Below are positions 1-64,000 of a DNA stretch of 64,000 nt, one piece after another (the first letter of the stretch is position 1; each line of letters starts with the position of its first letter). Both the position numbers and the translations under genes were made by a program. The notes beneath the pieces are model-generated. The model did no database searches. It saw only the letters and a list, made by a program, of their open reading frames with translations, and had not been told where the DNA came from. Origin of the DNA: an uncultured Acidobacteriaceae bacterium (GTDB taxonomy: Bacteria > Acidobacteriota > Terriglobia > Terriglobales > Acidobacteriaceae); NCBI GenBank assembly GCA_964246225.1, contig CAXTQE010000002.1, positions 7,229 to 71,228 of the forward strand, in the 5' to 3' direction.

Positions 1-403
1 AACGATAAAGTTCTCGCCTTTGGCCTCTGTGCGACTTGCTACATGCTGAAACGGCAGGATGAAGAATACTTCGGTGGGCAAAGGGAACGGTGCTGACCCG
101 CGATGGCAACCGTGTGCCGTTCCTGGCTGCACCACGTTGAAGAGCGGGAAGCGGTCGATTGCAGTCCACCACCGCAAGCCGGGAAACAGCGACCCTAAGC
201 TGATGATTACTATTTGTCTTGCCTGTCCTGCCAAGGTGACGCGGACCCAATACTTCCAAAGAAAATGGCCCTCTCTGCTTCGGGTGCTATGGCGCGAGCA
301 GCACCCGCAGGCTCATGAGCAGACCACGCTCGATTTTGTAGAAAAGACGACCTTTGCGAGGCGCGTGGCCCCCTCTTTGGAGATAAGCCCTCAGTGCCTC
401 TGA
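1..403 (+). pseudogene. Zn-ribbon/HNH-like protein, frameshifted, 5' end outside window
   Basis: Frame 1 from base 1 reads NDKVLAFGLCATCYMLKRQDEEYFGGQRE. After frameshifts it continues VLTRDG..CAVPGC...IAVHHRKPG...LMITICLAC, the RDxxxCxxC/HH/CxxC layout of HNH proteins. A paralogous copy starts at 23071. Confidence 0.6.
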
Positions 404-540
404 GGCCTAAACAAAACAACGGCTGCAACCGCTAGCGAGGCTGCTATAGCCCATTTCACCCGAATAGATAACATTGACTTGAACCTACGCTCAGGCTGAG
501 GCAATGGATCCCCGAAGTCGCGGCGAGTATCAAACGCGCG

Positions 541-1295
541 CTAGTTTTGGGCTGTCCCACTGCGGAAAATGGCCGCACTTCGGGAACCCGTAGAGTTGTG
601 CGTCTGGAAACCTGGACATCGCCCGGCGGCTTGACGCGACAGATATACGTGGTCGTCTACGCCCCAACCGATCACGAAAGGAGCCCAGAACCGGGCCTTT
701 GGGGCTGCCGCGCTGCACCTCACCATAGGCCAAGTTTGGAGAAGCTCATCGAATGAAGGAGACGCTGCGAAGGACCGCCTCTCTGTCAGCGCGACGTCAG
801 AGGGAAGGGACCAGGGATGTGCAGAGAATGAGCAAACAGTGCGGTGCGACCCACTGGACTGCTCGTGATGGCGGGCATTATGGGCTGCAGCGCTCGCACG
901 AGCCGCACTGACGCTGCCACGGAGTAGTAAAGACGGGAATCTCCCAGCTTTCCCAGAACCTCCCGGATCCAGTGAAACAACAGCGCCGAGGACGCCGCCG
1001 CGCCGGACAAGCTCAAGAACAAGGCGCGCTCCCATCGAGCTTCCAACCGCATCTATGCCAAGGAGATCCTCCTCGTTCAAGAACTCCGTGACTGCATCGG
1101 CGAGCGTTGAAACGGATACGGGGCCGGATAGTGGCGGCGTTTAGCCATGTCCGGGAGGTTCAACGGCTACGAATTCACGGCCGCCCTTGGTGAGGCGGTC
1201 GATGACAAGCATCCCAGGATGCCCAACTTCCACCGATGCCATGTACGAGCAAGAGCGGTTTACCTGATCCGCAACGAACTGTATGAAACTTCAAC
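541..1295 (-). pseudogene. alpha/beta hydrolase, multiple frameshifts
   Basis: Pieces GKPLLLVHGIGGSW, DAVGSSMGARL (nucleophile elbow), IGWG..D and CGHFPQWD (catalytic His) lie in different frames. Confidence 0.75.
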
Positions 1296-1612
1296 TTTGG
1301 TGGATGCGCCATTGACCACATCTGCTTCCGGCTACGCGGAGGCAGTGCGTGGGGGGCATAGAAATCACCGGCTGCGACTTCAGACTAGACACTTCAGCTA
1401 CGTTAGGACTCTCAACCGCCTGATTCAGAATCAGCAGGGCAGCCTAACAAGCCTCAGTGCTCACTAGGGCTGCATCCAACAATCACGACAAGCACGACGG
1501 CCGTTCCAGCACGAGGAGTCGCTCCTGTTCGGGAAACCAGCGAGGCTTTGCATGATCCCTTTCACCCTACTCACCGTGCGGTACATTACCCGGACGATCG
1601 TAGATTTCGGGT

Positions 1613-2506
1613 ATGGATTCGTCCAGAGTGCTGCTTTTGCTGGCCATCGTGCTCGGCACTGACGATCTCAAGCCTGCCGGCATGGTCCTGGGGCTACTTG
1701 GGATTGCAGCCGTGATTCTGAGCTGGGTAGTCGCCCACTATATCTCCTGGTTCTTTCCGCGTGGATTGCAACACGTGCATAAAAGCCATTACGAGACCAG
1801 CCAAGCTGGTGATGCTGGACCGCCTCATTCCGCAGCAACACTACACACGTGACCACATTTCGCCTCACTTCTGGGCCAATGGCAAGATGCCGGAACGGGA
1901 AGACTGGAAGCAGCTTGCCAGCGACAACTTCAAAGGCTTTCGGGTGAAGGTGGGCGGCCTGGTGGAGAACTCGGTAGACCTGTCGCTTGAAGATCTGAAA
2001 GCGCTCGGAACGAAAGAGAACATCACTGAATCCAGGGCTGGTCCGGTATCGCTGAATGGGGAGGAATCTCGATGAAGCGGTTGATCGATCACGTCAGACC
2101 CTTCCCCCACGCCCGGGTCGTCGCGTTCTACTCTTTCGGAGACACACTCTATGGCGGCCCTTACTACGACACCAGGACATCTACAACGCAAGCAAGCCCG
2201 AGTGCGTGCTGGCCTTCGATATGTGTGGCGCGCCCCTGTCCGAGGTCTACGGGTGCGCCACTTCGCCTTCGTGTGGAGAACCAGCTTGGCTACAAGATGG
2301 TGAAGTGGATCGAAAGAATCGAGTTCGTGGAATCAGAGAAGCTGCTCGGACGGGGAGGCGACGCAAACGAAGATACTGAGTACTTCAACCTCCTGCCAAA
2401 CATCGGATGGCAACCCCAAAACAACTTGTCGTATCTGGAACATCCAGGGTGCATCCCGAGGACGATGCCTCCCACGTCACCCGGCTTCTGGAACGGCTGC
2501 GGTTGA
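1613..2506 (+). pseudogene. MsrP/YedY-like molybdopterin-dependent oxidoreductase (membrane-fused type), fragmented
   Basis: Successive frames give FWANGKMP, VKVGGLVENSVDLSLEDLK and GAPLRLRVENQLGYKMVKWIERIEFV (sulfite oxidase family motif). Confidence 0.8.
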
Positions 2507-3023
2507 AATGGCTGCTGCGCCACTTGCCCCACCGACTTGTCTGGGCGACCTATGTTTCTTTCATTGGTTTCTTGACCGTTGCAATCCTGGCGTTGCTGAG
2601 CGTCGTGACGAACAGTCCATTTGTTTTTCCTTCGCTCGGGCCCACCGCGTACCTGTTCTTCTTCACTCCTCTTTCGAATGCGTCAAGCCTAGGAAATACG
2701 ATTCTCGGTCATGGAATCGGTCTGGTCTGCGGCTTCGCGGCTTTCTTCCTCTGCATAAGCCCCCACATTCCCATGCTGGGAGCCAGTCAATCGAATGGCC
2801 TCGCATTCTGGCAGCAGCACTTTCGCTCTCAGCAATGGGAGGGCTGATGGTCCTGCTGAGGCTCTGTCACCCTCGGGCGGGCGCGACCACACTCATCGTG
2901 GCTTTGGGCATCCTGTCCAGGCCAAAGTACCTTGTGATCATTAAAGTCGCGGTTATCCTGCTTACCGGCCAAGCTTTCTTGATCAATCGTCTTGCAGGTT
3001 TGCCGTGTCCGGTCTGGCGTTAG
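2464..3023 (+). pseudogene. HPP family membrane protein, frameshifted
   Basis: FPSLGPTAYLFFFTP...NTILGH (ORF 2407) joins LCHPRAGATTLIVALG (ORF 2508), the HPPAGAT motif. Start approximate. Confidence 0.75.
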
Positions 3024-3162
3024 ATGGAACAGCCTGCCTCAGCTTAGATGCGAGCCGGATCACGCCGAATAGTTCTTCGAAGTGACACCATCTAGGAAGC
3101 AAAGGCCACCCATTCTGAATCAGACGGTGGGAAGGTTCGCTCTTGCGAGGGGGGAGGATCCA

Positions 3163-3825
3163 ATGTGTTTTTCAGCCGCTGCAAATTTTACGGGGAGTGC
3201 TGTCCTGGGCGTAATTGGGGTGGGCGACGCTGTCGGAAGTGAAGCATCGTCGGGAGATCCTCTTTGCTTCGTTTCCGCTCCTGTTCGCGCTCCACCAATT
3301 TACAGAAGGTTTGTGTGGCTTGGACTGGACGGCGTCTGCCCACCGCAGTGGCTCATGATGCCGGCGCGGCCTTTATGCTCTATGCACAAGCCTTATTGCC
3401 TGTACTGCTACCCCTGGGAGTGCTCCTGTTCGAGCCCACGGCGACGCGGCGACGCAGAATGCTTCCGTTTACTGTGTTGGGTTATCGTACTGGGGCTGTA
3501 TGTTTTGTGGGCTCTCGCAGCCTTCCCAACACACGTTTTCCTCGAGAAAAACAGTATTGTGTACATGAACCCAGCCACGCACCATGGAGTAGTTGCACTC
3601 CTTTACGTTGTTGCCACCTGCGGCTCGCTATTCTTTTCCAAGGTGAAGGACATGGTTGTGTTTGGAATTGCTAATCTGCTGATTCTGCTCACCACAATAG
3701 CAGTAAAAGAGTACGCCTTCACATCCATCTGGTGCGCGTATGCTGCCATCGCCAGTGTCATTATCTGGTTCGGCTTCCGCCATAGCAGCCGGGCAAGACC
3801 TTTTCAGTACAACGAAGCCAGCTAA
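3163..3825 (+). pseudogene. DUF6629-like membrane protein with internal frameshifts
   Basis: GGAGG RBS, then MCFSAAANFTGSAVLG. The middle part (AAFMLYAQALLPVLLPLGVLLFEP) is in another frame. C-terminal FTSIWCAYAA. Confidence 0.6.
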
Positions 3826-3863
3826 CTAAGGCAAGCCCCTGCTCCAAAGAACCCGCGGGCACC

Positions 3864-5240
3864 TTGCGGCAAGACCTGGATGCGAGTTTTGCCAGTCTCG
3901 CCAGAGCTTCTTGTGGTGTACGCCTTACGCTTTGCGCAACTGAGACAAGCGGTGTGGCTGATTTCCGCCACACCTTCTCGGCCAACACCCTGGCGACGTT
4001 CGAAGGCATGGTTCGCGATCATGGCAGCGGGCTCAACTCGAATCCGCAATCGACCCCTATCATTGCGAACCAGCAGAACCGTTTTCGCGAAGGATACTTT
4101 AAGACTACGGCGAGCCTTCATCGCGGAAGGCACGAGATCAAGGCGGGCGTCGAATCCGACAACACTTTTCTGAATGAAAGATTCAGCTACAGCATCACCG
4201 ACCCTACGCAGTTCGATGCCGACACCCCGGTCGACCTGTCTTTCAGTGCAGCTCGTCCGCAACTCGAACAAGCTGCTTTTATTGAGGATGTAATCAGTCT
4301 TGGACTCTGGACCATCGCGGCCGGTCTCCGCTGGGATCACTACCAGTTGCTGCTGAACCAGAAGGCGTTCAGTCCGCGCCTGTCGGTGGCAACGTCGTTT
4401 TCACGTTCTAAGACGGTTCTACACGCCTCCTATGATCGTATCTTTCAGACTCCATCTTTTGAAAACATCCTGATCTCAGGTTCACCGCAAATCGATGCAC
4501 TGAACACGCAGTTCCTGCGTCTTCCAGTGCAGCCGTCACGCGGAAACTACTTCGAAGGCGGTATCGTCCAGGCACTTGCGAACCGCGTTCGGCTGAGCGT
4601 CAACGTGTATCGACGTGGCGTACATAATTTCGCCGATGACAATCAGCTGCTGAATACCAGCGTGAGCTATCCAATTTCTTTTGAAAAGGCCGTGGTGTAT
4701 GGGGCAGAGGGCAAGCTCGATATCGTCCACCTGTCCCGCCTCACTGGCTTCGTGAGCTACTCCTATTCGGTGGGCGCTGCCTGGTATCCAGTCACGGGCG
4801 GACTGTTCCTTGGAGACGATGCAAGCGCAGCGGCCGGACAGACCGGAACTCACTTTCCGATCTCTCAGGACCAGCGCAACACCCTGCGGACGCGCTTTGG
4901 CTATCAGCTTACGCGGAGTCTGTGGTTTGCCTCGGGAGCAGAGTACGGATCGGGCCTACCGTTCGAGTTCACAGGAGACCAGGCTGATGCTCTTGCACAG
5001 TATGGATCGGATGTTGTCGGTCGCATAAATTTTCAGCGTGGGCGCGTTCGGCCGCAGCTGGCGGTGAGCGCGTCCGCAGGGCTTGATGTACACAATTCTG
5101 ACCGCCTGAAAATACGGCTGCAGGCCGATGGAATCAACCTCAACAATCGGCTGAACATAATTGATTTTAGCGGCCTCTCTTCCGGCAATGCCATCGGTCC
5201 TCAACGCAGTTACTCTCTGCGGTTTACAACCTGCTTCTAA
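3864..5240 (+). pseudogene. TonB-dependent receptor, C-terminal barrel only (5' truncated)
   Basis: Beta-barrel strands (AGLRWDHY, FSPRLSVA, SYSLRFTTCF with terminal F). No signal peptide or plug. Begins directly after the previous gene. Confidence 0.75.
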
Positions 5241-5337
5241 ATTATCAGGGGCGCGCTTGGGCGTGAGGCTCCGCTGCGCGAAGTACGGGAAGAACACATG
5301 CAGAACCCTTCCCGGTCGTCCTTTGTCAGCGGTTTCG

Positions 5338-5857
5338 CTACTTCTTGTGACCCACCAGGAACGTCAAGCCTGCCAATGCATTTAAGTTATTGGCTACATT
5401 CCCATGAGGCAATGTCATCACGTATTCAGCTGGGATTAGCTGTAACGAAACGTGCTGGTTAAGTTTGACCAGAACACCCCCGCCCAAAACAAAGGTGACG
5501 CGTTACTCACCACGCCTTCGAGCAATGTGCGGGAGTCACCAATTCCGTAAAGCCCAGGGGTGTCACACGTCCGATGGGATGCAGCTTGTACAGCGGACCG
5601 CCTGTAATACCGTTCACATGCTCGCTATTTTTATAAAAGCCATTAAAGCTTAAGAAGATATCGGAGTTCTTACTGACTGCAGCGCGGCAACCGCGTCAAA
5701 GCCGTGAAGGCTCGTGTAGCTACGATCTGCATCTTGGACATCAAGATACTCATACGCGCCTGTGATCGAGCCGTGGTGTTCTGGATCCGTTTGCGTAGGG
5801 CCTGCAACAGAGCTCAAACAAAAATAATGCGGAAGCGAATGGGACAAAGGGTCTCAT
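5338..5857 (-). pseudogene. small outer-membrane beta-barrel protein, frameshifted
   Basis: AGGAAGGAG RBS plus MRPFVPFASALF signal-like start. Then GSITGAYEYL..., FLSFNGFYK...GITGGPLYKL and ...GGGVLVKLNQHVSLQLIPAEYV...AGLTFLVGHKK* in changing frames. Confidence 0.55.
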
Positions 5858-5997
5858 GTGCTTCTCCTTCCTGCATGGCTGCAAACGAAAATGCGGGGCG
5901 CAGATGTTGGGGCTCCACATAGATAGGGGAGTATTCCGCCAGCGCTGAAGATGAGCTTCAGCCATCCCCCTGTTTCGACCCCTCAGCGGTGAAATAT

Positions 5998-6016
5998 GAG
6001 TTTTTCAACACCATCG
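5998..6016. mobile_element. orphan IS1182-family terminal inverted repeat
   Basis: GAGTTTTTCAACACCATCG. Its reverse complement matches CAATGCTGTTGAAAAACTC (32486-32504) at 17/19 positions. Confidence 0.65.
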
Positions 6017-6475
6017 AACGTTTGTGACCGCTTCTGCAACTCAGGCCATTCGTTGACGATTCTGAGCCGAAATGCGTTCTTTTCTCAAATCAGAAGCATA
6101 CTGTCCCGAATGGACGTTTGTGGTCGCGTGAGGCTTCGGCAGCAGCCATGCTTGCCTAGATAATAGCCGACAAACTCTGCGGTAGCGGTAAGCTGCATCC
6201 ATGGGCGTTGCGTGTTCATGCAAATCAGACTGTAAACGGTATCCATCAGGACGGAAAGACTGTTGATCGACTCGTAGCCTACATGCCGACTTTGACCTGC
6301 AACCCGCCCGCAGACGTGTTCGTCAGGGATGCCGCGCTCTACGAAGGATCGGCTGATGGGTAGCCGGCGTTCATGCCCGTCACGTCGGCAAGCCTCAGAT
6401 CCTGCGTTGGATCCTGTGTCTTTCGACCGAACTGACTCTTGCGTTCATCCGAGACCGTATCCTTTCATCATTGAT

Positions 6476-7339
6476 CTAAGCCGAACGCAGAAAAGCTAGG
6501 AGTGCTTGACTCACCTTTTCAGGCCGTTCTTCATGTGGAAGGTGACCGCATTGCTTTAGAGAAACGAATTCTGGGTTCTTAGCCATGCCCTGCCAGATTG
6601 CGCGGAAGTCCCACATTTTTCCCCCTGACTCAAAGTCCTCACCCCATAAAACAAGGGTGGGTGCTTCGATCAGAACGTCCTTGTCGACTTCATCCTGGGC
6701 CACATCTTCCTGCGCTGCTCTGTAGTCGTTGAATGCGCCTTTAAGGGCTCCCGCCTCGCTGTAGGCCGTGACGTAGGTTTGTATCTCCTCCGGGCTGAAA
6801 AGCTCAGGGTTGTAGCACCAGCTTGAAAAGATGTAGCGAAGCCAGATCTCTTCCCGTCCCGTGATGAGCGCTTCTGGCAGATCGAGGACACTGTTGAACA
6901 GGAAGAACCAATGCCCGCGGGCAACAGTGGCGTTCATGCTGTCGAAAATAACGCGCGTCGGAATATTGTCCATGACGACCAGCTTCTGAACCAGGTCGGG
7001 ATGGTCTTTGGCCAGACGTGTCGCTACGCGGGCGCCACGATCATGGCCTACGATGAAGGCTTTTACAATCCCGAGGGACTTCATGAGAGCGACAATGTCC
7101 TGGGCCATAGTTCGCTTGTCGTAGCCGGCCGCAGGCTTGCTGGTAGCTCCATAGCCACGCAGGTCAGGGACTATGACGCGATAGCGCTTTGCCAAAACTG
7201 GAATCTGGTGACGCCAGGCAAACCAGGTTTCAGGGAAACCATGCAGGAGGATCACAGGTGGACCCTCACCAGCTTCCACGTAATGCATGCGGATGCCGTT
7301 GAGATTGATGGTGTGGTGTTGTGGTGGGTGTTCTGACAT
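6476..7339 (-). CDS. alpha/beta hydrolase, epoxide hydrolase/fluoroacetate dehalogenase clade
   Basis: Intact 287 aa with LLHGFP, GHDRGARV (Asp nucleophile) and CGHLPHEE. Confidence 0.9.
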   Translation of the reverse strand: MSEHPPQHHTINLNGIRMHYVEAGEGPPVILLHGFPETWFAWRHQIPVLAKRYRVIVPDLRGYGATSKPAAGYDKRTMAQDIVALMKSLGIVKAFIVGHDRGARVATRLAKDHPDLVQKLVVMDNIPTRVIFDSMNATVARGHWFFLFNSVLDLPEALITGREEIWLRYIFSSWCYNPELFSPEEIQTYVTAYSEAGALKGAFNDYRAAQEDVAQDEVDKDVLIEAPTLVLWGEDFESGGKMWDFRAIWQGMAKNPEFVSLKQCGHLPHEERPEKVSQALLAFLRSA

Positions 7340-7461
7340 TATTTATCCTACAAAGGGTGCATGAAAGAGATTGGCTTGCGTTTGAAAGAAGCAATGAGAT
7401 TACCTTGTTGGTATCCGACGCAATGCTCTGAACTCAACGCCTCATTGATGGATCACGTGGA

Positions 7462-9696
7462 TCAGATCAGCTTATCCAGGGTGATGGGAAGATCTCTCAC
7501 GCGCCTGCCAGTAGCGTTGTAGATCGCATTGCCGATAGCAGCTGCGACTCCCACCAAGCCGATTTCACCCAAGCCTTTGGCGCCGATAGGATTTACTATG
7601 TCGTCATCTTCTTTTACGAAGATGACTTCAATGTCATGCACATCCGCGCAGACGGGCACGTGGTATTCCGCCAAATTGTGGTTCATGATGCGACCGAGCT
7701 GATGATCAGTCTCGCTTTGCTCCTGAAGCGCCATGCCGATACCCCAAACGACGCCGCCGATGATTTGGTTGCGAGCCGCTTCATGGTTGATAATGCGACC
7801 TCCGGCAATGGCGCTTACGACGCGGCACACCGACACAGTTCCGAAATCTTCATCCACCTCGACTTCGGCAAATACCGCAGAGTGGGTGTAGCTCTTATAG
7901 CCATGCTGCTTGAGCAGGTTCGGTCCACTCTTGGTTTTTTCTTCGATGGGCTCTCCATCGCCAGCCGCCAGCGCAGCTTGCAGCGTAACGAACGACGAAG
8001 GATCAGCGATGAGGGAAATTCGCTCGTTGACGAATTCCACCTCTTTGAACGACGCATGCTTCAGCGGGGAATTGTCTAGCCCGGCAGCCAGGTTGAAGAT
8101 CTTCTCTGCGACGGCTCTGCATGCTCCTGTAACAGCCGTGCCTACCGAAGCGATTGTCCACGATCCACCTTCGAGCGGCGCAACAGGAAGCTCCGTATCC
8201 CCCAGCTTGACGATCACGCGATTCAACGGCAGTCCAAGTGCCTCACCGGCGAGGATGGCCATCGCCGTGTACGTGCCGGTACCGATGTCCGCCGTTCCAC
8301 TTGCAACGGTGAGCGTCCCATCCGGTGCAAGCGTAGCCTTTGCGGCGGCCGGCATCTGCGGTGCTTCCCAGACGCCCCCCGCCATACCGCGTCCGACAAG
8401 CGAGGTTCCTCGTCGTTCGGTTCTCGGAGTCGACTTGCGCTCACTCCAACGAAAACGTTCCGCGGCCTGTTGGTAGCAGGCTTTTAGTTCTTTGCTTGAG
8501 TATTTCTTGTCGTGGTTCTGGTCCTTCTCTGCATAGTTCTGCAGGCGTAGCTCCACTGGATCGCGCCCTGTGGCCACGGCCAGTTCATCCATCGCTGTCT
8601 CAATCGCCCACACACCCTGCGCCGCGCCGGGAGCACGCATGTCACCGGGTGTGGCGGTGTCCATTGCCACGGTCTTTTCTTCCATGGTCACGTTGTCGCA
8701 GTGGTAGCTGAGACCACTCCAGTTAGCGATGACTTCGAAGTAGTTCTCATAGCGAGACGTGGCCTGCATCGTTTCATTGTGCAGGGATTGCAGGTCGCCG
8801 TTCGTATTGGCTCCGATCCGGATCTCCTGGAGCGTCTCCGGGCGATGAGCCAATGTAAACATCTGATCGCGAGTCAACGTCAGGCGCACGGACCGCTTCA
8901 GGGCTTTCGCGGCTAATGTTGCGAGGTAAAGCTGGTACTGCGGCCGAAGGGCCGAGCCGAACGCGCCTCCAACAAACGGTGACTCCACACGCACATCGCT
9001 CTTGGAGAACCCGAAGATGTTGGTCACGTACAGCTGGCTGTTCGACACGCTTTGCGTCTTGTCGTAAATGGTGAGTGTGTCATCGGGGTTATAGACCACT
9101 GTGGTGGCGAACAGTTCCATGGGATTATGGGTTTCGGTCGGAGAGTGGTAGGTCTTGTCGAGCTTGACGGCAGCGGTCGCATAGGCTTGAGCGGAGTTAC
9201 CGCGAGGCTTCGGCGGAGGCTCAATACCGGCCCGGTTTGACTTCTCGACCCTCTTCGCCTCCTGAACCGCCATGGTCATGTCGGTCTGGTGGGTGAGTGC
9301 CTTATACTCCACACTTACTAAGCGTGCCATATACCGCGCTGCCTCAAAGCTTTCGGCAACGGCGAGCGCGATAGGCTGGCCACTGTGATGAATGCTGGCA
9401 TCGTACAGCGGGCGCAACGGCTTGCCGTCCGTGGGCGCGTCTTCGTCGAGATACGACTTATCAAACCAGGCTAAATGCGGCCTGTTCTCGTGAGTGAAGA
9501 CCTCGACAGCTCCCGGCACCTTCATCGCTTTATGGGTGTCAATGCTCGCGATTTCGCCATGCGCAATAGCTCCTGAGACCACCACGGCGTAAAGCATGTC
9601 CGGGGCAAAGAACTCTCCCGCGTACCTGGCTACGCCGGAAACTTTTGCGGGTCCGTCAATTCGGTTGACATCAGTTCCAATTAGATGTGTGTTCAT
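7462..9696 (-). CDS. paoC: xanthine dehydrogenase family Mo-binding subunit (PaoC/YagR-like)
   Basis: 744 aa with [35 protein letters not shown] and GAKGLGEIG. Confidence 0.92.
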
Positions 9697-10691
9697 GCTT
9701 GATCTCCTTCGTGGGCGGCCTGCTCCAACGCGCGAACAACTGTGACAGGTGCCAGCTTAAGTTTGAAGTCATTTTCACCGTACCCCTGGGCTCCCGCGAG
9801 CAACGCCGATTGGAAGGCATGCCAGGTGTCGCGATTCGCAGGCCTACCGACGAGCAATTCCTGCTCAAGCTGAGCGTTGCGCCACGGCTTGTGTGCCACT
9901 CCGCCCATAGCCACGCCGGCCTTGGTAATGAGGCCATTTACGACTTCCAGACCGGCCGCAACGGAGATGAGTGCGAATGCGTAGGACTGTCGATCGCGCA
10001 CCTTGATGTACGCAGAGTTCTGCGCGAAACCGGTTGCAGGAAGATCGACCGCAGTTATGATTTCGTCCTTTGCAAGGGTCGAGTCGATTTCCGGATGATC
10101 ACCAGGCAAACGATGGAAGTCAGCAAACAGAATGCTGCGATCGCCTGCCGGACCGGTCACCTGAACAACGGCCCCGAGCGCGGCCATGGCAACACACATG
10201 TCGGAAGGATGCGTAGCGATGCACTCTACACTGGTTCCAAGAATGGCAAGGCTCCGGTTGATTCCTTCCTTCGCCGGGCATCCCGTCCCAGGCTCGCGCT
10301 TGTTGCAGGGAACTGCGGTGTCATAGAAATACACGCAACGTGTTCGCTGCAGCAGATTGCCGCCGGTTGTCGCCTTGTTTCGCAGTTGCGCGCTGGCACC
10401 AGCTAGAATGGCACGCGACAGCAGGGGATAGCGCAATGAGACTACAGGGCTGTAGGCTGCATCGCTGTTCGTTACAAGTGCACCAATTCTTACGCCTCCG
10501 TCCGGTAGCTCCGTAATGGCGCGCAGCTTCAGCCGGTTCAGGTCTACGAGGGCAGTCGGGCGTTCGACTGCATACTTCATCAGGTCGACGAGATTCGTGC
10601 CACCCCCAATGAACTTCGCTTGGCCATGGCTAGCAACGAACTGAGCGGCTCCGCTTAAATCGTCTGCGCGGACGTATTCGAAGTTGTTCAT
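9693..10691 (-). CDS. paoB: FAD-binding subunit (PaoB/YagS-like)
   Basis: [33 protein letters not shown] and [10 protein letters not shown] (4Fe-4S insert). Overlaps neighbours by ATGA. Confidence 0.92.
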
Positions 10692-11212
10692 TGTGCACCT
10701 TCGATAGTCGATCCCGTGGTGTCCATGACGTGCTTCACAGCAGCAACGATGTTAGGGTAGGCACCGCAGCGACAGATGTTGCCGCTCAGTTGCTCGCGAA
10801 TGTCTGCCTCTGTCTTGGCATGCCCCTCACGCAGCATTCCAACGGCGGAGCAGATCTGTCCAGGCGTGCAGTAGCCGCATTGGTAGCCGTCACGATCCAC
10901 AAAGGCCTGCTGCATGAGTGACAAATTGCTCTCACTCCCCAGCCCTTCGATCGTAGTGACTTCTGCACCGTCGTGCATCACCGCGAGACAAAGACAACTG
11001 TTAACCCGCAGACCGTCAAGCAGCACCGTACACGCGCCACACTGGCCGTGGTCGCAGCCCTTCTTACTTCCTGTAAGGTGCAGTTCCTCACGGAGCAGGT
11101 CGAGCAGGGATGTCCATGGCTCGACGGGGAGAGCATAGGCCTGTCCATTGACCTAGAGTTCTGTGGAAACTGCGAACGCGGAATGTGGTATCAGCGCCTG
11201 TTGTCGAGCCAT
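10688..11212 (-). pseudogene. paoA: 2Fe-2S subunit (PaoA/YagT-like) with an in-frame TAG at codon 20
   Basis: RBS plus ATG at 11212. Reads MARQQAL...STEL*VNGQAYALPVEPWTSLLDLLREELHLTGSKKGCDHGQCGACTV...QCGYCTPGQ...NICRC. TAG at 11153-11155. The tracked ORF starts after the first Cys cluster. Confidence 0.85.
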
Positions 11213-11316
11213 TACTTCCTCTTTTCCAACTACTTGAGTAGCATCAACTTCAAAAAGTATGCCAGACGCATACCTATACTTCTGGCCTGCATACGGCAGA
11301 TTGCCTGCGCCCGATC

Positions 11317-12975
11317 CTAGCTGAGCAAAGGTAGCACCTCATGCGAAATGGCAACTTCGATCAGCGTCGGCCGCGGCGAATGCAGGGCGTTGATATACAC
11401 CTCGCGAATGTCCTCGGCGGTCGTGACGCGATGAGCGTCTACGCCGTAGCCGTGCGCCAGCGCAACGAAATCGATGCCGGGTAGGTCCAGGCCCGGCACA
11501 TGTGGCGTGTTTTCTTCTTCCGCGAACGATTTCAGAATGGCGTATTGCTCATTCCGCAGTACGAACACAACCAACGGCAGTTGGAGTTGTGCCGCTGTCC
11601 AAAGCGCCTGGATGGTGTAGTTGATCGATCCGTCGCCGATGAGCGCAGTTACGGATCGGACCGCACCTTTGGCGGTCGTTTCCAGATCTTTCTGAGCAAG
11701 TGCAATGCCGACCGCTGCAGGCAAACCGAAGCCGAGGATGCCACTAGCGAAAGTGAAGTAGCTTTGCGGCTCATTCATCTTCCATGCTTTTGCAAGTGCC
11801 TTCATGTTTGAAGCGGACTCTCCAACGACAATGCCGTGTTCTGGAGCAATAGACGCAAGCAAACTGAAGAACTGCTCCGGCGCAAGAAACTTCGTGGCGC
11901 CGTCATTACCGGAAGGACTTTCGACAGACTTTTCTTTTCTCTTTTCGAAATCGGGGCGGCGTTCTTTGGTCATCTGGGCAAGCTGCTCGAGGGCCAGCTC
12001 TGGAGCAGCCAGCAGGCTGTCACCCACCGGTGCTCGTGCGGCCTCATCCGGATCATCCGTTAGATGAAGCAGTTCTGCGCCTTTGGGAAGGTAATCGCCC
12101 GGAACATAAGGGTAGTAGCGGAAGACCGGTGCACCCGCAACTAGGATAAGGTCATGGCCTTTCAACGTGTCGGAGAGAGGCTTGATGGCGAACGGCAGAG
12201 CACCCTGATACTGTGGATGGGATTGTGGAAACGAGGCACGTTCCGAGCCGGGAGCGGCGTACACAGGAATGCCGAGATGCTCCGCAAGGCTGACTGCGGC
12301 ACGCCATCCCTCACCGATCGTCTCCGTCTTGTCGAGCGCAGCGCCGACGACCAGAACCGGGTGTTTGCTCGCGTTGATGCGATGAGCGAAATCCGCAAGC
12401 CGCTGGATATCGGGGGCAGAGCGACGGCTGACCGTCCGAACCACAGCCTCGCCCTCCGCCTCTTCATCCCAGTCGTCCAGCGGGATCGAGAGGAACACCG
12501 GACCCTGCGGAGGCTGAAGTGCCATAGCATACGCACGCATGATGGCAGCCGGAACATCCTGTGCCTGTTTTGGCTCGTAGCTCCACTTCACCCAGGGCCG
12601 GGGCATCCGCGTGGCGTCCACGTTGGTAAGCCACGGCTCCAGCAGGAGCATCTTCCGGGTCTGCTGGCCAGCCGTTACGATCAACGGCGTCTTGTTCTGG
12701 AACGCAGTCGTCAGGTTTGCCATCAGGTTCCCCATGCCGGCAGCCGTGTGCACGTTCACTAAAGCTGGGCGCCGCAAGGCCTGCGAGTAACCGTCCGCCA
12801 TTGAGATCACAGTCGCTTCATGCAAGCCGAGGATGTATCGAAAGTCTTTCGGGAAATTCTGGAGGAAGCTCTCTTCTGTTGACCCAGGATTGCCGAAGAT
12901 GGTGGTGAGTCGCAATTTGCGCAGCAGATCGTATGTGACATCGCGAACGGTGGCCATATCTTGTTCGATGCTCAT
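11317..12975 (-). CDS. mdlC: benzoylformate decarboxylase (ThDP-dependent)
   Basis: TVRDVTYDLLR..TIFGNPGSTE, NVHTAAG, GDGS...N ThDP motif, VPGLDLPGIDF. Confidence 0.85.
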   Translation of the reverse strand: MSIEQDMATVRDVTYDLLRKLRLTTIFGNPGSTEESFLQNFPKDFRYILGLHEATVISMADGYSQALRRPALVNVHTAAGMGNLMANLTTAFQNKTPLIVTAGQQTRKMLLLEPWLTNVDATRMPRPWVKWSYEPKQAQDVPAAIMRAYAMALQPPQGPVFLSIPLDDWDEEAEGEAVVRTVSRRSAPDIQRLADFAHRINASKHPVLVVGAALDKTETIGEGWRAAVSLAEHLGIPVYAAPGSERASFPQSHPQYQGALPFAIKPLSDTLKGHDLILVAGAPVFRYYPYVPGDYLPKGAELLHLTDDPDEAARAPVGDSLLAAPELALEQLAQMTKERRPDFEKRKEKSVESPSGNDGATKFLAPEQFFSLLASIAPEHGIVVGESASNMKALAKAWKMNEPQSYFTFASGILGFGLPAAVGIALAQKDLETTAKGAVRSVTALIGDGSINYTIQALWTAAQLQLPLVVFVLRNEQYAILKSFAEEENTPHVPGLDLPGIDFVALAHGYGVDAHRVTTAEDIREVYINALHSPRPTLIEVAISHEVLPLLS

Positions 12976-13051
12976 TGTGCGTATGGCGGATATCGGCGGG
13001 CGTTGCCTGCCTTCTTCAGTGTTTCCTCAGGCCTCTTACTGTCCACGAAGA

Positions 13052-13722
13052 CCCCTAAGCTCAAACCACTTGCAGAACAGACCATCGTCACTACCGGTGC
13101 TTCCAGTGGTATCGGCCTTGCCACGCGAAAGCCGCCGCCGCGAAAGGTGCAACAGTCGTGCTGGCGTCGCGCAGTGAAGATGCGTTGAAGCGGATCGTTA
13201 CCGATCTTAAAGCCTCTGGTTGGAAAGGCATCTACGTCGTGACGGATGTGAGCAAGCGCGAGGATATCGACCAGCTGGCAAAGGTGACGGTGGAAAAGTT
13301 CAGCGGCTTCAATACCTGGGTGAACAACGCCGGCCTAGGACTGTTCGGCCGCTTGGAAGACGTGTTCGACGTGGATCACCGGCAGATGTTCGACATCAAT
13401 TTTTGGGGCGTCGTGTACGGCTCGACCACGGCATTACGAACGCTAAAGAAGGCCGGCGGCGCACTGATCAACCTAGGCAGCGTCGCTTCAGACTTCGCGT
13501 TTCCCATCCAGAGCATGTACTCCGTCACAAAGCACGCCATCAAGGGCTTCACGGATGCGCTCCGCCGCGAGTTAATCGACGAAGAAGCTCCGGTGTCGGT
13601 GACGCTCATCCAACCGGCATCGATCGGGACACCATTCCCTCTACACGCAAAGAACTACTATGAGGCGAAGCCGAACCTGCCGCCGCCGGTCTATGCCCCG
13701 GAATCCGTAGTGGATGCCATTC
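13052..13722 (+). pseudogene. SDR oxidoreductase, frameshifted and 3' truncated by IS5
   Basis: PKLKPLAEQTIVTTGASSGIGLAT, then WVNNAG and YSVTK in another frame. Ends at the IS end (CTAG 13723). Confidence 0.8.
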
Positions 13723-14610
13723 CTAGAGTCTGTTATGAACTCTGAAGCTAGCTAGGTTCTTTGCTGGGGTTGTTTCTTTGCCAAGCATGGAGGTATGGCG
13801 AAGGTTCGTAAGGGGTATCCGTCGGATGTGACGGATGAGGAGTGGTGGTTTGTGCTGCGGTATTTGCTTCTGTGCCGCGAAGATGCCGGGCAGCGGGAGC
13901 ATGATCTGCGTGCTGTGTTCAACGCGGTGCGGTACATGGCGCGGAGCGGCTGTTCGTGGCGTTTGATCCCGAACGATTTGCCGCGGTGGGCGGCGGTGTA
14001 CCAGCAGTTCCGGCGCTGGCTGGATGCGGGTGTGTTCGAGGCGCTGGTGTCCGATGTGCAGTCGATCGTGCGCGAGTGGGCCGGGCGCAAGGGCCAGCCG
14101 ACGGCGGTCTCGATGGACAGCCGCACGCCGCAGTCCACGCCCGAAGCGGTGCGCGGGCCGGCTATGACGGGGCCAAGCGGCGCAAGGGTTCCAAGGTCCA
14201 CATCGCGGTCGACACGCTTGGGCACCTGCTAGCGCTTACCGTGACGCCGGCCGACCAGGGCGATCGCGATCAGGTTGCGCCGCTGGCCAAACAGGTCCAG
14301 CAGGTCACCGGAAGCACGGTGGAGTTGGCCTATGTCGACTAGGGCTACACCGGTCCGAACGCCACCGAGGCCGCCCAACAGCACGGCATACGGCTCGAAG
14401 TGGTCAAGCACCCGAGGGCAAAAAGAGGTTTCGTGCTCCTGCCGCGCCGATGGGTCGTCGAACGCTCCTTCGCCTGGGCAGCACGCTTCCGACGCCTGGC
14501 CAGAGACTACGAACGCCTGTCCAACACACTCGGAGGCATACACTTCATCGCCTTCGCCATGCTCATGACCAGCAGACTCACCAAACTCGCAACTTCATAA
14601 CACCCTCTAG
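13723..14610 (+). mobile_element. IS5-family element, about 0.88 kb, inactive transposase
   Basis: Ends CTAGAGTCTGTTATGAA (13723) and TTCATAACACCCTCTAG (to 14610). Transposase 13795-14600 has [30 protein letters not shown] and [10 protein letters not shown], with a frameshift near 14144 and TAG at 14340. Confidence 0.92.
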
Positions 14611-15168
14611 TTCCCCATTGGCGATCGCGGGATTGCCGCGCTGCCAAAAATCCCGCATGGCTTCTCTGTCGTTTTTCTCGCGGTTGACCACCAAGGATCG
14701 GATTGCCTGAATGAATTGCCTGTGGCTGAAAACATAAACCAGCGCATCCTCTGCCATCCAAGCTAGGCGCTCCAGAGCTCCTTCGGCACGACGCAGAAGC
14801 ATCGCAAAGCTCTCCGCTCCCGGCCCGTCGCAATACTCTGGATCGCAACTCGCCCAATACTTTTCGATGTGGGGCATTCGCTCTGCGCTCAGCGTCCCAT
14901 TCCATTGATCCGGCTGCAGGTAGGTGAACTCCTGGATCGGCCAAATCTCGACCGGCACCGATACAAATCGCTCGATGGTTGGTACCGGAGTTTGTTGGGT
15001 GCGGAGATAAGGCGAAGTCACAATTAGGCTGGGAGTTTCGGTCCGGTTTGCTGCTACTTCCCGTGCCTGATTCCAGCCTAGTTCGGTCAGCTCCAACAGC
15101 GAAAGATCGTGAGTCGGGATGCCAGCATTCCCGGTGCTTTGTCCATGGCGAACGAAGATTGCTCTCAT
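14578..15168 (-). CDS. histidine phosphatase (phosphoglycerate mutase family); C-terminus replaced by IS sequence
   Basis: [18 protein letters not shown]. The last residues (EGVMKLRVW) are read from the IS end. Confidence 0.8.
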
Positions 15169-15227
15169 ACCTGGATTACCATTGTCTCCGTCCGATCAAT
15201 GCTCCTAAAGATCTCAAACCTACGCCA

Positions 15228-15452
15228 CTAGATGATTCTCCTGGCTTTGATGAAGGGCAAAACTGCCGCACTTATCAGAATCAACCCAGCGATGAAAAGG
15301 AGGTGAAGGTAGAGGAGCCCAACCGCGAAAAGCAGAACGGAAAGGATACCCATACCCGGCCTCAGCTGACGCCTTCTGTGGACTCCGCAACTGGCACAGA
15401 CGATGGCAACGGGATTGATGAGGGACCTACAAAGGCCGCACAGTTCACCCAT
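15228..15452 (-). CDS. small Zn-ribbon plus two-TM hypothetical protein
   Basis: CGLC...CASC followed by two hydrophobic segments. Lies downstream of the XRE gene. Confidence 0.45.
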   Translation of the reverse strand: MGELCGLCRSLINPVAIVCASCGVHRRRQLRPGMGILSVLLFAVGLLYLHLLFIAGLILISAAVLPFIKARRII

Positions 15453-15490
15453 GTGCCGCTTGGTCCAGGTAAATAGGTTGAGAGCTAAAT

Positions 15491-15775
15491 TTACGGGTCT
15501 TTCGGACGGCCTTTCGCCTGATGCTTTTCGGCCAGAGCGAGCAGTTTGCTTGCGGGCAGCTCGAAAAGCTGAGCGATGTTAAACATGGTTCGGAGCGTAG
15601 GGCTTTTCTTGCCCCGTTCGACCTGACCGATATAGCTGAGGTGATAACCGAGCGCATGAGCAAGATCCTCTTGAGTCATGCCACGCTTGGTGCGCAGCTC
15701 CGTCACCGCCATTCCGAAGGCTTCTTCGGGGGTATGGGCGATGCGTTCAACGGCTGCTCCGATCGGTCTGGCCAC
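15491..15775 (-). CDS. XRE-family HTH regulator (controller-protein-like)
   Basis: AFGMAVTELRTKRGMTQEDLAHALGYHLSYIGQVERGKKSPTL. Confidence 0.85.
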   Translation of the reverse strand: MARPIGAAVERIAHTPEEAFGMAVTELRTKRGMTQEDLAHALGYHLSYIGQVERGKKSPTLRTMFNIAQLFELPASKLLALAEKHQAKGRPKDP

Positions 15776-16474
15776 ACAGCCATGGTTCCGGGTCGGACAG
15801 ACTTGTAATAGCTACTATAGTGCGTGTTACGGTTTCAGTACACGAGGTAAATAATGGGCCTGACGACAGAAAGCACGATTCCTGATCCGCGCGGCACCGA
15901 CCATGGGCTTTGTTCTTGGATTTGCTCTGGGATGACGCTACTGACGCGCAGGTAGAACGTCGCGCCGAGCTGAAGTGGAAAGACTGAGATCGAAGCTACT
16001 TTCTGAGATGGATGAGCGGCTAGCACGCAATTTAAAGCTCGACATCGCAGAGGTAGAGAGCCGCAAACAGCACTTTACGTCGGAAGGTCGTTACCAAGGC
16101 ATTGTTTTTGGTGTTTTTGGGATGTTGCTGCTTGTGGCCCTGCTCGCAATTGCTACTCACCATCGATAGGAGCGGCGCCCAGAGGTTCATCGGAGACTTC
16201 GTGCCAGCTGAGTGACTTGAAGCTTGAATGTAAATTATTCGACACTCGTATTGCTCTTAGCAGCTCAATCTTGCACAAGGCTTGTAGGCGCGATCTCTGC
16301 ATATTTGGTGAGCTGTGCCCTTGTTTTGTGTGTATCGGCCTCCTACCTGGCTTTCTGTCGATTGGCGACGTATTCAATTTATTGTTAAGACTGCCAATAG
16401 CCAACCCTAATAGAGAAGTTGTGGTTTCTGCCGTTGACTGCTTTCCAGATTAGCCATGTGATAGAGGTCTCCAC

Positions 16475-16787
16475 CAATCCACACTGATCTGCTCCTGATC
16501 CACATGTCTCTTTTATTCTCATGTATTCTCTTGCTTACTATTGGCATACGCGGAAGTACGGGTGGAAATACGTGGAGGTACGGGTTTTCATACGCGTAAG
16601 TACAAAATCTCCTACGCGGAGGTACGGTAAGAAATCTCAATCTGCACAGAATTGTGTGGATCGTTCCATACGCGGAGGTACGGCTCTCGCACTGCATAGT
16701 GTCATCGCCCCCGCGCAATGCGTTTCGAGGATCATTCCTATGCCAAAGCACAAGGAATGGCAGCAATGGTCCTACGCAGAGGTACGG
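16475..16787. repeat. iteron array / putative plasmid replication origin
   Basis: Consensus TACGCGGAGGTACGG at 16547, 16569, 16591 and 16613 (exact 22-bp period), plus 16669 and 16773. AT-rich tract about 16505-16545. TGATCCACA at 16496 (1 mismatch to DnaA box TTATCCACA), CAATCCACA at 16475, TGTGGATCG near 16655. Confidence 0.75.
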
Positions 16788-16939
16788 CGCACGCTTGTAA
16801 GCCAGGAGACGGGGCGGGGCATTGGTTTGGCCTCCCGCTCCTCGCGAATCAGGAGCAATGACGCCAGTCTAGAGGCTTTCCGGAGGAAGAGGAACACCTG
16901 CTAGATCTCGCATCTTGTCACCTTGTCAGTTAGCTGCTG

Positions 16940-16972
16940 TAGCATCTGAGAAGTATACATTCTCAGATGCTA
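16940..16972. other. 13-7-13 perfect inverted repeat (lox-like recombination site or operator)
   Basis: TAGCATCTGAGAA-GTATACA-TTCTCAGATGCTA. Confidence 0.55.
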
Positions 16973-17191
16973 GACAGGTAGAAGGACGCTGAAAGCCGAA
17001 TCTAGAGCCAGGCAGGACTTCAGGCAGCAAAGAGAGAAAATGCTGGAACCGGAAAGGATGGAGGTACGGAGGAGGTAGTCGAAGGGGAGGAACTGACCAC
17101 CCGTCCCGCGGTTCCGGATCAGGCACTCGGCGGAGAGCGGCTGCACGCCTAGGCCCGGACTTTCCTCCGGGCGTCCAAAGCTCCCTCCACT

Positions 17192-17340
17192 CTCTGCCCG
17201 ATCACCGCTCTCGGCCAATGGCTTGAAGCAGCCGGGATCGTTGAGGGCGCGCTCTCCGCGAGGTCGATCGGCACGGCAGAGTAGGAGAGCCGGGAATCCA
17301 TTGGGATTCGGTGAGCGGCATCTTGAAACTGAGCCGCCCA
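17192..17340 (+). pseudogene. Cre-like tyrosine recombinase internal fragment
   Basis: LCPITALGQWLEAAGIVEGAL, frameshift, then REVDRHGRVGEPGIHWDSVSGILK. Matches the CPVxALxxWLxxAGIxxGxLFRxVDRHG segment of Cre-like integrases. Confidence 0.65.
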
Positions 17341-17423
17341 ACTAATTTCTTGCGTAGAGTTTAGAGTAAGCTGAAGCACTATTCACGTCTGTACAAACCT
17401 GATCACCCTATCGTGAGGTCCCT

Positions 17424-19127
17424 ATGAAGTCCTCGGCTTTGCTACTACCCGTATATCTGTGTCTTGGTACGTTGCTGCCTAACATTGGCGCAGCACAGGT
17501 CATCGTTGCCTCCACTGTTCCACAAACCGGCACCTCGCAGCCCATCTCGCCCGAACCGGCCGTCGCGCGACCATCCACCACTCCCTGCGTGGTTTCGTTG
17601 TTCTCCAACCTTCCTTTCAACGACTACGGAACGCGCACCCTCAGCTTTACGCCACCTTCGGGCTGTACCGGTCCATGGAGCAAGGTTGTGCTCACGGCAG
17701 ATATCACCGTCACCGCTGGGCGCCAGTTCGACCGCACTGCCAAGTTCTTTCTCGGCGGTGCCAACATCTACTTCGGCACTACTGCTGAGCCGCGCGCCAC
17801 CCTGTCGCCCTCCTGGCATATAGAACGCGATCTTACCGACTACAGCGCGCTCTTCACGGTGCCGCAGGTGGGTGTGGCCAGCATCCAGAATATTGTTAAT
17901 TCCACCTATACCGGCCTGATCTACGGCTCCGCGACGCTGCTCTTCTATCCGGCCAATGCCGCCAATCCCGCGCCCGCCGTGCCTTCTGTGGTACTTCCCC
18001 TTGCAAACAACACCACCACGCGTGTCAGTTCCACCACCGATCAGCAGGCAGCCACCTTCACGCTGCCGCGCAACGTCACCCGTGCTTACCTTGACGTCAT
18101 CTCGCAGTCACAGTCCACCGACGAATTCTGGTACACCTGTGTCCCCAATAACGATGCCGGGCCGTTGGAGAACTGTGGCAACTCCGCCTTTCGCGAGACC
18201 GAAATCACCATCGACGGCATTCCAGCCGGTGTTGCACCCGTTTACCCCTGGATTTATACCGGCGGCATCGATCCTTACCTGTGGGAGCCTTTGCCCGGCG
18301 TGGAAACATTGAATTTCAAGCCTTATCGCGTAGACCTCACCCCGTTTGCCGGCCTGCTTTCGGACGGCACTCCGCATACCGTTGCGGTCTCTGTATTCAA
18401 CGCCGACAGCGGCTTTGATGAAGCTTCGACACTTCTGCTCTACACCGATCCGAATGCAGCAACGGTATCCGGCGGCATCACGGTCAACACCCTTGCCGCT
18501 TTACCCACACCGCAGATTGATCAAGCTCTGAATACTGCTGCCGACGGCACCGTCTCTGGTCCCGTCAACGTCCGCTCACAACGCGCGTGGACCATCTCCG
18601 GATACGTCATTACCTCGTCTGGCCGCGTCGACACCACACTGCAGGCCTCGAACTCCTTCAGCAACCTGCAGGATGAAAAGGTTTCCGATAGTTCTAATAT
18701 CTACAAGCAGAATATCTCGCAGGACACCGAACAACAGGAACTCGTCACCACAACTTCTGCCAGCGGAACGATACAGACGCAGCACAACGCCAGCTATCCG
18801 CTGGTCGTCCTTTATGACCAGACGCCCGATGACAACAACGATGGCGGTTTCTACATCGCCAACTATGTCAAACAGCAAAAGCTTGATGCCTTGCGCACAC
18901 CCTTCGGCGGCAACAGCACACCAGTCACGAGTACCGAGGTGGTCGAGTCCTCGGACACCCTGCGCTACAGTGCGGCTGGTAGCTTGCTTGGCCACGACAC
19001 GAATCACACTACCTCAACCTACGGAGCCAAGAATGCTCAAGGCAATTGCATCTACCGCGGTTTGACGGCCGACCAATTGATCCTCACTCAGGTGAACGAC
19101 AGCACCAGCTGTTCGCTCGTACCATAG
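17424..19127 (+). CDS. peptide:N-glycanase A family (acid PNGase, PNGase H+-like), secreted
   Basis: Signal peptide, GRQFDRTA, FGTTAEP, ERDLTDYS, DEFWYTCVP, FRE and PWIYTGGIDPYLWEP. Confidence 0.88.
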   Translation: MKSSALLLPVYLCLGTLLPNIGAAQVIVASTVPQTGTSQPISPEPAVARPSTTPCVVSLFSNLPFNDYGTRTLSFTPPSGCTGPWSKVVLTADITVTAGRQFDRTAKFFLGGANIYFGTTAEPRATLSPSWHIERDLTDYSALFTVPQVGVASIQNIVNSTYTGLIYGSATLLFYPANAANPAPAVPSVVLPLANNTTTRVSSTTDQQAATFTLPRNVTRAYLDVISQSQSTDEFWYTCVPNNDAGPLENCGNSAFRETEITIDGIPAGVAPVYPWIYTGGIDPYLWEPLPGVETLNFKPYRVDLTPFAGLLSDGTPHTVAVSVFNADSGFDEASTLLLYTDPNAATVSGGITVNTLAALPTPQIDQALNTAADGTVSGPVNVRSQRAWTISGYVITSSGRVDTTLQASNSFSNLQDEKVSDSSNIYKQNISQDTEQQELVTTTSASGTIQTQHNASYPLVVLYDQTPDDNNDGGFYIANYVKQQKLDALRTPFGGNSTPVTSTEVVESSDTLRYSAAGSLLGHDTNHTTSTYGAKNAQGNCIYRGLTADQLILTQVNDSTSCSLVP

Positions 19128-20641
19128 TCTGTGGTGAGTTGCCTGCGAAGTTACCCGTACCAGGATAGCTGATGATTTGCCGGTGCCGCGTGGGTCGCGT
19201 GAGCGGACCATAGGACAATGGCAGTCCGCGCACGGTGGGGCCGTGACCGATCCGGCCTCCTTGTCTGTGGTGGCTGGCTCCTCGGTCTGTGTCGGCTGGT
19301 CGGTCTGGGTCGGAGTCGGGACGAGATAGAAGCCAATGCCTTTCTCTGACTTGATCAAAAGGCCGGCGCACCGCTTCTGCTCGACGGCGGTGACGCTCTT
19401 GATGCCGGTCAGCTTGTCGAAGGGGACGGTGATGGAAAGCTTGCCCTCCGACGCTGTAGTTGTGGAGAACGGACACAGCAACCCTATTAACCTTATGGAT
19501 GTAGGATCAACCGCAACGCGGCGAAGCCCAGCAACGGCAAGCGCCGCCTTCCTCTGGCTTGTTCTTGTCAGCTAAAGTTCTGCCATCCTCGGCAAGCATG
19601 GCCCGTTCATAGGCAATCCGGTTGGTATTGTGAGCAACCCAGTGGGAAGTATGGGCAATGATACGGGCGTGGGCCGGAGCTGCAAGCTTCGCCGCCCTGT
19701 GTCCCAGCTCACCCTATGAGAGGTTGGTGGCAGCGACAACAAGGATGCAGGCGAAAGATCATTGCTGAACGTAGCACTGCTGGAGGCAAGGATCAAAACT
19801 ACTTGACACGTCCTTGGGTCGGGCCTAAGTTGATTGGTGTGAAGTCATACTCCAACACGCTCTGTTGTACGCCGATGGTTCCTTTTGGCAAACAGGATGA
19901 CGTGTCTCTGTCGATCTAGTCTCGAAGTTTCATCTCGACACCTAGAGTCCTGCTTACCAATTGGCGAAGCAGGATTTACTTTGCGCTCACTATGCTGAAC
20001 CCATGATAAAGGGCTGTCGAATGACGTTCTCGTCTGCTTTAGAGCGACCTCACTTGCAGGTGTATTCTCCACGTAATCCCGTTCTTAGGCCTGATCATTC
20101 TGCTTCTTAGAGGACTGATGATCGTGTTGAGGTCCTTTTCCAGCGTTTCTGCAGTTCTGTCTCCTTCAGCACGAAACGCAAGGGTGACTTGGTCCGAGGA
20201 GCCTGTTCGATGACACTGCAATCATGGAACTTGTTTTTGCACACCTACTGCTGGCGGTCCGGAGTGTGCTTCGCTGTACTGCTGGATGGCGCCGCAGATC
20301 ATCTCGTCGCGCAGCCTTCGGCAGGCCTGTCGTGAAGCCGAACTATGCGTTAGAACGCAAGCAGGGAGCTGATGAGATTACGGAACCTTACTGCTGAATG
20401 TCGCTGATCGCACTTAGAGAAGTCAAGCCCAGGATAACGTCGGTGGGTTCAGCAAAGGACAACTCACTGGTCATCGATCATACCCCGGCTCATCTGCTTG
20501 AACTGGAGAGCAAAGATGGCAGGACGCGCATCTGGTCTGCTGACTTAATCTTGACTTTTGACAGCAAGGGCGTGGAAAGCATGACGGAGGTGCCACTCAG
20601 CGAAAGAGCTGACGATGCTCTAGTGAGCGGCACTATTCGTT

Positions 20642-21137
20642 ATGGGTAATAAAGCGCGGCGACAAACGATTTCTGAGAGTCAAGCCCCGGGGCTTGTTCA
20701 TAAGCGAGAACTGCGCTGGTACAGTCCGGACGATCATTACCGCGTTGCGGCCCGGTGGGTGCCCGATGCTGGTGGCCACCGGCTGCAGACAATGAACAAG
20801 CTCGGCCAACTCTCTCAGACCACTGTCCCAGAGCGCGTGGAGTTTGAACTTGACGGTCGCAAGCTGACCCTGATTCCGCTCGGAGCGCCAAAGGAGTCCT
20901 TGTGGTTTGTGTTTCGGGATGACACTTACCGGACGGACACGGACCAGGGGGGAGACGATTTCTGACAGTGAAAGCTCCTGCAATGGGACTAAAAAAAACC
21001 GGCGGCTTGCAGCTAGATTTTAATGAAGCGGTAATCCGCCGTGTGCCTATTCGCCGTACACGACATGCCCGCTGGCGTCGAAGGACAACCGGCTTTCCAT
21101 CGCTGTTCCAGCAGGAGAGAAACGCTACGAACCTTAG
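20642..21137 (+). pseudogene. DUF1684-family protein, 5' truncated and frameshifted
   Basis: LRWYSPDDHYRVAARW, FELDG, LWFVFRD, LDFN, NPPCAYSPYTTCPL and NRL...AGEKRY across frames. Confidence 0.75.
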
Positions 21138-21360
21138 GCTTTTTGAGGAGCATCATCATGCAAGCTTCCGCAGCTGCGCTCTCTTGGAGAGTCGGAAGGC
21201 GAGATCGCAAAGTGCTTATTTAGATCAGCAGGCAAATATAGAGGCAGCAAATCCCGACAAGGACACTCTTGACTACTGAGACTTACCGATTTGCCTAGTA
21301 GACGTTAGAGGGCGAAGTCTCTGCCTCTATGAACCACAAACTTCCTACGAGGAGAACCAC

Positions 21361-21750
21361 GTGAGCAAAACCCTGGATGAAGTTCTATCAGCAAACGGAT
21401 CCTATGCCGCATCCTTCGAAGACAAATCCAAACTTGCCTTGCCCCCGGCCCGCGGTTTTGCAATCTGAACGTGCATGGACGCTCGCCTCGATCCAGCGAA
21501 ATACGCCGGGCTTGCGGAGGGTGACGCACACGTGATTCGTAATGCCGGTGGACGTGCTAGTGACAACGCAATCCGCTCCATTGTAATCAGCTGTAAGCTT
21601 CTGGGCACTTGGGAGTTCTTCGTTGTCCACCATACCGATCATGGCATGGAGTTCTTCACCAGCGAGTTTATCCGCGGTCTAGTGAACAACAGCTTGATAC
21701 AGCCGAACTGGGCCCTGGTGGTTTCCGGGATATTGGCAAGAGTCCCGGGG
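21361..21750 (+). pseudogene. beta-carbonic anhydrase (clade D), frameshifted and 3' truncated
   Basis: GGAG RBS plus [14 protein letters not shown]...[37 protein letters not shown] (normally HHTDCGM). Ends at the junction with the RT. Confidence 0.8.
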
Positions 21751-22308
21751 TGACATCAACCTCTGAGCAAAGGTCGAGAACGGGTCCGTATACCGAGGCG
21801 AGATAGACGTTGGCCAGAACCGAACTTGTCGGAGCACCCTGCGGAAGATGTCGCTCGTAAGTGATGAGGCGGGTCAGGAAACTTGCTACATCCAGGCTGC
21901 AGCCTAGTTCGTGCCGCCAAACTCCAAAAACATGGGTGTTCGAGACGCTGGGATAGTAGCTCTCAATATCCATCATTCACAATGAGCTTTGCGCCTATGT
22001 GCCGGGCTGCATTGGTGTGAATTGTTTGTTCTTTGACCGCACCGAAAAGGAAACTGGGAGCTTCGAGATGCCCTGGCAAGCGCCGGGCAATCTTGCGCTC
22101 CACGCGTTTCAATTCATGACTAGGGTTATCAATTGAGCGAAGTTTTGTTAAAACGACACGTTGAAACGTCTTCGTCTTTTTGGTCGTTCAAATGGCGAAC
22201 AGTGAAGGGCAGTGTTGGACGACAACAAATGAAGCGTTTCGCGGTCTTCACCGAGCCGGAATTCGAGGTCGCGAGGCTTCGAAGGTTTATGGGTTGGAAC
22301 CGCTGCAT
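21749..22308 (-). pseudogene. retron-type reverse transcriptase, frameshifted, truncated before the YxDD motif
   Basis: Joined frames give MQRFQPINLRSL/RDLEFRLG...KLRSIDNPSHELKRVERKI...FLFGAVK...NAARHIGAKLIV/MDIESYYPSV...RLITYERHLPQGAPTSSVLAN. Confidence 0.85.
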
Positions 22309-22613
22309 CGCCTTTGTCGTTAGAATCATCCCAATCCGAGTGAAGTAGGAGCTCGGCTAATACCGTTGAGAGAGCTTGAAGCTGGTCTTTGCCGATCGCC
22401 GTCTTATCTGATTCTTCTGCTGCTAGCAGTGTGAAAAGATGGACGGAATCTTGAGTGCGCCTGCAATCTTCTCTAATGTGTCCGTGGTGGCATTGCGATC
22501 ACCCGACTCGATCAGTGATATGTAGCTGCGATTGAGAGAGGCCCGTGTTGCAAGTTCTTGCTGCGAGACGTTTGCATTGAACGAGCCATCCGAACTGCTT
22601 TCGAATAGTTCAT
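22300..22613 (-). pseudogene. XRE/HTH_3 protein upstream of the RT, frameshifted
   Basis: AGAAGG RBS, MNYSKAVRMARS/ANVSQQELATRASLNRSYISLIESGDRNATTDTLEKIAGALKIP/HLFTLLAAEE. Absent from the ORF track. 3' end approximate. Confidence 0.8.
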
Positions 22614-22671
22614 AGATACCTTCTTTTGGACGTAAGAGATGCCCCTTGAACTCCGTCGTCAGCCTTCTGCG

Positions 22672-22870
22672 TTAGGAAAGGTCAATCAGTGCCTCGGCAA
22701 GTTCCCGAATAATCTTGAAGACTTCTTCGCGATTGATTTCGTTTTTTTTGCTTGGCACGAGAGAGCTTTTTCAGAAAGCGGTTGAGTGTGCGCCGTTGTT
22801 CATTACCCAGTTCGTTGAGTGCCAGCGCGGACCGTACTTGGTCTTCGCAGGCACCGAGGTTTTTGCGTAA
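22672..22870 (-). pseudogene. small helical protein heading the HTH-RT operon (type VI retron SP-like)
   Basis: LRKNLGACEDQVRSALALNELGNEQRRTLNRFLKKLSRAKQK/NEINREEVFKIIRELAEALIDLS*. Frameshift in a poly-A run near 22745; start codon lost. Confidence 0.55.
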
Positions 22871-23066
22871 TGCGGGTCTTGGTCGATGAGCTGGATACGG
22901 TAATCGAAGGGGGAGTGATCGGCGGCGAGCTGCTCGACGGCGTGAGCGGGCAACACGACCTGGAAGCCGCTTTCACCGTCCAGTGCTACGACGGGCCTGC
23001 TTCCTGGTTCACGGTTGGCTGGTGGACGTGGAGATTGTGGACCCGCCTGCACAGTGGGTGATGTAG
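22870..23066 (+). pseudogene. small acidic hypothetical protein preceding the HNH-like gene
   Basis: MRVLVDELDTVIEGGVIGGELLDG...FTVQCYDG/CFLVHGWLVDVEIVDPPAQWVM*. Stop is 4 nt before the next ATG. Confidence 0.4.
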
Positions 23067-23070
23067 ACAG

Positions 23071-23250
23071 ATGGCGCGAGTGGTTCAGCGTTCGATCTGT
23101 TGTCCCTGCGGGAACGACAAGGTTTTTGCTTTAGGCCTCTGAGCGGCCTGTTACACGCTAAAACGGCAGGATGACGAATACTTCGGCGGTCACCGGGAAG
23201 AGGTGCTGGCTACCGGTGCGCCGTTCCCGGCTACGCAACACATAAGTGAG
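23071..23250 (+). pseudogene. second, degraded copy of the Zn-ribbon/HNH-like gene
   Basis: MARVVQRSICCPCGNDKVFALGL*AACYTLKRQDDEYFGGHREEVLA. TGA at 23140. Aligns to bases 1-90. Confidence 0.65.
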
Positions 23251-23254
23251 GCAA

Positions 23255-23683
23255 TCATCTTGTTGCCGGTTGAGCTGCAGCATCGTCGTAAGCGCGCCTG
23301 CAACGGTCTATTTTTGTGCTGTGTTCGATGATCCACTGGTTGACAGGGGTGAGTGCAGCTAAAAGTCCGGCACCCATCTCTGTGAGTTCGTACTCTACTC
23401 GTGGCGGCACTTCGGCAAAGAGATGCCGCAGCACAAGACCATCCCGTTCCAAATTGCGTAGTGTAAGCGTCAGCATGCGTTGAGTAATACCGTCTGCCTG
23501 CTGCTTCAGCACAGAAAACCGCGCGCGTCGTCCGGCAGCCGATGTGATACGCCAAAGCACCAACACTGTCCATTTGTCGTTCAACCGTGAACAAAGGCCG
23601 TTCGAATCATCCGGTTGAAAGCGGCTATCCTCTGGCGTGTCTTGATCTGATCTGTTTTGCTTTGTGTTCTCCAAACGTATCAT
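23255..23683 (-). CDS. HxlR-family winged-helix regulator
   Basis: DKWTVLVL, RFSVL, GITQRMLTLTLRNLERDGLV and VPPRVEYELTEMG. Confidence 0.85.
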   Translation of the reverse strand: MIRLENTKQNRSDQDTPEDSRFQPDDSNGLCSRLNDKWTVLVLWRITSAAGRRARFSVLKQQADGITQRMLTLTLRNLERDGLVLRHLFAEVPPRVEYELTEMGAGLLAALTPVNQWIIEHSTKIDRCRRAYDDAAAQPATR

Positions 23684-24219
23684 CTGTGTGCCTTAGGCGT
23701 AGCAATGTGCCGTCATGAGGCGCAGCTCGTCGCTTCCAGTGCGTTGAAGATGCCGGAAGAGGAGATGAACTGGAGTGACTTCTTTGTCGCTCCGGCGAGC
23801 AATGTCGCGCAGGAAATTGCCCGTTGAGGTGGCGATCGAGAGCAGGGGAGATAGGTGAACCCCTGCATTTTGAGATACAAGCGCACTGGCTCCGCTGTGC
23901 GTGCAGCAGCAGCCGAGCCCCGCAGTGCGGAAGTTGCTTGAGCAGCATGAAATTGCGGTATGGTGGGCGACGCCGGTGGAAACGTGTTGATTTACCTTAT
24001 AAACTCGCACATCGATCACCTTTGGCTGGTTCACGAGCACATACTGTTCGTTGCACGCGGCAACGTTGTGGAACGTTGTTGGACCTCTCTGAAGTGACTG
24101 CCCGCCGGCATCGTGCGTCAAGGGTCACCTGTTGTTGCGCAACGGCGACATAGGCATGAACAACGTGACAAGCAAAGAGTGCTCGAAGGATTTTTATGCA
24201 TGTATTTTGAACCTCGAGG

Positions 24220-25509
24220 TCAGGTTCGGTCTGAGGTGAATCCAGCCTTGCGGAAGGCGACGGCGATTTCCGGGTTGGAACGGAAATGCTGCCAAACAAA
24301 GCCGCTGCGCAGGTTTTCAGCCATCAGGAGGCCGATACCGAGATCAATGCCAAGCACGTCGGGTCCGTACCAGTCGACGGCGGGATGGAGGGCGTCACAG
24401 AAGCCGTAGCGTCCCCAGGCCTTGGCACCGTAGTCCATTTTCAGCGCGCGAAGCACTTGGAGGCAGTCTGCTGGCAGGAACGCAAGCGACCCGGCTGCGG
24501 CGCACGGCACCACCGAGCCGTCGACGAGGCCGATCTTCGGCGGGCCGCCCCATGCTTGGTAGCCGGATTGGGAATCGGACGCCGTTATACCCCAGTAGTC
24601 CTGCGAGTAGGGTGCGCCCAGGTCGATGCAGAAGCGTTTGTGGGCGCGCGTCGCGAGCATCGAGTTTTGAAAGTAATTGGCGTACGAGTCGCGCTGCTTG
24701 CGGAAATCGAACCAGGCATGGCTGTACTGGTGCGTAAAAAGCGGGTCGTTGCCGGAGATGTAGGTAAGGCTGTCGTAGGTAATTGTCGGCCGGCTCCAGA
24801 CGGTCCACACCCTGGGGTCGACGGGATAGGTTGGTGAGCCAAGCGCCAGCAGGGGGATCATCATCAGCTCGCAGTAGTGGTTCCAGCGCGCCTCGATAAA
24901 ACCCGTGTTAGCGTGCCAGCCCATGGAAAACTCGTCACCGCCGTTCAACATCCATGGCCAGTCCACGCGATTGTAGATGGCAGTCGCCAATCGCACGATC
25001 TCCGGGCTATGCGCGAAGTAGCCGCGCGCCAGCAGCACGCCGCAGAGCAGCAGCGCGGTGTCGATGGAGGAGACTTCGCTCCAACTCATGGGCAAGCCTG
25101 TTTCGATGTCGTTGAAGTGGTAAAAAAAGCCATGCTCGTGCTTCATCTCGTTGCCGTGAAACTGAAGGGCGCGCAGGACCTGTGCTTCAATCGTGTCGCG
25201 AGAGCCGTAGCCGCGGTAGTGCGCGATGCATAGGGCAGACAAGCCGAAGCCCGTGGCGGCGATGCTGGCGTTGCGACGTGGGTCCAGCAAACCTGCAGGG
25301 TTTACGGCAGCGGCGCGGTCCTGCACCTGCCCGTTCACGGGGCTGGCCTGTTCGACGAAGAAGAGGCAAGCCCGGCGTTCGAGGTCGTCGAGAAATTTTT
25401 CATCGGCCAGCGCAAGCTTCGTTGGTCGGGCGGCAGCAACTGCCGGCAGGCAAAGCGATGCCGCGCCGGCCACGAGCCCGCCGAGGGCTTGCCGGCGTGT
25501 GACAGTCAC
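24220..25509 (-). CDS. glycoamylase-domain glycoside hydrolase (GH144-like), Tat-exported
   Basis: TRRQAL Tat motif, SIAATGFGL, HGFFYHF, EVSSIDTALL, PLFTHQYSH, WGITAS and YGFCDA. Confidence 0.85.
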   Translation of the reverse strand: MTVTRRQALGGLVAGAASLCLPAVAAARPTKLALADEKFLDDLERRACLFFVEQASPVNGQVQDRAAAVNPAGLLDPRRNASIAATGFGLSALCIAHYRGYGSRDTIEAQVLRALQFHGNEMKHEHGFFYHFNDIETGLPMSWSEVSSIDTALLLCGVLLARGYFAHSPEIVRLATAIYNRVDWPWMLNGGDEFSMGWHANTGFIEARWNHYCELMMIPLLALGSPTYPVDPRVWTVWSRPTITYDSLTYISGNDPLFTHQYSHAWFDFRKQRDSYANYFQNSMLATRAHKRFCIDLGAPYSQDYWGITASDSQSGYQAWGGPPKIGLVDGSVVPCAAAGSLAFLPADCLQVLRALKMDYGAKAWGRYGFCDALHPAVDWYGPDVLGIDLGIGLLMAENLRSGFVWQHFRSNPEIAVAFRKAGFTSDRT

Positions 25510-27101
25510 TTCGCAATCCTCAGCACGGCCAAGCCCTGCGCAGGCACCGTGATACGTAGAGTCCCGTTTTGCAGCCGCTGCCGTTCCGCCGGCGCCATGG
25601 CCCCGGCGATTTTCAGTTGAGCTACTTGATCCTTTGTGAGGCTGCCCGTGGGCCGGCCCATCTGATCGAAGAGCTTAAGTGTATTACCGTGGTCGAAGTC
25701 TACGCGGAGGACCTCAACAAGGGCGTCGGCCGGCACATGTTCAAGGTACAGATCGAACGTGCGCGTCGAACCCGCCGGGCCATGTGGCATGGTGTAGCTA
25801 GGGCCGGTGCCGATCGGCTCCGCATAGTCCCATAGCGCAATCACAAGACTGCCGTCCGGGGTCGTGGTTGCAAGTGCAGAGTTGGACTTGACCGCAAGGC
25901 GATGGTTGCCCAGCGTATGGAGCGCGGCGAAAACGTTGAACGAGGCCTTGGGGATCTCATCGGCGGCGATCAGCCCGAAGCCGCCGTAGAACGGCGTCGT
26001 CACGACGCCCTGCTCCTCAAAGACGTCGGAAAAGTCCCAGTACGCCATCGACTCGGTCAGGCCATCGCAGAGACGGATGTTGTTCGCCAGCCACGGCCCG
26101 ATGTAAGGCGAATCGGTGACGTTCGGCTCGTTTGAGTAGCTGGCATTGTATTCAGAAAAAATCAGCGGCATGTGTGGGTACGGCGAAGCGAGAATTTGCT
26201 CGTGGACCATCTTGACCGAACGGTAGACCATGGTCTCTCGTGTGGTCGGCTCATCGGTGCCGAAGACGTCATGCGAGGTGTCGTTCGCGTAGACGTGCGT
26301 GGATACGAAGTCGGCCGGCACTCCAGCGTCCTTCAGATGCTGCAGAAACGGTGTGACCCACGCGGCCTGCGCGGTGGCCGGGCCGCCCACTCGCAGCCGC
26401 AGCGAGACGGACTTGAGCGCGCGCGCGGTATGGTCGTAAAGCTCAAAGTAGGTCGGCTGCCGCGGGTTGCCGCCCCAAAAATCGAGGTTCGGCTCGTTCC
26501 AGACCTCGAAGTTCCAGCTCGCCACTTCGTTCAGCCCATAGCGCTCGACCAAATGCTGCGCGAAGGCGCGAATCATGTCGTCCCAAAGCTTGTAGTCTTT
26601 GGGTGGACTAACGATTGGTTTGTAGAAAAAGCTTTGCGTGATAGATGGGTCTGCGGCCATCTTGCGGGGCATGAAGCTTAGCTCCACAAAGGGTTTCACA
26701 TGGCTGACAAGCAGGCCGTCGTAAATTTTGTCGACGTAAGAAAAGTTGTACGTCTGCGCGTCGTGCACCGCCTCGGCGGCTAGGCCAGGGTTCTGTACAG
26801 TGCGGTTCGGGTCATAAAGGCCGACTTCGTCCATAAGGATGCCGTGAAAACGCACGGACTGGAATCCAGTGGCCTGCTCGACCGCGCGCAGATCGTTGCG
26901 GTACTCCTCACGCAGGCTGAGGATGGCGCGGCCAGATCCGAAGGTCTGTTCCCAAAAGTGGGGGAACGGCGTGGCTGGCGCGGCAGCATCGATTACTAGA
27001 CGCTCGGTTTGCTGGGCGAACGAGGCAAGTGGAAGCAGGGTGATGCATGCAGTACCCCATGCAGCGGTAGCCAGGAGCGCGCGAAAACGAATCATGTTCA
27101 T
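25506..27101 (-). CDS. GH39 glycosidase (beta-xylosidase-like), secreted
   Basis: VRFHGIL, YNFSYVD, PFVELSFMP, EVWNEPN (acid/base) and IFSEYN (nucleophile). Start chosen near the signal peptide. Confidence 0.88.
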   Translation of the reverse strand: MNMIRFRALLATAAWGTACITLLPLASFAQQTERLVIDAAAPATPFPHFWEQTFGSGRAILSLREEYRNDLRAVEQATGFQSVRFHGILMDEVGLYDPNRTVQNPGLAAEAVHDAQTYNFSYVDKIYDGLLVSHVKPFVELSFMPRKMAADPSITQSFFYKPIVSPPKDYKLWDDMIRAFAQHLVERYGLNEVASWNFEVWNEPNLDFWGGNPRQPTYFELYDHTARALKSVSLRLRVGGPATAQAAWVTPFLQHLKDAGVPADFVSTHVYANDTSHDVFGTDEPTTRETMVYRSVKMVHEQILASPYPHMPLIFSEYNASYSNEPNVTDSPYIGPWLANNIRLCDGLTESMAYWDFSDVFEEQGVVTTPFYGGFGLIAADEIPKASFNVFAALHTLGNHRLAVKSNSALATTTPDGSLVIALWDYAEPIGTGPSYTMPHGPAGSTRTFDLYLEHVPADALVEVLRVDFDHGNTLKLFDQMGRPTGSLTKDQVAQLKIAGAMAPAERQRLQNGTLRITVPAQGLAVLRIAK

Positions 27102-27200
27102 CCTGAGAGACACCATTTCCATCATTGTGGGATACAGCGTCAGGAAAGGAACGGGTGCTCCTGTGTAAGCAAGCACCCGTGAGCAGCCTGCAGATCGTCA

Positions 27201-30200
27201 TCAAAATGAGAAGCGCACCTGCAGATTTACGACGCGGCCACTCAAGGCAGCTTGCTGACCATTGGTGCCGCTGACCACCTGCCCAAAGTTCTGGTTCGCA
27301 ATGTCAGTCACGAGTGCGCCGCTGTTTAGATTGGTCTGGTTGAAAAGATTGAATGCGTCCGCACGAAACTCAAGACCGGCTTGCTCGCCCAAGCCAGGCA
27401 TCCGGGGTAGCAGGAAATTCTTTGTGATGGTCGCGTCGAGGTCCATATAGCCAGGCCCAGTGAACGTGTTGCGGCTAACGCCCGGTAACTGAGGCAGGGT
27501 GTAGGTGGTCGTCGTGGTAGTGCCGACCGTCGCCTGATTGATGCCGGTTGCGGCAAGGGCAAAATAAGGCTGCGCGCCAGTGGCAGTAATCAGAGGAAAG
27601 TTCAGATTCGTTCTGCCGCTTTCGTAGGCGTCGTTGGACCGATTCTGGCCGGCATTGCTGTTATAAGCGGCCGGACGCAGCTGATTGTAGTTGCTATTGC
27701 CATAGTAAAGATTGCTGCCAAGATTCTGGATGGGTGTGAACGGAAATCCACTATGAATGTTGTAGATGCCGCTGACACCCCACCCATTAAAGGCAATCCG
27801 CTGCAGCTCGTTGTTGGCCCGAAACTTCGGCTGGTAAAGTCCATACAGCTTGAAGGCCTTACCGAAGTCGAAATCGGAGCGACCGTAGGCGAGCTGGGGC
27901 GCGTATGGGTACGGGTCCTCATAATACGGTCCGGAGCCGGTATCCATAGAACGTGAATAGTTGAACTCCGCATCGACCAGCAGGCCGTGTGACATTTGGT
28001 GCTTCAGGCCGACCAGCAGTGCATTGTTGTTTGAATTTCCAGTATTTCCATAGTAGTCGATGCCATTCACCAGCGGATTCTGCGCCTCCCCCAGCGCGAA
28101 GGCATTCACGTACAGTTGCGATTGCACAATCAGGTGCCGCGTTGTCGAGCCGGTGTAGCCCGCAGTAGCCACCAGCTGGTGGCCCAGGTCAACCTCGGTG
28201 TCGAGCGAGAAGTGCTGCGTATAGATCGTTGGCTGATGTGCCTGAAACGCGGTAACAGAGACCCCGCCCTGGGTGGGCAGATTGGCAGCGTTATAGCCGC
28301 CGACTGTGTTCGGATTCGCAGGGTAGCCGAAGAGTGTGTTGCTGTTGGTTGGAACGGCATAAACGATGCGCGGATCGATTTGTTGCGGGCTGCCGCTGAC
28401 GAAGTTTACGTTGTTGACGAAAGGTGGGTTTCCGCCAGAGTTGCCGGTAATAGCGATCTCGGTCTGATTGAAATTTAGGCCATAGCCGCCACGCACGACG
28501 GCCTTGCCGCGGAGTTCTGCGGGGCTGTAAGCGAAGCCGAACTGCGGGCCGAAGTTGCCTTTCTGGGACTGCGTCAGGTTGCCCCCGGTGCGAACGCTAA
28601 GACCAGTGAAGGTGGAGGCCGCAGAGCCGAACTGAACAACGCCCAGGTTGCCTTCCTTGGAAGAGAGCGGTCCAAAGTAGGAGTAACGCAGGCCGAAGTT
28701 GAATGTGAGGTTCGGACGGGCCTTCCAATCGTCCTGAACAAAGAAGCCGTACAGGTCTTCGCGATTGTCCTGGCGATTGGTCGTAGGAGTTCCGGTCGCG
28801 GAACTGAAGGACCCCGCTTCGCTCTTCGGGGCGTCATTTAAGAAATCCCAAACGTTATAGAAGTTGAACGACGGGCGCGCCGAATAGGTCGGATTATTAA
28901 GGTAATAGAGCCGGGTAACTTGGCCGCCAAATTTGATTGAATGGTTGTGGAGGATCTTGGTGGCAACGTCCTTATAGTCATAGCTGTGCTGATTGAAGTT
29001 TGACGGCCCGGGCGCGCCAAAGCTGGACAGGGTGATATTGCCGATCTGCTGGCCGTTGTTGGTGTTTCCATCGACCTGATCCGTGGGCAGGCCAAACGGC
29101 TCCTGGGGGTTGGTCGTGATTTCGTTCCAGCGCCAGCCGGCATCGTTGGCCCGAGCTCATTCAAAAATGTGGAGGAGAAGACGTGGTTGTAGATGATGGT
29201 GTAAGCGTCGTTGACCTGTGAGTGATGGTAGAGGTTGTAGGCGCGAACCGAACCATTGAAGTTCGTGGTGCTTTGGGGAACCCAGTAGATGGCAAAGGCG
29301 AGGTGATCTTTTTTAGTGACATCGCCGTCTAGCCTGCCGTTGAACTGCCGGCCCACAGACTGGGTAGGATTTGTTGTGTTGTACTCAGCTATATCCGGCG
29401 TGTTCGTGAGGCCGGCCCCGATGCCAGGATTGGTGTTGCTGACGAACGTGAGGTCCTGCCGCCCCACACCGGTGGTCAGAGGCGACCCGATGTTGAGGCC
29501 TCCGGTGACGGTACGACAATTCGTGCTTTCCACCAAGCCGATGCTGGCGCAGGTCTGGTTGATTTGGGAAGAGGCCTGGACGCCCGCGCCAGGAAAGGTA
29601 AGGAACTTCTGCGCAATTGGCCCGCCGTTGGAGGCAAGGGAGTCAAATTGGGGGGTGTCATACCAGCCTGTGCTGGTGGAAGTGCTGTTGTTGCTAGTCG
29701 TTTCATAAGCGAAAAAAGCAAAAAGCCTGTTTTTCAGGATGGGGCCGCCAATCGATCCGCCATACTGATTTGACCGCTCCGTGTTGCGCAAGAGTCCGCG
29801 GCTGGCAGCAATTTCCGCTGAGGTCTCACCAGGAGTCGTCGTAAAGGGAAGAAGCGTTCCTGAGCCGTTGTAACGCTGAAAGGCGTTCAGCCCGGGACGG
29901 TTCGCGCGGAAGAACAGGCTGCCGTGCGGGCTGTTGGTCCCGGTTTTGGACTCGATCTGAATTTGCGCACCGGAGAAGCGGCCGTTTTCGGAGTCGTACT
30001 GATTCGAAACGATCTTAAGATTGCCGATCGAATCCTCTGTCGGTGTGATGATGGATGTTCCACCCCAAACGGCAGATGAGGTGCTGATGCCATCGATCGA
30101 GATGCTATTGGTCTCATATTGGCCGCCGTTAGAGTTGGCTTACGGACCATTTTCTGTAGCGAAGATACCGCTGCCACTTCCGCCGGGTCCCTGCGTTCCG

Positions 30201-30781
30201 GGCAGATTGTTGGTTCCGCCGGCCGCGGCCTGTGAGCCATCGCCAAAGACACCTGGAGCCAGTTGTGTAAGCGAGAAAACATCGCGGCCAGCCGAAGGTA
30301 AATGCTGAATCTCGTTCGCGTTCACGTTACCGGAGACGTTCGCGGTTTCGGTGTCGAGCGCAGCAACCGTATCAGCGGAGACGTTGACGGTGGTGCCGGC
30401 ATCGCCGATGTCCAAGCGAAGACTAACCGCGTTGGCCTGATCCGGGTTGAGAGTGTAGTCGCTGATCACCTGCTGCTTGAACCCTGGGGCGGACGCCGTA
30501 ATGGTGAAATGATCGTTCGCGAGTGCGTCGAAGTTATACGTGCCGCTCGCGTTCGCAATGGCAGTCAGAACCTTGCCAGTGTCCCCGTCTTTGAGCGTGA
30601 CGCTTGCGTTCGGGATCACCGCTCCGGTGCTATCGGTCACCGTACCCTGGATGGATGCTCGGAACTGCGCGTGCGCGGCGGCGGAGCAGACGACGGTGGA
30701 GGCCGCAAGCAGGGCGAGGCGCTTGGACATCTCAGGACGCCTTCGTCGGTTTGTGAGTTTGGTGGTGTGGACATGCAGCAT
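27201..30781 (-). pseudogene. TonB-dependent receptor with two lesions
   Basis: GAGGAGG RBS, signal peptide and carboxypeptidase-regulatory-like domain. In-frame TAA at 30140 and a 1-nt deletion near 29153; otherwise continuous to ...VNLQVRFSF. Confidence 0.88.
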
Positions 30782-30805
30782 AAAGCCTCCTCGTGAACCT
30801 ATCTA

Positions 30806-30877
30806 AGGAAACGTTGCCTAAGTCAGCCAAGGCGCCGTATCGGTGGGCCAGTAGCAACTCGAGTACGCAAACGTTTG
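30806..30877. promoter_or_regulatory. two LacI-type operators in the divergent TBDR/lacI intergenic region
   Basis: AGGAAACGTTGCCT (30806-30819) and CAAACGTTTG (30868-30877), both with the central AACGTT typical of LacI/GalR sites. Confidence 0.65.
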
Positions 30878-30956
30878 AGTCGCAGATGACTATGCGCTAC
30901 CCCCTCTTTAGCTGTCAAGGGCCCGACGCCAAGCTTTTTATGGAACACTCATACAC

Positions 30957-32117
30957 GTGACAATAGCCGACGGACAACCGCGCAAGCAGCGGGATACGAG
31001 CGGGCCGGACCGGCGCGTAAGCGCGCGGGAGCCGGTATCGCTTGGTACGCTGGCCGCGCACCTGAAGCTTTCGCAAGCGGCCATCTCGCGCGTACTCAAT
31101 GGCGTGCCGGCCGCGGCGGCAATCCCGCCGGCGACTCAGGAACGCATCTTCGCCGCTGCCCGAGAGTTCAACTATCGGCCCAATCTGCTGGCGCGCTCGT
31201 TGCGGCGAGGTCACTCAATGACGATTGGCGTGCTCCTTCCAGAAATTTCAGAAGGCTACGCAACGCTGGTACTGGCCGGGGTGGAACAGGGGCTGCTGCA
31301 GGCTGGCTATGCGTTCCTTCTATGCTCGCACCATCACCGGGCAGAGGTGATAGCCGCGTCGGAGACGATGCTGGCCGAGCGGGCCGTTGACGGTATCGTC
31401 GCCATCGACACGACGCTAGCGCATCGGACTCCGGGGAGGCGCGGCCAGTTGCCGACAGTTACGGTGTCCTGCCCGGACCAGGGCGGCAACACCACCGATA
31501 TCCTGATCGATCACGAGCGTGGGGCGGCGCTCGCGTTAGAGCATCTCCATGCGCTTGGGCATCGGCGAGTCGCGTTCATCAAGGGGCAGACTTTATCGTC
31601 CGATACCGAGCCGCGCTGGCGTGCAATTGAGACTTCGGCGAAGCGGCTTAAAATGCCAATCCACCCAGAGGCTGTGGTGCAACTCGAAAGCTACGCTCCC
31701 ACCCACGAGCCGGGGTATCTAGCGACCCGTACGCTGCTGAGCCGACGTTGCCCATTTACGGCGCTGTTTGCGTTCAACGATGTATCGGCTATCGGAGCCA
31801 TCCGGGCGCTTTGGCAAGCGGGCTTGCGCGTACCGCAAGATGTCTCCGTGGTAGGCGTCGACGATGTGCAGTCGGCGGCATTCCAGAACCCGGCACTGAC
31901 CACAGTGCGACAGCCGCTGTACGCCATGGGGCTGTTGGCGGCACGCGAGATCGTGCAGCTGATCACCGACGGCGACCTGCAGCATAAGCCCCTGGTGCTG
32001 ATCCCGGAGCTTGTTGTGCGGGAGTCGACAGCCGCCAACGCTCCTGCCAGCGCCAAGGACACGGCGGAAAAGCACACCAGTGTCTCACCTCGTGGACAAA
32101 GCTGTAGTGCATCCTGA
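30957..32117 (+). CDS. LacI-family transcriptional regulator
   Basis: HTH LAAHLKLSQAAISRVLN, YRPNLLARSL, FAFNDVSAIG and PALTTVRQP. Confidence 0.92.
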   Translation: MTIADGQPRKQRDTSGPDRRVSAREPVSLGTLAAHLKLSQAAISRVLNGVPAAAAIPPATQERIFAAAREFNYRPNLLARSLRRGHSMTIGVLLPEISEGYATLVLAGVEQGLLQAGYAFLLCSHHHRAEVIAASETMLAERAVDGIVAIDTTLAHRTPGRRGQLPTVTVSCPDQGGNTTDILIDHERGAALALEHLHALGHRRVAFIKGQTLSSDTEPRWRAIETSAKRLKMPIHPEAVVQLESYAPTHEPGYLATRTLLSRRCPFTALFAFNDVSAIGAIRALWQAGLRVPQDVSVVGVDDVQSAAFQNPALTTVRQPLYAMGLLAAREIVQLITDGDLQHKPLVLIPELVVRESTAANAPASAKDTAEKHTSVSPRGQSCSAS

Positions 32118-32164
32118 GCCGAGGGTGGTGAACTGGCCAAAAGCAGAGTGGGCGCGGCTCTATG

Positions 32165-32410
32165 CGGTCCTTCAGCCAAGTGACAACACCGCGCTGCTCA
32201 AAAGATCCACCCGTTGTCGCCCTGTCGGTGGAAGAGGCAGGGGAACATCTTGGACATTTCTTAAAGTTTGCTCAACTGGATGGACCCGCCTCAAGCAAAT
32301 TGACCAGAGAGCAGCTTGGATGGCAGCCGACGCAACCCGGTTTAATAGCAAAGCTTGAGCATTCTGAAGGCTACTTCAAGCTTGACAGAATTTGTATCCG
32401 ACCCGCTTGA
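32165..32410 (+). pseudogene. C-terminal fragment of an NAD-dependent epimerase/extended SDR
   Basis: PVVALSVEEAGEHLGHFLKFAQLDGPASSKLTREQLGWQPTQPGLIAKLE. Confidence 0.6.
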
Positions 32411-32485
32411 CGCAGACAACTTCCTCTCTAGTGAATAGGTCGTCTATTGGGGGATCGTCCATCATGATTGATCCGCACAAACCTT

Positions 32486-33886
32486 CAATGCTGTTGAAAA
32501 ACTCTTGCTGCGCGAGAGTGGCTGTGTTTTCGTAAAAGCAGCAACGGAGAACATCGCCATGATGGGGCAGCACGATGCGCAGGAGCAGCTTTCTATTCTT
32601 TCCGACTTGAAGACCATGTTCCAAGTGATCATTTATTACGACGGCTTGATGCCGTTCTGAACTTCAAGCGAGTGAGAGTGGCGCTGGCAACCATTACAGT
32701 GCAACAGGCCGGCCATCGATCGATCCCGAGCTGATGTCACGTATGCTGTTGATCGGGTACGCGTACGGGATTCGCTCGGAACGCCAGCTGTGCAGCGAGG
32801 TACACCTCAACCTCACGTCTCGTTGGTTTTGCGGTTTGGGTCTTGACGGTGCCGTGGCGAACTACTCGACCTTCTCGAAGAACCGTTATGGCCGATTTAG
32901 AGAGAGCGACATCTACCGCGTGCTGTTTTAAGAAGTCGTCGGCCAGTGTTGCGTTGCGGGTTTGGTTACCAGTGAGGGCTTTGCTGTAGATGGCAGCCTA
33001 ATCCCGGTGATGCTGCACTCACCCGGCGTGTAGAAAGCGTGGACGCGATCCGCCAGGCAGACAACAGCAGCCGGCCGGTGCGCGAATATCTGGAGGCACT
33101 TGTTGCCGGTAATCCTGTTCATCTAAACGAAGCCCGGTATCTCTCACCGACGGATCCAGCCGCTGCATGGAACGTGAAGGAAGGACGAGGCAAGTTTGGC
33201 TACTTCAACAACTACCTTGTCAATACCGAACAGGCCATCATCGTTGACGTCGAGGCCACTCCCGCGCGGCTGTCACAGGAGATCGTTGCTATTCGAGCCA
33301 CGCTGGAGCGAGTAGACCAAAGACATGCCTTAAGGCCCCAGACGCTGGCAGCAGATAAGGCCGACGGCACAGGACCTTCCCTAGGCTGGCTCTCCGAGCG
33401 CAGCATCGTCCCGCACATTCCTCTACTGGACCGGCAGCATCAGACCGACGGTCTGCTGCCACGTAAAGTATTCACGTTCGATCCGGACAGGGATCATTAC
33501 ATCTGTCCCAAAAACAAGATCCTCAAGAACTCTCCGACTCCCGCTGACTCGCAGGTTAACCGCTATCACGCGAAGGAGACTGATTGCAGATCTTGTCCCA
33601 TCCGCCAACAATGCACCCGCGATAGATTTCGCTGCTTGTCCGTGTCTGTGGATGAGGATATTCGACAGAGAACTAAGGCCCTCCAAGACACAGATTCATT
33701 CCAACGATCGCGTCGTCTCCGCAGGAAAGAGGAAATGCTGTTCGCTCCCATGAAGCAGCACTTCGGCTCACAAGACTCAAGCCTCGAGGTTTAAGTGGCG
33801 CCTCTGAAGAGTTTTTATGGATGGCGACCTGTTAGAATTTACGCCGTCTTGCCCGGCTCTGCCGCCCTGGCATGCAAACAGCGTAG
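32486..33886 (+). mobile_element. IS1182-family element with a degraded transposase; right IR not found
   Basis: Left IR CAATGCTGTTGAAAAACTC. From ATG 32559: MMGQHDAQEQL.., GRPSIDPELM..GIRSERQLC, SPTDPAA, ADK and YICP. Several frameshifts and stops. Confidence 0.88.
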
Positions 33887-34049
33887 ATCTAAGCACTCAT
33901 TCGGATGGCGGCATCCCCGTCCAGGAGTTGCGAGACTACCCTGCTCTTACTGCAAATGGCCGACTTGCTCGATCATTGCTGCCTACGCCAAGCCACAGGC
34001 ACGCCCGGCCTTCGTAGCTCTAGCCAAGACGAGCGGCCAAGGAAAGGCT

Positions 34050-34957
34050 TCAGTACGCAGCGGTTGCTCGGAGCAGGTTTACATCACGGCGTGGCGAGAT
34101 GCCGAACATGCGTCCGTACTCGCGGCTGAACTGTGATGGACTCCCGTAACCGACCTGAAAGGCGGCGTTCTCGACGTTTGCTGCCTGCACCGTCAGGAGG
34201 CGGCGTGCTTCCGGAAGACGAAGCTGCTTCTGGTATGAAGAGGGGTAATCGAAGTGATGGCCCTGAACTGCCGGTGGAAGGCCGACGGGCTGAGTTGTGC
34301 ACTGGACGCCAAGGTGGCGATCCGAACTGGTTCTGCAAGTGATCGCTGAGAAAGTGGATGCTTCGGAGGATGCGATCGCTCGTGGTTGTTGGTCAGAGTC
34401 ACGCGGGTAACCTCCCTGCCGTGAGGGCCGGTAAGTAGCCAGTAGGAGATCTCACACATGATGGCTGGAAACAGAAACGGAATCGCGTCCAGCGTGTACA
34501 GCAGGCGTAAGAGACGGGCAGTGCAATCGGTCAGTTGACCATTAAAGTCGGTGACGAACACGCCAGAGCTGAGCTGATGGCTGGGCTCTGGCAGGCTGGG
34601 CAATTCGCCTGCAACGGAGCGCAGAATCGCCAGATCGAGTTCGAGAATGACACCAAGATACGGTTCTGTGGGCCTGGCTTCTGCAACGGTGCCGAAGCCA
34701 GGCATTTCAACGCTCACGAGCAGGGCTTGTCCAGCACTGTAGCGGTGGCACTGGTCGCCGAACGTCGCGGTTCGTTCCTTGCACGGTGATGCAGAGAGAA
34801 GGCTTGTACAGGAGATGATTAGCCCGGCGAGGCTGGCTGGAGTGCAAATAGTCAGGCCTTCGATGCAGGTGTAGAACGGATTTTGCCCAGACTGTGCATC
34901 GATGTAACGGGAGACAAGTTCCACCAAAGCCTTCTGCCACTCCGAATGTTCTCCCAA
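34050..34957 (-). pseudogene. AraC-family regulator (AraC_N/YqhC type), frameshifted
   Basis: LYKPSLCITVQG, EISYWLLTGPHG, SAFHRQFRAIT and VGYGSPSQFSREYGRMFG in shifting frames. Confidence 0.85.
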
Positions 34958-34978
34958 GCCTGCTTCTACTTCGCTATG

Positions 34979-35014
34979 CTAGACGGTAAAGCAGGACTAG
35001 ACAGTAAATCAGGA
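34979..35014. promoter_or_regulatory. 18-bp tandem direct repeat upstream of araC (probable AraC site)
   Basis: CTAGACGGTAAAGCAGGA CTAGACAGTAAATCAGGA, 16/18 identical. Confidence 0.5.
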
Positions 35015-35086
35015 GCTTTCGGTCTGTTGCTGGCTGCGCCGCGAACATACTCTTGAGGTGACAAGAATCACAAGGAGCAGGATAGT

Positions 35087-36253
35087 CCGCTTGCCGGCTA
35101 CCTGGTCGACCGCATTTCCAGGAAGGCGATCTTTCTGTTTGCGGTTGCCTTCTGGAGTGCAGCAACATTTTCCTGCGGACTGGCGCACACAAAATTCGCC
35201 ATGGGTCTAGGCCGAGGGGCCGTCGGGATCGGCGAGGCGCTGATGGTTCCGCTCGCCGTCTCCATCGTTAGTGATTCGCTTCCCGTGGAGCGGCGCTCGC
35301 GGGCCATGGCCCTCTTTTTTGCGGGTGGCCCCATCGGCAGTCTGGCTGTGCTGCTCTTCGGCGGTTTGCTGCTGAAACACCTTGGCCGCCATCCTGTCAG
35401 CATGCCTTTGGTTGGAGTGGTGCAGCCCTGGCAGACGCTGTTTCTGCTGCTTGCCGTTCCAGGAATCCTGCTTTGTACGCTTATTTTGTTCGTCATGAAA
35501 GACCCTGCTCGACCAAGCGCCAAGGCCGCACACAGGGATGGCTCCGCACAGCGCGGTGACATCCTGGCGTTCCTGCGCGGCCACCGTAGCCTTATCGCAG
35601 CGCTCTTTGCGGGCTATCCGCTGTTGCAGATGCCGGGCATCGCCGTCGCGGCGTGGGCGTTCCTTTATTTCGACAGAGTCTATGGAATGCCGCTGGAACG
35701 AGCCGCGGTCGCCTTTAGCGTTACGGCAGGCATCACCAGTATCTTTGGCTGTCTGCTAAGCGGCCGTTTCGTGCTGATGCTGCGAAAGCGCGGGTACGTG
35801 GACGCGTCTCTCCGTGCTTGTTTGCTCGGTGGGGTGTTCTTCGCAATCTTCGCTGTTTGCGGGCTGCTGGCACCCAGTCCTCGGACCGCTCTCCTGTTTT
35901 TCAGCGTTGCGTTCTTCTTCTCCTATGTACCCACGGTGGGAGCTTATAGTGCCATCAGTGAGATCGCTCCGCCCGCCATCCGTGCCAGCGTCGCGGGCCT
36001 TAACGCACTCACGTCCGGCGTTGTCGCCACGTCCTTAGGACCTTACCTGGTGGGCGTGTTTTCCGATTATCTCTTTCCAGGCGCACGGCTCGGCATTCGC
36101 TGGGCGCTGTTGACGACGATGGTGATCTCCGTGCTCTGCGGATTGGCTCTGGTCGCTCCGGGTCTCAGAGCTCTGCGCGACAGAATCAAGTGCATCAATG
36201 AAGCAGCGGAGGTCCAGTCGTCTACCGAAGAACCAACGTTGTCTCAATCTTAG
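35087..36253 (+). pseudogene. MFS transporter (spinster-like), N-terminus missing
   Basis: Begins abruptly at PLAGYLVDRISRK (MFS motif A), followed by GRGAVGIGEA and many TM segments. The first TMs are absent. Confidence 0.75.
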
Positions 36254-36281
36254 TCATTCAACGATGCAGGAGCAGCCGCCA

Positions 36282-37343
36282 CTACGTCAGTTCCAGAGGT
36301 GCCTTATCGTGATTTTTGAAGTAAGCATCCACGATCTGCGGGGTGACCTCTTCAAGCGTGGCCGGAGACCACTTCGGATTGCGGTCCTTGTCGACGATGG
36401 CAGCTCGAATGCCTTCCACCAGATCATGTCCCTTTTCGCAAGCCTGCGCGAGTTGGAACTCCTGAGTCAGCGATGTCGCCAAGTCGTCGGCAGCTCGTGC
36501 GTTTCGCAACGCGTGCAGGGTCACCGTCAGCGAGGTTGGTGACATCTTCGTCAGAACCTCCGCGCTCGCTCGTGCTTCGGCATCAGGATGCTCAAGCAGG
36601 GCTGCCATAATCTGCACAACGGCCGGTGCCGCAAAGCACTTATCGATCCAGGCACGCTGCTCGTCCGTCATTCCCTGTGGCGGCTGTGCCGTGTAGCTGC
36701 GCAAGCAGGTCTGCATCGCAGCCACGTCGGAGCAAGCTTCGAGATCGAGCGTCATGCGCGGCAGGTCCTCGCTATGAACCATTGTGTCCGCCAGGCCGCA
36801 CTGGATTGCGTCCGCCGCTCCGATACGGCTGCCCGTCAGGCCCATCCAGGTGCCGACTTCACCGGGCGCGGTGCCAAGCAGGTGTGTGCCCCCGACATCC
36901 GGGATGAAGCCAATGGCTGTCTCAGGCATAGCCAGTTGTGAGCGTTCTGTCACAATGCGATGCGATCCGTGACTCGAGATGCCGATGCCCCCGCCCATGA
37001 CGAGGCCGTCCATCAACACAACATACGGCTTTTGGTAACGCGAGATGTCGTAATTGAGCTGGTACTCCCTGCGGAAGAACTCCGTTGCCACCTCTGGCTG
37101 GCCGGCCACGATGGAGTTGTACAACGCGCGGATGTCGCCACCTGCGCAGAGTCCACGCTCGCCGGCACCATCGACGAGAACGAAGCCGACGCGGTCGTCG
37201 CTTGCCCATGCTGCGAGAGCCGCGTGCATTTCCTCGACCATGGTGATGCTCAAGGCATTGATAGCGCGTGGGCGATTCAACGTGATTCTGCCGCAAGCGC
37301 CGGTTACACGTATCAGGACATCGCTCATTGTTGCGTTCTCCAT
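36282..37343 (-). CDS. enoyl-CoA hydratase/isomerase family, 3-hydroxyisobutyryl-CoA hydrolase type
   Basis: CAGGDIR, MDGLVMGGGIG, AMPETAIGFIPDVG and EGIRAAIVDKDRNPKW. Confidence 0.88.
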   Translation of the reverse strand: MENATMSDVLIRVTGACGRITLNRPRAINALSITMVEEMHAALAAWASDDRVGFVLVDGAGERGLCAGGDIRALYNSIVAGQPEVATEFFRREYQLNYDISRYQKPYVVLMDGLVMGGGIGISSHGSHRIVTERSQLAMPETAIGFIPDVGGTHLLGTAPGEVGTWMGLTGSRIGAADAIQCGLADTMVHSEDLPRMTLDLEACSDVAAMQTCLRSYTAQPPQGMTDEQRAWIDKCFAAPAVVQIMAALLEHPDAEARASAEVLTKMSPTSLTVTLHALRNARAADDLATSLTQEFQLAQACEKGHDLVEGIRAAIVDKDRNPKWSPATLEEVTPQIVDAYFKNHDKAPLELT

Positions 37344-37366
37344 GCCGTAGGATTTTGGTAAGGCTA

Positions 37367-38497
37367 TCAGTCGAAGACCACAACCTGCCGAACGGCTTCA
37401 CCCCGCGCCAGCCGCTCGAATCCTTCGTTGAGGTCGTCCAGGCGCAAACGATGGGTAAGCAAGCGGTCGACTGGAAGCAGCCCGGCACGATAGAGCGCGA
37501 GGAAGCGCGGCAGGTCGCGCGATGGCACCGCCGATCCCATATACGATCCGCGAAGAACACGTTCTTCCGCAACCAGGCTCACCGCAGGAATGCTGAGCCG
37601 CTTATCAGGCGCGGGCAATCCCACGCTCACCGTAGTACCACCGCGCCGCGTAGCCGCGTAGGCCTGCGCGAGCACTCCTTCGTTCCCTACCGACTCGATG
37701 GCGTACTGCACCCCACCATGGGTTAGGTCGCGCAAAGTTTCTACGAGATCGGAAGACCTTGCATCGAGCGCGTGGTGTGCTCCCAACGCGAGCGCCATCG
37801 CCAGTCGATCCGGATTTGTGTCGATGGCGATGATCGGGTAGGCACCCGAGCAGCGTGCTCCAAGCATCGCGCTGAGACCGACGCCGCCCAGGCCGAAGAT
37901 GGCGATGCTCTCACCGGGCGCCACCTTGGCCGTGTTCACCACGGCGCCTACGCCCGTCAGCACCGCACACCCGAAGAGCGCCGCGATCTCAGGAGGGATT
38001 TCGACGTCAATCTTCACGACTGAGCATGCCGAGGCCACGACGTATTCCGCAAAGGCCGACACGCCGAGGTGGTGCCGCAGAAATTTGCTTTCACCGTCGG
38101 TCCAGCGACGTCCTCCGCCCAGCAACTCTCCGACGGTATTTGCAGCGGCACCGGGCTCGCATAGGGCTGGCCTGCCGGTAGCGCAAGGCCCGCAATGGCC
38201 ACAGATGGGCACAAATGTAAACACTACGTGATCGCCCACTGCAAGACCGTCCACCCCTTCGCCCAGTTCGACGATCTCACCGGCAGCTTCGTGTCCCAGC
38301 ACCATCGGCAATGGCCGAGGACGAGAGCCGTCGATGACCGACAAATCCGAGTGGCACAGACCTGCCGCAAGGATGCGCACCAGCAACTCCCCGCGGCCAG
38401 GCCGCTCGAGCGTTACTGTCTCGATTGCCAGCGGACGCGACTCCGTGTAAGGTCGCGTGATTCCGCTTTCCCGCAGCACTGCGGCTCGCACCTTCAT
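37367..38497 (-). CDS. zinc-dependent alcohol dehydrogenase
   Basis: GLCHSD, GHEAAG, CGHCGPC and GLGGVG. Confidence 0.92.
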   Translation of the reverse strand: MKVRAAVLRESGITRPYTESRPLAIETVTLERPGRGELLVRILAAGLCHSDLSVIDGSRPRPLPMVLGHEAAGEIVELGEGVDGLAVGDHVVFTFVPICGHCGPCATGRPALCEPGAAANTVGELLGGGRRWTDGESKFLRHHLGVSAFAEYVVASACSVVKIDVEIPPEIAALFGCAVLTGVGAVVNTAKVAPGESIAIFGLGGVGLSAMLGARCSGAYPIIAIDTNPDRLAMALALGAHHALDARSSDLVETLRDLTHGGVQYAIESVGNEGVLAQAYAATRRGGTTVSVGLPAPDKRLSIPAVSLVAEERVLRGSYMGSAVPSRDLPRFLALYRAGLLPVDRLLTHRLRLDDLNEGFERLARGEAVRQVVVFD

Positions 38498-38925
38498 GAT
38501 TGTTCCCCACGTTGAAGAGCCTCTAACGCATTGCGCAAAGCCGGTGTCAAGCTGGCGGAGAGGCGGCTTACGCGATCCACGAAGACGTGCACAAACCAGC
38601 CTTCTGCTGCCGCGAGGTCGCTGCCGGCTTGGAACAGACCGATGCCGTACCGCACGCTGCTTCTGCCCAGGTGTTCGACCCGAAGCCCCGCGTCGATCAC
38701 CTCAGGAAACGCGAGTGCCGCTACGAATTTGCAGTGAGATTCCGCACAGACACCGATCAAACCACCCACGTGAATATCAAGGCCGCCATGTTGAATCAGG
38801 TATAGATTGATGGCGGTATCGAAGTAGCCGTAGTACTCGATGTTATTGACGTGACCGTAGAGATCGTTATCTCGCCAGCGCGTCGCGATCGAAGTGAAGT
38901 GCAGATATTCGTCCCGCTTTGCCAT
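38494..38925 (-). CDS. acyl-CoA thioesterase (hotdog, 4HBT family)
   Basis: TRWRDNDLYGHVNN...YYGYFD, GLRVEHLGRSSVRY. Confidence 0.9.
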   Translation of the reverse strand: MAKRDEYLHFTSIATRWRDNDLYGHVNNIEYYGYFDTAINLYLIQHGGLDIHVGGLIGVCAESHCKFVAALAFPEVIDAGLRVEHLGRSSVRYGIGLFQAGSDLAAAEGWFVHVFVDRVSRLSASLTPALRNALEALQRGEQS

Positions 38926-38984
38926 GCGTATGTCCGTGTCTCCGCCAGGTCGCGCGTCGTTCCTGCATGGTAGGCTAGCACGCT

Positions 38985-40172
38985 ATGATCATTTGCCAGC
39001 CGGAGCGCACCCCTATTCCACGCGATAAAGACAAGGATTACACACGCGAAGCCGCGGCTCAGCGACGCGCCTTCGTTGAACAGCGGACTGGCTGCAAGCT
39101 GGATCACGTGGCGCAATACTCCTTTGCGACGGATGTCCTGCCGGGGAATATTGAAAACTTTACTGGCATAGCGCAGGTTCCTCTTGGGCTCGCAGGGCCG
39201 CTGCGCATTTCAGGGGAGCACGCGCGCGGCGACTTTTACATTCCCATGGCCACCACCGAAGGCACGCTGGTAGCGAGCTATAACCGAGGCATGCGCGTCC
39301 TCACGGAGTGCGGAGGTGTGAAGACCGCAGTCGTCAAGCAGAGCATGCAGCGCTCGCCGGTCTTTGAGGTCGGCGACGCGCTCGAAGCTCGCAAGTTGAG
39401 TGAGTGGGTCGACACTCATCTGCAGGAAATTCGTCAAGCCGCCGAAGCTACAACCTCCGTTGGCAAACTCGTGGAGATACGGTCCTACGTTATTGCGCGG
39501 CTGCTGTACCTTCGCTGCAATTACACGACTGCGGACGCGGCCGGGCAGAACATGGTCGGCAAGGCGACGCTGGCGGCGTGCCAATGGATCCATGCCAACC
39601 ACCCTGACAAGCCAAACTTCGTTCTTTCTGGAAATATTGATACCGACAAGAAGCATTCACAGATGAACACTCTCGAGACTCGCGGCCGGCGCGTTGTAGC
39701 GGAAGCGACTTTATCAAACGAAGTATTGAAGCGCGTCATGGGCGTAGATGCGGAGACACTGTTTCACATCCGTCAGATATCCCAGGCGGGTGCGTTCATG
39801 GCTGGCTCGTCGAATAACGGAGCTCACTCCGCCAACGGGCTGGCCGCCATGTTTATTGCGACGGGTCAGGATGTTGCCAACGTTGCCGAGTCGCAGGCAG
39901 CCATCGTCTATGCGCAACTTCTTGCGAGTGGTGAGTACTACTGGTCGATCACCCTTCCTTCGCTGATCGTCGCAACTTATGGCGGAGGTACGGGCCTGGC
40001 CACGCAGCGCGAATGCCTGGATATACTGGGCTGCTACGGCACAGGGCATGCCAACAAGTTGGCTGAGATTTGCGCAGCCACCGTGCTTGCTGGGGAGATT
40101 TCTCTGTCCAGCGCAATCGCGCGCGGGGACTGGGTTTCAAGCCATGATCGCCTTGGACGCAACCGACCCTGA
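38985..40172 (+). CDS. class I HMG-CoA reductase-like protein
   Basis: GNIENFTG, PMATTEGTLVAS, DAAGQNM, SGNIDTDKK, TGQDVANV, YGGGT, GEISL and C-terminal catalytic His. Confidence 0.9.
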   Translation: MIICQPERTPIPRDKDKDYTREAAAQRRAFVEQRTGCKLDHVAQYSFATDVLPGNIENFTGIAQVPLGLAGPLRISGEHARGDFYIPMATTEGTLVASYNRGMRVLTECGGVKTAVVKQSMQRSPVFEVGDALEARKLSEWVDTHLQEIRQAAEATTSVGKLVEIRSYVIARLLYLRCNYTTADAAGQNMVGKATLAACQWIHANHPDKPNFVLSGNIDTDKKHSQMNTLETRGRRVVAEATLSNEVLKRVMGVDAETLFHIRQISQAGAFMAGSSNNGAHSANGLAAMFIATGQDVANVAESQAAIVYAQLLASGEYYWSITLPSLIVATYGGGTGLATQRECLDILGCYGTGHANKLAEICAATVLAGEISLSSAIARGDWVSSHDRLGRNRP

Positions 40173-40255
40173 TCGCCTGTTCACCGGCTTGCAGGGCTCG
40201 TTGCAGACTTTGGTGGCAACCTGTTAGGATTTCCCGCGTTGAGTGGTTTTCAAGT

Positions 40256-41791
40256 TTGAACTTGAAAACGCCTCAAGCGATGAGCCTGCCCGCTAATGAC
40301 GGAACCGGGCTGTCTGAGGGAGACATCATGGCACTTCTAGAAGCGGAAAAGACATCGGCGGATACGTCCATTGCAGAAGATGCGGAAGCGATCCTCGCCA
40401 TGCAGACCGCCTTCCAAGCGCAACGTCGCGCTTTCGCCGCGGATCGCATGCCCACGCTTGCCGTGCGCCGCGAACGGCTGGAGCGCATCATCACCATGAT
40501 GAAAGCGTACAAGGATCGCATCTATACGGCACTGAGCGCGGACTTCGGCGCGCACTCCACCGGTGCCGCGGATATGTTTGAGGTGCAGCCTGTTATCTTG
40601 CGGGCGCAGTTTGCGCTGGCGCACCTGGAAGAGTGGATGCAGCCCACGGCCCGTGAGGTCGACGCAGCCTACCAGGGTGCCATGCGTGCCTTCCTCAAGA
40701 GCCAGCCGAAAGGTGTCGTCGGCAATATTTCACCGTGGAACTTTCCGTTCGAAATCGGTATAGGACCAATGGTGGACATAATTGCCGCAGGTAATCGCTT
40801 CATGCTGAAACCTTCCGACATCGCACCTTCAAGCGCCGCGCTCATGCAACAGATGGTGGCTGAATATTTTGCGGAAGATCTCGCCTATGTTGCGGTTGGT
40901 GGCCTGGAGCTTGCGCGTGCGTTTACCAATCTTCCGTTCGACCACTTGCTGTACACGGGCAGCTCGAATGTTGGCAAGCAGATTATGGCGGCCGCCGCGA
41001 AGAACCTGACTCCAGTCACGCTGGAGCTTGGCGGTAAGTGTCCGGCTGTATTTCTACCGGGTAGTGTGATTGCTGACGTGGTCAATATGGTCGTTGGCGT
41101 CAAGAGCATCAAGAATGGCCAGATGTGCGTTTCGGTCGATCACTGCTTCGTGCCTCGCGCAGAGCTCGACAACTTTGCCCGCATCGCCTCCGAATTTATG
41201 GCCGCCGCAATGCCCGGGTACGCTCGCTCGGCGGCATGCACGGGCATTGTCTCGGACCGGCACCTCGAGCGCATTACCGCAATGCTGGACGAAGCAGAGC
41301 AGCGCAACGTGCGTCTTGTGACGCTCGAAACCGATGGCAAAGTCGATCGCAAGAGCCGTCAGGTGCCGCTCACACTTGTTCTTGACCCGCCCATGGACCT
41401 GCGCATGATGCAGGAAGAAATCTTTGGTCCCATACTGCCGGTCGTCCCGTATGACAACATCGACGAGGTGATCGAGTGCATCAACGCCAAGGACCATCCA
41501 CTCGGCGTCTACGTCATGGGCACAGATGTTCCTGTCATCGAGCGCGTACTTGGTGAAACCGTTTCAGGCGGCGTAGCAGTCAACGCTGCTGCCGTTCAAG
41601 CTGGGTTGAAAGCCCTGGGTTTCGGAGGAATCGGGATGAGCGGCATGGGCCGCCATCACGGCATCGATGGTTTTCGCGAGTTCTCCAACCAGCGCGGCTT
41701 CGTTGTACGCGGCGAGGGCCCTCACTTTGACGCCTTCGTTTCGCCGACCCAGAACGCTGCGGAACTTGTCGGCCAGGTGCCTGCCGGGTAA
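40256..41791 (+). CDS. aldehyde dehydrogenase, ALDH3/coniferyl-aldehyde dehydrogenase type
   Basis: PWNFP, LKPSD, YTGS, ELGGKCP, GQMCV, EEIFGP and SGMGRHHG. Confidence 0.88.
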   Translation: MNLKTPQAMSLPANDGTGLSEGDIMALLEAEKTSADTSIAEDAEAILAMQTAFQAQRRAFAADRMPTLAVRRERLERIITMMKAYKDRIYTALSADFGAHSTGAADMFEVQPVILRAQFALAHLEEWMQPTAREVDAAYQGAMRAFLKSQPKGVVGNISPWNFPFEIGIGPMVDIIAAGNRFMLKPSDIAPSSAALMQQMVAEYFAEDLAYVAVGGLELARAFTNLPFDHLLYTGSSNVGKQIMAAAAKNLTPVTLELGGKCPAVFLPGSVIADVVNMVVGVKSIKNGQMCVSVDHCFVPRAELDNFARIASEFMAAAMPGYARSAACTGIVSDRHLERITAMLDEAEQRNVRLVTLETDGKVDRKSRQVPLTLVLDPPMDLRMMQEEIFGPILPVVPYDNIDEVIECINAKDHPLGVYVMGTDVPVIERVLGETVSGGVAVNAAAVQAGLKALGFGGIGMSGMGRHHGIDGFREFSNQRGFVVRGEGPHFDAFVSPTQNAAELVGQVPAG

Positions 41792-41801
41792 TGTGCAGAG
41801 A

Positions 41802-41836
41802 GCGCTGGCAAGCGGAGTTATTCCGCCTGCCAGCGC
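41802..41836. terminator. GC-rich hairpin between convergent genes
   Basis: GCGCTGGCAAGCGGA / TCCGCCTGCCAGCGC with one mismatch. No U-tract. Confidence 0.55.
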
Positions 41837-41849
41837 CCTTAGGCATGAA

Positions 41850-42620
41850 TCAGCGGCCTGCGAGCCGACCTAGAACTTCGGTGCGAAAACCTGCCAGCCT
41901 CCCCCCATCGACTACGATGGTCTGCCCCGTAATGTACCGGCTCTGATCGCTGACGAGAAAGTGATACACACCCACGAGGTCATCAATTTCAGCGATTCGC
42001 CCAAGCGACGAGAGGTTTTTCGCTAAATCGTTGAGGATGTGAGTCGGTGGCAGCATGGGGGTTTTTACGGGACCAGGCGCTACCGCGTTGCAGCGAATGC
42101 CTCGCCTACCCAGCTCTACTGCGGCCGTCTTCGCTAGACTGATTGTCGCGGCCTTGGTTGCGCTGTAGTCGAAGAAGCCTTCGTTCTGTTGCAAGCCGGC
42201 CACCGACGCGGTCAGTGTGATCGATCCGCCATCGTGCATGTGGCCCGGCCCATACTTCAGGATGTAGTACGTTCCGTACAGGTTCAGATTCACAACACCG
42301 TCGAACACATCCTCGTCGGAGTCGGTGATGTGCTTTCCGTTTCCGGGCTTGCCGGCATTGTGAATGATGGCGTTGAGTTTTCCAACAGCTGTTTCCGCGT
42401 AAGCGAGGCCTTCGATCACCTGCTCCCGAACTGTGACGTCGAGGTGCAAATACTTCCCTCCTGCAGTAAGGACCGACTCTGGCGGTGGATTGAGGTCTGC
42501 AATCACGACGCGCGCGCCCTCCTGCAGGCAGCGCTCAGCAGTTCCCAATCCGATGCCGGAAGCACCACCGGTGACAAAGATCGACTTTTCTCGAAGGCTG
42601 AAGGGTGCTGACGTTTCCAC
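41850..42620 (-). CDS. classical SDR oxidoreductase
   Basis: TGGASGIG, HNAG, YSATK and ITGQTIVVDGG. Confidence 0.92.
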   Translation of the reverse strand: METSAPFSLREKSIFVTGGASGIGLGTAERCLQEGARVVIADLNPPPESVLTAGGKYLHLDVTVREQVIEGLAYAETAVGKLNAIIHNAGKPGNGKHITDSDEDVFDGVVNLNLYGTYYILKYGPGHMHDGGSITLTASVAGLQQNEGFFDYSATKAATISLAKTAAVELGRRGIRCNAVAPGPVKTPMLPPTHILNDLAKNLSSLGRIAEIDDLVGVYHFLVSDQSRYITGQTIVVDGGRLAGFRTEVLGRLAGR

Positions 42621-42667
42621 GGTATCTCTCCTTAGGCTGCATGCGGTGAAGGTCGTCTCTGCCGGCG

Positions 42668-44377
42668 TTAGTAGTTTGGCAGACCGGCAAACGCGGTGAC
42701 GGGCGGCATCGCGTTGGGGTCAGCGATGATGTCGAGCAGAACGGTGCCTTCGGCTGCCAGCGCCTGCTGAATGGCGCCAGCAATGTCCTCTGCACGCTCC
42801 ACACGGATGCCCTTCACTCCGCAGGCCTCAGCGATTGCGGCATGGTCGACTGAAACGAAATCGCATACATTCGTATGCCGTCCAAGCCCCGCGTCTTCAG
42901 CATGCTTTTGATAACCCAGGACGCTGTTGTTCATCACCGCTATCACGACCTTGATGCCGTGGCGTCGCGTCGTCTCCAGCTCTGACCAGACATGGCCAAA
43001 TCCGCCATCGCCCACAACGCAAACGACCGGTTGGTCGGGGCTGCCCAGCCGCGCTCCCATGGCCAGCGGGAAACCCCAGCCGAGCCCGGCCTGTCCGCGC
43101 GGCGTGATGAAGCGGCGATCCAACTTCGCTGTGAGATAGTTCGCCACCCAGATAGATGAGAAGCTCGCGTCCGCAACGATCATGTGATTGGCGGAAAGCT
43201 GTTTTTCAAGCTCCGCCATAAAGCGCTCCGGACGAATCGGTGACGCCTCCGATTGCGTGACATCCGCAATCTCTTCCTTATGCTTCGTGCGCGCGCCGGT
43301 GATGAACTCTTCGATGCCGGCACGAGCAGCCTGCCGCCCGGTCAGATCCTGCTTCGCCAAGGCTGCGTTGAGAGCCGCCAGAGTCAGCTTGGCATCGCCC
43401 TGCAACCGGAAGGCTTCATAGTTGCGGCCGATCTCCAAAGGGTCTACATCGATGTGGATATAGGTCGCTTCCTTCGGCAGCAGCTTCCAGGAATCGGTCC
43501 CATTTTGATTGGTACGATTGCCGATGAGCAGGATGACATCCGCCTCGGTGACCATGGGCTTCATGAACTTCGCCATGCCACGCGTTGCCATGTAATAGCC
43601 GATCACGCCCATCGACAACGGATGCGTTTCATCGACGCCGCCCTTGCCCATGGTGCTTGTGGCCACCGGCAGATGGGCAAGCTCCTGCAGTTGCCGCAGC
43701 TCGTGCTGCGCGCGAGACCCAATGACGCCGCCACCGGCATAGACGATCGGAGCCTTGGCCTTGGCCAGCATCTCCGCTGCCTGCTCCACCCTGCTCTGCT
43801 CGGGCTGGCTGCGGTCGAGTGGATATGTGCCTAGATTCGCCCTCCGAGCCGCTACAGGGCGCTCTTCGCCCTGAACCAGCAACTCCATTGAAACCAGCAG
43901 GACCGCGGGTCCGGGACGTCCGCTGGCAGCCGCTGTAAATGCCATGTCGACATAGTCTTCGATGCGGTCAGCGGTGGTTACCCGGCGTATCCACTTGGCC
44001 ACGCCCTTGAACAGGTCGAACTGGTCCAGCTCCTGAAAAGCGTTCCGATCCTGGGTTCCGGGGCCGACATCCTGCACAAGCGCTACGATAGGCACGGATG
44101 CGGAGAGGCACTCCGCCAGGCCCGGTACAAGCAGCGTCGCCGCAGGCCCGTTTTGCGCCGTGACCACCGGCACCTTTCCGCTAGCGCGTGCATAGCCGTC
44201 TGCCATATAGGTGCCGGCGTTTTCCTGGCGATAGCCAATCTGCAAGATACCCAGGTCGCTTGCGGCGAGCGTGATGCCGGGCGGGTTGCTCTGCCCAAAC
44301 AGGAACTCGACTCCATGCCGTTTGAGCGCATGGGCGAACCGTTGCGGGGGACGCATCATCAAGAGCGTTTCGCTCAT
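42668..44377 (-). CDS. ThDP-dependent acetolactate-synthase-like enzyme
   Basis: YRQENAG, AQNGPAATLL, FQELDQ and GDGGFGH...NN. No small subunit adjacent. Confidence 0.85.
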   Translation of the reverse strand: MSETLLMMRPPQRFAHALKRHGVEFLFGQSNPPGITLAASDLGILQIGYRQENAGTYMADGYARASGKVPVVTAQNGPAATLLVPGLAECLSASVPIVALVQDVGPGTQDRNAFQELDQFDLFKGVAKWIRRVTTADRIEDYVDMAFTAAASGRPGPAVLLVSMELLVQGEERPVAARRANLGTYPLDRSQPEQSRVEQAAEMLAKAKAPIVYAGGGVIGSRAQHELRQLQELAHLPVATSTMGKGGVDETHPLSMGVIGYYMATRGMAKFMKPMVTEADVILLIGNRTNQNGTDSWKLLPKEATYIHIDVDPLEIGRNYEAFRLQGDAKLTLAALNAALAKQDLTGRQAARAGIEEFITGARTKHKEEIADVTQSEASPIRPERFMAELEKQLSANHMIVADASFSSIWVANYLTAKLDRRFITPRGQAGLGWGFPLAMGARLGSPDQPVVCVVGDGGFGHVWSELETTRRHGIKVVIAVMNNSVLGYQKHAEDAGLGRHTNVCDFVSVDHAAIAEACGVKGIRVERAEDIAGAIQQALAAEGTVLLDIIADPNAMPPVTAFAGLPNY

Positions 44378-44443
44378 TTTTTACCTTCCCTTCCCAACCA
44401 TTGCAGAATCAACCCGGCCTGTGCCGGCTTACGGGGAGCGTAT

Positions 44444-45463
44444 TTACGGCTTGATCAACACCTTGCAGTGGTCATTGGGCTTACTGAGTAGCGTGAACAT
44501 TGCAGCCGCATCGTCCAGGGTTACGGTGTCGGTGATCAGCTTGTCGACTGTAATCCTTCGTGAGGTCATCATGCGCTGCGCAAAGTGAAAATCGGCGGGC
44601 ACGTATGCGAATGGAAACGTCATGCGCAGACGCTTCATCGCCGCCGAGACCACCGTGAAGTTCTCCGGTTGCATGCCCGTTCCAACCAGCACAAGCTGGG
44701 TGTGCGAAGGCGCCATCGCAATCATCTTGTCAATCATTGGGCGTCCGACGCATTCAAAGATTGCCACGGGCTTGCGTCCGGTCCTGCGTTCAAACTCTTC
44801 TACTGGATTTGCGTGCTGCGTTGCGTCGATCACAAGATCGAAGCCCACACTTTCCGCACGAGCCCGGCGCGCCGGCACCATCTCGCTGATGGCTACATCA
44901 CCGGCGCCAAAGAACTGCGCCCACTTCGCCACAGCCAGGCCGATGACCCCGGCGCCAAGGATGAGAATGCTTGCTCCCGGGTCGAGTTTTGCCGCTTTCC
45001 ATGCGTTCAAGCCAACTGCCATCGGCTCGATCGTGGCGGCCTCATCATCCGAGAGAACAGCGGAGATTTTGACGGCGAGCCCGGCCATGCAAGTCGCGTA
45101 CTCGGCAAAGGCACCCGGCATTCTAGGGTCGAAGCCCTGCGCGATGATTGCGCTGCACTGCGCGTACTGGCCGGCTCTGCACTCCGGGCACGCGCCGCAC
45201 GGACGCGCGGGAACAGCCGTCAGGCGATCGCCGACTTGCCAGCCTTCGCATCCGGGGCCGACCTCAACCACTTCCCCCGAGTACTCATGGCCAAGCGTGC
45301 TTCCCGAATGCAGCAGCCCTGGAACTTCGACAGCGTGAAGGTCCGATCCGCATATGCCGCAAGCCTTCACCCTGAATACAAGCCCACCGGGCGAAGCACT
45401 CGGCTTTGCGACTTCTGCCAGTTCCAACGGCTTTCCGATTCCGACAAACTGCAGCGTCTTCAT
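44444..45463 (-). CDS. zinc-binding dehydrogenase (MDR)
   Basis: GICGSD, GHEYSG, CGACPEC and GAGVIG. Start MKTLQ follows an AAGGGAG RBS. Confidence 0.88.
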   Translation of the reverse strand: MKTLQFVGIGKPLELAEVAKPSASPGGLVFRVKACGICGSDLHAVEVPGLLHSGSTLGHEYSGEVVEVGPGCEGWQVGDRLTAVPARPCGACPECRAGQYAQCSAIIAQGFDPRMPGAFAEYATCMAGLAVKISAVLSDDEAATIEPMAVGLNAWKAAKLDPGASILILGAGVIGLAVAKWAQFFGAGDVAISEMVPARRARAESVGFDLVIDATQHANPVEEFERRTGRKPVAIFECVGRPMIDKMIAMAPSHTQLVLVGTGMQPENFTVVSAAMKRLRMTFPFAYVPADFHFAQRMMTSRRITVDKLITDTVTLDDAAAMFTLLSKPNDHCKVLIKP

Positions 45464-45520
45464 CCCAGTTCTCCCTTGTACTGCTCTTTCCTGCGTTCCC
45501 ACTACTTACGCGTTCGTACT

Positions 45521-46168
45521 TCAATCTAAGCGCCTATTTACGATCAAGCCTTTCGAACTACGATCAAGCCCTTCGAAACCGAACACCATCATTGCCGCCA
45601 TGAGGCGATCTACCGTCAGGCCACTAACGGACGGCACCCATTTGCCCAGCCAGATCAGCATGCCAAGCAGCAGTTCGACAACCAGCTCCGGTTCACACTG
45701 CACCAGCGAATGATCTGCCGTGCCTTCCTGAAGAAAGCCGATCATGATGGCTTTCAAGCGATCGATCCAACTCTTGATAGCTTTGCGCTGCGCTGTATCG
45801 AGGTACGAGTAGTCGCCGAGATAGAGAAGCGCGCCATTTTCTCGCGAGTCGACGAGCATGCCATGGATAAAGATACGCAGCTTTTCGCTACCCGTGCTGC
45901 CCTCTTTGTCCGCGGCTTCGAGCAGGCGCTGGGCGCGTTCGAGGGATTTGCGGTGACAGGCATAGGCAAGCGTCCGTTTGTCATGGAAGTAGTGGTACAG
46001 CGTAGCGTCGCGCAGTTCCAAGGCTGCTGCGATATCGATCATGGTGGCCTGTGCATAGCTTCTGGCGTTGATGGTCTCGGTGGCGGCGCGCATGATTTCG
46101 GCGCGCCGCTTGTCGGATTTGCGGCTTTTTGACACGGTTTTCTGAACTTTTAGCTTCTTCGTTGCCAT
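45521..46168 (-). CDS. TetR-family regulator
   Basis: RRAEIMRAATETINARSYAQATMIDIAAALELRDATLYHYFHDK. Divergent from the TBDR. Confidence 0.9.
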   Translation of the reverse strand: MATKKLKVQKTVSKSRKSDKRRAEIMRAATETINARSYAQATMIDIAAALELRDATLYHYFHDKRTLAYACHRKSLERAQRLLEAADKEGSTGSEKLRIFIHGMLVDSRENGALLYLGDYSYLDTAQRKAIKSWIDRLKAIMIGFLQEGTADHSLVQCEPELVVELLLGMLIWLGKWVPSVSGLTVDRLMAAMMVFGFEGLDRSSKGLIVNRRLD

Positions 46169-46212
46169 AAACGATGAAAGGGCCTCAAAGCCGGTGTCTG
46201 GTGCAGCAAGCA

Positions 46213-46256
46213 TTCTGACATATCTAGTACACGTTAGAAAAACTAGTCTTGACTAG
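46213..46256. promoter_or_regulatory. candidate TetR operator
   Basis: Perfect palindrome CTAGTC-TT-GACTAG (46243-46256) and imperfect TTCTGAC...GTTAGAA (46213-46239) in the tetR/TBDR divergent region. Confidence 0.5.
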
Positions 46257-46289
46257 AGTGTTGATGCTGGACTAAATTCACGTCCGTCA

Positions 46290-49200
46290 ATGCGCAGGGA
46301 GTTGAGCCGTCACGAAAGTCACGCGGTGCTCAAACTGAACCGGCGCATGAATCCAAAAACAGGGCCCGACCTAATGATGGAAAAGCGAGACATACAGCGC
46401 GTAGATCTACGATTCGGCACGAGGATGGAAGCCATGAACCTGCAAACACCAGGATTCGTTTATACCGCACGTACCATGCGCGAGCCCGCAGGAGAAAAGC
46501 TCTACGGTGCAGTCTCCCGGTTCCTTTGTGTGGCTGTCCTGGTCTTCCTCACCAGCTTGGGGGCTTTCGCTCAATCCGGGTACACGACCGGTACGATCGT
46601 CGGAACGGTCACAGATCCGGCCGGCGCCGCCGTTGCAAATGCCTCCGTTGTCGTCAGGAACAACGGCACCGCGCAAGAGCGACGCATCACCACCAACTCC
46701 GATGGAGCCTTTCAGGTCCCCACGCTGAACCCAGGTATTTACTCCATCGAGGTCACCGCACCGGGCTTCGCCAAGGTGGTCGCGACTCAGATCGACGTGA
46801 CTGTGGGCGAGACAGCTACCTTCAACCCTCACCTCACCCTTGGAGACGTGCAGACGGTTCTCGAAGTGAAGGGTGATTCCTTGCCACTGATCGACACGGC
46901 GCAGACCCAGCAGGCCAACACGATCAACACCCTGCAGCAGGTGAACCTGCCTAATCTTTCGAGGAACTTCGCGCAGCAGCTGTTTACTCTGCCTGGCGTG
47001 ACGGACTCGAACGCGGCTTCGATTCAGGACCCCAACGTGGGCACCGGATACCAGTCATCGGGCGCATCGTTCGGAGGCGGCAACGGCCGTGGCAACCTGT
47101 TCACGATTGACGGCGGAGAGAACGACTACGGCTCGGGCGGCCCGCGCGTGGCGCATGTCCCGCAGGATTCAGTTCAGGAATTTCAAGTCAATCGCAATTC
47201 GTTCGGTGCGGAATTTGGATTCACGCTTGGCTCGGCAATCAACGTCGTCACCAAAAGCGGCACAAACAAATTTCATGGACGCGCGTTCGGATACTTTCAT
47301 GACGAGACAACGGATGCGGTCAACTACTTCAACAGCTTCGGTCCCACAGCCGGACAAAGACCATTTGAGCAGAGCGCTATTTTCGGTGGCTCCATCGGCG
47401 GTCCCATCAAGAAAGATAAGCTCTTCTTTTTTGCGTCCTTTGAGCGTCAGAAGCTTGACAGCAACATCACCACAAACCTGCTGGGCACGGCGGAAGCGCA
47501 GGGGCTGAACGCGCAGACAAACGGTATCAATGGACTGAGCTGTCCGGCACCGGTGACCCAAAAATGCTATCTGGCGCAGATCAACGCCCTGGGCGCGGGT
47601 GCGTTGTTCACGTCGATCACGCCTGCACTTACTCCGGTCAACAATCCTCAGTTTGTTAATCTTGTCGCGCCCGATAGCGGCACCTTCGATGGCAACGCGC
47701 TCGGTGCCGTGCAATCAGCGCCCGGCGCGGATGGCCGCTACAACAATCTCGTGACTCGTCTGGACTACCAGCCGAACGAGAAGAATAACTACTCGCTGCG
47801 CTTTTCCTACTCGCGCGAGGCCAACCAAGTTATCGGCGCGGGTGGCGCGCCGCGATTTACCTCGGTGCTGCAGCAGTTGCGCGACTATACGATTACCACG
47901 AACTGGAACCACATCTTTACTCCCAACCTGGTCAACACGGTTCGCGTCCAGGTCGTTCCGTTCAATTCCTCCAATAACAACACGCCCCACGGTGGAGCGG
48001 AGTTCGACTTCGGCAGCCTGGGTACGGTCGGAACAATCTTCGACATTCCCTATAACCAAAGCCAGAATCAATATCAGTTTGATGACGACCTTTCGCTCAC
48101 AAAGGGCAGCCACGCTCTGAAGTTCGGCTTCTCATTCCGGCCGGTACAATTCAACATCTTTCAGGCTTTTCTGTTCAATGGCGATTATCAGTTCGAGGAC
48201 GGAGCGGTTGCTTTGTACGACCTCTTCGCGGGCGTAACTATCCCGGGTATCGGGCCTGCCCAGGGTCTGCTGGGACAGATCAATACAGCTCTCGGCTATT
48301 TCGCGAACGGCCCTGCTACGACCAATCTGAGCGCGGCACAGCTCTATAGCCTCGGCCAGCCCATCGTTCTCGAACAGGGTGCGGGCAACGGGCAGTACAA
48401 TGCAACGACCAAGCCACTCGGCATCTACGCGCAGGACTCCTGGAAGGCGACGCGTAAGCTCACCTTGAACTATGGTGGCCGATTCGACTATGACCCGATT
48501 CCCAACAACTACCCCGCCAGCTACTTTGCTTCGCCCCGCGTAGGCCTGGCGTTCGATGCGTTCGGCAATGGCAAGACTGTCGTACGTGCGGGTGGCGGTC
48601 TGTTCACCGCGCCCGAGCTCTTCATCGTTCCGTTTACGTCCACCGTTCTGGATGGCTCTGCCAACCACATCTTCGCGACGGTCCGTACCGCCGCTGACTC
48701 CGCACCACAGCTGAAAGGCGCACTGGCGATGGAGAAAGCGGGCGCAACCGCAGCCAATCCCAATCCCGCTCTCACGGTGGCCCAATTGGCCACCGTAGGC
48801 TTCAATGTGATCCCTACCGGACCTACGAAGGTCGGCGGCGCATTCTTCAGTGTCGATCCCAACTTCAAGCAGCAGTATTCCATCCAGGGCAGTGCGAGCG
48901 TCGTGCAGGAGCTTGTTCCCAGCCTCTCGTTCGAGCTTGGTTACATCTACTACGCGGGCGTGCATATCCAGGAAATTCAGGAAGCAAACTTCGTCCCTAA
49001 TGGCACAGTCGACCCGTTCGTCGGGCCGATTTACACACAGAAAGCCGGCTCGACAGACGGCGAGCCGAATGCAACGATTGTGCAAAACGACCAGACCACT
49101 TCGGCCGGACACTCGAGTTACAACGGCCTTACGGCATCTCTCAGCAAGCGCTACGGACATGGGCTTCAGTTCCAGGTCAACTACACCTGGAGCAAAGCCC

Positions 49201-49862
49201 TCGACAACGTCAGCGACTTCAGTTCGCAAAGTACGCCGTTCCGTCCTGGTCCGCTCAACCTGGATCGTAGCGTGTCGGACTTCAACGTCAAGAACAGCTT
49301 TGTCGCCAACGCGGTTTACACCAGCCCGGTGCATCACAGCGGTGACAGCATCGTGCGCAATATCTACTCCGATTTCGTGGTGGCTCCCATTGTTCAGGTC
49401 CGCGATGGCGTGCCGTTTACGGAACTTGTTCCGGGTATTGGGGGCCCTGCGTCGAACGGCAACTCGTCCCACACCAGCGAGGCGCGTCCGTTCCATGAAG
49501 GCCGCAATCTTGGCGTCGGGTCAGGCTATTCGACGTTCGACATGCGCGTGTCTCGCGGCATTTCGCTCAAGCACGATTCACCGCTGCGTCTGGATCTGAT
49601 CGCGCAGTCTTCGAACGTTCTCAACCATACGAACTTCACCAGCGTGCAGAACATCTTCCCAAATACTGCTGTCACCAATGCCGCCAACGTGACCACGTCC
49701 GCAATCGTCAACACACCGGAGGGCAACATAGACCTACTCAACGGACCATACAACCTGAAGGGATTTCGGCCGGCCAACGCTTCGCAGTTGACCTCTCCGC
49801 TTGCCTTCAAAACCGCCGCTCCCCCGCGCCAGATTAGCTTCGGGCTGGAGTTGGCGTTCTAA
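46290..49862 (+). CDS. TonB-dependent receptor (Oar/Acidobacteria type); true start probably 140-190 nt downstream
   Basis: Signal peptide ...SLGAFA-Q, GTVTDPAGA domain, INVVTKSGTN, YAQDSWK and C-terminal RQISFGLELAF. Confidence 0.92.
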   Translation: MRRELSRHESHAVLKLNRRMNPKTGPDLMMEKRDIQRVDLRFGTRMEAMNLQTPGFVYTARTMREPAGEKLYGAVSRFLCVAVLVFLTSLGAFAQSGYTTGTIVGTVTDPAGAAVANASVVVRNNGTAQERRITTNSDGAFQVPTLNPGIYSIEVTAPGFAKVVATQIDVTVGETATFNPHLTLGDVQTVLEVKGDSLPLIDTAQTQQANTINTLQQVNLPNLSRNFAQQLFTLPGVTDSNAASIQDPNVGTGYQSSGASFGGGNGRGNLFTIDGGENDYGSGGPRVAHVPQDSVQEFQVNRNSFGAEFGFTLGSAINVVTKSGTNKFHGRAFGYFHDETTDAVNYFNSFGPTAGQRPFEQSAIFGGSIGGPIKKDKLFFFASFERQKLDSNITTNLLGTAEAQGLNAQTNGINGLSCPAPVTQKCYLAQINALGAGALFTSITPALTPVNNPQFVNLVAPDSGTFDGNALGAVQSAPGADGRYNNLVTRLDYQPNEKNNYSLRFSYSREANQVIGAGGAPRFTSVLQQLRDYTITTNWNHIFTPNLVNTVRVQVVPFNSSNNNTPHGGAEFDFGSLGTVGTIFDIPYNQSQNQYQFDDDLSLTKGSHALKFGFSFRPVQFNIFQAFLFNGDYQFEDGAVALYDLFAGVTIPGIGPAQGLLGQINTALGYFANGPATTNLSAAQLYSLGQPIVLEQGAGNGQYNATTKPLGIYAQDSWKATRKLTLNYGGRFDYDPIPNNYPASYFASPRVGLAFDAFGNGKTVVRAGGGLFTAPELFIVPFTSTVLDGSANHIFATVRTAADSAPQLKGALAMEKAGATAANPNPALTVAQLATVGFNVIPTGPTKVGGAFFSVDPNFKQQYSIQGSASVVQELVPSLSFELGYIYYAGVHIQEIQEANFVPNGTVDPFVGPIYTQKAGSTDGEPNATIVQNDQTTSAGHSSYNGLTASLSKRYGHGLQFQVNYTWSKALDNVSDFSSQSTPFRPGPLNLDRSVSDFNVKNSFVANAVYTSPVHHSGDSIVRNIYSDFVVAPIVQVRDGVPFTELVPGIGGPASNGNSSHTSEARPFHEGRNLGVGSGYSTFDMRVSRGISLKHDSPLRLDLIAQSSNVLNHTNFTSVQNIFPNTAVTNAANVTTSAIVNTPEGNIDLLNGPYNLKGFRPANASQLTSPLAFKTAAPPRQISFGLELAF

Positions 49863-49888
49863 CGATTCCCCGACGCACACGCAAGGGT

Positions 49889-49920
49889 CCCGCTCCGAAC
49901 ACAGGATCAATCGGAGCGGG
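49889..49920. terminator. hairpin after the TBDR (attenuator or RNA stabiliser)
   Basis: CCCGCTCCGA-N12-TCGGAGCGGG. No U-tract. Confidence 0.45.
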
Positions 49921-49940
49921 CCGTCAGGAGTTCCGTAAGC

Positions 49941-50426
49941 ATGCATGCGAAAGTACTCCGATACCTCGCTGTCGAAAGCACCGGAAGCGGTGTTGTGAAC
50001 GGCATTCTTAACTGCGCGGCGGCGTGGCTGATCTTTCACGGACGTGGACAAGTCCCTGTCGGAGGCCCCGTGGGGCTGGTCAGAGACTCTATTGGAGAAA
50101 CGTTCCTAGTGGCCGCTCTGAGCTATATGGCAGCAGCTCTCATTTCTCGTCACCGCCGCCGCGCCGGAACGTTGCCGCAGACCAGCACCATGCACATGCG
50201 ATCGCCGGCCAACGTGTACCTATGGTCTTTCCTGGTCGGCATCGTCTTCACGTGTGTGCTGGCGCCTCTTAACGCGCTACTTCTTCCGAGAGTGTTTCCG
50301 GTTGGCGTTAGTCTTGGAAGTGTTGTTCTCTTCAAAACCCTGTTTGGGGCAGTCCTGGGAGCACTAGTTACGTGGATCGCCATCTCCCGAGCACTCAACG
50401 AAGTCCACTCTCCCGTGAAGGCCTGA
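49941..50426 (+). CDS. four-TM hypothetical membrane protein
   Basis: AGGAG RBS, hydrophobic segments, operonic position between TBDR and BVMO. Confidence 0.75.
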   Translation: MHAKVLRYLAVESTGSGVVNGILNCAAAWLIFHGRGQVPVGGPVGLVRDSIGETFLVAALSYMAAALISRHRRRAGTLPQTSTMHMRSPANVYLWSFLVGIVFTCVLAPLNALLLPRVFPVGVSLGSVVLFKTLFGAVLGALVTWIAISRALNEVHSPVKA

Positions 50427-50491
50427 ACCAGAAGCGTACGTTTTTGGTCCCTTCAGCGTCCTATGGGCGTAAAGCATACAGACAGGATTCC

Positions 50492-51943
50492 ATGTCAACG
50501 CATATTGATGTATTGATCGTAGGCGCAGGTCTTTCCGGCATTGCTGCTGCGTATCACCTGCAGGCCGACAGTCCGAAAAAGACGTATCGCATCGTGGAAG
50601 GCCGAAGCGCACTTGGCGGTACCTGGGATCTTTTCCGTTACCCCGGCATTCGGTCAGACTCGGACATGCACACCATGGGCTTTTCCTTTAAGCCCTGGAC
50701 CAGCGACAAAGTGATTGCCGACGGCTCGGACATCCTGAGCTACCTGAAAGAAACAACGCATCAATACGGCATTGATCGCAACATTCAATACAACACCCGT
50801 GTCGTCAAAGCCAGTTGGACCTCCGAGCAGGCCCGTTGGACGGTCGAGATGGAGAGCGGTCCGTCACGGGAGCGTTCGACGCTTACTTGCTCATTCCTAT
50901 TTATGTGCAGTGGCTACTATAGCTACGATAAGGGCCACACACCCGATTTTGCCGGCGCCGACCGCTTCAAGGGTCGCATCGTTCATCCCCAGGACTGGCC
51001 GCAGGATCTCGACTACGCGGGGAAACAGGTCGTCATCATCGGTAGTGGAGCCACTGCCGTGACCCTGGTTCCTTCCATGGCCCAAACAGCGGCGCACGTC
51101 ACGATGTTGCAGCGCTCGCCCACGTACATCGTCGCCCGGCCGGCGTTGGATCCGTTCGCAACCAAGCTGAGCAAGTATCTGCCGTACAGCGTGGCTGCAC
51201 GTCTCACGCGCTGGCGGAATATCCTGATCGGCAGGCACTTCTACGGTATCGCTCGCAAGGAGCCAGAGAAGTTCAGCGCCGCGATTATCGGCGGTGCGCG
51301 CGCCCAGCTGGGAGAGAATTACGACGTCGCCACGCACTTCACCCCGAAGTACAAACCATGGGACCAGCGGCTTTGCCTTGTACCGGACGGCGACCTGTTC
51401 AAAGCGATCCGCGAAGGCCACGCCACCATCGTCACCGATACCATCGACAGCTTCAACGAAACAGGCATCAAGCTCACATCGGGCAAGGAACTCCCGGCGG
51501 ACGTGATCGTGACGGCCACGGGTCTCACGATGAAGCTGCTGAGCAATGTCGACGTTTATGTCGATGGAAAATTGGTTCAATTAAATAAAACCTTCAACTA
51601 TAAAGGCACTATGTTCAGCGGCGTACCCAACTTCGCGCTCACCATTGGATACACCAACGCCTCATGGACCCTGAAAGCTGAACTCAGCTGCCGCTATGTT
51701 TGCCGTCTGCTCAACTATATGGACCGGCATAAATATCGCAGCGCGGTGCCGAACTATCTCGAGGGTTCGATCGGTGAACAGCCCATGGTCAGCCTCACGT
51801 CGGGATATGTTCAACGCGTCGCGAGCGAACTTCCGAAGCAGGGTCTCGCGATGCCGTGGACGCTGCGCCAGGATTTTCCTCGCGATTCAATGGCTTTGCG
51901 CTACGGCAAAGTCAATGATGGATCGATGCGCTTCGCAAGATAG
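50492..51943 (+). CDS. Baeyer-Villiger/flavin monooxygenase, EthA-like
   Basis: GAGLSG, GGTWDLFRYPGIRSDS, FKGRIVHPQDWP (BVMO fingerprint), GSGATA and PWDQRLC. Confidence 0.92.
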   Translation: MSTHIDVLIVGAGLSGIAAAYHLQADSPKKTYRIVEGRSALGGTWDLFRYPGIRSDSDMHTMGFSFKPWTSDKVIADGSDILSYLKETTHQYGIDRNIQYNTRVVKASWTSEQARWTVEMESGPSRERSTLTCSFLFMCSGYYSYDKGHTPDFAGADRFKGRIVHPQDWPQDLDYAGKQVVIIGSGATAVTLVPSMAQTAAHVTMLQRSPTYIVARPALDPFATKLSKYLPYSVAARLTRWRNILIGRHFYGIARKEPEKFSAAIIGGARAQLGENYDVATHFTPKYKPWDQRLCLVPDGDLFKAIREGHATIVTDTIDSFNETGIKLTSGKELPADVIVTATGLTMKLLSNVDVYVDGKLVQLNKTFNYKGTMFSGVPNFALTIGYTNASWTLKAELSCRYVCRLLNYMDRHKYRSAVPNYLEGSIGEQPMVSLTSGYVQRVASELPKQGLAMPWTLRQDFPRDSMALRYGKVNDGSMRFAR

Positions 51944-51964
51944 AGGGTGGTGCTCCGGCGCAAA

Positions 51965-53125
51965 CTAGTCCCACGCCTCGCGATAGATGGAAGCGATCTC
52001 ATCGGCATCAGGAATGCGGGGGTTGTTTTGCGGAGAACCTGAAGCGAGCGCCTGCGCGGCCATTGTAGGGATTACGCTGAGGTAGCGCTCCTTGTGGATG
52101 CCAAACTGCCGTGGCGATGGCACATCGAGTTCAGCATTGCACCTTTGTAGGCCGAGGAGTAGCGCTTTGACGGCCTCCTTGTCCGTACTGCTGTCGTCGG
52201 CCAACCCCATCGTGCGCGCGCATAGAGCGTATCGCTCCGGGGCTGCCGAGACGGAGAAGGCGGTGACGGCGGGCAGCAGCATGGCATTGGATAACCCATG
52301 GGGAATGTGGAAATGCACTCCAAGCGGACGGCTCATGCCATGCACGAGTGCGACGCTCGCATTTGAAAAAGCAATACCCGCCTGCGTCGCCGCAAGCATC
52401 ATGGCTTCTCGCGCGTTCCGGTTGGCTGGCTCATGGACGCATGCAGGAAGATTTTGCCAGATGGTTTTCATCGCCGTCAGCGCAAAGGTATCCGCGAACG
52501 GGTTGGCCTTGCGGCTCACAAAAGCTTCGATGGCGTGCGTCAGCGAGTCGATTCCGGTATCCGCGATCAGACGCACCGGCATGCTCAGCGTCAGCTCATA
52601 ATCCACGACCGCTGCGGTGGGTAAAAGGACATCACCGGCAATCAACATCTTCTCTTCGGTGTCAACGTCGGTGATGACCGTGAAGCGCGTGACCTCGGAG
52701 CCGGTGCCAGCCGTGGTCGGAATCGCAAGATGCATGGGGCTGGCTACAGACGGACCGTTCGGAGATTTGTAGTCACGCACCTTGCCGCCGTTCTTTGCCA
52801 GCATGCCGATAGCTTTGGCTGTGTCGATGGGACTTCCTCCGCCGAGGCTTACAAGACTGTCATGATCGCCGGACAAAAACAGATCAACGCCATGTTCGAC
52901 GACGGCCGACGTTGGTTCCGGCACTGTTTCAGAAAAGATGGCGCATGCAAGGCCTGCTGCGTGGATCTGCTGCCTCAGCTTTTCCACGAGGCCGCTCTTC
53001 ACCATAAATGGGTCGGTCACGATCAGCGGCCGCCGACACCCCAGCTTCAGCAATACGGCGTGGACTTCCGCGAAGCAGCCGCCTCCGATGAGGAGCACAC
53101 ATGGAATCCGAATCTCAGCGGTCAT
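51965..53125 (-). CDS. iron-containing alcohol dehydrogenase
   Basis: GGGSPIDTAK, PTTAGTGSE, DSLTHAIE and HGMS...HG. Confidence 0.92.
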   Translation of the reverse strand: MTAEIRIPCVLLIGGGCFAEVHAVLLKLGCRRPLIVTDPFMVKSGLVEKLRQQIHAAGLACAIFSETVPEPTSAVVEHGVDLFLSGDHDSLVSLGGGSPIDTAKAIGMLAKNGGKVRDYKSPNGPSVASPMHLAIPTTAGTGSEVTRFTVITDVDTEEKMLIAGDVLLPTAAVVDYELTLSMPVRLIADTGIDSLTHAIEAFVSRKANPFADTFALTAMKTIWQNLPACVHEPANRNAREAMMLAATQAGIAFSNASVALVHGMSRPLGVHFHIPHGLSNAMLLPAVTAFSVSAAPERYALCARTMGLADDSSTDKEAVKALLLGLQRCNAELDVPSPRQFGIHKERYLSVIPTMAAQALASGSPQNNPRIPDADEIASIYREAWD

Positions 53126-53340
53126 AGGATGTCTCCGGAATGTATCGCCAGGCTGTGCAGTAACGCTCACGCGCAGACGCTCCAACCTGGCATGACATCG
53201 CTGGACAGTATATGTCTGCGGCGAGTATCTTACCGTCTGGTTAGTAAGTCAACCAGCAGTCGTGCGGGAGTGAAGCGTTCCACTGCCGGCCGACTTCTCA
53301 TGTGTCACGGTGAATAAGCTTCGGAGGCAGCACGCACGCA

Positions 53341-54501
53341 ATGTCCCACTTCGGCGACTTCCAGAACGAGATCTATCGGGATGGCCTGCGCGGTATTCTT
53401 CCCCGTCTTCCTGTGGACTTCGAGTCGCTGCAGGCGAAAGCTCAGGGTGCCTTGCCGGCCTCGGTACTTTCCTACGTGCAGGGTGGCTGCGGAGACGAGT
53501 TCACGCAGCGCCGCAACGCCGAAGCCTTTCAGCATTGGGGCCTCATTCCACGCATGATGGTGGATGGCAGCGCGCGCGATCTTTCCATCGAGCTCTTCGG
53601 CCACAAGCTTCCCTCACCCATCTTCCTCAGTCCGATAGGCGTCCTCGGCATCTGCACGCCGGACGGCCATGGCGACCTTCACACGGCGCGCGCCGCAGCG
53701 GAGATGGGCGTTCCCATGATCGCGTCGACACTGTCGAACGATCCGCTCGAAACTGTTGCCGAAACACTGGGTGACACGCCAGGCTTTTTCCAGCTCTACA
53801 CACCGAAGGACAAGGAACTCGCAGAAAGTCTGGTGCATCGCGCCGAGCAAGCGGGCTACAAAGCCATCGTCGTGACGCTCGACACGTGGCTCACTGGATG
53901 GCGGCCTCGGGACCTGAATACCGGCAACTTCCCTCAACTGCGCGGCCATGTACTCGAGAACTACTTTAGTGATCCGCGTTTTCGTGCCATGCTCTCCAAA
54001 CCTCCGGAACAAGACCTGCCGGCAGCTGTCGGCGTTTGGGCGCAGACCTTCGGCAAAGTCCTCACCTGGGCGGATATGCCTTGGCTGCGTTCGCTGACCA
54101 GGTTGCCGCTGGTGCTCAAGGGCATCTGCCATCCTGACGACGCCAGACGAGCCATGGACGCCGGTGCCGACGGCATCTACTGCTCCAACCACGGCGGGCG
54201 GCAGGCCAATGGGGGTGTCGCGGCGATCGACATGCTACCCGCAGTGATCGAAGCGGCCGGCAGCACGCCCGTTCTGTTCGACTCCGGCGTGCGTTCCGGA
54301 AGTGACCTCGTCAAAGCTCTCGCTATGGGGGCCGCCGCGGTCGGCATCGGCCGGCCCTATGCCTATGGTCTGGCGCTTGAAGGCACTGCGGGCGTCGTGC
54401 ACGTGCTCCGTAGTCTGCTGGCCGAAGCGGACCTGCTGATGGCAGTGGATGGATTTCCTTCCCTCAAGGCGCTTAGGCAGGCAGGCGTCATCCGCCTTTG
54501 A
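53341..54501 (+). CDS. FMN alpha-hydroxy-acid oxidase, lactate 2-monooxygenase-like
   Basis: FFQLY, TLDTWLTGWRPRDL, YCSNHGGRQ and DSGVRSG. Confidence 0.88.
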   Translation: MSHFGDFQNEIYRDGLRGILPRLPVDFESLQAKAQGALPASVLSYVQGGCGDEFTQRRNAEAFQHWGLIPRMMVDGSARDLSIELFGHKLPSPIFLSPIGVLGICTPDGHGDLHTARAAAEMGVPMIASTLSNDPLETVAETLGDTPGFFQLYTPKDKELAESLVHRAEQAGYKAIVVTLDTWLTGWRPRDLNTGNFPQLRGHVLENYFSDPRFRAMLSKPPEQDLPAAVGVWAQTFGKVLTWADMPWLRSLTRLPLVLKGICHPDDARRAMDAGADGIYCSNHGGRQANGGVAAIDMLPAVIEAAGSTPVLFDSGVRSGSDLVKALAMGAAAVGIGRPYAYGLALEGTAGVVHVLRSLLAEADLLMAVDGFPSLKALRQAGVIRL

Positions 54502-54577
54502 GAAGTCTTACGTTACCGTCGCGACTCCGAAGTAGATTGCAAAGCCGCCAACCTAACCACACAAAGGATCGCTCGCA

Positions 54578-56155
54578 ATGAACATACCCCTCACTCCTCT
54601 CCGCTTTCTTCGCCACGCAGAGCGCCAGTATGCCGGCCGCACCGCCATCGTTTCCAGAGGAGAGCGCTTCACGTACAAGCAGTTTGCAGAGCGGTCCGCT
54701 TTGCTGGGCGGGGCGTTGCAGCAGGCAGGCATCAAGCCTGGCGAGCGCGTCGCCTATCTGGGAACAAATTCTCATCGGCTGCTGGAGGCCTACTATGGCG
54801 TGCTCGAAGCCGGAGCCATTCTTCTTCCGCTGAACATTCGACTCTCCGCGGCGGAGCTCACCTTCGTCCTGCAGGATGCCGGCGCAGCTATGCTCCTGAT
54901 CGATCCGCAATTTGTACCTTTGGTCGATTCCTTTCGACAGAACCTGACATCTGTTCGGTCCTTCTGCCAACTCGATGGCGAGGTGAAGGCCGATTGGCTG
55001 CTGCCGCACGTCTACGATCGATGGCTTAGTGAAGCAACCCCCTGTCGCAGCGACATCATCCTGGTGCAAGAAGAAGAAGTCGCTGCGATTTTCTATACCA
55101 GCGGAACCAGCGCCCAGCCCAAGGGTGTCATGCTGACCCATCGCAATATTTATCTTCATGCGCTTGAGACGGCACATGGTTTTAGCGTGTCGAACGGCTC
55201 TGTGGAACTGCACACCATTCCCCTGTTCCACGCGAACGGCTGGGGTATCGCTCACTTCCTCACGATGCTTGGTGGAAAGCACGTCATGGTAGAAACATTC
55301 GACCCGGTTGCGATTTTTAAATCTATCGAATCTGAACGCGTGACACAGTTCAATGCCGTGCCGTTCATGGCCACCGTGCTCGTCAATCATCCTGCCATCG
55401 GTGACTACGACCACAGCAGCCTCACACGCATTGTGATCGGCGGGGCGGCCTCTTCGCCTACGCTAATTCGTCAGGTGGAAGAAGCCTTTGGCTGTTCCTG
55501 CTTCTCCGGGTATGGGCTTACCGAGACATCGCCCGCTCTCACCTACTCCTCCATGAAGCCGGAGCTGGCGTGGAGCGAAGAAGACCGCTACATCGGCCAA
55601 GCGATGGCTGGGTACGCGTTTCCAGGCGTCGAGCTTCATATAACGAGCTCCGACGATGAGTGGCTCCCTGAAGATGGCATCGCCGTGGGAGAATTGATCG
55701 CGCGCGGTGACGGCATCATGAAGGGCTACTGGAACCAGCCTGAGCTCAGTGCAGAAGCTCTTCGCGGTGGCTGGTTTCACACCGGTGACATGGCCAGCAT
55801 CAATGAAAACGGCTACGTCCTGATCCTCGACCGCAAGAAGGACATCATCGTCAGTGGAGGCGAAAACATCTCTTCGCTCGAGGTGGAAAAGGCCATGCTG
55901 GCTCATCCTTCCGTGCTTGAGATCGCTGTTATTCCTGTTGCGGATGCACGTTGGGGCGAGGTTCCCAAAGCTCTCGTCGTACTCAGGCCTGGCGCAACCG
56001 CGACAGAAGCGGAGTTGGTGCAATTTAGCCGGTCGTGCCTGACCCATTACAAGTGCCCTAAGTCCGTTCTCTTTGTGGAATCCCTGCCAAAGACAGGCAC
56101 GGGCAAAGTCCTGAAGAAGAACCTGCGTACCCAGTACGAAAAGAGTCTCTCCTAA
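54578..56155 (+). CDS. acyl-CoA synthetase (AMP-forming)
   Basis: YTSGTSAQPKG, PLFHANGW, YGLTET, GWFHTGD and PKTGTGK. Confidence 0.92.
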   Translation: MNIPLTPLRFLRHAERQYAGRTAIVSRGERFTYKQFAERSALLGGALQQAGIKPGERVAYLGTNSHRLLEAYYGVLEAGAILLPLNIRLSAAELTFVLQDAGAAMLLIDPQFVPLVDSFRQNLTSVRSFCQLDGEVKADWLLPHVYDRWLSEATPCRSDIILVQEEEVAAIFYTSGTSAQPKGVMLTHRNIYLHALETAHGFSVSNGSVELHTIPLFHANGWGIAHFLTMLGGKHVMVETFDPVAIFKSIESERVTQFNAVPFMATVLVNHPAIGDYDHSSLTRIVIGGAASSPTLIRQVEEAFGCSCFSGYGLTETSPALTYSSMKPELAWSEEDRYIGQAMAGYAFPGVELHITSSDDEWLPEDGIAVGELIARGDGIMKGYWNQPELSAEALRGGWFHTGDMASINENGYVLILDRKKDIIVSGGENISSLEVEKAMLAHPSVLEIAVIPVADARWGEVPKALVVLRPGATATEAELVQFSRSCLTHYKCPKSVLFVESLPKTGTGKVLKKNLRTQYEKSLS

Positions 56156-56176
56156 GCTTACCGTGTCCGATCGAAA

Positions 56177-57598
56177 CTACGCCGGCACAATCAGCAGACG
56201 AGGCTCCGTCATTTCGAGGATGGCGGAGCGCACACCTTCCCTGCCCACGCCTGAGTTCTTCACGCCCCCATACGGCAGGTGCTCCGCACGCCACGCGGAG
56301 GATTCGCCCACCAGCACTGCGCCGACCTCAAGCTCATTCCACGCCTGCGTCATCTTTTGCCAGTCAGCCGTAAAGATAGCGGCCTGCAGGCCGTACTTGG
56401 ATGTGTTGACCGCCGCCAGCACGTCCGCAAAGTTCTCGTACGCCTCGACGATGACGACAGGCGCAAACACCTCTTCGCAGCTCAGCTGCGCCGTGCTCGG
56501 AACATCGCTCAGCAGCGTGGGTTGGAGCACCGTGCCAATCCGTTTGCCGCCAATATGCAGCGTCGCGCCCATCTTGACGGCCTCCGCAATCCAGCTCTCC
56601 GCACGCCTGGCCGCTGCTTCGTTAATCATCGGCCCCACGCGAGTCGACGGCTCCGCAGGGTCACCTGCCTTCAACGCTCGCAACTCCTCCACAACGCTTT
56701 CGACGAGCCGTGCCTTCAGCGACGCATGCACGTACACGCGCTGCACGGAAATGCAACTCTGGCCCGCATACGTGTAACCGCCGGCCACAAGCTTCGGAAC
56801 AGCCTTGGCGAGATCGGCATCCTCGCAGACGATAACCGCAGCGTTGCCGCCCAGTTCAAGCGTCACCCGCGGCGTCGCAGCTTGCCGCCGCAGCATCCAT
56901 CCGATGTGCGCACTGCCGGTGAAGCTGAGCATGGCGAATCGCTCATCCCGCACAAGCTGCGCCGTCACCTCGTTGGAGCACGGCAGCACGCTAATGGCGC
57001 CTGCTGGCCAACCTGCGTCGCGAACCGCGCGCCCCAGCCAAAGCGAACTCAAAGGCGTCTGCGGCGCAGGTTTGAGGAGGATGGGATTGCCTGACGCAAT
57101 CGCCGGAGCGAGCTTATGCGCGACAAGATTCACGGGAAAGTTGAATGGCGTAATCCCCAGAATGGGTCCGATGGGAAACCTGCGCGAAAGCGCGACGCGC
57201 CCCTCGGTGCCCGGCGTCCAGTCCGCCGACGTCACGTCACCGCCAATCCGCTTGGCCTCTTCCGCAGCGACCCGAAATGTCTGGACCGCGCGGGCCACTT
57301 CGTTGCGTGCGTCTGTGACGGGCTTGCCCGCTTCGAGCAGAATGATGTGCGCCACGTGCTCCATCTGCTCGACCAGCCTGTCCGCAACAGCATGGAGAAT
57401 GGCTGCCCGCTGCCAGGAGCTTAGCTTTTTCGTCTCCGGGAAGGCGCTCTGTGCCAGCCCACACGCCCGCTCCGCATCGGCAAAGTCAGCCTGGCATACT
57501 TCAGCGACGATGGAGCCGTCGTAGGGATTGTGGATAGCCACGGTCTCGTCGCGCAAATCATCCTCTGAACCCAATAAAATCGCTTCTCTTTCTGCCAC
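56177..57598 (-). CDS. aldehyde dehydrogenase
   Basis: ITPFNFP, FTGS, ELGGN, GQSCISVQR, EEVFAP and GGVKNSG. Confidence 0.92.
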   Translation of the reverse strand: MAEREAILLGSEDDLRDETVAIHNPYDGSIVAEVCQADFADAERACGLAQSAFPETKKLSSWQRAAILHAVADRLVEQMEHVAHIILLEAGKPVTDARNEVARAVQTFRVAAEEAKRIGGDVTSADWTPGTEGRVALSRRFPIGPILGITPFNFPVNLVAHKLAPAIASGNPILLKPAPQTPLSSLWLGRAVRDAGWPAGAISVLPCSNEVTAQLVRDERFAMLSFTGSAHIGWMLRRQAATPRVTLELGGNAAVIVCEDADLAKAVPKLVAGGYTYAGQSCISVQRVYVHASLKARLVESVVEELRALKAGDPAEPSTRVGPMINEAAARRAESWIAEAVKMGATLHIGGKRIGTVLQPTLLSDVPSTAQLSCEEVFAPVVIVEAYENFADVLAAVNTSKYGLQAAIFTADWQKMTQAWNELEVGAVLVGESSAWRAEHLPYGGVKNSGVGREGVRSAILEMTEPRLLIVPA

Positions 57599-58024
57599 GC
57601 GCCACGCCCCGCTGGACCAGAATTAACGCTCTGGATTCCAGACCAACATGATAACGACATCTCTATAGGAAGTGCGCGATAAGCATCATCGCGTAGTTGC
57701 GAAGCCGCCGGGTAAGTTTGTACTCAGCCCCACAGCGAGGACTGCTTCCTTACGCCCGGTTTACCGAGGAGGGAGGCCTATGGGCAAGCCTTCAGACCAA
57801 TCAGGAGAATTGAGAGATGGACCGTCAAGGTTAGCAGCTGCTTTGAGTGAACTTCTTTTCAACAACAGCTTGCTGAATTTGTCCGGAGTTGCAAGGGAGG
57901 AACGTCTTTCATTCCCTATTGATGTGAAAGTACGAGACTCCATCTATAGAAACAATCTGCGCAAGGGCCGTGTGCAAACTGCTGTTTGTTGCTTTCACTC
58001 GGCCGGAGACCACTAGGGAGATGA

Positions 58025-61000
58025 TTGATGAAGAGCGGAAAACACCGAGGCCTGTCGTTCATTGTGTTTGCTGGGGTTAGTTCAATGGCAGCGGCGCAGT
58101 CGGCGGTTGATGGCGCAATCGGCGGAACAGTAAAGGATCCTACCGAGGCGATCGTCTCAGGCGCGAGCGTCGTCATTCAGAACACGGGAACCAACGCAAC
58201 GCAGACGGTGATGACCGATACATCGGGGTATTTCCGTGTCATTCGTCTGCAGCCCGGTCTATACACCGTGCGTGTATCGGCAGGCGGTTTTAGCTCCTAT
58301 GAGGCAGCTCGGGTCGAGGTAACAGTGGGTTCATTGACCACGGTAGAACCGCATCTTGCGGCGGCAGGAGCGACCGAAACAGTGGACGTGTCCACGGACG
58401 TGCCAGCGATCAACACGACGAACAATGATTTCTCAAACACAATCGGACTGAAGGTGCTTGAGGATCTGCCGGTCAACAACTATCGATGGAGTTCCTACGC
58501 ATTGCTGACGCCGGGTGTGGTGGAGAGCGGCGGTTTTGGCCTGTTAAGCTTTCGCGGACAATCCACACTCTTAAATAATGTCCAGTTTGATGGAGAAGAC
58601 GACAACCAGGCGTTCTTCTCTGAGGAACGTGGCCGAACGCGTGTGGGGTATTCCACGGCTAAGTCTTCCATTCTTGAGTTTCAGGTCAACACGTCCAACT
58701 ACTCGGTGGAGTATGGCCGGTCAGCGGGCGGTGTAGTGAATGCGGTCACCCGTTCGGGCACCAATGACTTCCACGGCGAGGCGTACTTTTACGATCGGGA
58801 TGCGGAGTGGGGATCTAAGAACCCATTTACGACGGAGGCGATCCAGACAAGTACAAATCCTGTCGCTTTTACGCCGGAGGTCTTCAAGGCCAAGGACTGG
58901 CGTAAGCAGATGGGGGTGGGCATCGGTGGCCCCATCGTCAAAGATAAGCTGTTCTTTTTCTTTGCCTTCGACCGCTTCCTGCGCAACTTTCCAGGGGTGA
59001 CCTCATTTGGCAACGCGAACTACTTCTTCGCGGCGATCCCGACGACAGGGCCAGGCACGGCTGCGGATCCGGCGCACTGCTCCGGGACGACGGAGAACAC
59101 GCCGGGCGGTGCAGTCTGCCAGCTGGCGTTGAATTTAAATAAGCTGACCGCGCTGGCCAGCGTGACGCAGGCGCAATACACGTCGGCCTTCAACACCTAC
59201 ACGAACGGCATTGCGGCGCTCACCTCTATCACGGGGTTGACACCGCGTACGGGCGATCAATACATCTTCTTTCCGAAGATCGACTGGCAGGTGAACGGCA
59301 AGAATCATGTTACGGCTGAGGTGAACCGTTTGCGTTGGACCTCGCCGGCAGGTATTCAGACGAGCGCAACCCAAAGTTACGGGATCCGGAGTTATGGCAA
59401 CGACTTCGTGAAGGATACGTTTGGCATCGCCAAGTTGGACACCGTGCTGACCAATACGCTTTCGAATGAACTCCGTTACCAATATAGTCGCGACTTTGAG
59501 TATGAATATAACCAGGTGCCGACGGCCTACGAAAACGCTACGTTAAATAACCCTACCAGCGGACCGAGCACGGGGTACATCAACCCGTTCCAGATCCCGC
59601 CCGATGTGAACATCACCAATGCCTTCCAGTTCGGGACGCCCACATTCCTCAATCGTCCCGCGTATCCGGATGAACGCCGCTGGGAGGTCTCCGACACGAT
59701 CAACCAGGTGAAGGGGAACCATAGCTTCAAATATGGCTTCGAATACTTGCACACCAACGACCTAAGCGAAAACATCACCGCGGACTTTGGCGGCTACTCG
59801 TATGGAACAGTTTCAGAGGGTGGCGCGACGGCACAGTACTCACCGTTCGTGGAGTATTTCACTGATCAAAACACGGTCAACGGATGTGGTGTCACTGGAT
59901 CGTTCACCACGCACTCGCAGGAGTGCTATACCAACTACACTCAGGGCTTCGGACCGCTTGGCTTTGAGTTCCAGACGGCCGATTATGCCGGTTTTGTGCA
60001 GGACGAGTGGAAGGTCACACCGAGGCTGAGTCTCACGCTGGGCCTGCGCTATGAGTATGAGCAGACTCCCAAGCCGCAGATCCCGATTTCAACCACGTTT
60101 GCTCGTGGATCAACCGGGATCTTCCCGGATAACCGAACAAACATCGGGCCGCGTGTAGGCTTCGCGATGGACGTGTTCGGCAACGGAAAGACCAGCCTGC
60201 GCGGTGGCTACGGTGAATTCTTTGCGCGTCTCGAGAACTCGACCATTTACAACGCGATCGCTCAGACGGGAAACCCTGCTGGACAGAGCCAGGTGACAGC
60301 GGCGGTCAGCACAACGGCACTCGGCACTGTGAATGGCGTGCCCGTGACCGGTCCGATCTTTCCGCAAGTTCTAAATCCGACGGCATTTGTTCCGAACGCT
60401 GCGTCTACGGCGGTCATTTACTTTGACCGTAACTTCAAGATGCCAGAGATCCATCAAGCAGATCTGACTGTTCAACAGAACGTGGGATGGAACACAACCC
60501 TTAGCCTGACGTGGTTGGCGGCGTTCGGGCGTCGACTGCCGGACTTCGTGGACACCAATATTGCGCCTGCAATCCGAACCGTTACTTACAAAGTCGGAGC
60601 GGGCGGACCTGTCAATAGCGGAACTTCCGTCACAATTCCGTACTACACGCAGCGCCTGAATCCGGCATTCGGTTCGACTACGGATATCTTCAGCGGTGTG
60701 AACTCAAACTACGAAGGACTTGTGGCGCAGATCGAGCATCGGGTCACACACAATTTGACGTTCAATGCCAACTACACCTGGTCGCACGCATTGGACTATG
60801 GCGAAAACAACACAACCTTCAGCAACACGAATTCAGTTCTGGATCCTTACAATCTTCGGCTGGAGTATGGTAACTCCAATCAGAATATTCCAAACCGTGT
60901 GGTGGCTTATGCCATTTACAACACGCCGTCTGTCTATGAGGGCTGGTTGGGCTACCTGCTCAATAATTATGAGATCTCGCCGAGCTTCAGCGGTCAAAAT

Positions 61001-61501
61001 GGAGCGCCTTACTCCGCAGGCTTATCAGGAACCTACGTGCCAGTGCTCGACAATGGATGCAAGGTTGGAACGGCCTGCACGGTCAACGGCGTAACAACGA
61101 TTTACAGTCCAGCAAGCACGGGTGGAGGCGTCAACGGGACGAACGGCACGGCACGTGTGCCCTTTACGGATCGCAACATTTTTCAGTTCCGCCGAGAGTT
61201 GATCGCAGACGTCCGGATTTCGAAGCGCTTCCGGATCGCCGACCGAGTAGACGCGGAGTTGCTGGCGGAGAGCTTCAATATTGCCAATCACCTGAACCAG
61301 ACGGGTGTAGGCAGTACGAACGCTTACGGTATCGCGAATGGAACGCTGGCGTCCGCCACGGCAGCGGCGACTCCCAACACGTTTACAAACAATGCCGCAA
61401 ACTTTGGTGTCTTCAATCCTTCTACCTTCCTTGGCAACGCTAACAACAACTTCATCTATACGCCGCGGCAGGTGCAGCTTGGCGCACGGGTACAGTTCTA
61501 A
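58025..61501 (+). CDS. TonB-dependent receptor
   Basis: Signal peptide, GTVKDPT, VVNAVTRSGTN, FVQDEWK and PRQVQLGARVQF. Confidence 0.93.
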   Translation: MMKSGKHRGLSFIVFAGVSSMAAAQSAVDGAIGGTVKDPTEAIVSGASVVIQNTGTNATQTVMTDTSGYFRVIRLQPGLYTVRVSAGGFSSYEAARVEVTVGSLTTVEPHLAAAGATETVDVSTDVPAINTTNNDFSNTIGLKVLEDLPVNNYRWSSYALLTPGVVESGGFGLLSFRGQSTLLNNVQFDGEDDNQAFFSEERGRTRVGYSTAKSSILEFQVNTSNYSVEYGRSAGGVVNAVTRSGTNDFHGEAYFYDRDAEWGSKNPFTTEAIQTSTNPVAFTPEVFKAKDWRKQMGVGIGGPIVKDKLFFFFAFDRFLRNFPGVTSFGNANYFFAAIPTTGPGTAADPAHCSGTTENTPGGAVCQLALNLNKLTALASVTQAQYTSAFNTYTNGIAALTSITGLTPRTGDQYIFFPKIDWQVNGKNHVTAEVNRLRWTSPAGIQTSATQSYGIRSYGNDFVKDTFGIAKLDTVLTNTLSNELRYQYSRDFEYEYNQVPTAYENATLNNPTSGPSTGYINPFQIPPDVNITNAFQFGTPTFLNRPAYPDERRWEVSDTINQVKGNHSFKYGFEYLHTNDLSENITADFGGYSYGTVSEGGATAQYSPFVEYFTDQNTVNGCGVTGSFTTHSQECYTNYTQGFGPLGFEFQTADYAGFVQDEWKVTPRLSLTLGLRYEYEQTPKPQIPISTTFARGSTGIFPDNRTNIGPRVGFAMDVFGNGKTSLRGGYGEFFARLENSTIYNAIAQTGNPAGQSQVTAAVSTTALGTVNGVPVTGPIFPQVLNPTAFVPNAASTAVIYFDRNFKMPEIHQADLTVQQNVGWNTTLSLTWLAAFGRRLPDFVDTNIAPAIRTVTYKVGAGGPVNSGTSVTIPYYTQRLNPAFGSTTDIFSGVNSNYEGLVAQIEHRVTHNLTFNANYTWSHALDYGENNTTFSNTNSVLDPYNLRLEYGNSNQNIPNRVVAYAIYNTPSVYEGWLGYLLNNYEISPSFSGQNGAPYSAGLSGTYVPVLDNGCKVGTACTVNGVTTIYSPASTGGGVNGTNGTARVPFTDRNIFQFRRELIADVRISKRFRIADRVDAELLAESFNIANHLNQTGVGSTNAYGIANGTLASATAAATPNTFTNNAANFGVFNPSTFLGNANNNFIYTPRQVQLGARVQF

Positions 61502-61527
61502 GCGGAATTACATGAGCGCGGACGACA

Positions 61528-61555
61528 GAGGGCTACGGCTGCCAAGGTAGCCCTC
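61528..61555 (+). terminator. probable terminator hairpin
   Basis: GAGGGCTAC-N10-GTAGCCCTC about 26 nt after the stop. Weak U-tract. Confidence 0.5.
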
Positions 61556-62136
61556 CCATCTTACCTGGTTCACCTGGTTGCGGCATAGTCTAGTCACGCT
61601 AACTCCATGTCGACCCTCGGACCTAAGACGGTAACTAGGGAAACCTATGGTTATCTCGAATGGATAGATCAGAGTGGGACTCGTTGCCAAGTTATAATAC
61701 TGAAGCATGCCGCCCAGATATCAAGCGGAGCATGGGCTGCGGTCAACTAGTCTGAGAGGCGCTTCACGATACATAACCAAAATCTAAACTGGTGTGCATG
61801 CGGAGGACGGCTTGGACACCAGCGTGCGCGAGGAAGCAAACGTTTGCTTCCCCGTTGTGATCGTTCTCCTCAGCATCTTCATTCTGCAACTGATTCATGT
61901 TGAGCGGCCCTACTCCGCTAACTGCGAAGAGTCGCACCATCTTTAGCACGGCTATCTGATCCTGAAAGAGCGGGATGACAGAGCAAGTACGGAGGTCCAC
62001 CCCGGGTGGAAATAACAACGGTGGACCTCTCCTTGGGCTATACCCCCTAGTTCCTGGAACGGGCACTTTGCAGGCGCTTCCTTGTCGAAGCGCATCTGTC
62101 TTCGCTTACGGCGAGTCTTTGCGCGCGTGCCTCGCG

Positions 62137-62517
62137 TTACGTCCTGGGTGGTGCAACGGCCTCCGTAGCCGCCTTGGCAATGCGGAACTTCACCGTCGTC
62201 TTCGCCGCAATTTTGATCTGTTCGCCCGTGGATGGATTGCGGCCCATGCGCTCCTTGCGTTCCGCTTTCACAAGCTTGCCAAGACCTGGAACCGTGAACT
62301 CGCCTGCTTCGCGCGTCTGCTCCGTTGCCATGTCTGTCAACACGTCGAAAAAGGATTGGACCTGCTTCGGTTCGACTTCCAGCTTTTCCGCCATGGCTTT
62401 AATGATCTGCGTCTTGGTCATCTTCGCCACGGGTACGCTCGGGGTCTTCTCTGCCGCTTTCACCGGGGTGGCTGCTTTGGCCGGCGTCTTCTCAGCTACT
62501 GCTTTCTTGGTTGCCAT
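62137..62517 (-). CDS. HU-family DNA-binding protein with a Lys/Ala/Pro-rich N-terminal tail
   Basis: AGGAGG RBS, MATKKAVAEKTPAKAA..., MTKTQII, FTVPGLGKL, RMGRNPSTGEQIKIAAK and VKFR. Confidence 0.92.
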   Translation of the reverse strand: MATKKAVAEKTPAKAATPVKAAEKTPSVPVAKMTKTQIIKAMAEKLEVEPKQVQSFFDVLTDMATEQTREAGEFTVPGLGKLVKAERKERMGRNPSTGEQIKIAAKTTVKFRIAKAATEAVAPPRT

Positions 62518-62530
62518 CTGATTCCTCCTG

Positions 62531-62788
62531 TTATGCTTCGGTTGATTCTGCGGACTTCTTCGGGCGGCCACGTCTTTTCGGTTCTGCCGCGACTGCAGCC
62601 TTCTTCTTCACCACAGTCTTCTTCGCTGTGTTCTTGCGAGGAGTCGTGCGCTTCGGCTCCACGCTCTCAAGCTCTTCTTCGCTCTGGATCGTTGCTCGCA
62701 CCTGCTCAAGGAGTTGCTGAAGCCTGTCGATCTCTTCCTCGATCTGCTGGATATACCCTTGTGATTGCTGCACAAACATCGTAGCCAT
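62531..62788 (-). CDS. small coiled-coil protein with basic tail and AT-hook
   Basis: YIQQIEEEIDRLQQLLEQVR heptads, then KKTVVKKKAAVAAEPKRRGRPKK. Ends 13 nt upstream of HU. Confidence 0.75.
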   Translation of the reverse strand: MATMFVQQSQGYIQQIEEEIDRLQQLLEQVRATIQSEEELESVEPKRTTPRKNTAKKTVVKKKAAVAAEPKRRGRPKKSAESTEA

Positions 62789-63316
62789 CTCTTCAGCATA
62801 ATTGCTGCGCACAGAGTTTCGGCTTCTTAAATGAGAGAGGAATGGCGTGACGTGCAAACGATGTCGAGTCACGATGGTGGAGTTGAAGGGCCACATCTAT
62901 CACGGCAAACGGAAGTTTCGGTGCCCACTATGCGGACGAGCGCAGCTGAAGAAGCCACAGAAGACAAGAAATCGCCAAGACAAGCCGAGAAATGCCGAGC
63001 CCGTGTGAAACGGTGAAATGTCCTACCCTTCACACCGCCCCTGGGAGATGTCGATCCAGCGGGCATCTCCCCTATTCCACAATCTCGACCGTGACGCTCA
63101 TGTTTGTAAAACGCCAGAGTATGACGGCTGAGAAGCTGGATCGGCGGTGCGCTGGCTGTATATGCGTTCCATACGAACCGTTTCTGGTGGACTACGCGAC
63201 TATTCCCAAGAACGATCTGTAACTTGCAGAACTCCGCTGCTGATCGGCGCAAAGGGTCCTTGGCGATCAGCCGCGTCTAAGCCAATATCGAACGGGTAAG
63301 GGTCTGCTTGAAGTAG

Positions 63317-63745
63317 TTATCGTCGGGCGGCCTGAAGCCGGGCCCGCTGGTTGTCGAAGTCGGTCATTATGACGACGCTGGTTTCGATGTAGGAATTGAT
63401 CTCGAAGATCTTCGCAGCGGCAGTGTGCTGAAAGCCGAAGATCCGCGGCAGAGCCCAGGAAAGTGAGCCGAAGGCAGCGTCTATTTTGCCGTGCGTCTCG
63501 AAGGTAAGGTCGCGCTTGAAGCCAAGCGGATAGTCGGTACGAAGCGCTTGCGTCAGCGTCAATGCCCCCGTAGCAAGCGCGGTGAGGGAAGCCGCCTTGT
63601 TCTTACGGACGACGATTGCCATGCCCAGAAAGAATGCGGCATGGCAGTAGTCGATGATGCCATGGGTGCGGGAGTCGATGATTTTGTAGCTTGGGCAGGA
63701 AACGGATTTGGTCTCAGCGAAGTGCAGCCAGTCGGCGAGGTACAT
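63317..63745 (-). CDS. small membrane protein (SPW-repeat-like)
   Basis: IDSRTHGIIDY, TDYPLG and FETHGKID with hydrophobic segments. Start uncertain. Confidence 0.55.
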   Translation of the reverse strand: MYLADWLHFAETKSVSCPSYKIIDSRTHGIIDYCHAAFFLGMAIVVRKNKAASLTALATGALTLTQALRTDYPLGFKRDLTFETHGKIDAAFGSLSWALPRIFGFQHTAAAKIFEINSYIETSVVIMTDFDNQRARLQAARR

Positions 63746-63828
63746 GAAATCTCCAGGGTGAGTAAGAATCGCGCGCAGACTGCGGGGCTGCTGCGCACGT
63801 CCCTCGGATGTTCAGGATGGGCGCGGCG

Positions 63829-64000
63829 TTACCCGGCCTCTTGCTCCCGAGTGTCGTCCCCCTCGAACTCGTTCAGGACCGACTCGACTTCCGTGTCGAA
63901 GCCTTCGAGCATAGCCGCCAGAAAGGCTTCTCTGTCCAGATCCGGATCGGCTTCCGCGTGCACGGTGACGATGTTGCGGGCGAGGTCCGCAAGCATTATT
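63829..64000 (-). CDS. DUF5076-like protein, 3' part
   Basis: IMLADLARNIVTVHAEADPDLDREAFLAAMLEGFDTEV...*. Runs off the window edge. Confidence 0.5.
   Translation of the reverse strand, partial: IMLADLARNIVTVHAEADPDLDREAFLAAMLEGFDTEVESVLNEFEGDDTREQEAG

Follow-up and report, generated by a model that had tools for sequence, protein, structure and literature searches.

Organization of the locus

The window analyzed here, a 64,000-nucleotide stretch of contig CAXTQE010000002.1 from an uncultured Acidobacteriaceae bacterium, carries on its minus strand the pieces of a reverse transcriptase (RT) operon, raising the question of whether this locus is a working defence system, a new one or the debris of a known one. 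The source genome is a metagenome bin of 291 contigs (82% complete). Three co-oriented minus-strand gene remnants were found at 21745-22866, coding for a small protein (SP), an XRE/Cro-type helix-turn-helix protein (HTH) and a retron RT. The initial annotation of this DNA had proposed these three remnants, and tblastn with the intact proteins of metagenome contig L016 bore them out. Homology to the retron of L016 runs without interruption from 22866 to ~21745 (tblastn and DNA alignment), and the limits first given as 21749-22870 were corrected to ~21745-22866. Nucleotide identity to L016 is 89-91% in SP and HTH and ~75% in the RT. Since all reading frames are lost and both ends are cut, the locus, judged from its sequence, is very probably what is left of a type VI retron operon, a fossil without function, and is neither a working system nor a new one; it is a decayed addition to an already known class. 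The features of the locus are as follows.

21349..21748, plus strand: beta-class carbonic anhydrase pseudogene, converging on the RT (Pfam Pro_CA)
21744..21749: 3' breakpoint, palindromic hexamer CCCGGG common to the antisense RT (..VDVTPG) and the plus-strand beta-carbonic-anhydrase (..GKSPG)
21745..22329, minus strand: retron RT remnant, residues 1-195 of ~321, RT domains 1-4
21975, minus strand: insertion of 1 nt in the RT
~22190, minus strand: deletion of 1 nt in the RT
22248..22613, minus strand: Cro/C1-type HTH remnant, ATG at 22613 (PADLOC HTH_VI, Pfam HTH_3, tblastn)
~22273, minus strand: deletion of 1 nt in the HTH tail, at RT codon 19
~22445, minus strand: deletion of 1 nt at HTH codons 57/58
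~22577, minus strand: deletion of 1 nt at HTH codons 13/14
22614..22671, minus strand: SP-HTH spacer with the decayed 3' arm of the long-range hybrid RNA stem and the HTH ribosome-binding site AGAAGG
~22648, minus strand: deletion of 2 nt in the SP-HTH spacer, beyond the six 1-nt indels
22672..22866, minus strand: SP (small toxin) remnant, codon 3 to stop (tblastn and DNA alignment to L016)
22742-22749, minus strand: insertion of 1 nt in an A8 run, SP codon ~42
22867..23209, plus strand: multicopy cassette fragment, in which a frameshifted 66-aa sORF (ATG 22870) is accompanied by the opening ~46 codons of a gene for an HNH endonuclease

Translated in three frames, the minus strand yielded RSIDNP, NAARH, DIESYYPSV and LPQGAPTS, the RT motifs being split over two frames; all RT motifs quoted initially were present, as was the HTH ribosome-binding site AGAAGG upstream of the ATG at 22613.

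The region of ~19.5-23.2 kb holds no ORF of 120 aa or more, whereas the ~41 kb to its right is densely filled with long ORFs, and the longest stretches of the window lacking a 150-codon open frame fall in 19572-24222. With 23-64 kb staying ORF-dense, the damage is local. The 19.5-23.2 kb region is a gene graveyard whose intact neighbours are PNGase-A-like and HxlR/glucoamylase genes, and a frameshifted DUF1684 pseudogene (20398-21279) adjoins the retron remnant. Scans for Rfam families and tRNA genes (19-24 kb and 15-28 kb) had no hits, so that neither an msr of a known family nor a tRNA as integration site was seen. A Cre-like recombinase remnant considered at 16940-17340 was discarded, having no Pfam support at E <= 0.001; the genes around it are ordinary metabolic ones. 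A DNA search of 40 relatives with positions 19400-23700 gave no orthologue of the retron part; the matches were confined to the cassette, the carbonic anhydrase gene and a single flank, and these lay on unrelated contigs, so that the ancestral state of the locus cannot be reconstructed.

Assignment to the type VI retrons

Both RT pieces matched the PADLOC model RT_VI best, with E-values of 1.4e-11 (profile positions 41-97) and 2.6e-22 (99-169 of 279) and scores of 42 and 77 bits against 31 and 56 for the next models. The HTH piece matched HTH_VI best (4.7e-12) and Pfam HTH_3 at 8.8e-11. The three PADLOC E-values (2.6e-22, 1.4e-11 and 4.7e-12) are far beyond chance. The intact proteins of L016 gave the same assignment: with RT_VI its RT (P0001) reached 221 bits and covered positions 5-277 of 279, the next model, RT_II-A, giving 138, and its HTH scored 69 bits on HTH_VI (5.7e-20, full length). 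In NCBIfam the intact homologue reached 117 bits with retron_St85_RT, against 23 with group_II_RT_mat, 23 with Drt3a and 19 with Drt2. No extra Pfam domain was found in P0001, and the retron motifs NAxxH and VTG were found in the RTs of the intact relatives. These profile matches place the RT of the locus among the type VI (clade 3) retron RTs, in agreement with the type proposed initially; group II intron and DRT/UG models stayed at ~23 bits.

Of the features that mark type VI, the RT lineage, a Cro/C1 HTH overlapping the RT and a small helical SP upstream of the HTH were found, while a structured non-coding RNA upstream of SP and a full RT with YxDD were missing from the window. Neither the best RT match nor a maturase or other fused domain pointed to a group II intron, DRT (UG) or Abi system.

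Decay of the three genes

The SP of L016 matched the window in two frames, with residues 4-43 at 22864-22745 (92% identity) and residues 42-65 at 22749-22678 (83%). The remnant reads as a basic/acidic small protein, RKNLGACEDQV..., continuing as NEINREEVFKIIRELAEALIDLS up to the stop in another frame. Its frame has no ATG, GTG or TTG, and its ribosome-binding site and promoter are also missing. The HTH gene opens with MNYSKAVRMARSM at 22613; residues 1-13, 14-57 and 58-115 of the L016 protein fell in three frames (92%, 95% and 83% identity), and the break after codon 13 leads to a 33-aa product. As in the relatives, the HTH tail overlaps the RT start. P0001 matched the RT remnant with residues 1-18 at 22326-22273 and then 20-195, reaching 21743. 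The RT had been described initially as cut ahead of YxDD, and homology indeed ends at residue 195 (..DVTPG), two residues before FVDD; the remnant has no FVDD (YxDD) catalytic box, VTG region or C-terminus, and RT_VI profile positions 170-279 are absent. With the SP start, ribosome-binding site and promoter missing, the HTH frame broken past codon 13 and the RT catalytic box absent, the locus can make neither SP nor HTH nor an active RT.

DNA alignment with L016 showed that none of the three reading frames is intact, six 1-nt indels interrupting them, and the frame-corrected SP, HTH and RT remnants contain no stop codons. The dN/dS ratios against L016 were 0.17 for SP, 0.04 for HTH and 0.07 for RT, indicating that most of the divergence took place under selection and that the breakage is comparatively recent relative to the split from L016. 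On the other hand, replacements were present at 7 of the 63 RT positions that are invariant in 10 intact relatives, where close intact RTs have 0-1; the corresponding counts were 1/29 in SP and 0/49 in HTH. The seven altered RT positions indicate real decay, unlike sequencing error of the indel type. Decay beyond the indels was also seen in the 3' arm of the RNA stem, which reads GTTCTAGGGGGGCG in 12/12 intact relatives and GTTC--AAGGGGCA in the window.

Junctions of the remnant

The 5' breakpoint lies between 22866 and 22867, and homology opens at SP codon 3. L016 reads ATGAAAAGCAAAAACC, and the window is common with it only from GCAAAAACC on, the first 7 nt of SP being missing. SP has lost its start codon and ribosome-binding site at this end, together with the promoter and the structured leader RNA of ~340 nt, and the cassette fragment replaces all DNA upstream of SP codon 3. 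The initial proposal that the non-coding RNA region and SP start had been replaced was upheld, with the junction moved from 22870 to 22866/22867. Nothing of the ~340-nt leader is left in the window, and the leader DNA of L016 found no match in the rest of the genome.

The cassette, which consists of resolvase, sORF and HNH genes, has further copies in the same genome on contigs C52, C261 and C147 and at window 1-337; at the DNA level the fragment shares 75-81% identity with other contigs of its own genome and with loci in five related genomes. Across the genus, many genomes contain cassettes of a resolvase, a 66-aa sORF and an HNH gene, 70-95% identical (L007:890-2140; L003; L002), and some of these cassettes are broken. 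The sORF belongs to no known family. The resolvase-sORF-HNH cassette may be a small mobile or selfish module.

At the 3' end the remnant adjoins a frameshifted carbonic anhydrase pseudogene in which the zinc-ligand motif HHTDCGM has become HHTDHGM. It is cut at ~133 of 190 residues, with the last ~57 codons lost, and shows 73-75% DNA identity to intact ~190-aa genes in four relatives; the match with one of these (G022) stops at window 21748. The RT and carbonic anhydrase truncations meet in the same CCCGGG, and a single deletion between convergent genes explains both. A search with the RT_VI profile found no other RT fragment or RT C-terminus elsewhere in the genome. Both junction partners are truncated pseudogenes with homologues elsewhere.

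Intact relatives and their surroundings

A search of 5.8 billion proteins with a 76-aa piece of the RT found full-length homologues of 300-347 aa with 55-82% identity. The closest, P0001 on L016, is encoded in a locus with an SP of 66 aa, an HTH of 122 aa and an RT of 321 aa. At least 15 related loci, most of them from Acidobacteriota, preserve the SP-HTH-RT order (L016-L019, L021, L022, L023-L026, L028, L035, L039, L076-L086 and six same-genus genomes), eleven of the metagenome loci having been recovered by a search with the SP alignment. The RT neighbours an HTH, and often an SP, in 17 Acidobacteriota/Terriglobia genome loci as well as in one Patescibacteria and one Syntrophobacteraceae locus. 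The expectations that homology searches would recover intact loci, and that homologous RTs would keep their HTH and SP neighbours, were both confirmed. Within the genus of the window a homologous RT was found in 6 of 150 other species genomes (39-56% identity), accompanied by an HTH in 6/6 and a detectable SP in 4/6; this sparse spread is typical of mobile defence genes.

In 11 intact loci the SP measures 66-71 aa; the HTH of the relatives has 122-135 aa, and the RT is ~320 aa long. The overlap between the HTH and RT genes measures 80 nt in L016; in L017 it is 119 nt. An AlphaFold2 model of SP from an 11-sequence alignment predicted helices at residues 3-17, 24-43 and 48-63 (pLDDT 88, pTM 0.75). 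Neither SP nor a 61-aa ORF downstream of the L016 RT has a model in Pfam, PADLOC or NCBIfam.

Several intact loci have further genes beside the RT. In L017:5001-7461, and also in L018 and L019, the RT stop overlaps the start of a ThsB-like TIR gene, which in turn overlaps a ThsA-like Macro-domain gene. This gene arrangement suggests that the L017 retron and the Thoeris-like genes form a co-transcribed unit within an integrase-flanked island. The RT of this type (P0004) is an abundant metagenomic type VI retron RT, present in 123 index blocks. In L016:3191-4728 the RT end overlaps the 61-aa ORF, which overlaps a coiled-coil DUF2130 gene (253 bits); from this overlap, the 61-aa ORF and DUF2130 gene are possible further RT-coupled downstream cargo. 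In L021:480-2615 an intact type VI retron is adjoined by an unrelated 488-aa RT gene and then an OB-fold (tRNA_anti-codon) gene, with HNH_2, PLD-nuclease and Fic genes on the other side, surroundings that look like a defence island.

Broken copies of the lineage recur, in the window, L020, G068 and G162, two of them beside resolvase/sORF/HNH cassettes. The second, independent RT remnant (L020:4211-6504) covers residues 136-311 with 86% nucleotide identity to the window RT, and has no HTH or SP; resolvase and HNH genes from the sORF-HNH cassette family lie at a distance of ~700 nt. In two genomes of the same genus, SP is split across two frames (L087, G068) and the RT is frameshifted at residue ~194, just ahead of FVDD and near the RT cut of the window (L092/L095, G162); both may be sequencing errors. 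That the intact relatives form an undescribed acidobacterial type VI sublineage, with an SP family of its own, a longer HTH and a highly conserved ~340-nt leader, which recruits extra effectors, or which is actively disrupted by the cassettes, seems to us rather unlikely.

Leader RNA of the intact relatives

Folding of the DNA upstream of SP in intact loci had been suggested as a check. In 12 intact relatives a strongly conserved ~340-nt region precedes SP, opening with the sigma-70-type promoter element TTGTTGAC. RNAalifold analysis of the 12 sequences predicted several leader hairpins and a 10-bp pairing of the leader with the SP coding region. In addition, a 12-bp long-range stem was predicted between leader AAGGAC..CCCCCC and GGGGGGCGTC.CTT just past the SP stop, enclosing the whole SP gene. 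In the relatives 93.9% of the cells were paired, and 29 pairs carried compensatory changes on both sides, compared with 16.8 +/- 2.2 in shuffled alignments (0/500 reached it) and at most 13 in slid controls. The predicted leader structure of the 12 intact relatives is therefore backed by covariation. The stem enclosing SP and the leader-SP pairing give an architecture like that of the Retron-Vpa2 hybrid RNA and of Retron-Sen3 IR1/IR2. The window keeps only the SP-coding part and the mutated 3' arm of the hybrid RNA.

Alternative explanations

The frameshifts, and perhaps the junctions, could be assembly or consensus artefacts arising from sequencing error or chimeric strain joins, the retron being intact in reality. 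Such a reading draws on the fragmented state of the metagenome bin, on the pattern of six single-base indels with no nonsense codon and dN/dS of 0.04-0.17, as local consensus errors would give, and on the single SP or RT frameshifts that also occur in some related genomes; moreover, exact-protein look-ups gave no independent record of the two junction-spanning ORFs in any other assembly. However, uninterrupted ORFs of up to 1190 aa across 23-64 kb exclude a general indel error rate this high, a long homopolymer is present at just one of the six indels, and indel errors do not account for the 7 RT substitutions at sites that are the same in all 10 intact relatives. The genes to which the two ends are joined are themselves truncated and frameshifted, and the missing RT half and leader RNA were found nowhere else in the assembly. 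An artefact is thus very unlikely, and a genuine fossil remains the preferred reading.

The surviving RT domains 1-4 are common to all prokaryotic RTs and their Pfam RVT_1 match is weak, as might be expected if a group II intron, DGR, Abi or UG/DRT remnant lay by chance near an HTH gene and a small ORF. Yet RT_VI scored above every other PADLOC RT model (77 bits against 28 for Drt3a with the second RT piece), the full-length relative scored 221 bits with RT_VI and 23 with the group II intron RT/maturase model, the relatives carry the retron NAxxH and VTG motifs, and HTH and SP neighbours are conserved over more than 15 loci; descent from another RT system has next to no probability. A type VI retron reduced to an active module, with an HTH or SP fragment expressed from the neighbouring cassette by frameshifting or an alternative start, would fit the retained HTH ATG and ribosome-binding site and the absence of replacements at invariant HTH residues. 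Against this, the HTH frame ends after codon 13 in a 33-aa product, and reading through it would need three separate -1 shifts; the SP frame has neither ATG, GTG or TTG nor a promoter, and the flanking cassette lies on the opposite strand and is itself broken. Programmed frameshifting and a functional mini-module were accordingly rejected, there being too many independent shifts and no SP start codon, and we regard residual activity as highly improbable.

Proposed ancestor and order of decay

As reconstructed from its relatives, the ancestor of the type VI fossil would have had the sigma-70-type promoter TTGTTGAC and a ~340-nt leader RNA running on through SP in the manner of a hybrid RNA, and would have encoded a three-helix SP toxin of 66-71 aa, a Cro/C1 HTH of 122-135 aa (its gene overlapping the RT) and an RT of ~320 aa. 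By analogy with Retron-Vpa2 and Retron-Sen3, the RT and HTH would bind the RNA and hold SP silent or neutralised, until phage interference with recombination or RecBCD freed SP and led to abortive infection. This putative mechanism is borrowed by analogy from two distantly related proteobacterial systems that differ from each other.

A rearrangement fused the sORF-HNH cassette to SP codon 3, with loss of the promoter, leader, SP ribosome-binding site and start, and a deletion between convergent genes took away the RT from just ahead of FVDD together with the 3' third of the carbonic anhydrase gene. The RT is likely to have decayed first, given the replacements at its invariant residues and the finding that RT loss is non-toxic in Retron-Vpa2 (10.1101/2025.10.22.683967). 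In both Vpa2 and Sen3, a live SP is toxic once the HTH or the leader is lost (10.1101/2025.10.22.683967; 10.64898/2026.04.27.721009), and by this analogy SP was likely silenced before or together with HTH. A single cut removing leader and SP start would therefore have been safe, and the HTH is expected to have been frameshifted only after SP had fallen silent. Inactivation owing to the toxicity of the system, as suggested initially, is plausible, the sequence itself being silent on the cause.

The remnant documents the dismantling of a toxin-bearing defence system, with promoter, leader and toxin start removed in one cut and the catalytic half of the RT deleted. In itself it is of little weight; its main use is as a pointer to the intact acidobacterial type VI retrons. 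In soil and peat metagenomes of Acidobacteriota type, 15 or more close and intact relatives of the locus carry type VI retrons and the hybrid-RNA architecture into the Acidobacteriota, beyond the two proteobacterial systems that have been dissected, and they form a compact natural set for covariation-based modelling of the hybrid RNA.

Comparison with known systems

Type VI retrons have been defined by a clade-3 RT, a Cro/C1 HTH of cluster 2_1 and a small three-helix accessory protein, with published SP clusters of 75-79 aa and HTH proteins of 91-110 aa (Mestre et al. 2020, PMC7736814). The locus and its relatives resemble this class in the SP-HTH-RT order, in having RT_VI and HTH_VI as best models, in an HTH gene upstream of and overlapping the RT, and in a small SP with no known domain and three predicted helices. 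They differ from it in that the window copy is dead, the SP of the relatives is shorter (66-71 aa) and the HTH longer (122-135 aa), and the hosts are Acidobacteriota, a phylum unnamed among the published sublineages (PMC7736814).

Two type VI retrons have been dissected experimentally, Retron-Vpa2 of Vibrio parahaemolyticus (Zhang et al. 2025, 10.1101/2025.10.22.683967) and Retron-Sen3 of Salmonella enterica (Garcia-Rodriguez et al. 2026, 10.64898/2026.04.27.721009). The initial description of the intact relatives as an uncharacterised system consequently fails for the type VI class and holds for the acidobacterial lineage alone. The control of SP differs between the two systems, being translational repression until msDNA accumulates in Vpa2 (10.1101/2025.10.22.683967) and neutralisation by HTH until RecBCD is inhibited in Sen3 (10.64898/2026.04.27.721009); constitutive ssDNA production and RecBCD surveillance have been shown only for Sen3 (10.64898/2026.04.27.721009).

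Retron-Vpa2 makes a ~470-nt hybrid RNA with a1/a2-like inverted repeats (10.1101/2025.10.22.683967). The predicted long structured RNA of the acidobacterial relatives is similarly composed of a non-coding leader and the SP coding sequence, with its 3' end pairing back to the leader, whereas their SP has no detectable sequence similarity to that of Vpa2. In Retron-Sen3 the SP gene is flanked by a conserved inverted repeat, IR1/IR2, of which IR2 follows directly on the SP stop, an arrangement matched by the stem predicted here; RNA pairing inside the SP coding region with compensatory changes and the toxin-then-antitoxin order of SP and HTH are also shared. Sen3, on the other hand, belongs to the proteobacterial cl2075 lineage.

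What the first reader, a model, noticed from the sequence alone, without database searches (positions are those of the whole stretch)
38494..41791. Orphan class I HMG-CoA reductase in a catabolic context
Seen: all class I motifs are present but two are variant (DAAGQNM for DAMGMNM, SGNIDTDKK for SGNxCxDKK). The gene is divergent from thioesterase-ADH-hydrolase and followed by an ALDH. No HMG-CoA synthase, HMG-CoA lyase or mevalonate kinase lies in the window. Known: mevalonate catabolism in Pseudomonas mevalonii uses a class II enzyme with a lyase. Inference: the enzyme may be a repurposed acyl-CoA/alcohol oxidoreductase acting on a different substrate.
Basis: partly seen in the sequence, partly recalled or inferred. 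Interest (0 to 1): 0.6.

Follow-up and report, generated by a model that had tools for sequence, protein, structure and literature searches.

The report
FcrA-type acyl-CoA reductase, not HMGR

Summary
A 395-aa class I HMGR homologue (38985-40172, +) carries DAAGQNM and SGNIDTDKK. It is divergent from a thioesterase-ADH-hydrolase operon and followed by a class-3 ALDH. The genome has DXS and IspH, but no mevalonate kinase, HMG-CoA synthase or decarboxylase was found.

The window protein keeps the catalytic Glu/Lys/Asp/His. It has Trp for Leu862 and Ser for Lys735. It groups with relatives bearing the FcrA N-terminal (Lad) domain, apart from canonical HMGR. It is 58% identical, without gaps, to one such Chloroflexota protein. 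Relatives at 60-83% identity often lie next to WS/DGAT (16/78 loci within 3 kb) or an acyl-CoA synthetase (25/78 within the fetched flanks).

New here:
- Ser684 is kept and Asp688 supplies the acidic residue (70 of 79 relatives; the other 9 have Glu684).
- The window's Acidobacteriaceae lineage was found in 7 genomes. None has a detectable WS/DGAT, and 6 share the TE, ADH, ALDH, SDR, ThDP-enzyme and ADH2 neighbours. The other lineage has WS/DGAT in 8 of 8 genomes, directly downstream in 7.

The scan found FcrA before on other DNA. It is a new member of a known kind. Its physiological role is open.

The parts
38985..40172 (+). fcrA-like gene: a class I HMGR homologue of 395 aa, read as a fatty acyl-CoA reductase (alcohol-forming)
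   Evidence: PF00368 at 417.8 bits but below the TIGR00533 cut-off. Catalytic E92/K222/D296/H387 are kept. W383 stands for Leu862 and S266 for Lys735; S215 and D219 stand for Ser684 and Cys688. It falls in the W862 clade together with relatives bearing the Lad domain.
40256..41791 (+). Class-3-type aldehyde dehydrogenase, 83 bp downstream on the same strand (likely co-transcribed)
   Evidence: PF00171 at 248.5 bits. The best solved relatives are steroid aldehyde DH 9nxl, benzaldehyde DH 5ucd and human fatty aldehyde DH 4qgk. The gene is syntenic in L010 and G048.
38494..38925 (-). Hotdog-fold (4HBT / YbgC-FadM-like) acyl-CoA thioesterase, divergent from fcrA across a 59-bp spacer
   Evidence: PF13279 and PF03061. 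PDB 2av9/2o5u thioesterase at 158.6 bits. Conserved with fcrA in L010-L014 and G048.
37367..38497 (-). Zn-dependent medium-chain alcohol dehydrogenase (class I/III-like); its start overlaps the thioesterase stop by 4 bp
   Evidence: ADH_N plus ADH_zinc_N. The best PDB hits are liver and class III ADHs at about 250 bits. Found at 70-80% identity in L010-L014, L016 and G048.
36282..37343 (-). ECH_2 / 3-hydroxyisobutyryl-CoA hydrolase-like protein, last gene of the TE-ADH operon; not a conserved member of the cluster
   Evidence: PF16113 at 413 bits; NF004127 at 438 bits, over its cut-off. Found only in L010, and partly in G048.
41850..42620 (-). Short-chain dehydrogenase/reductase, last gene of the TetR-ADH2-ThDP-SDR operon, convergent with the ALDH
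   Evidence: adh_short_C2 at 180.6 bits. Found at 74-89% identity in L010, L012-L016 and G048.
42668..44377 (-). Thiamine-diphosphate enzyme of the acetolactate-synthase-like PRK06112 subfamily; substrate unknown
   Evidence: Three TPP_enzyme domains. NF004772 at 860.9 bits, over its cut-off. The best PDB relatives are plant AHAS, BbmA and glyoxylate carboligase.
44444..45502 (-). Second Zn-dependent dehydrogenase (polyol/threonine-DH-like)
   Evidence: ADH_N plus ADH_zinc_N. Found at 75-85% identity in L010, L012-L014, L016 and G048.
45521..46213 (-). TetR-family regulator, first gene of the minus-strand operon
   Evidence: TetR_N plus TetR_C_24. Found at 74-76% identity in L010 and G048.

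Best explanation
The gene encodes an FcrA-type enzyme. FcrA is a descendant of class I HMG-CoA reductase that keeps the HMGR chemistry: two successive hydride transfers to a CoA thioester, through a bound thiohemiacetal/aldehyde, with Glu, Lys, Asp and His as catalytic residues. Its HMG pocket has been rebuilt for an uncharged acyl chain. The most likely reaction is long-chain acyl-CoA + 2 NADPH -> primary fatty alcohol + CoA + 2 NADP+.

Shown here: membership of the FcrA clade, the pocket substitutions, that no mevalonate pathway was found, and the gene neighbourhoods.

Inferred: substrate chain length, cofactor and direction, all taken from the assayed Pb-FcrA of the published family.

In this Acidobacteriaceae lineage the gene is probably co-transcribed with a class-3 (fatty/hydrophobic) aldehyde dehydrogenase. 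It faces a thioesterase-alcohol dehydrogenase operon and lies beside a TetR-controlled ADH-ThDP enzyme-SDR operon. No wax-ester synthase was detected in the genomes of this lineage. The alcohol is therefore probably not destined for wax esters. It more likely enters a TetR-regulated pool of one lipid skeleton that is interconverted between acyl-CoA, alcohol, aldehyde and acid. The end product of that pool is unknown.
For: - Published family. Grossi et al. 2025 (PMC11948995) showed that purified Pb-FcrA reduces C14 and longer acyl-CoA with NADPH, does not reduce HMG-CoA, and is not inhibited by simvastatin. They named the diagnostic substitutions.
- Diagnostic residues. The window protein has E92/K222/D296/H387, W383 for Leu862 and S266 for Lys735. 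Its spacing matches the N. pharaonis FcrA numbers printed in the paper with a constant offset of 145 at six of the seven residues (144 at the Glu). W862 occurs in 79/79 close relatives.
- Phylogeny. In a tree of 130 representatives at the 50% identity level, 10 canonical HMGRs (M655/M657/S684/C688/L862) split off with support 100. The window protein lies in a W862 clade (support 98) with proteins carrying PF25653, the N-terminal 'Lad' domain. It is 58% identical without gaps to a Lad-type Chloroflexota protein.
- Curated threshold. It scores below the TIGR00533 equivalog cut-off.
- Pathway context. MEP genes are present, and no mevalonate kinase, HMG-CoA synthase or decarboxylase was found in G000 (82% complete). 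Mevalonate kinase and HMG-CoA synthase were also not found in the single-contig relative G048, which carries the same cluster.
- Neighbourhoods. Among 78 loci from several phyla, an acyl-CoA synthetase lies within the fetched flanks in 25 and WS/DGAT within 3 kb in 16 (18 within the flanks). An Enterobacter kobei protein fuses an AMP-binding domain to this domain. In 7 of 8 Acidobacteriaceae genomes of the other lineage, WS/DGAT directly follows fcrA.
- No shift in this lineage. No lineage-specific substitution occurs at otherwise conserved columns, so there is no sign of a change in chemistry.
Against: - No enzyme of this lineage has been assayed, and the characterised Pb-FcrA sequence could not be fetched as a named anchor.
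- Ser684 is not replaced by Glu as it is in N. pharaonis FcrA.
- No WS/DGAT was found in any of the 7 genomes of this lineage, so the published physiological role does not apply.
- A reductase making alcohol next to an ADH and an ALDH that would oxidise it looks futile, unless the enzymes act at different times or the pathway runs the other way.
- The ALDH's closest solved relatives include steroid and benzaldehyde dehydrogenases, so the acyl group need not be a straight-chain fatty acid.
- The paper itself models 12 of 59 putative FcrAs with pockets too small for C14.
Confidence: 0.65

Rival explanations
1. It is an FcrA-clade enzyme that works physiologically in the oxidative direction. It would convert a long-chain primary alcohol + CoA + 2 NAD(P)+ directly to acyl-CoA, sparing the ATP cost of acyl-CoA synthetase, as class II HMGR does with mevalonate in Pseudomonas mevalonii. 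It would act beside a parallel ADH/ALDH route for growth on alcohols.
For: The context looks catabolic: Zn-ADH, class-3 ALDH, thioesterase and a TetR regulator. No WS/DGAT sink for an alcohol product was found in 7/7 genomes of the lineage. No acyl-CoA synthetase is in the cluster, although one lies within the fetched flanks in 25/78 loci elsewhere.
Against: The assayed family member is NADPH-dependent and reductive. The NADP-site motif DAAGQNM is identical to that of WS/DGAT-linked relatives, and there are no lineage-specific changes at conserved columns. Ser at the Arg627 position also occurs in the Lad-type Chloroflexota protein, so it is not evidence for NAD+ use.
Confidence: 0.15
2. It has the same four-electron acyl-CoA reductase chemistry but acts on a non-fatty acyl-CoA, for example an aromatic, isoprenoid, steroid-side-chain or short hydroxyacyl-CoA. 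The neighbouring ADH, ALDH, thioesterase, ThDP enzyme and SDR would act on that same skeleton.
For: The ALDH's best solved relatives are steroid aldehyde and benzaldehyde dehydrogenases. The thioesterase is of the 4-hydroxybenzoyl-CoA thioesterase fold. The window also holds a 3-hydroxyisobutyryl-CoA hydrolase-like gene. Grossi et al. model some putative FcrAs with small pockets.
Against: The lineage is nested among WS/DGAT- and acyl-CoA-synthetase-linked relatives at 60-75% identity, with no distinguishing substitutions at conserved columns. Human fatty aldehyde DH is an almost equally good ALDH match. The hydrolase gene is not conserved in the cluster.
Confidence: 0.15
3. It is a genuine HMG-CoA reductase, either an orphan or part of a mevalonate pathway hidden in the unassembled 18% of the genome.
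For: There is a full-length PF00368 match with all four catalytic residues. The genome is only 82% complete.
Against: Lys735 is lost and Leu862 is Trp. The protein is below the TIGR00533 cut-off and lies outside the canonical clade. The single-contig relative G048 has the same cluster and no mevalonate kinase or HMG-CoA synthase. The assayed family member does not reduce HMG-CoA.
Confidence: 0.03

Closest known systems
FcrA, the class I HMGR-derived fatty acyl-CoA reductase (Pb-FcrA of 'Ca. Promineifilum breve', assayed; N. pharaonis FcrA, modelled); Grossi et al. 2025, ISME J, PMC11948995
   Same: It shares the catalytic tetrad, Trp at the Leu862 position, a small residue at the Lys735 position and the DA(A/S)GQNM motif. 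It belongs to the same clade, apart from canonical HMGR. The host genomes have no detectable mevalonate pathway, and relatives lie next to WS/DGAT and acyl-CoA synthetase.
   Different: It has no N-terminal Lad (PF25653) or ACP domain. Ser684 is kept and the acidic residue sits at position 688 (SGNIDTDKK) instead of Glu684. In this lineage no WS/DGAT was found in the genomes, and the neighbours are ADH, ALDH, thioesterase, a ThDP enzyme and an SDR.
Canonical class I HMG-CoA reductase (human 1DQ8/1DQ9; Methanothermococcus thermolithotrophicus 6HR7)
   Same: It has the same fold family (303.8 bits to 6hr7), the same catalytic Glu/Lys/Asp/His, the cis-loop DKK, the GQD motif and the C-terminal helix carrying His.
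   Different: DAMGMNM reads DAAGQNM, Cys688 is Asp, Lys735 is lost and Leu862 is Trp. It scores below the NCBIfam equivalog cut-off, and no mevalonate pathway partners were found.
SDR-type bacterial fatty acyl-CoA reductases (Marinobacter FarA/Maqu_2220, AcrB/Maqu_2507, Acinetobacter Acr1)
   Same: The predicted overall reaction is the same (acyl-CoA to fatty alcohol), as is the usual association with WS/DGAT. This is taken from the paper and from general knowledge.
   Different: The fold is unrelated (Rossmann SDR versus HMGR). According to the paper, FcrA does not reduce free fatty aldehyde whereas FarA and AcrB do.
Class II degradative HMG-CoA reductase of Pseudomonas mevalonii (TIGR00532)
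   Same: It is a precedent for an HMGR-type enzyme working in a catabolic, oxidative direction.
   Different: The match is only 37.7 bits against a cut-off of 259.95. It belongs to a different class, uses a different substrate and is paired with HMG-CoA lyase.

Membership tests
FcrA (HMGR-derived fatty acyl-CoA reductase, Grossi et al. 2025) | HMGR catalytic residues Glu559, Lys691, Asp767 and His866 are conserved | tested here: met
   E92, K222, D296 and H387 are present, and each is invariant in 79/79 close relatives.
FcrA (HMGR-derived fatty acyl-CoA reductase, Grossi et al. 2025) | Leu862 is replaced by a bulky residue (Trp528 in N. pharaonis) | tested here: met
   W383 lies in GDWVSSH. 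Trp occurs in 79/79 close relatives, and F/W/Y in 115 of the 120 non-canonical representatives, whereas all 10 canonical ones have Leu.
FcrA (HMGR-derived fatty acyl-CoA reductase, Grossi et al. 2025) | The HMG-carboxylate partner Lys735 (printed 'Lys795' in the paper) is replaced by a small residue (Gly411 in N. pharaonis) | tested here: met
   S266 is the equivalent by the HMMER alignment and by the constant offset of 145 to the N. pharaonis numbering. The family has S/A/G in 71 of 79 sequences. MAFFT shifts the column by one residue, but neither I265 nor S266 is Lys.
FcrA (HMGR-derived fatty acyl-CoA reductase, Grossi et al. 2025) | Ser684 is replaced by an acidic residue (Glu360 in N. pharaonis) | tested here: not met
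   S215 is kept. An acidic residue sits four positions on, at D219 (the Cys688 position). Among 79 close relatives, 70 have S/T684 with D688 and 9 have E684 with A688, so all 79 have one acidic residue in the cis-loop. The paper gives Glu684 for N. pharaonis. Whether Asp688 does the same job has not been tested.
FcrA (HMGR-derived fatty acyl-CoA reductase, Grossi et al. 2025) | Membership of the monophyletic clade separate from characterised archaeal and eukaryotic class I HMGR | tested here: met
   In a FastTree of 130 representatives, the canonical group splits off with support 100. The window protein lies in a W862 clade (support 98) with PF25653/Lad-bearing proteins. Caveat: the rows are unnamed, and Pb-FcrA itself could not be fetched as an anchor.
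FcrA (HMGR-derived fatty acyl-CoA reductase, Grossi et al. 2025) | The host genome lacks the mevalonate pathway | tested here: met
   No mevalonate kinase, HMG-CoA synthase or decarboxylase reaches its cut-off in G000 (82% complete), while DXS and IspH are present. Mevalonate kinase and HMG-CoA synthase were also not found in the single-contig relative G048.
FcrA (HMGR-derived fatty acyl-CoA reductase, Grossi et al. 2025) | Reduces long-chain acyl-CoA to alcohol with NADPH, does not reduce HMG-CoA, and is statin-insensitive | not testable with these tools
   This needs an enzyme assay. The activity is known only for Pb-FcrA.
FcrA (HMGR-derived fatty acyl-CoA reductase, Grossi et al. 2025) | Association with WS/DGAT (frequent, but according to the paper not universal) | tested here: not met
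   No PF03007 match was found in G000, G048 or G102-G106. The search works as a positive control in G101 and in 27 Acidobacteriaceae genomes. Relatives in other lineages are adjacent to WS/DGAT. The paper states that fcrA often occurs without WS/DGAT.
HMG-CoA reductase (NADPH), class I, TIGR00533 equivalog | Score at or above the curated equivalog cut-off | tested here: not met
   355.5 bits against a cut-off of 441.8.
HMG-CoA reductase (NADPH), class I, TIGR00533 equivalog | HMG-binding pocket residues Ser684, Lys735 and Leu862, and the DAMGMNM motif | tested here: not met
   Only Ser684 is retained. Lys735 is Ser, Leu862 is Trp, and Met655/Met657 are Ala/Gln. The pocket residue list comes from PMC7503714.

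The most novel reading that the evidence does not exclude
In this WS/DGAT-less Acidobacteriaceae lineage, the conserved supercluster (FcrA-ALDH, TE-ADH, TetR-ADH2-ThDP enzyme-SDR) may be a pathway that turns acyl-CoA into a lipid other than a wax ester. One route would run acyl-CoA -> alcohol (FcrA) -> aldehyde (ADH) -> ThDP-dependent carboligation to a long-chain acyloin -> reduction to a vicinal diol by the SDR and ADH2. Another would supply fatty alcohols for the ether-linked membrane lipids known from Acidobacteria.
Probability: 0.1. Interest if true: 0.65.

Novelty: new member of a known kind. Interest (0 to 1): 0.3.

Why it matters
Databases still label these genes 'hydroxymethylglutaryl-CoA reductase (NADPH)'. 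That label wrongly suggests mevalonate metabolism in bacteria that use the MEP pathway. Placing the gene in FcrA corrects the annotation.

The finding also adds two small points to the 2025 description. First, the acidic residue of the cis-loop can sit at position 688 instead of 684. Second, soil Acidobacteriaceae carry two FcrA lineages. One is always paired with a wax-ester synthase. The other is embedded in an alcohol/aldehyde/thioester cluster in genomes where no such synthase was found.

The second lineage is a concrete case for asking what else FcrA-made fatty alcohols are used for. That question touches on storage and membrane lipid biology in a dominant soil phylum.

Tried and rejected
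- Window neighbourhood as a conserved feature. I expected the ADH/TE/ALDH/SDR/ThDP neighbourhood to be conserved with the gene across phyla. It is not. It is confined to Acidobacteriaceae loci L010-L016 and G048.
- ORF calling. A first longest-ORF clustering of the neighbours picked antisense ORFs in GC-rich loci. I redid it with a GC3-based choice.
- Cofactor switch. Arg627 is Ser in this lineage, which I considered as evidence for NADH use. I dropped the idea because the Lad-type Chloroflexota relative also has Ser there, and the assayed Lad-type enzyme uses NADPH.
- Named anchor. Pb-FcrA (CUS01882.1) and the N. pharaonis FcrA could not be retrieved. A second homologue search and two cluster look-ups returned only unnamed or MAG proteins, the nearest being an Ardenticatenaceae/Chloroflexota cluster.
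- Lineage-specific substitutions that might indicate a new specificity: none found.
- Promoter and terminator scan of 36000-46500: no more matches than in shuffled sequence.
- Literature on the ThDP enzyme's nearest solved relatives (BbmA, CsmA): nothing useful.
- Istvan et al. 2000 is not held in the library, so a review was used for the residue lists. The supplement of the FcrA paper held no text on Acidobacteria.
- Structure prediction was not run. The acyl pocket lies at a subunit interface, and a monomer model would only restate the HMGR fold.

Full report
**Observation.** The window holds an intact 395-aa ORF at 38985-40172 (+). It matches Pfam HMG-CoA_red end to end at 417.8 bits. Against NCBI's equivalog model for NADPH-dependent HMG-CoA reductase it scores 355.5 bits, below the cut-off of 441.8. 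DAAGQNM stands for DAMGMNM, and SGNIDTDKK stands for SGNxCxDKK.

**Local gene layout.**
- The gene is divergent, across 59 bp, from a hotdog thioesterase (38494-38925, -).
- The thioesterase stop overlaps the start of a Zn-alcohol dehydrogenase (37367-38497, -) by 4 bp.
- A 3-hydroxyisobutyryl-CoA hydrolase-like gene follows (36282-37343, -).
- An aldehyde dehydrogenase (40256-41791, +) lies 83 bp downstream of the reductase.
- Convergent with that ALDH is a minus-strand operon: TetR (45521-46213), a second Zn-dehydrogenase (44444-45502), a thiamine-diphosphate enzyme (42668-44377) and an SDR (41850-42620).

**Pathway context.** The window lies in a 4.07-Mb assembly of 291 contigs, estimated 82% complete.
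- The assembly has one PF00368 gene only.
- DXS (742 bits) and IspH (329 bits) of the MEP pathway are present.
- Nothing reaches the cut-offs for mevalonate kinase, HMG-CoA synthase or diphosphomevalonate decarboxylase.
- The best HMG-CoA lyase match is below its cut-off and lies on another contig.
- Because the assembly is incomplete, I repeated two of these searches in G048. This is a single-contig, 97%-complete Acidobacteriaceae genome that carries the same gene cluster at 75-85% protein identity. It too has no mevalonate kinase or HMG-CoA synthase over the cut-offs.

**What the gene is.** The protein has a very large set of close relatives, all annotated 'hydroxymethylglutaryl-CoA reductase' where a source names them. 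A scan of species-representative genomes returned at least 591 loci. The best 80 span Acidobacteriota, Alpha-, Beta- and Gammaproteobacteria, Actinomycetota, Myxococcota, Thermodesulfobacteriota and Eremiobacterota, at 60-83% identity.

I clustered the neighbouring genes of 78 of these loci. The recurrent partners are:
- an AMP-binding acyl-CoA synthetase, within the fetched flanks in 25 loci;
- an SDR, in 22 loci;
- a WS/DGAT wax-ester synthase, in 18 loci (16 of them within 3 kb of the gene), usually directly adjacent.

That pattern suggested an alcohol-forming acyl-CoA reductase. A literature search then found exactly this. Grossi et al. 2025 (PMC11948995) describe FcrA, a class I HMGR homologue. 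According to the paper:
- The purified enzyme from 'Ca. Promineifilum breve' reduces C14 and longer acyl-CoA to fatty alcohol with NADPH.
- It does not reduce HMG-CoA or free aldehyde, and it is not inhibited by simvastatin.
- The family forms a clade separate from characterised HMGRs and is widespread in bacteria that lack the mevalonate pathway.
- It is often, but not always, accompanied by WS/DGAT.

**Membership test.** The paper gives residue-level criteria.
- Catalytic Glu559/Lys691/Asp767/His866 are kept. Here they are E92, K222, D296 and H387, and each is invariant in 79 close relatives.
- Leu862 becomes bulky. Here it is W383, with Trp in 79/79.
- Lys735, the salt-bridge partner of the HMG carboxylate, becomes small. 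The paper prints 'Lys795', but a review lists Lys735 among the HMG-pocket residues. Here it is S266, with S/A/G in 71 of 79. MAFFT shifts this column by one residue, but neither I265 nor S266 is Lys.
- At six of the seven residues named in the paper, the window protein's numbers differ from the N. pharaonis FcrA numbers by a constant 145 (144 at the Glu). The two proteins therefore align across this region with at most a one-residue indel.
- One criterion is not met: Ser684 is Glu in N. pharaonis FcrA but stays Ser (S215) here.

Seventy of 79 relatives combine Ser/Thr684 with Asp688, and the other nine combine Glu684 with Ala688. All 79 therefore carry exactly one acidic residue in the cis-loop, whereas canonical enzymes have Ser684/Cys688 in 10 of 10. 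The DAAGQNM variant (A655/Q657) is likewise universal in the close family and common across the non-canonical clade.

**Phylogeny.** A search of 1.84 billion representatives gave 4078 hits. I built a tree from 130 full-domain sequences: 124 of the best 150 representatives, the window protein and five close relatives.
- Ten canonical HMGRs separate from the 120 others with support 100.
- The window protein sits in a Trp862 clade (support 98).
- That clade includes 508-520-aa proteins carrying Pfam PF25653, the N-terminal domain the paper calls Lad.
- The window protein is 58% identical, without a single gap over 384 residues, to a Lad-type protein of Chloroflexota/Ardenticatenaceae.
- The same clade contains a 902-aa Enterobacter kobei protein in which an AMP-binding acyl-CoA synthetase is fused to this domain. 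Such a fusion links acyl activation to the reduction step.

I could not retrieve the assayed Pb-FcrA sequence itself, so the anchor is indirect.

**What is particular here.** Within Acidobacteriaceae the gene is patchy. It occurs in 9 of 100 other genus representatives, and a 99%-complete genome of the same genus lacks it. Two lineages exist.

| Lineage | Identity to the window protein | Genomes | WS/DGAT found | Position |
|---|---|---|---|---|
| Wax-synthase-linked | 60-67% | 8 | 8 of 8 | directly downstream on the same strand in 7 |
| Window's lineage | 73-100% | 7 | 0 of 7 | not applicable |

The second row covers the window's own assembly, the complete genome G048 and the five genomes behind L010-L014. 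The same WS/DGAT search finds the family in 27 other Acidobacteriaceae genomes and in a control genome. Completeness is not known for five of the seven.

The window's lineage is monophyletic (support 99). Six of the seven genomes share a syntenic or rearranged set of genes: thioesterase, Zn-ADH, ALDH, SDR, ThDP enzyme and second ADH. A TetR homologue was detected only in L010 and G048. L011 keeps only the thioesterase and the Zn-ADH. L015 and L016, whose genomes were not searched for WS/DGAT, carry partial sets.

The ALDH is of class 3. Its best solved relatives are a steroid aldehyde dehydrogenase, a benzaldehyde dehydrogenase and human fatty aldehyde dehydrogenase. The ADH resembles liver and class III ADHs. 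No position that is conserved in the rest of the close family is changed specifically in this lineage, so nothing points to new chemistry in the reductase itself.

**Mechanism proposed.**
- Shown: family membership, the pocket changes, that no mevalonate pathway or wax synthase was found, and the cluster conservation.
- Inferred from the assayed family member: NADPH-dependent four-electron reduction of a long-chain acyl-CoA to the primary alcohol through an enzyme-bound thiohemiacetal/aldehyde. His387 would protonate the leaving CoA thiolate, and Lys222/Glu92/Asp296 would polarise the carbonyl, as in HMGR.
- Inferred from context: the alcohol, aldehyde, acid and CoA ester of one hydrophobic skeleton are interconverted by FcrA, the ADH, the ALDH and the thioesterase under TetR control, and the product is not a WS/DGAT wax ester.

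The rivals are an oxidative, CoA-acylating role in alcohol catabolism, and a non-fatty acyl-CoA substrate. Neither is excluded. A true HMGR is very unlikely.

**Novelty.** The enzyme type was published in 2025, and this scan has already recognised it on other DNA, including another soil acidobacterium. I reached the same reading independently from the neighbourhood analysis before consulting those notes. The residual new points are modest: the Asp688-for-Glu684 alternative, and a wax-synthase-less Acidobacteriaceae lineage with its own conserved partner genes.

Noticed in passing
P0135 (902 aa) and its cluster members P0292-P0305, Enterobacter kobei: An AMP-binding acyl-CoA synthetase is fused N-terminally to an FcrA-type domain with the same A655/Q657, S684/D688 and W862 residues as the window protein. 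NCBI annotates it only as 'AMP-binding protein'. It is a natural fusion of acyl activation and reduction in an enterobacterium.
   Followed up: partly
L020, L021, L024, L028, L041, L044, L067 (Gammaproteobacteria, including Steroidobacteraceae): A recurrent same-strand arrangement: a LEA_2 protein, a PF13759 2OG-Fe(II) oxygenase-like protein, fcrA and, in three of the seven loci, an acyl-CoA synthetase. This is another non-wax context for the family, and the scan has noted it before on other DNA.
   Followed up: partly
L030, L031, L034, L036, L037, L043, L053 (Burkholderiales / Caldimonas): Operon-like arrays made of an alpha/beta hydrolase, fcrA, an SDR, WS/DGAT and an acyl-CoA synthetase. 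Most loci carry several of these genes. Together they would make a complete wax-ester module with an extra SDR directly after fcrA.
   Followed up: no
window 33039-36253: A DDE transposase fragment (33039-33794), an AraC-family regulator (34193-34957, -) and an MFS transporter ORF (35201-36253). The MFS ORF matches its profile only from position 90 onward, so it appears N-terminally truncated. This may be the scar of an insertion at the edge of the cluster.
   Followed up: no
window 46290-49862: A 1190-aa outer-membrane protein (CarboxypepD_reg domain plus OMP beta-barrel) lies divergent from the TetR gene. This is an architecture typical of TonB-dependent receptors. Whether it belongs to the cluster is unknown.
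   Followed up: no
window 42668-44377 (-), with L010, L012-L016 and L090: An acetolactate-synthase-like ThDP enzyme (NF004772 at 860.9 bits) is always accompanied by an SDR and, in all but L015, by a polyol-DH-like Zn-dehydrogenase. The set stays linked to fcrA even where the gene order is rearranged. Its substrate is unknown.
   Followed up: partly
PMC11948995, section 'Structural comparison': The paper prints 'Lys795' for the HMG salt-bridge lysine. A review of human HMGR residues (PMC7503714) lists Lys735, which indicates that Lys735 is meant.
   Followed up: yes
G000:C25:18752-19534: An HMG-CoA lyase-like ORF scores 183.8 bits, below the 246-bit cut-off of NF004283. It may be a divergent lyase of leucine catabolism and is unrelated to the focal gene by position.
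   Followed up: no
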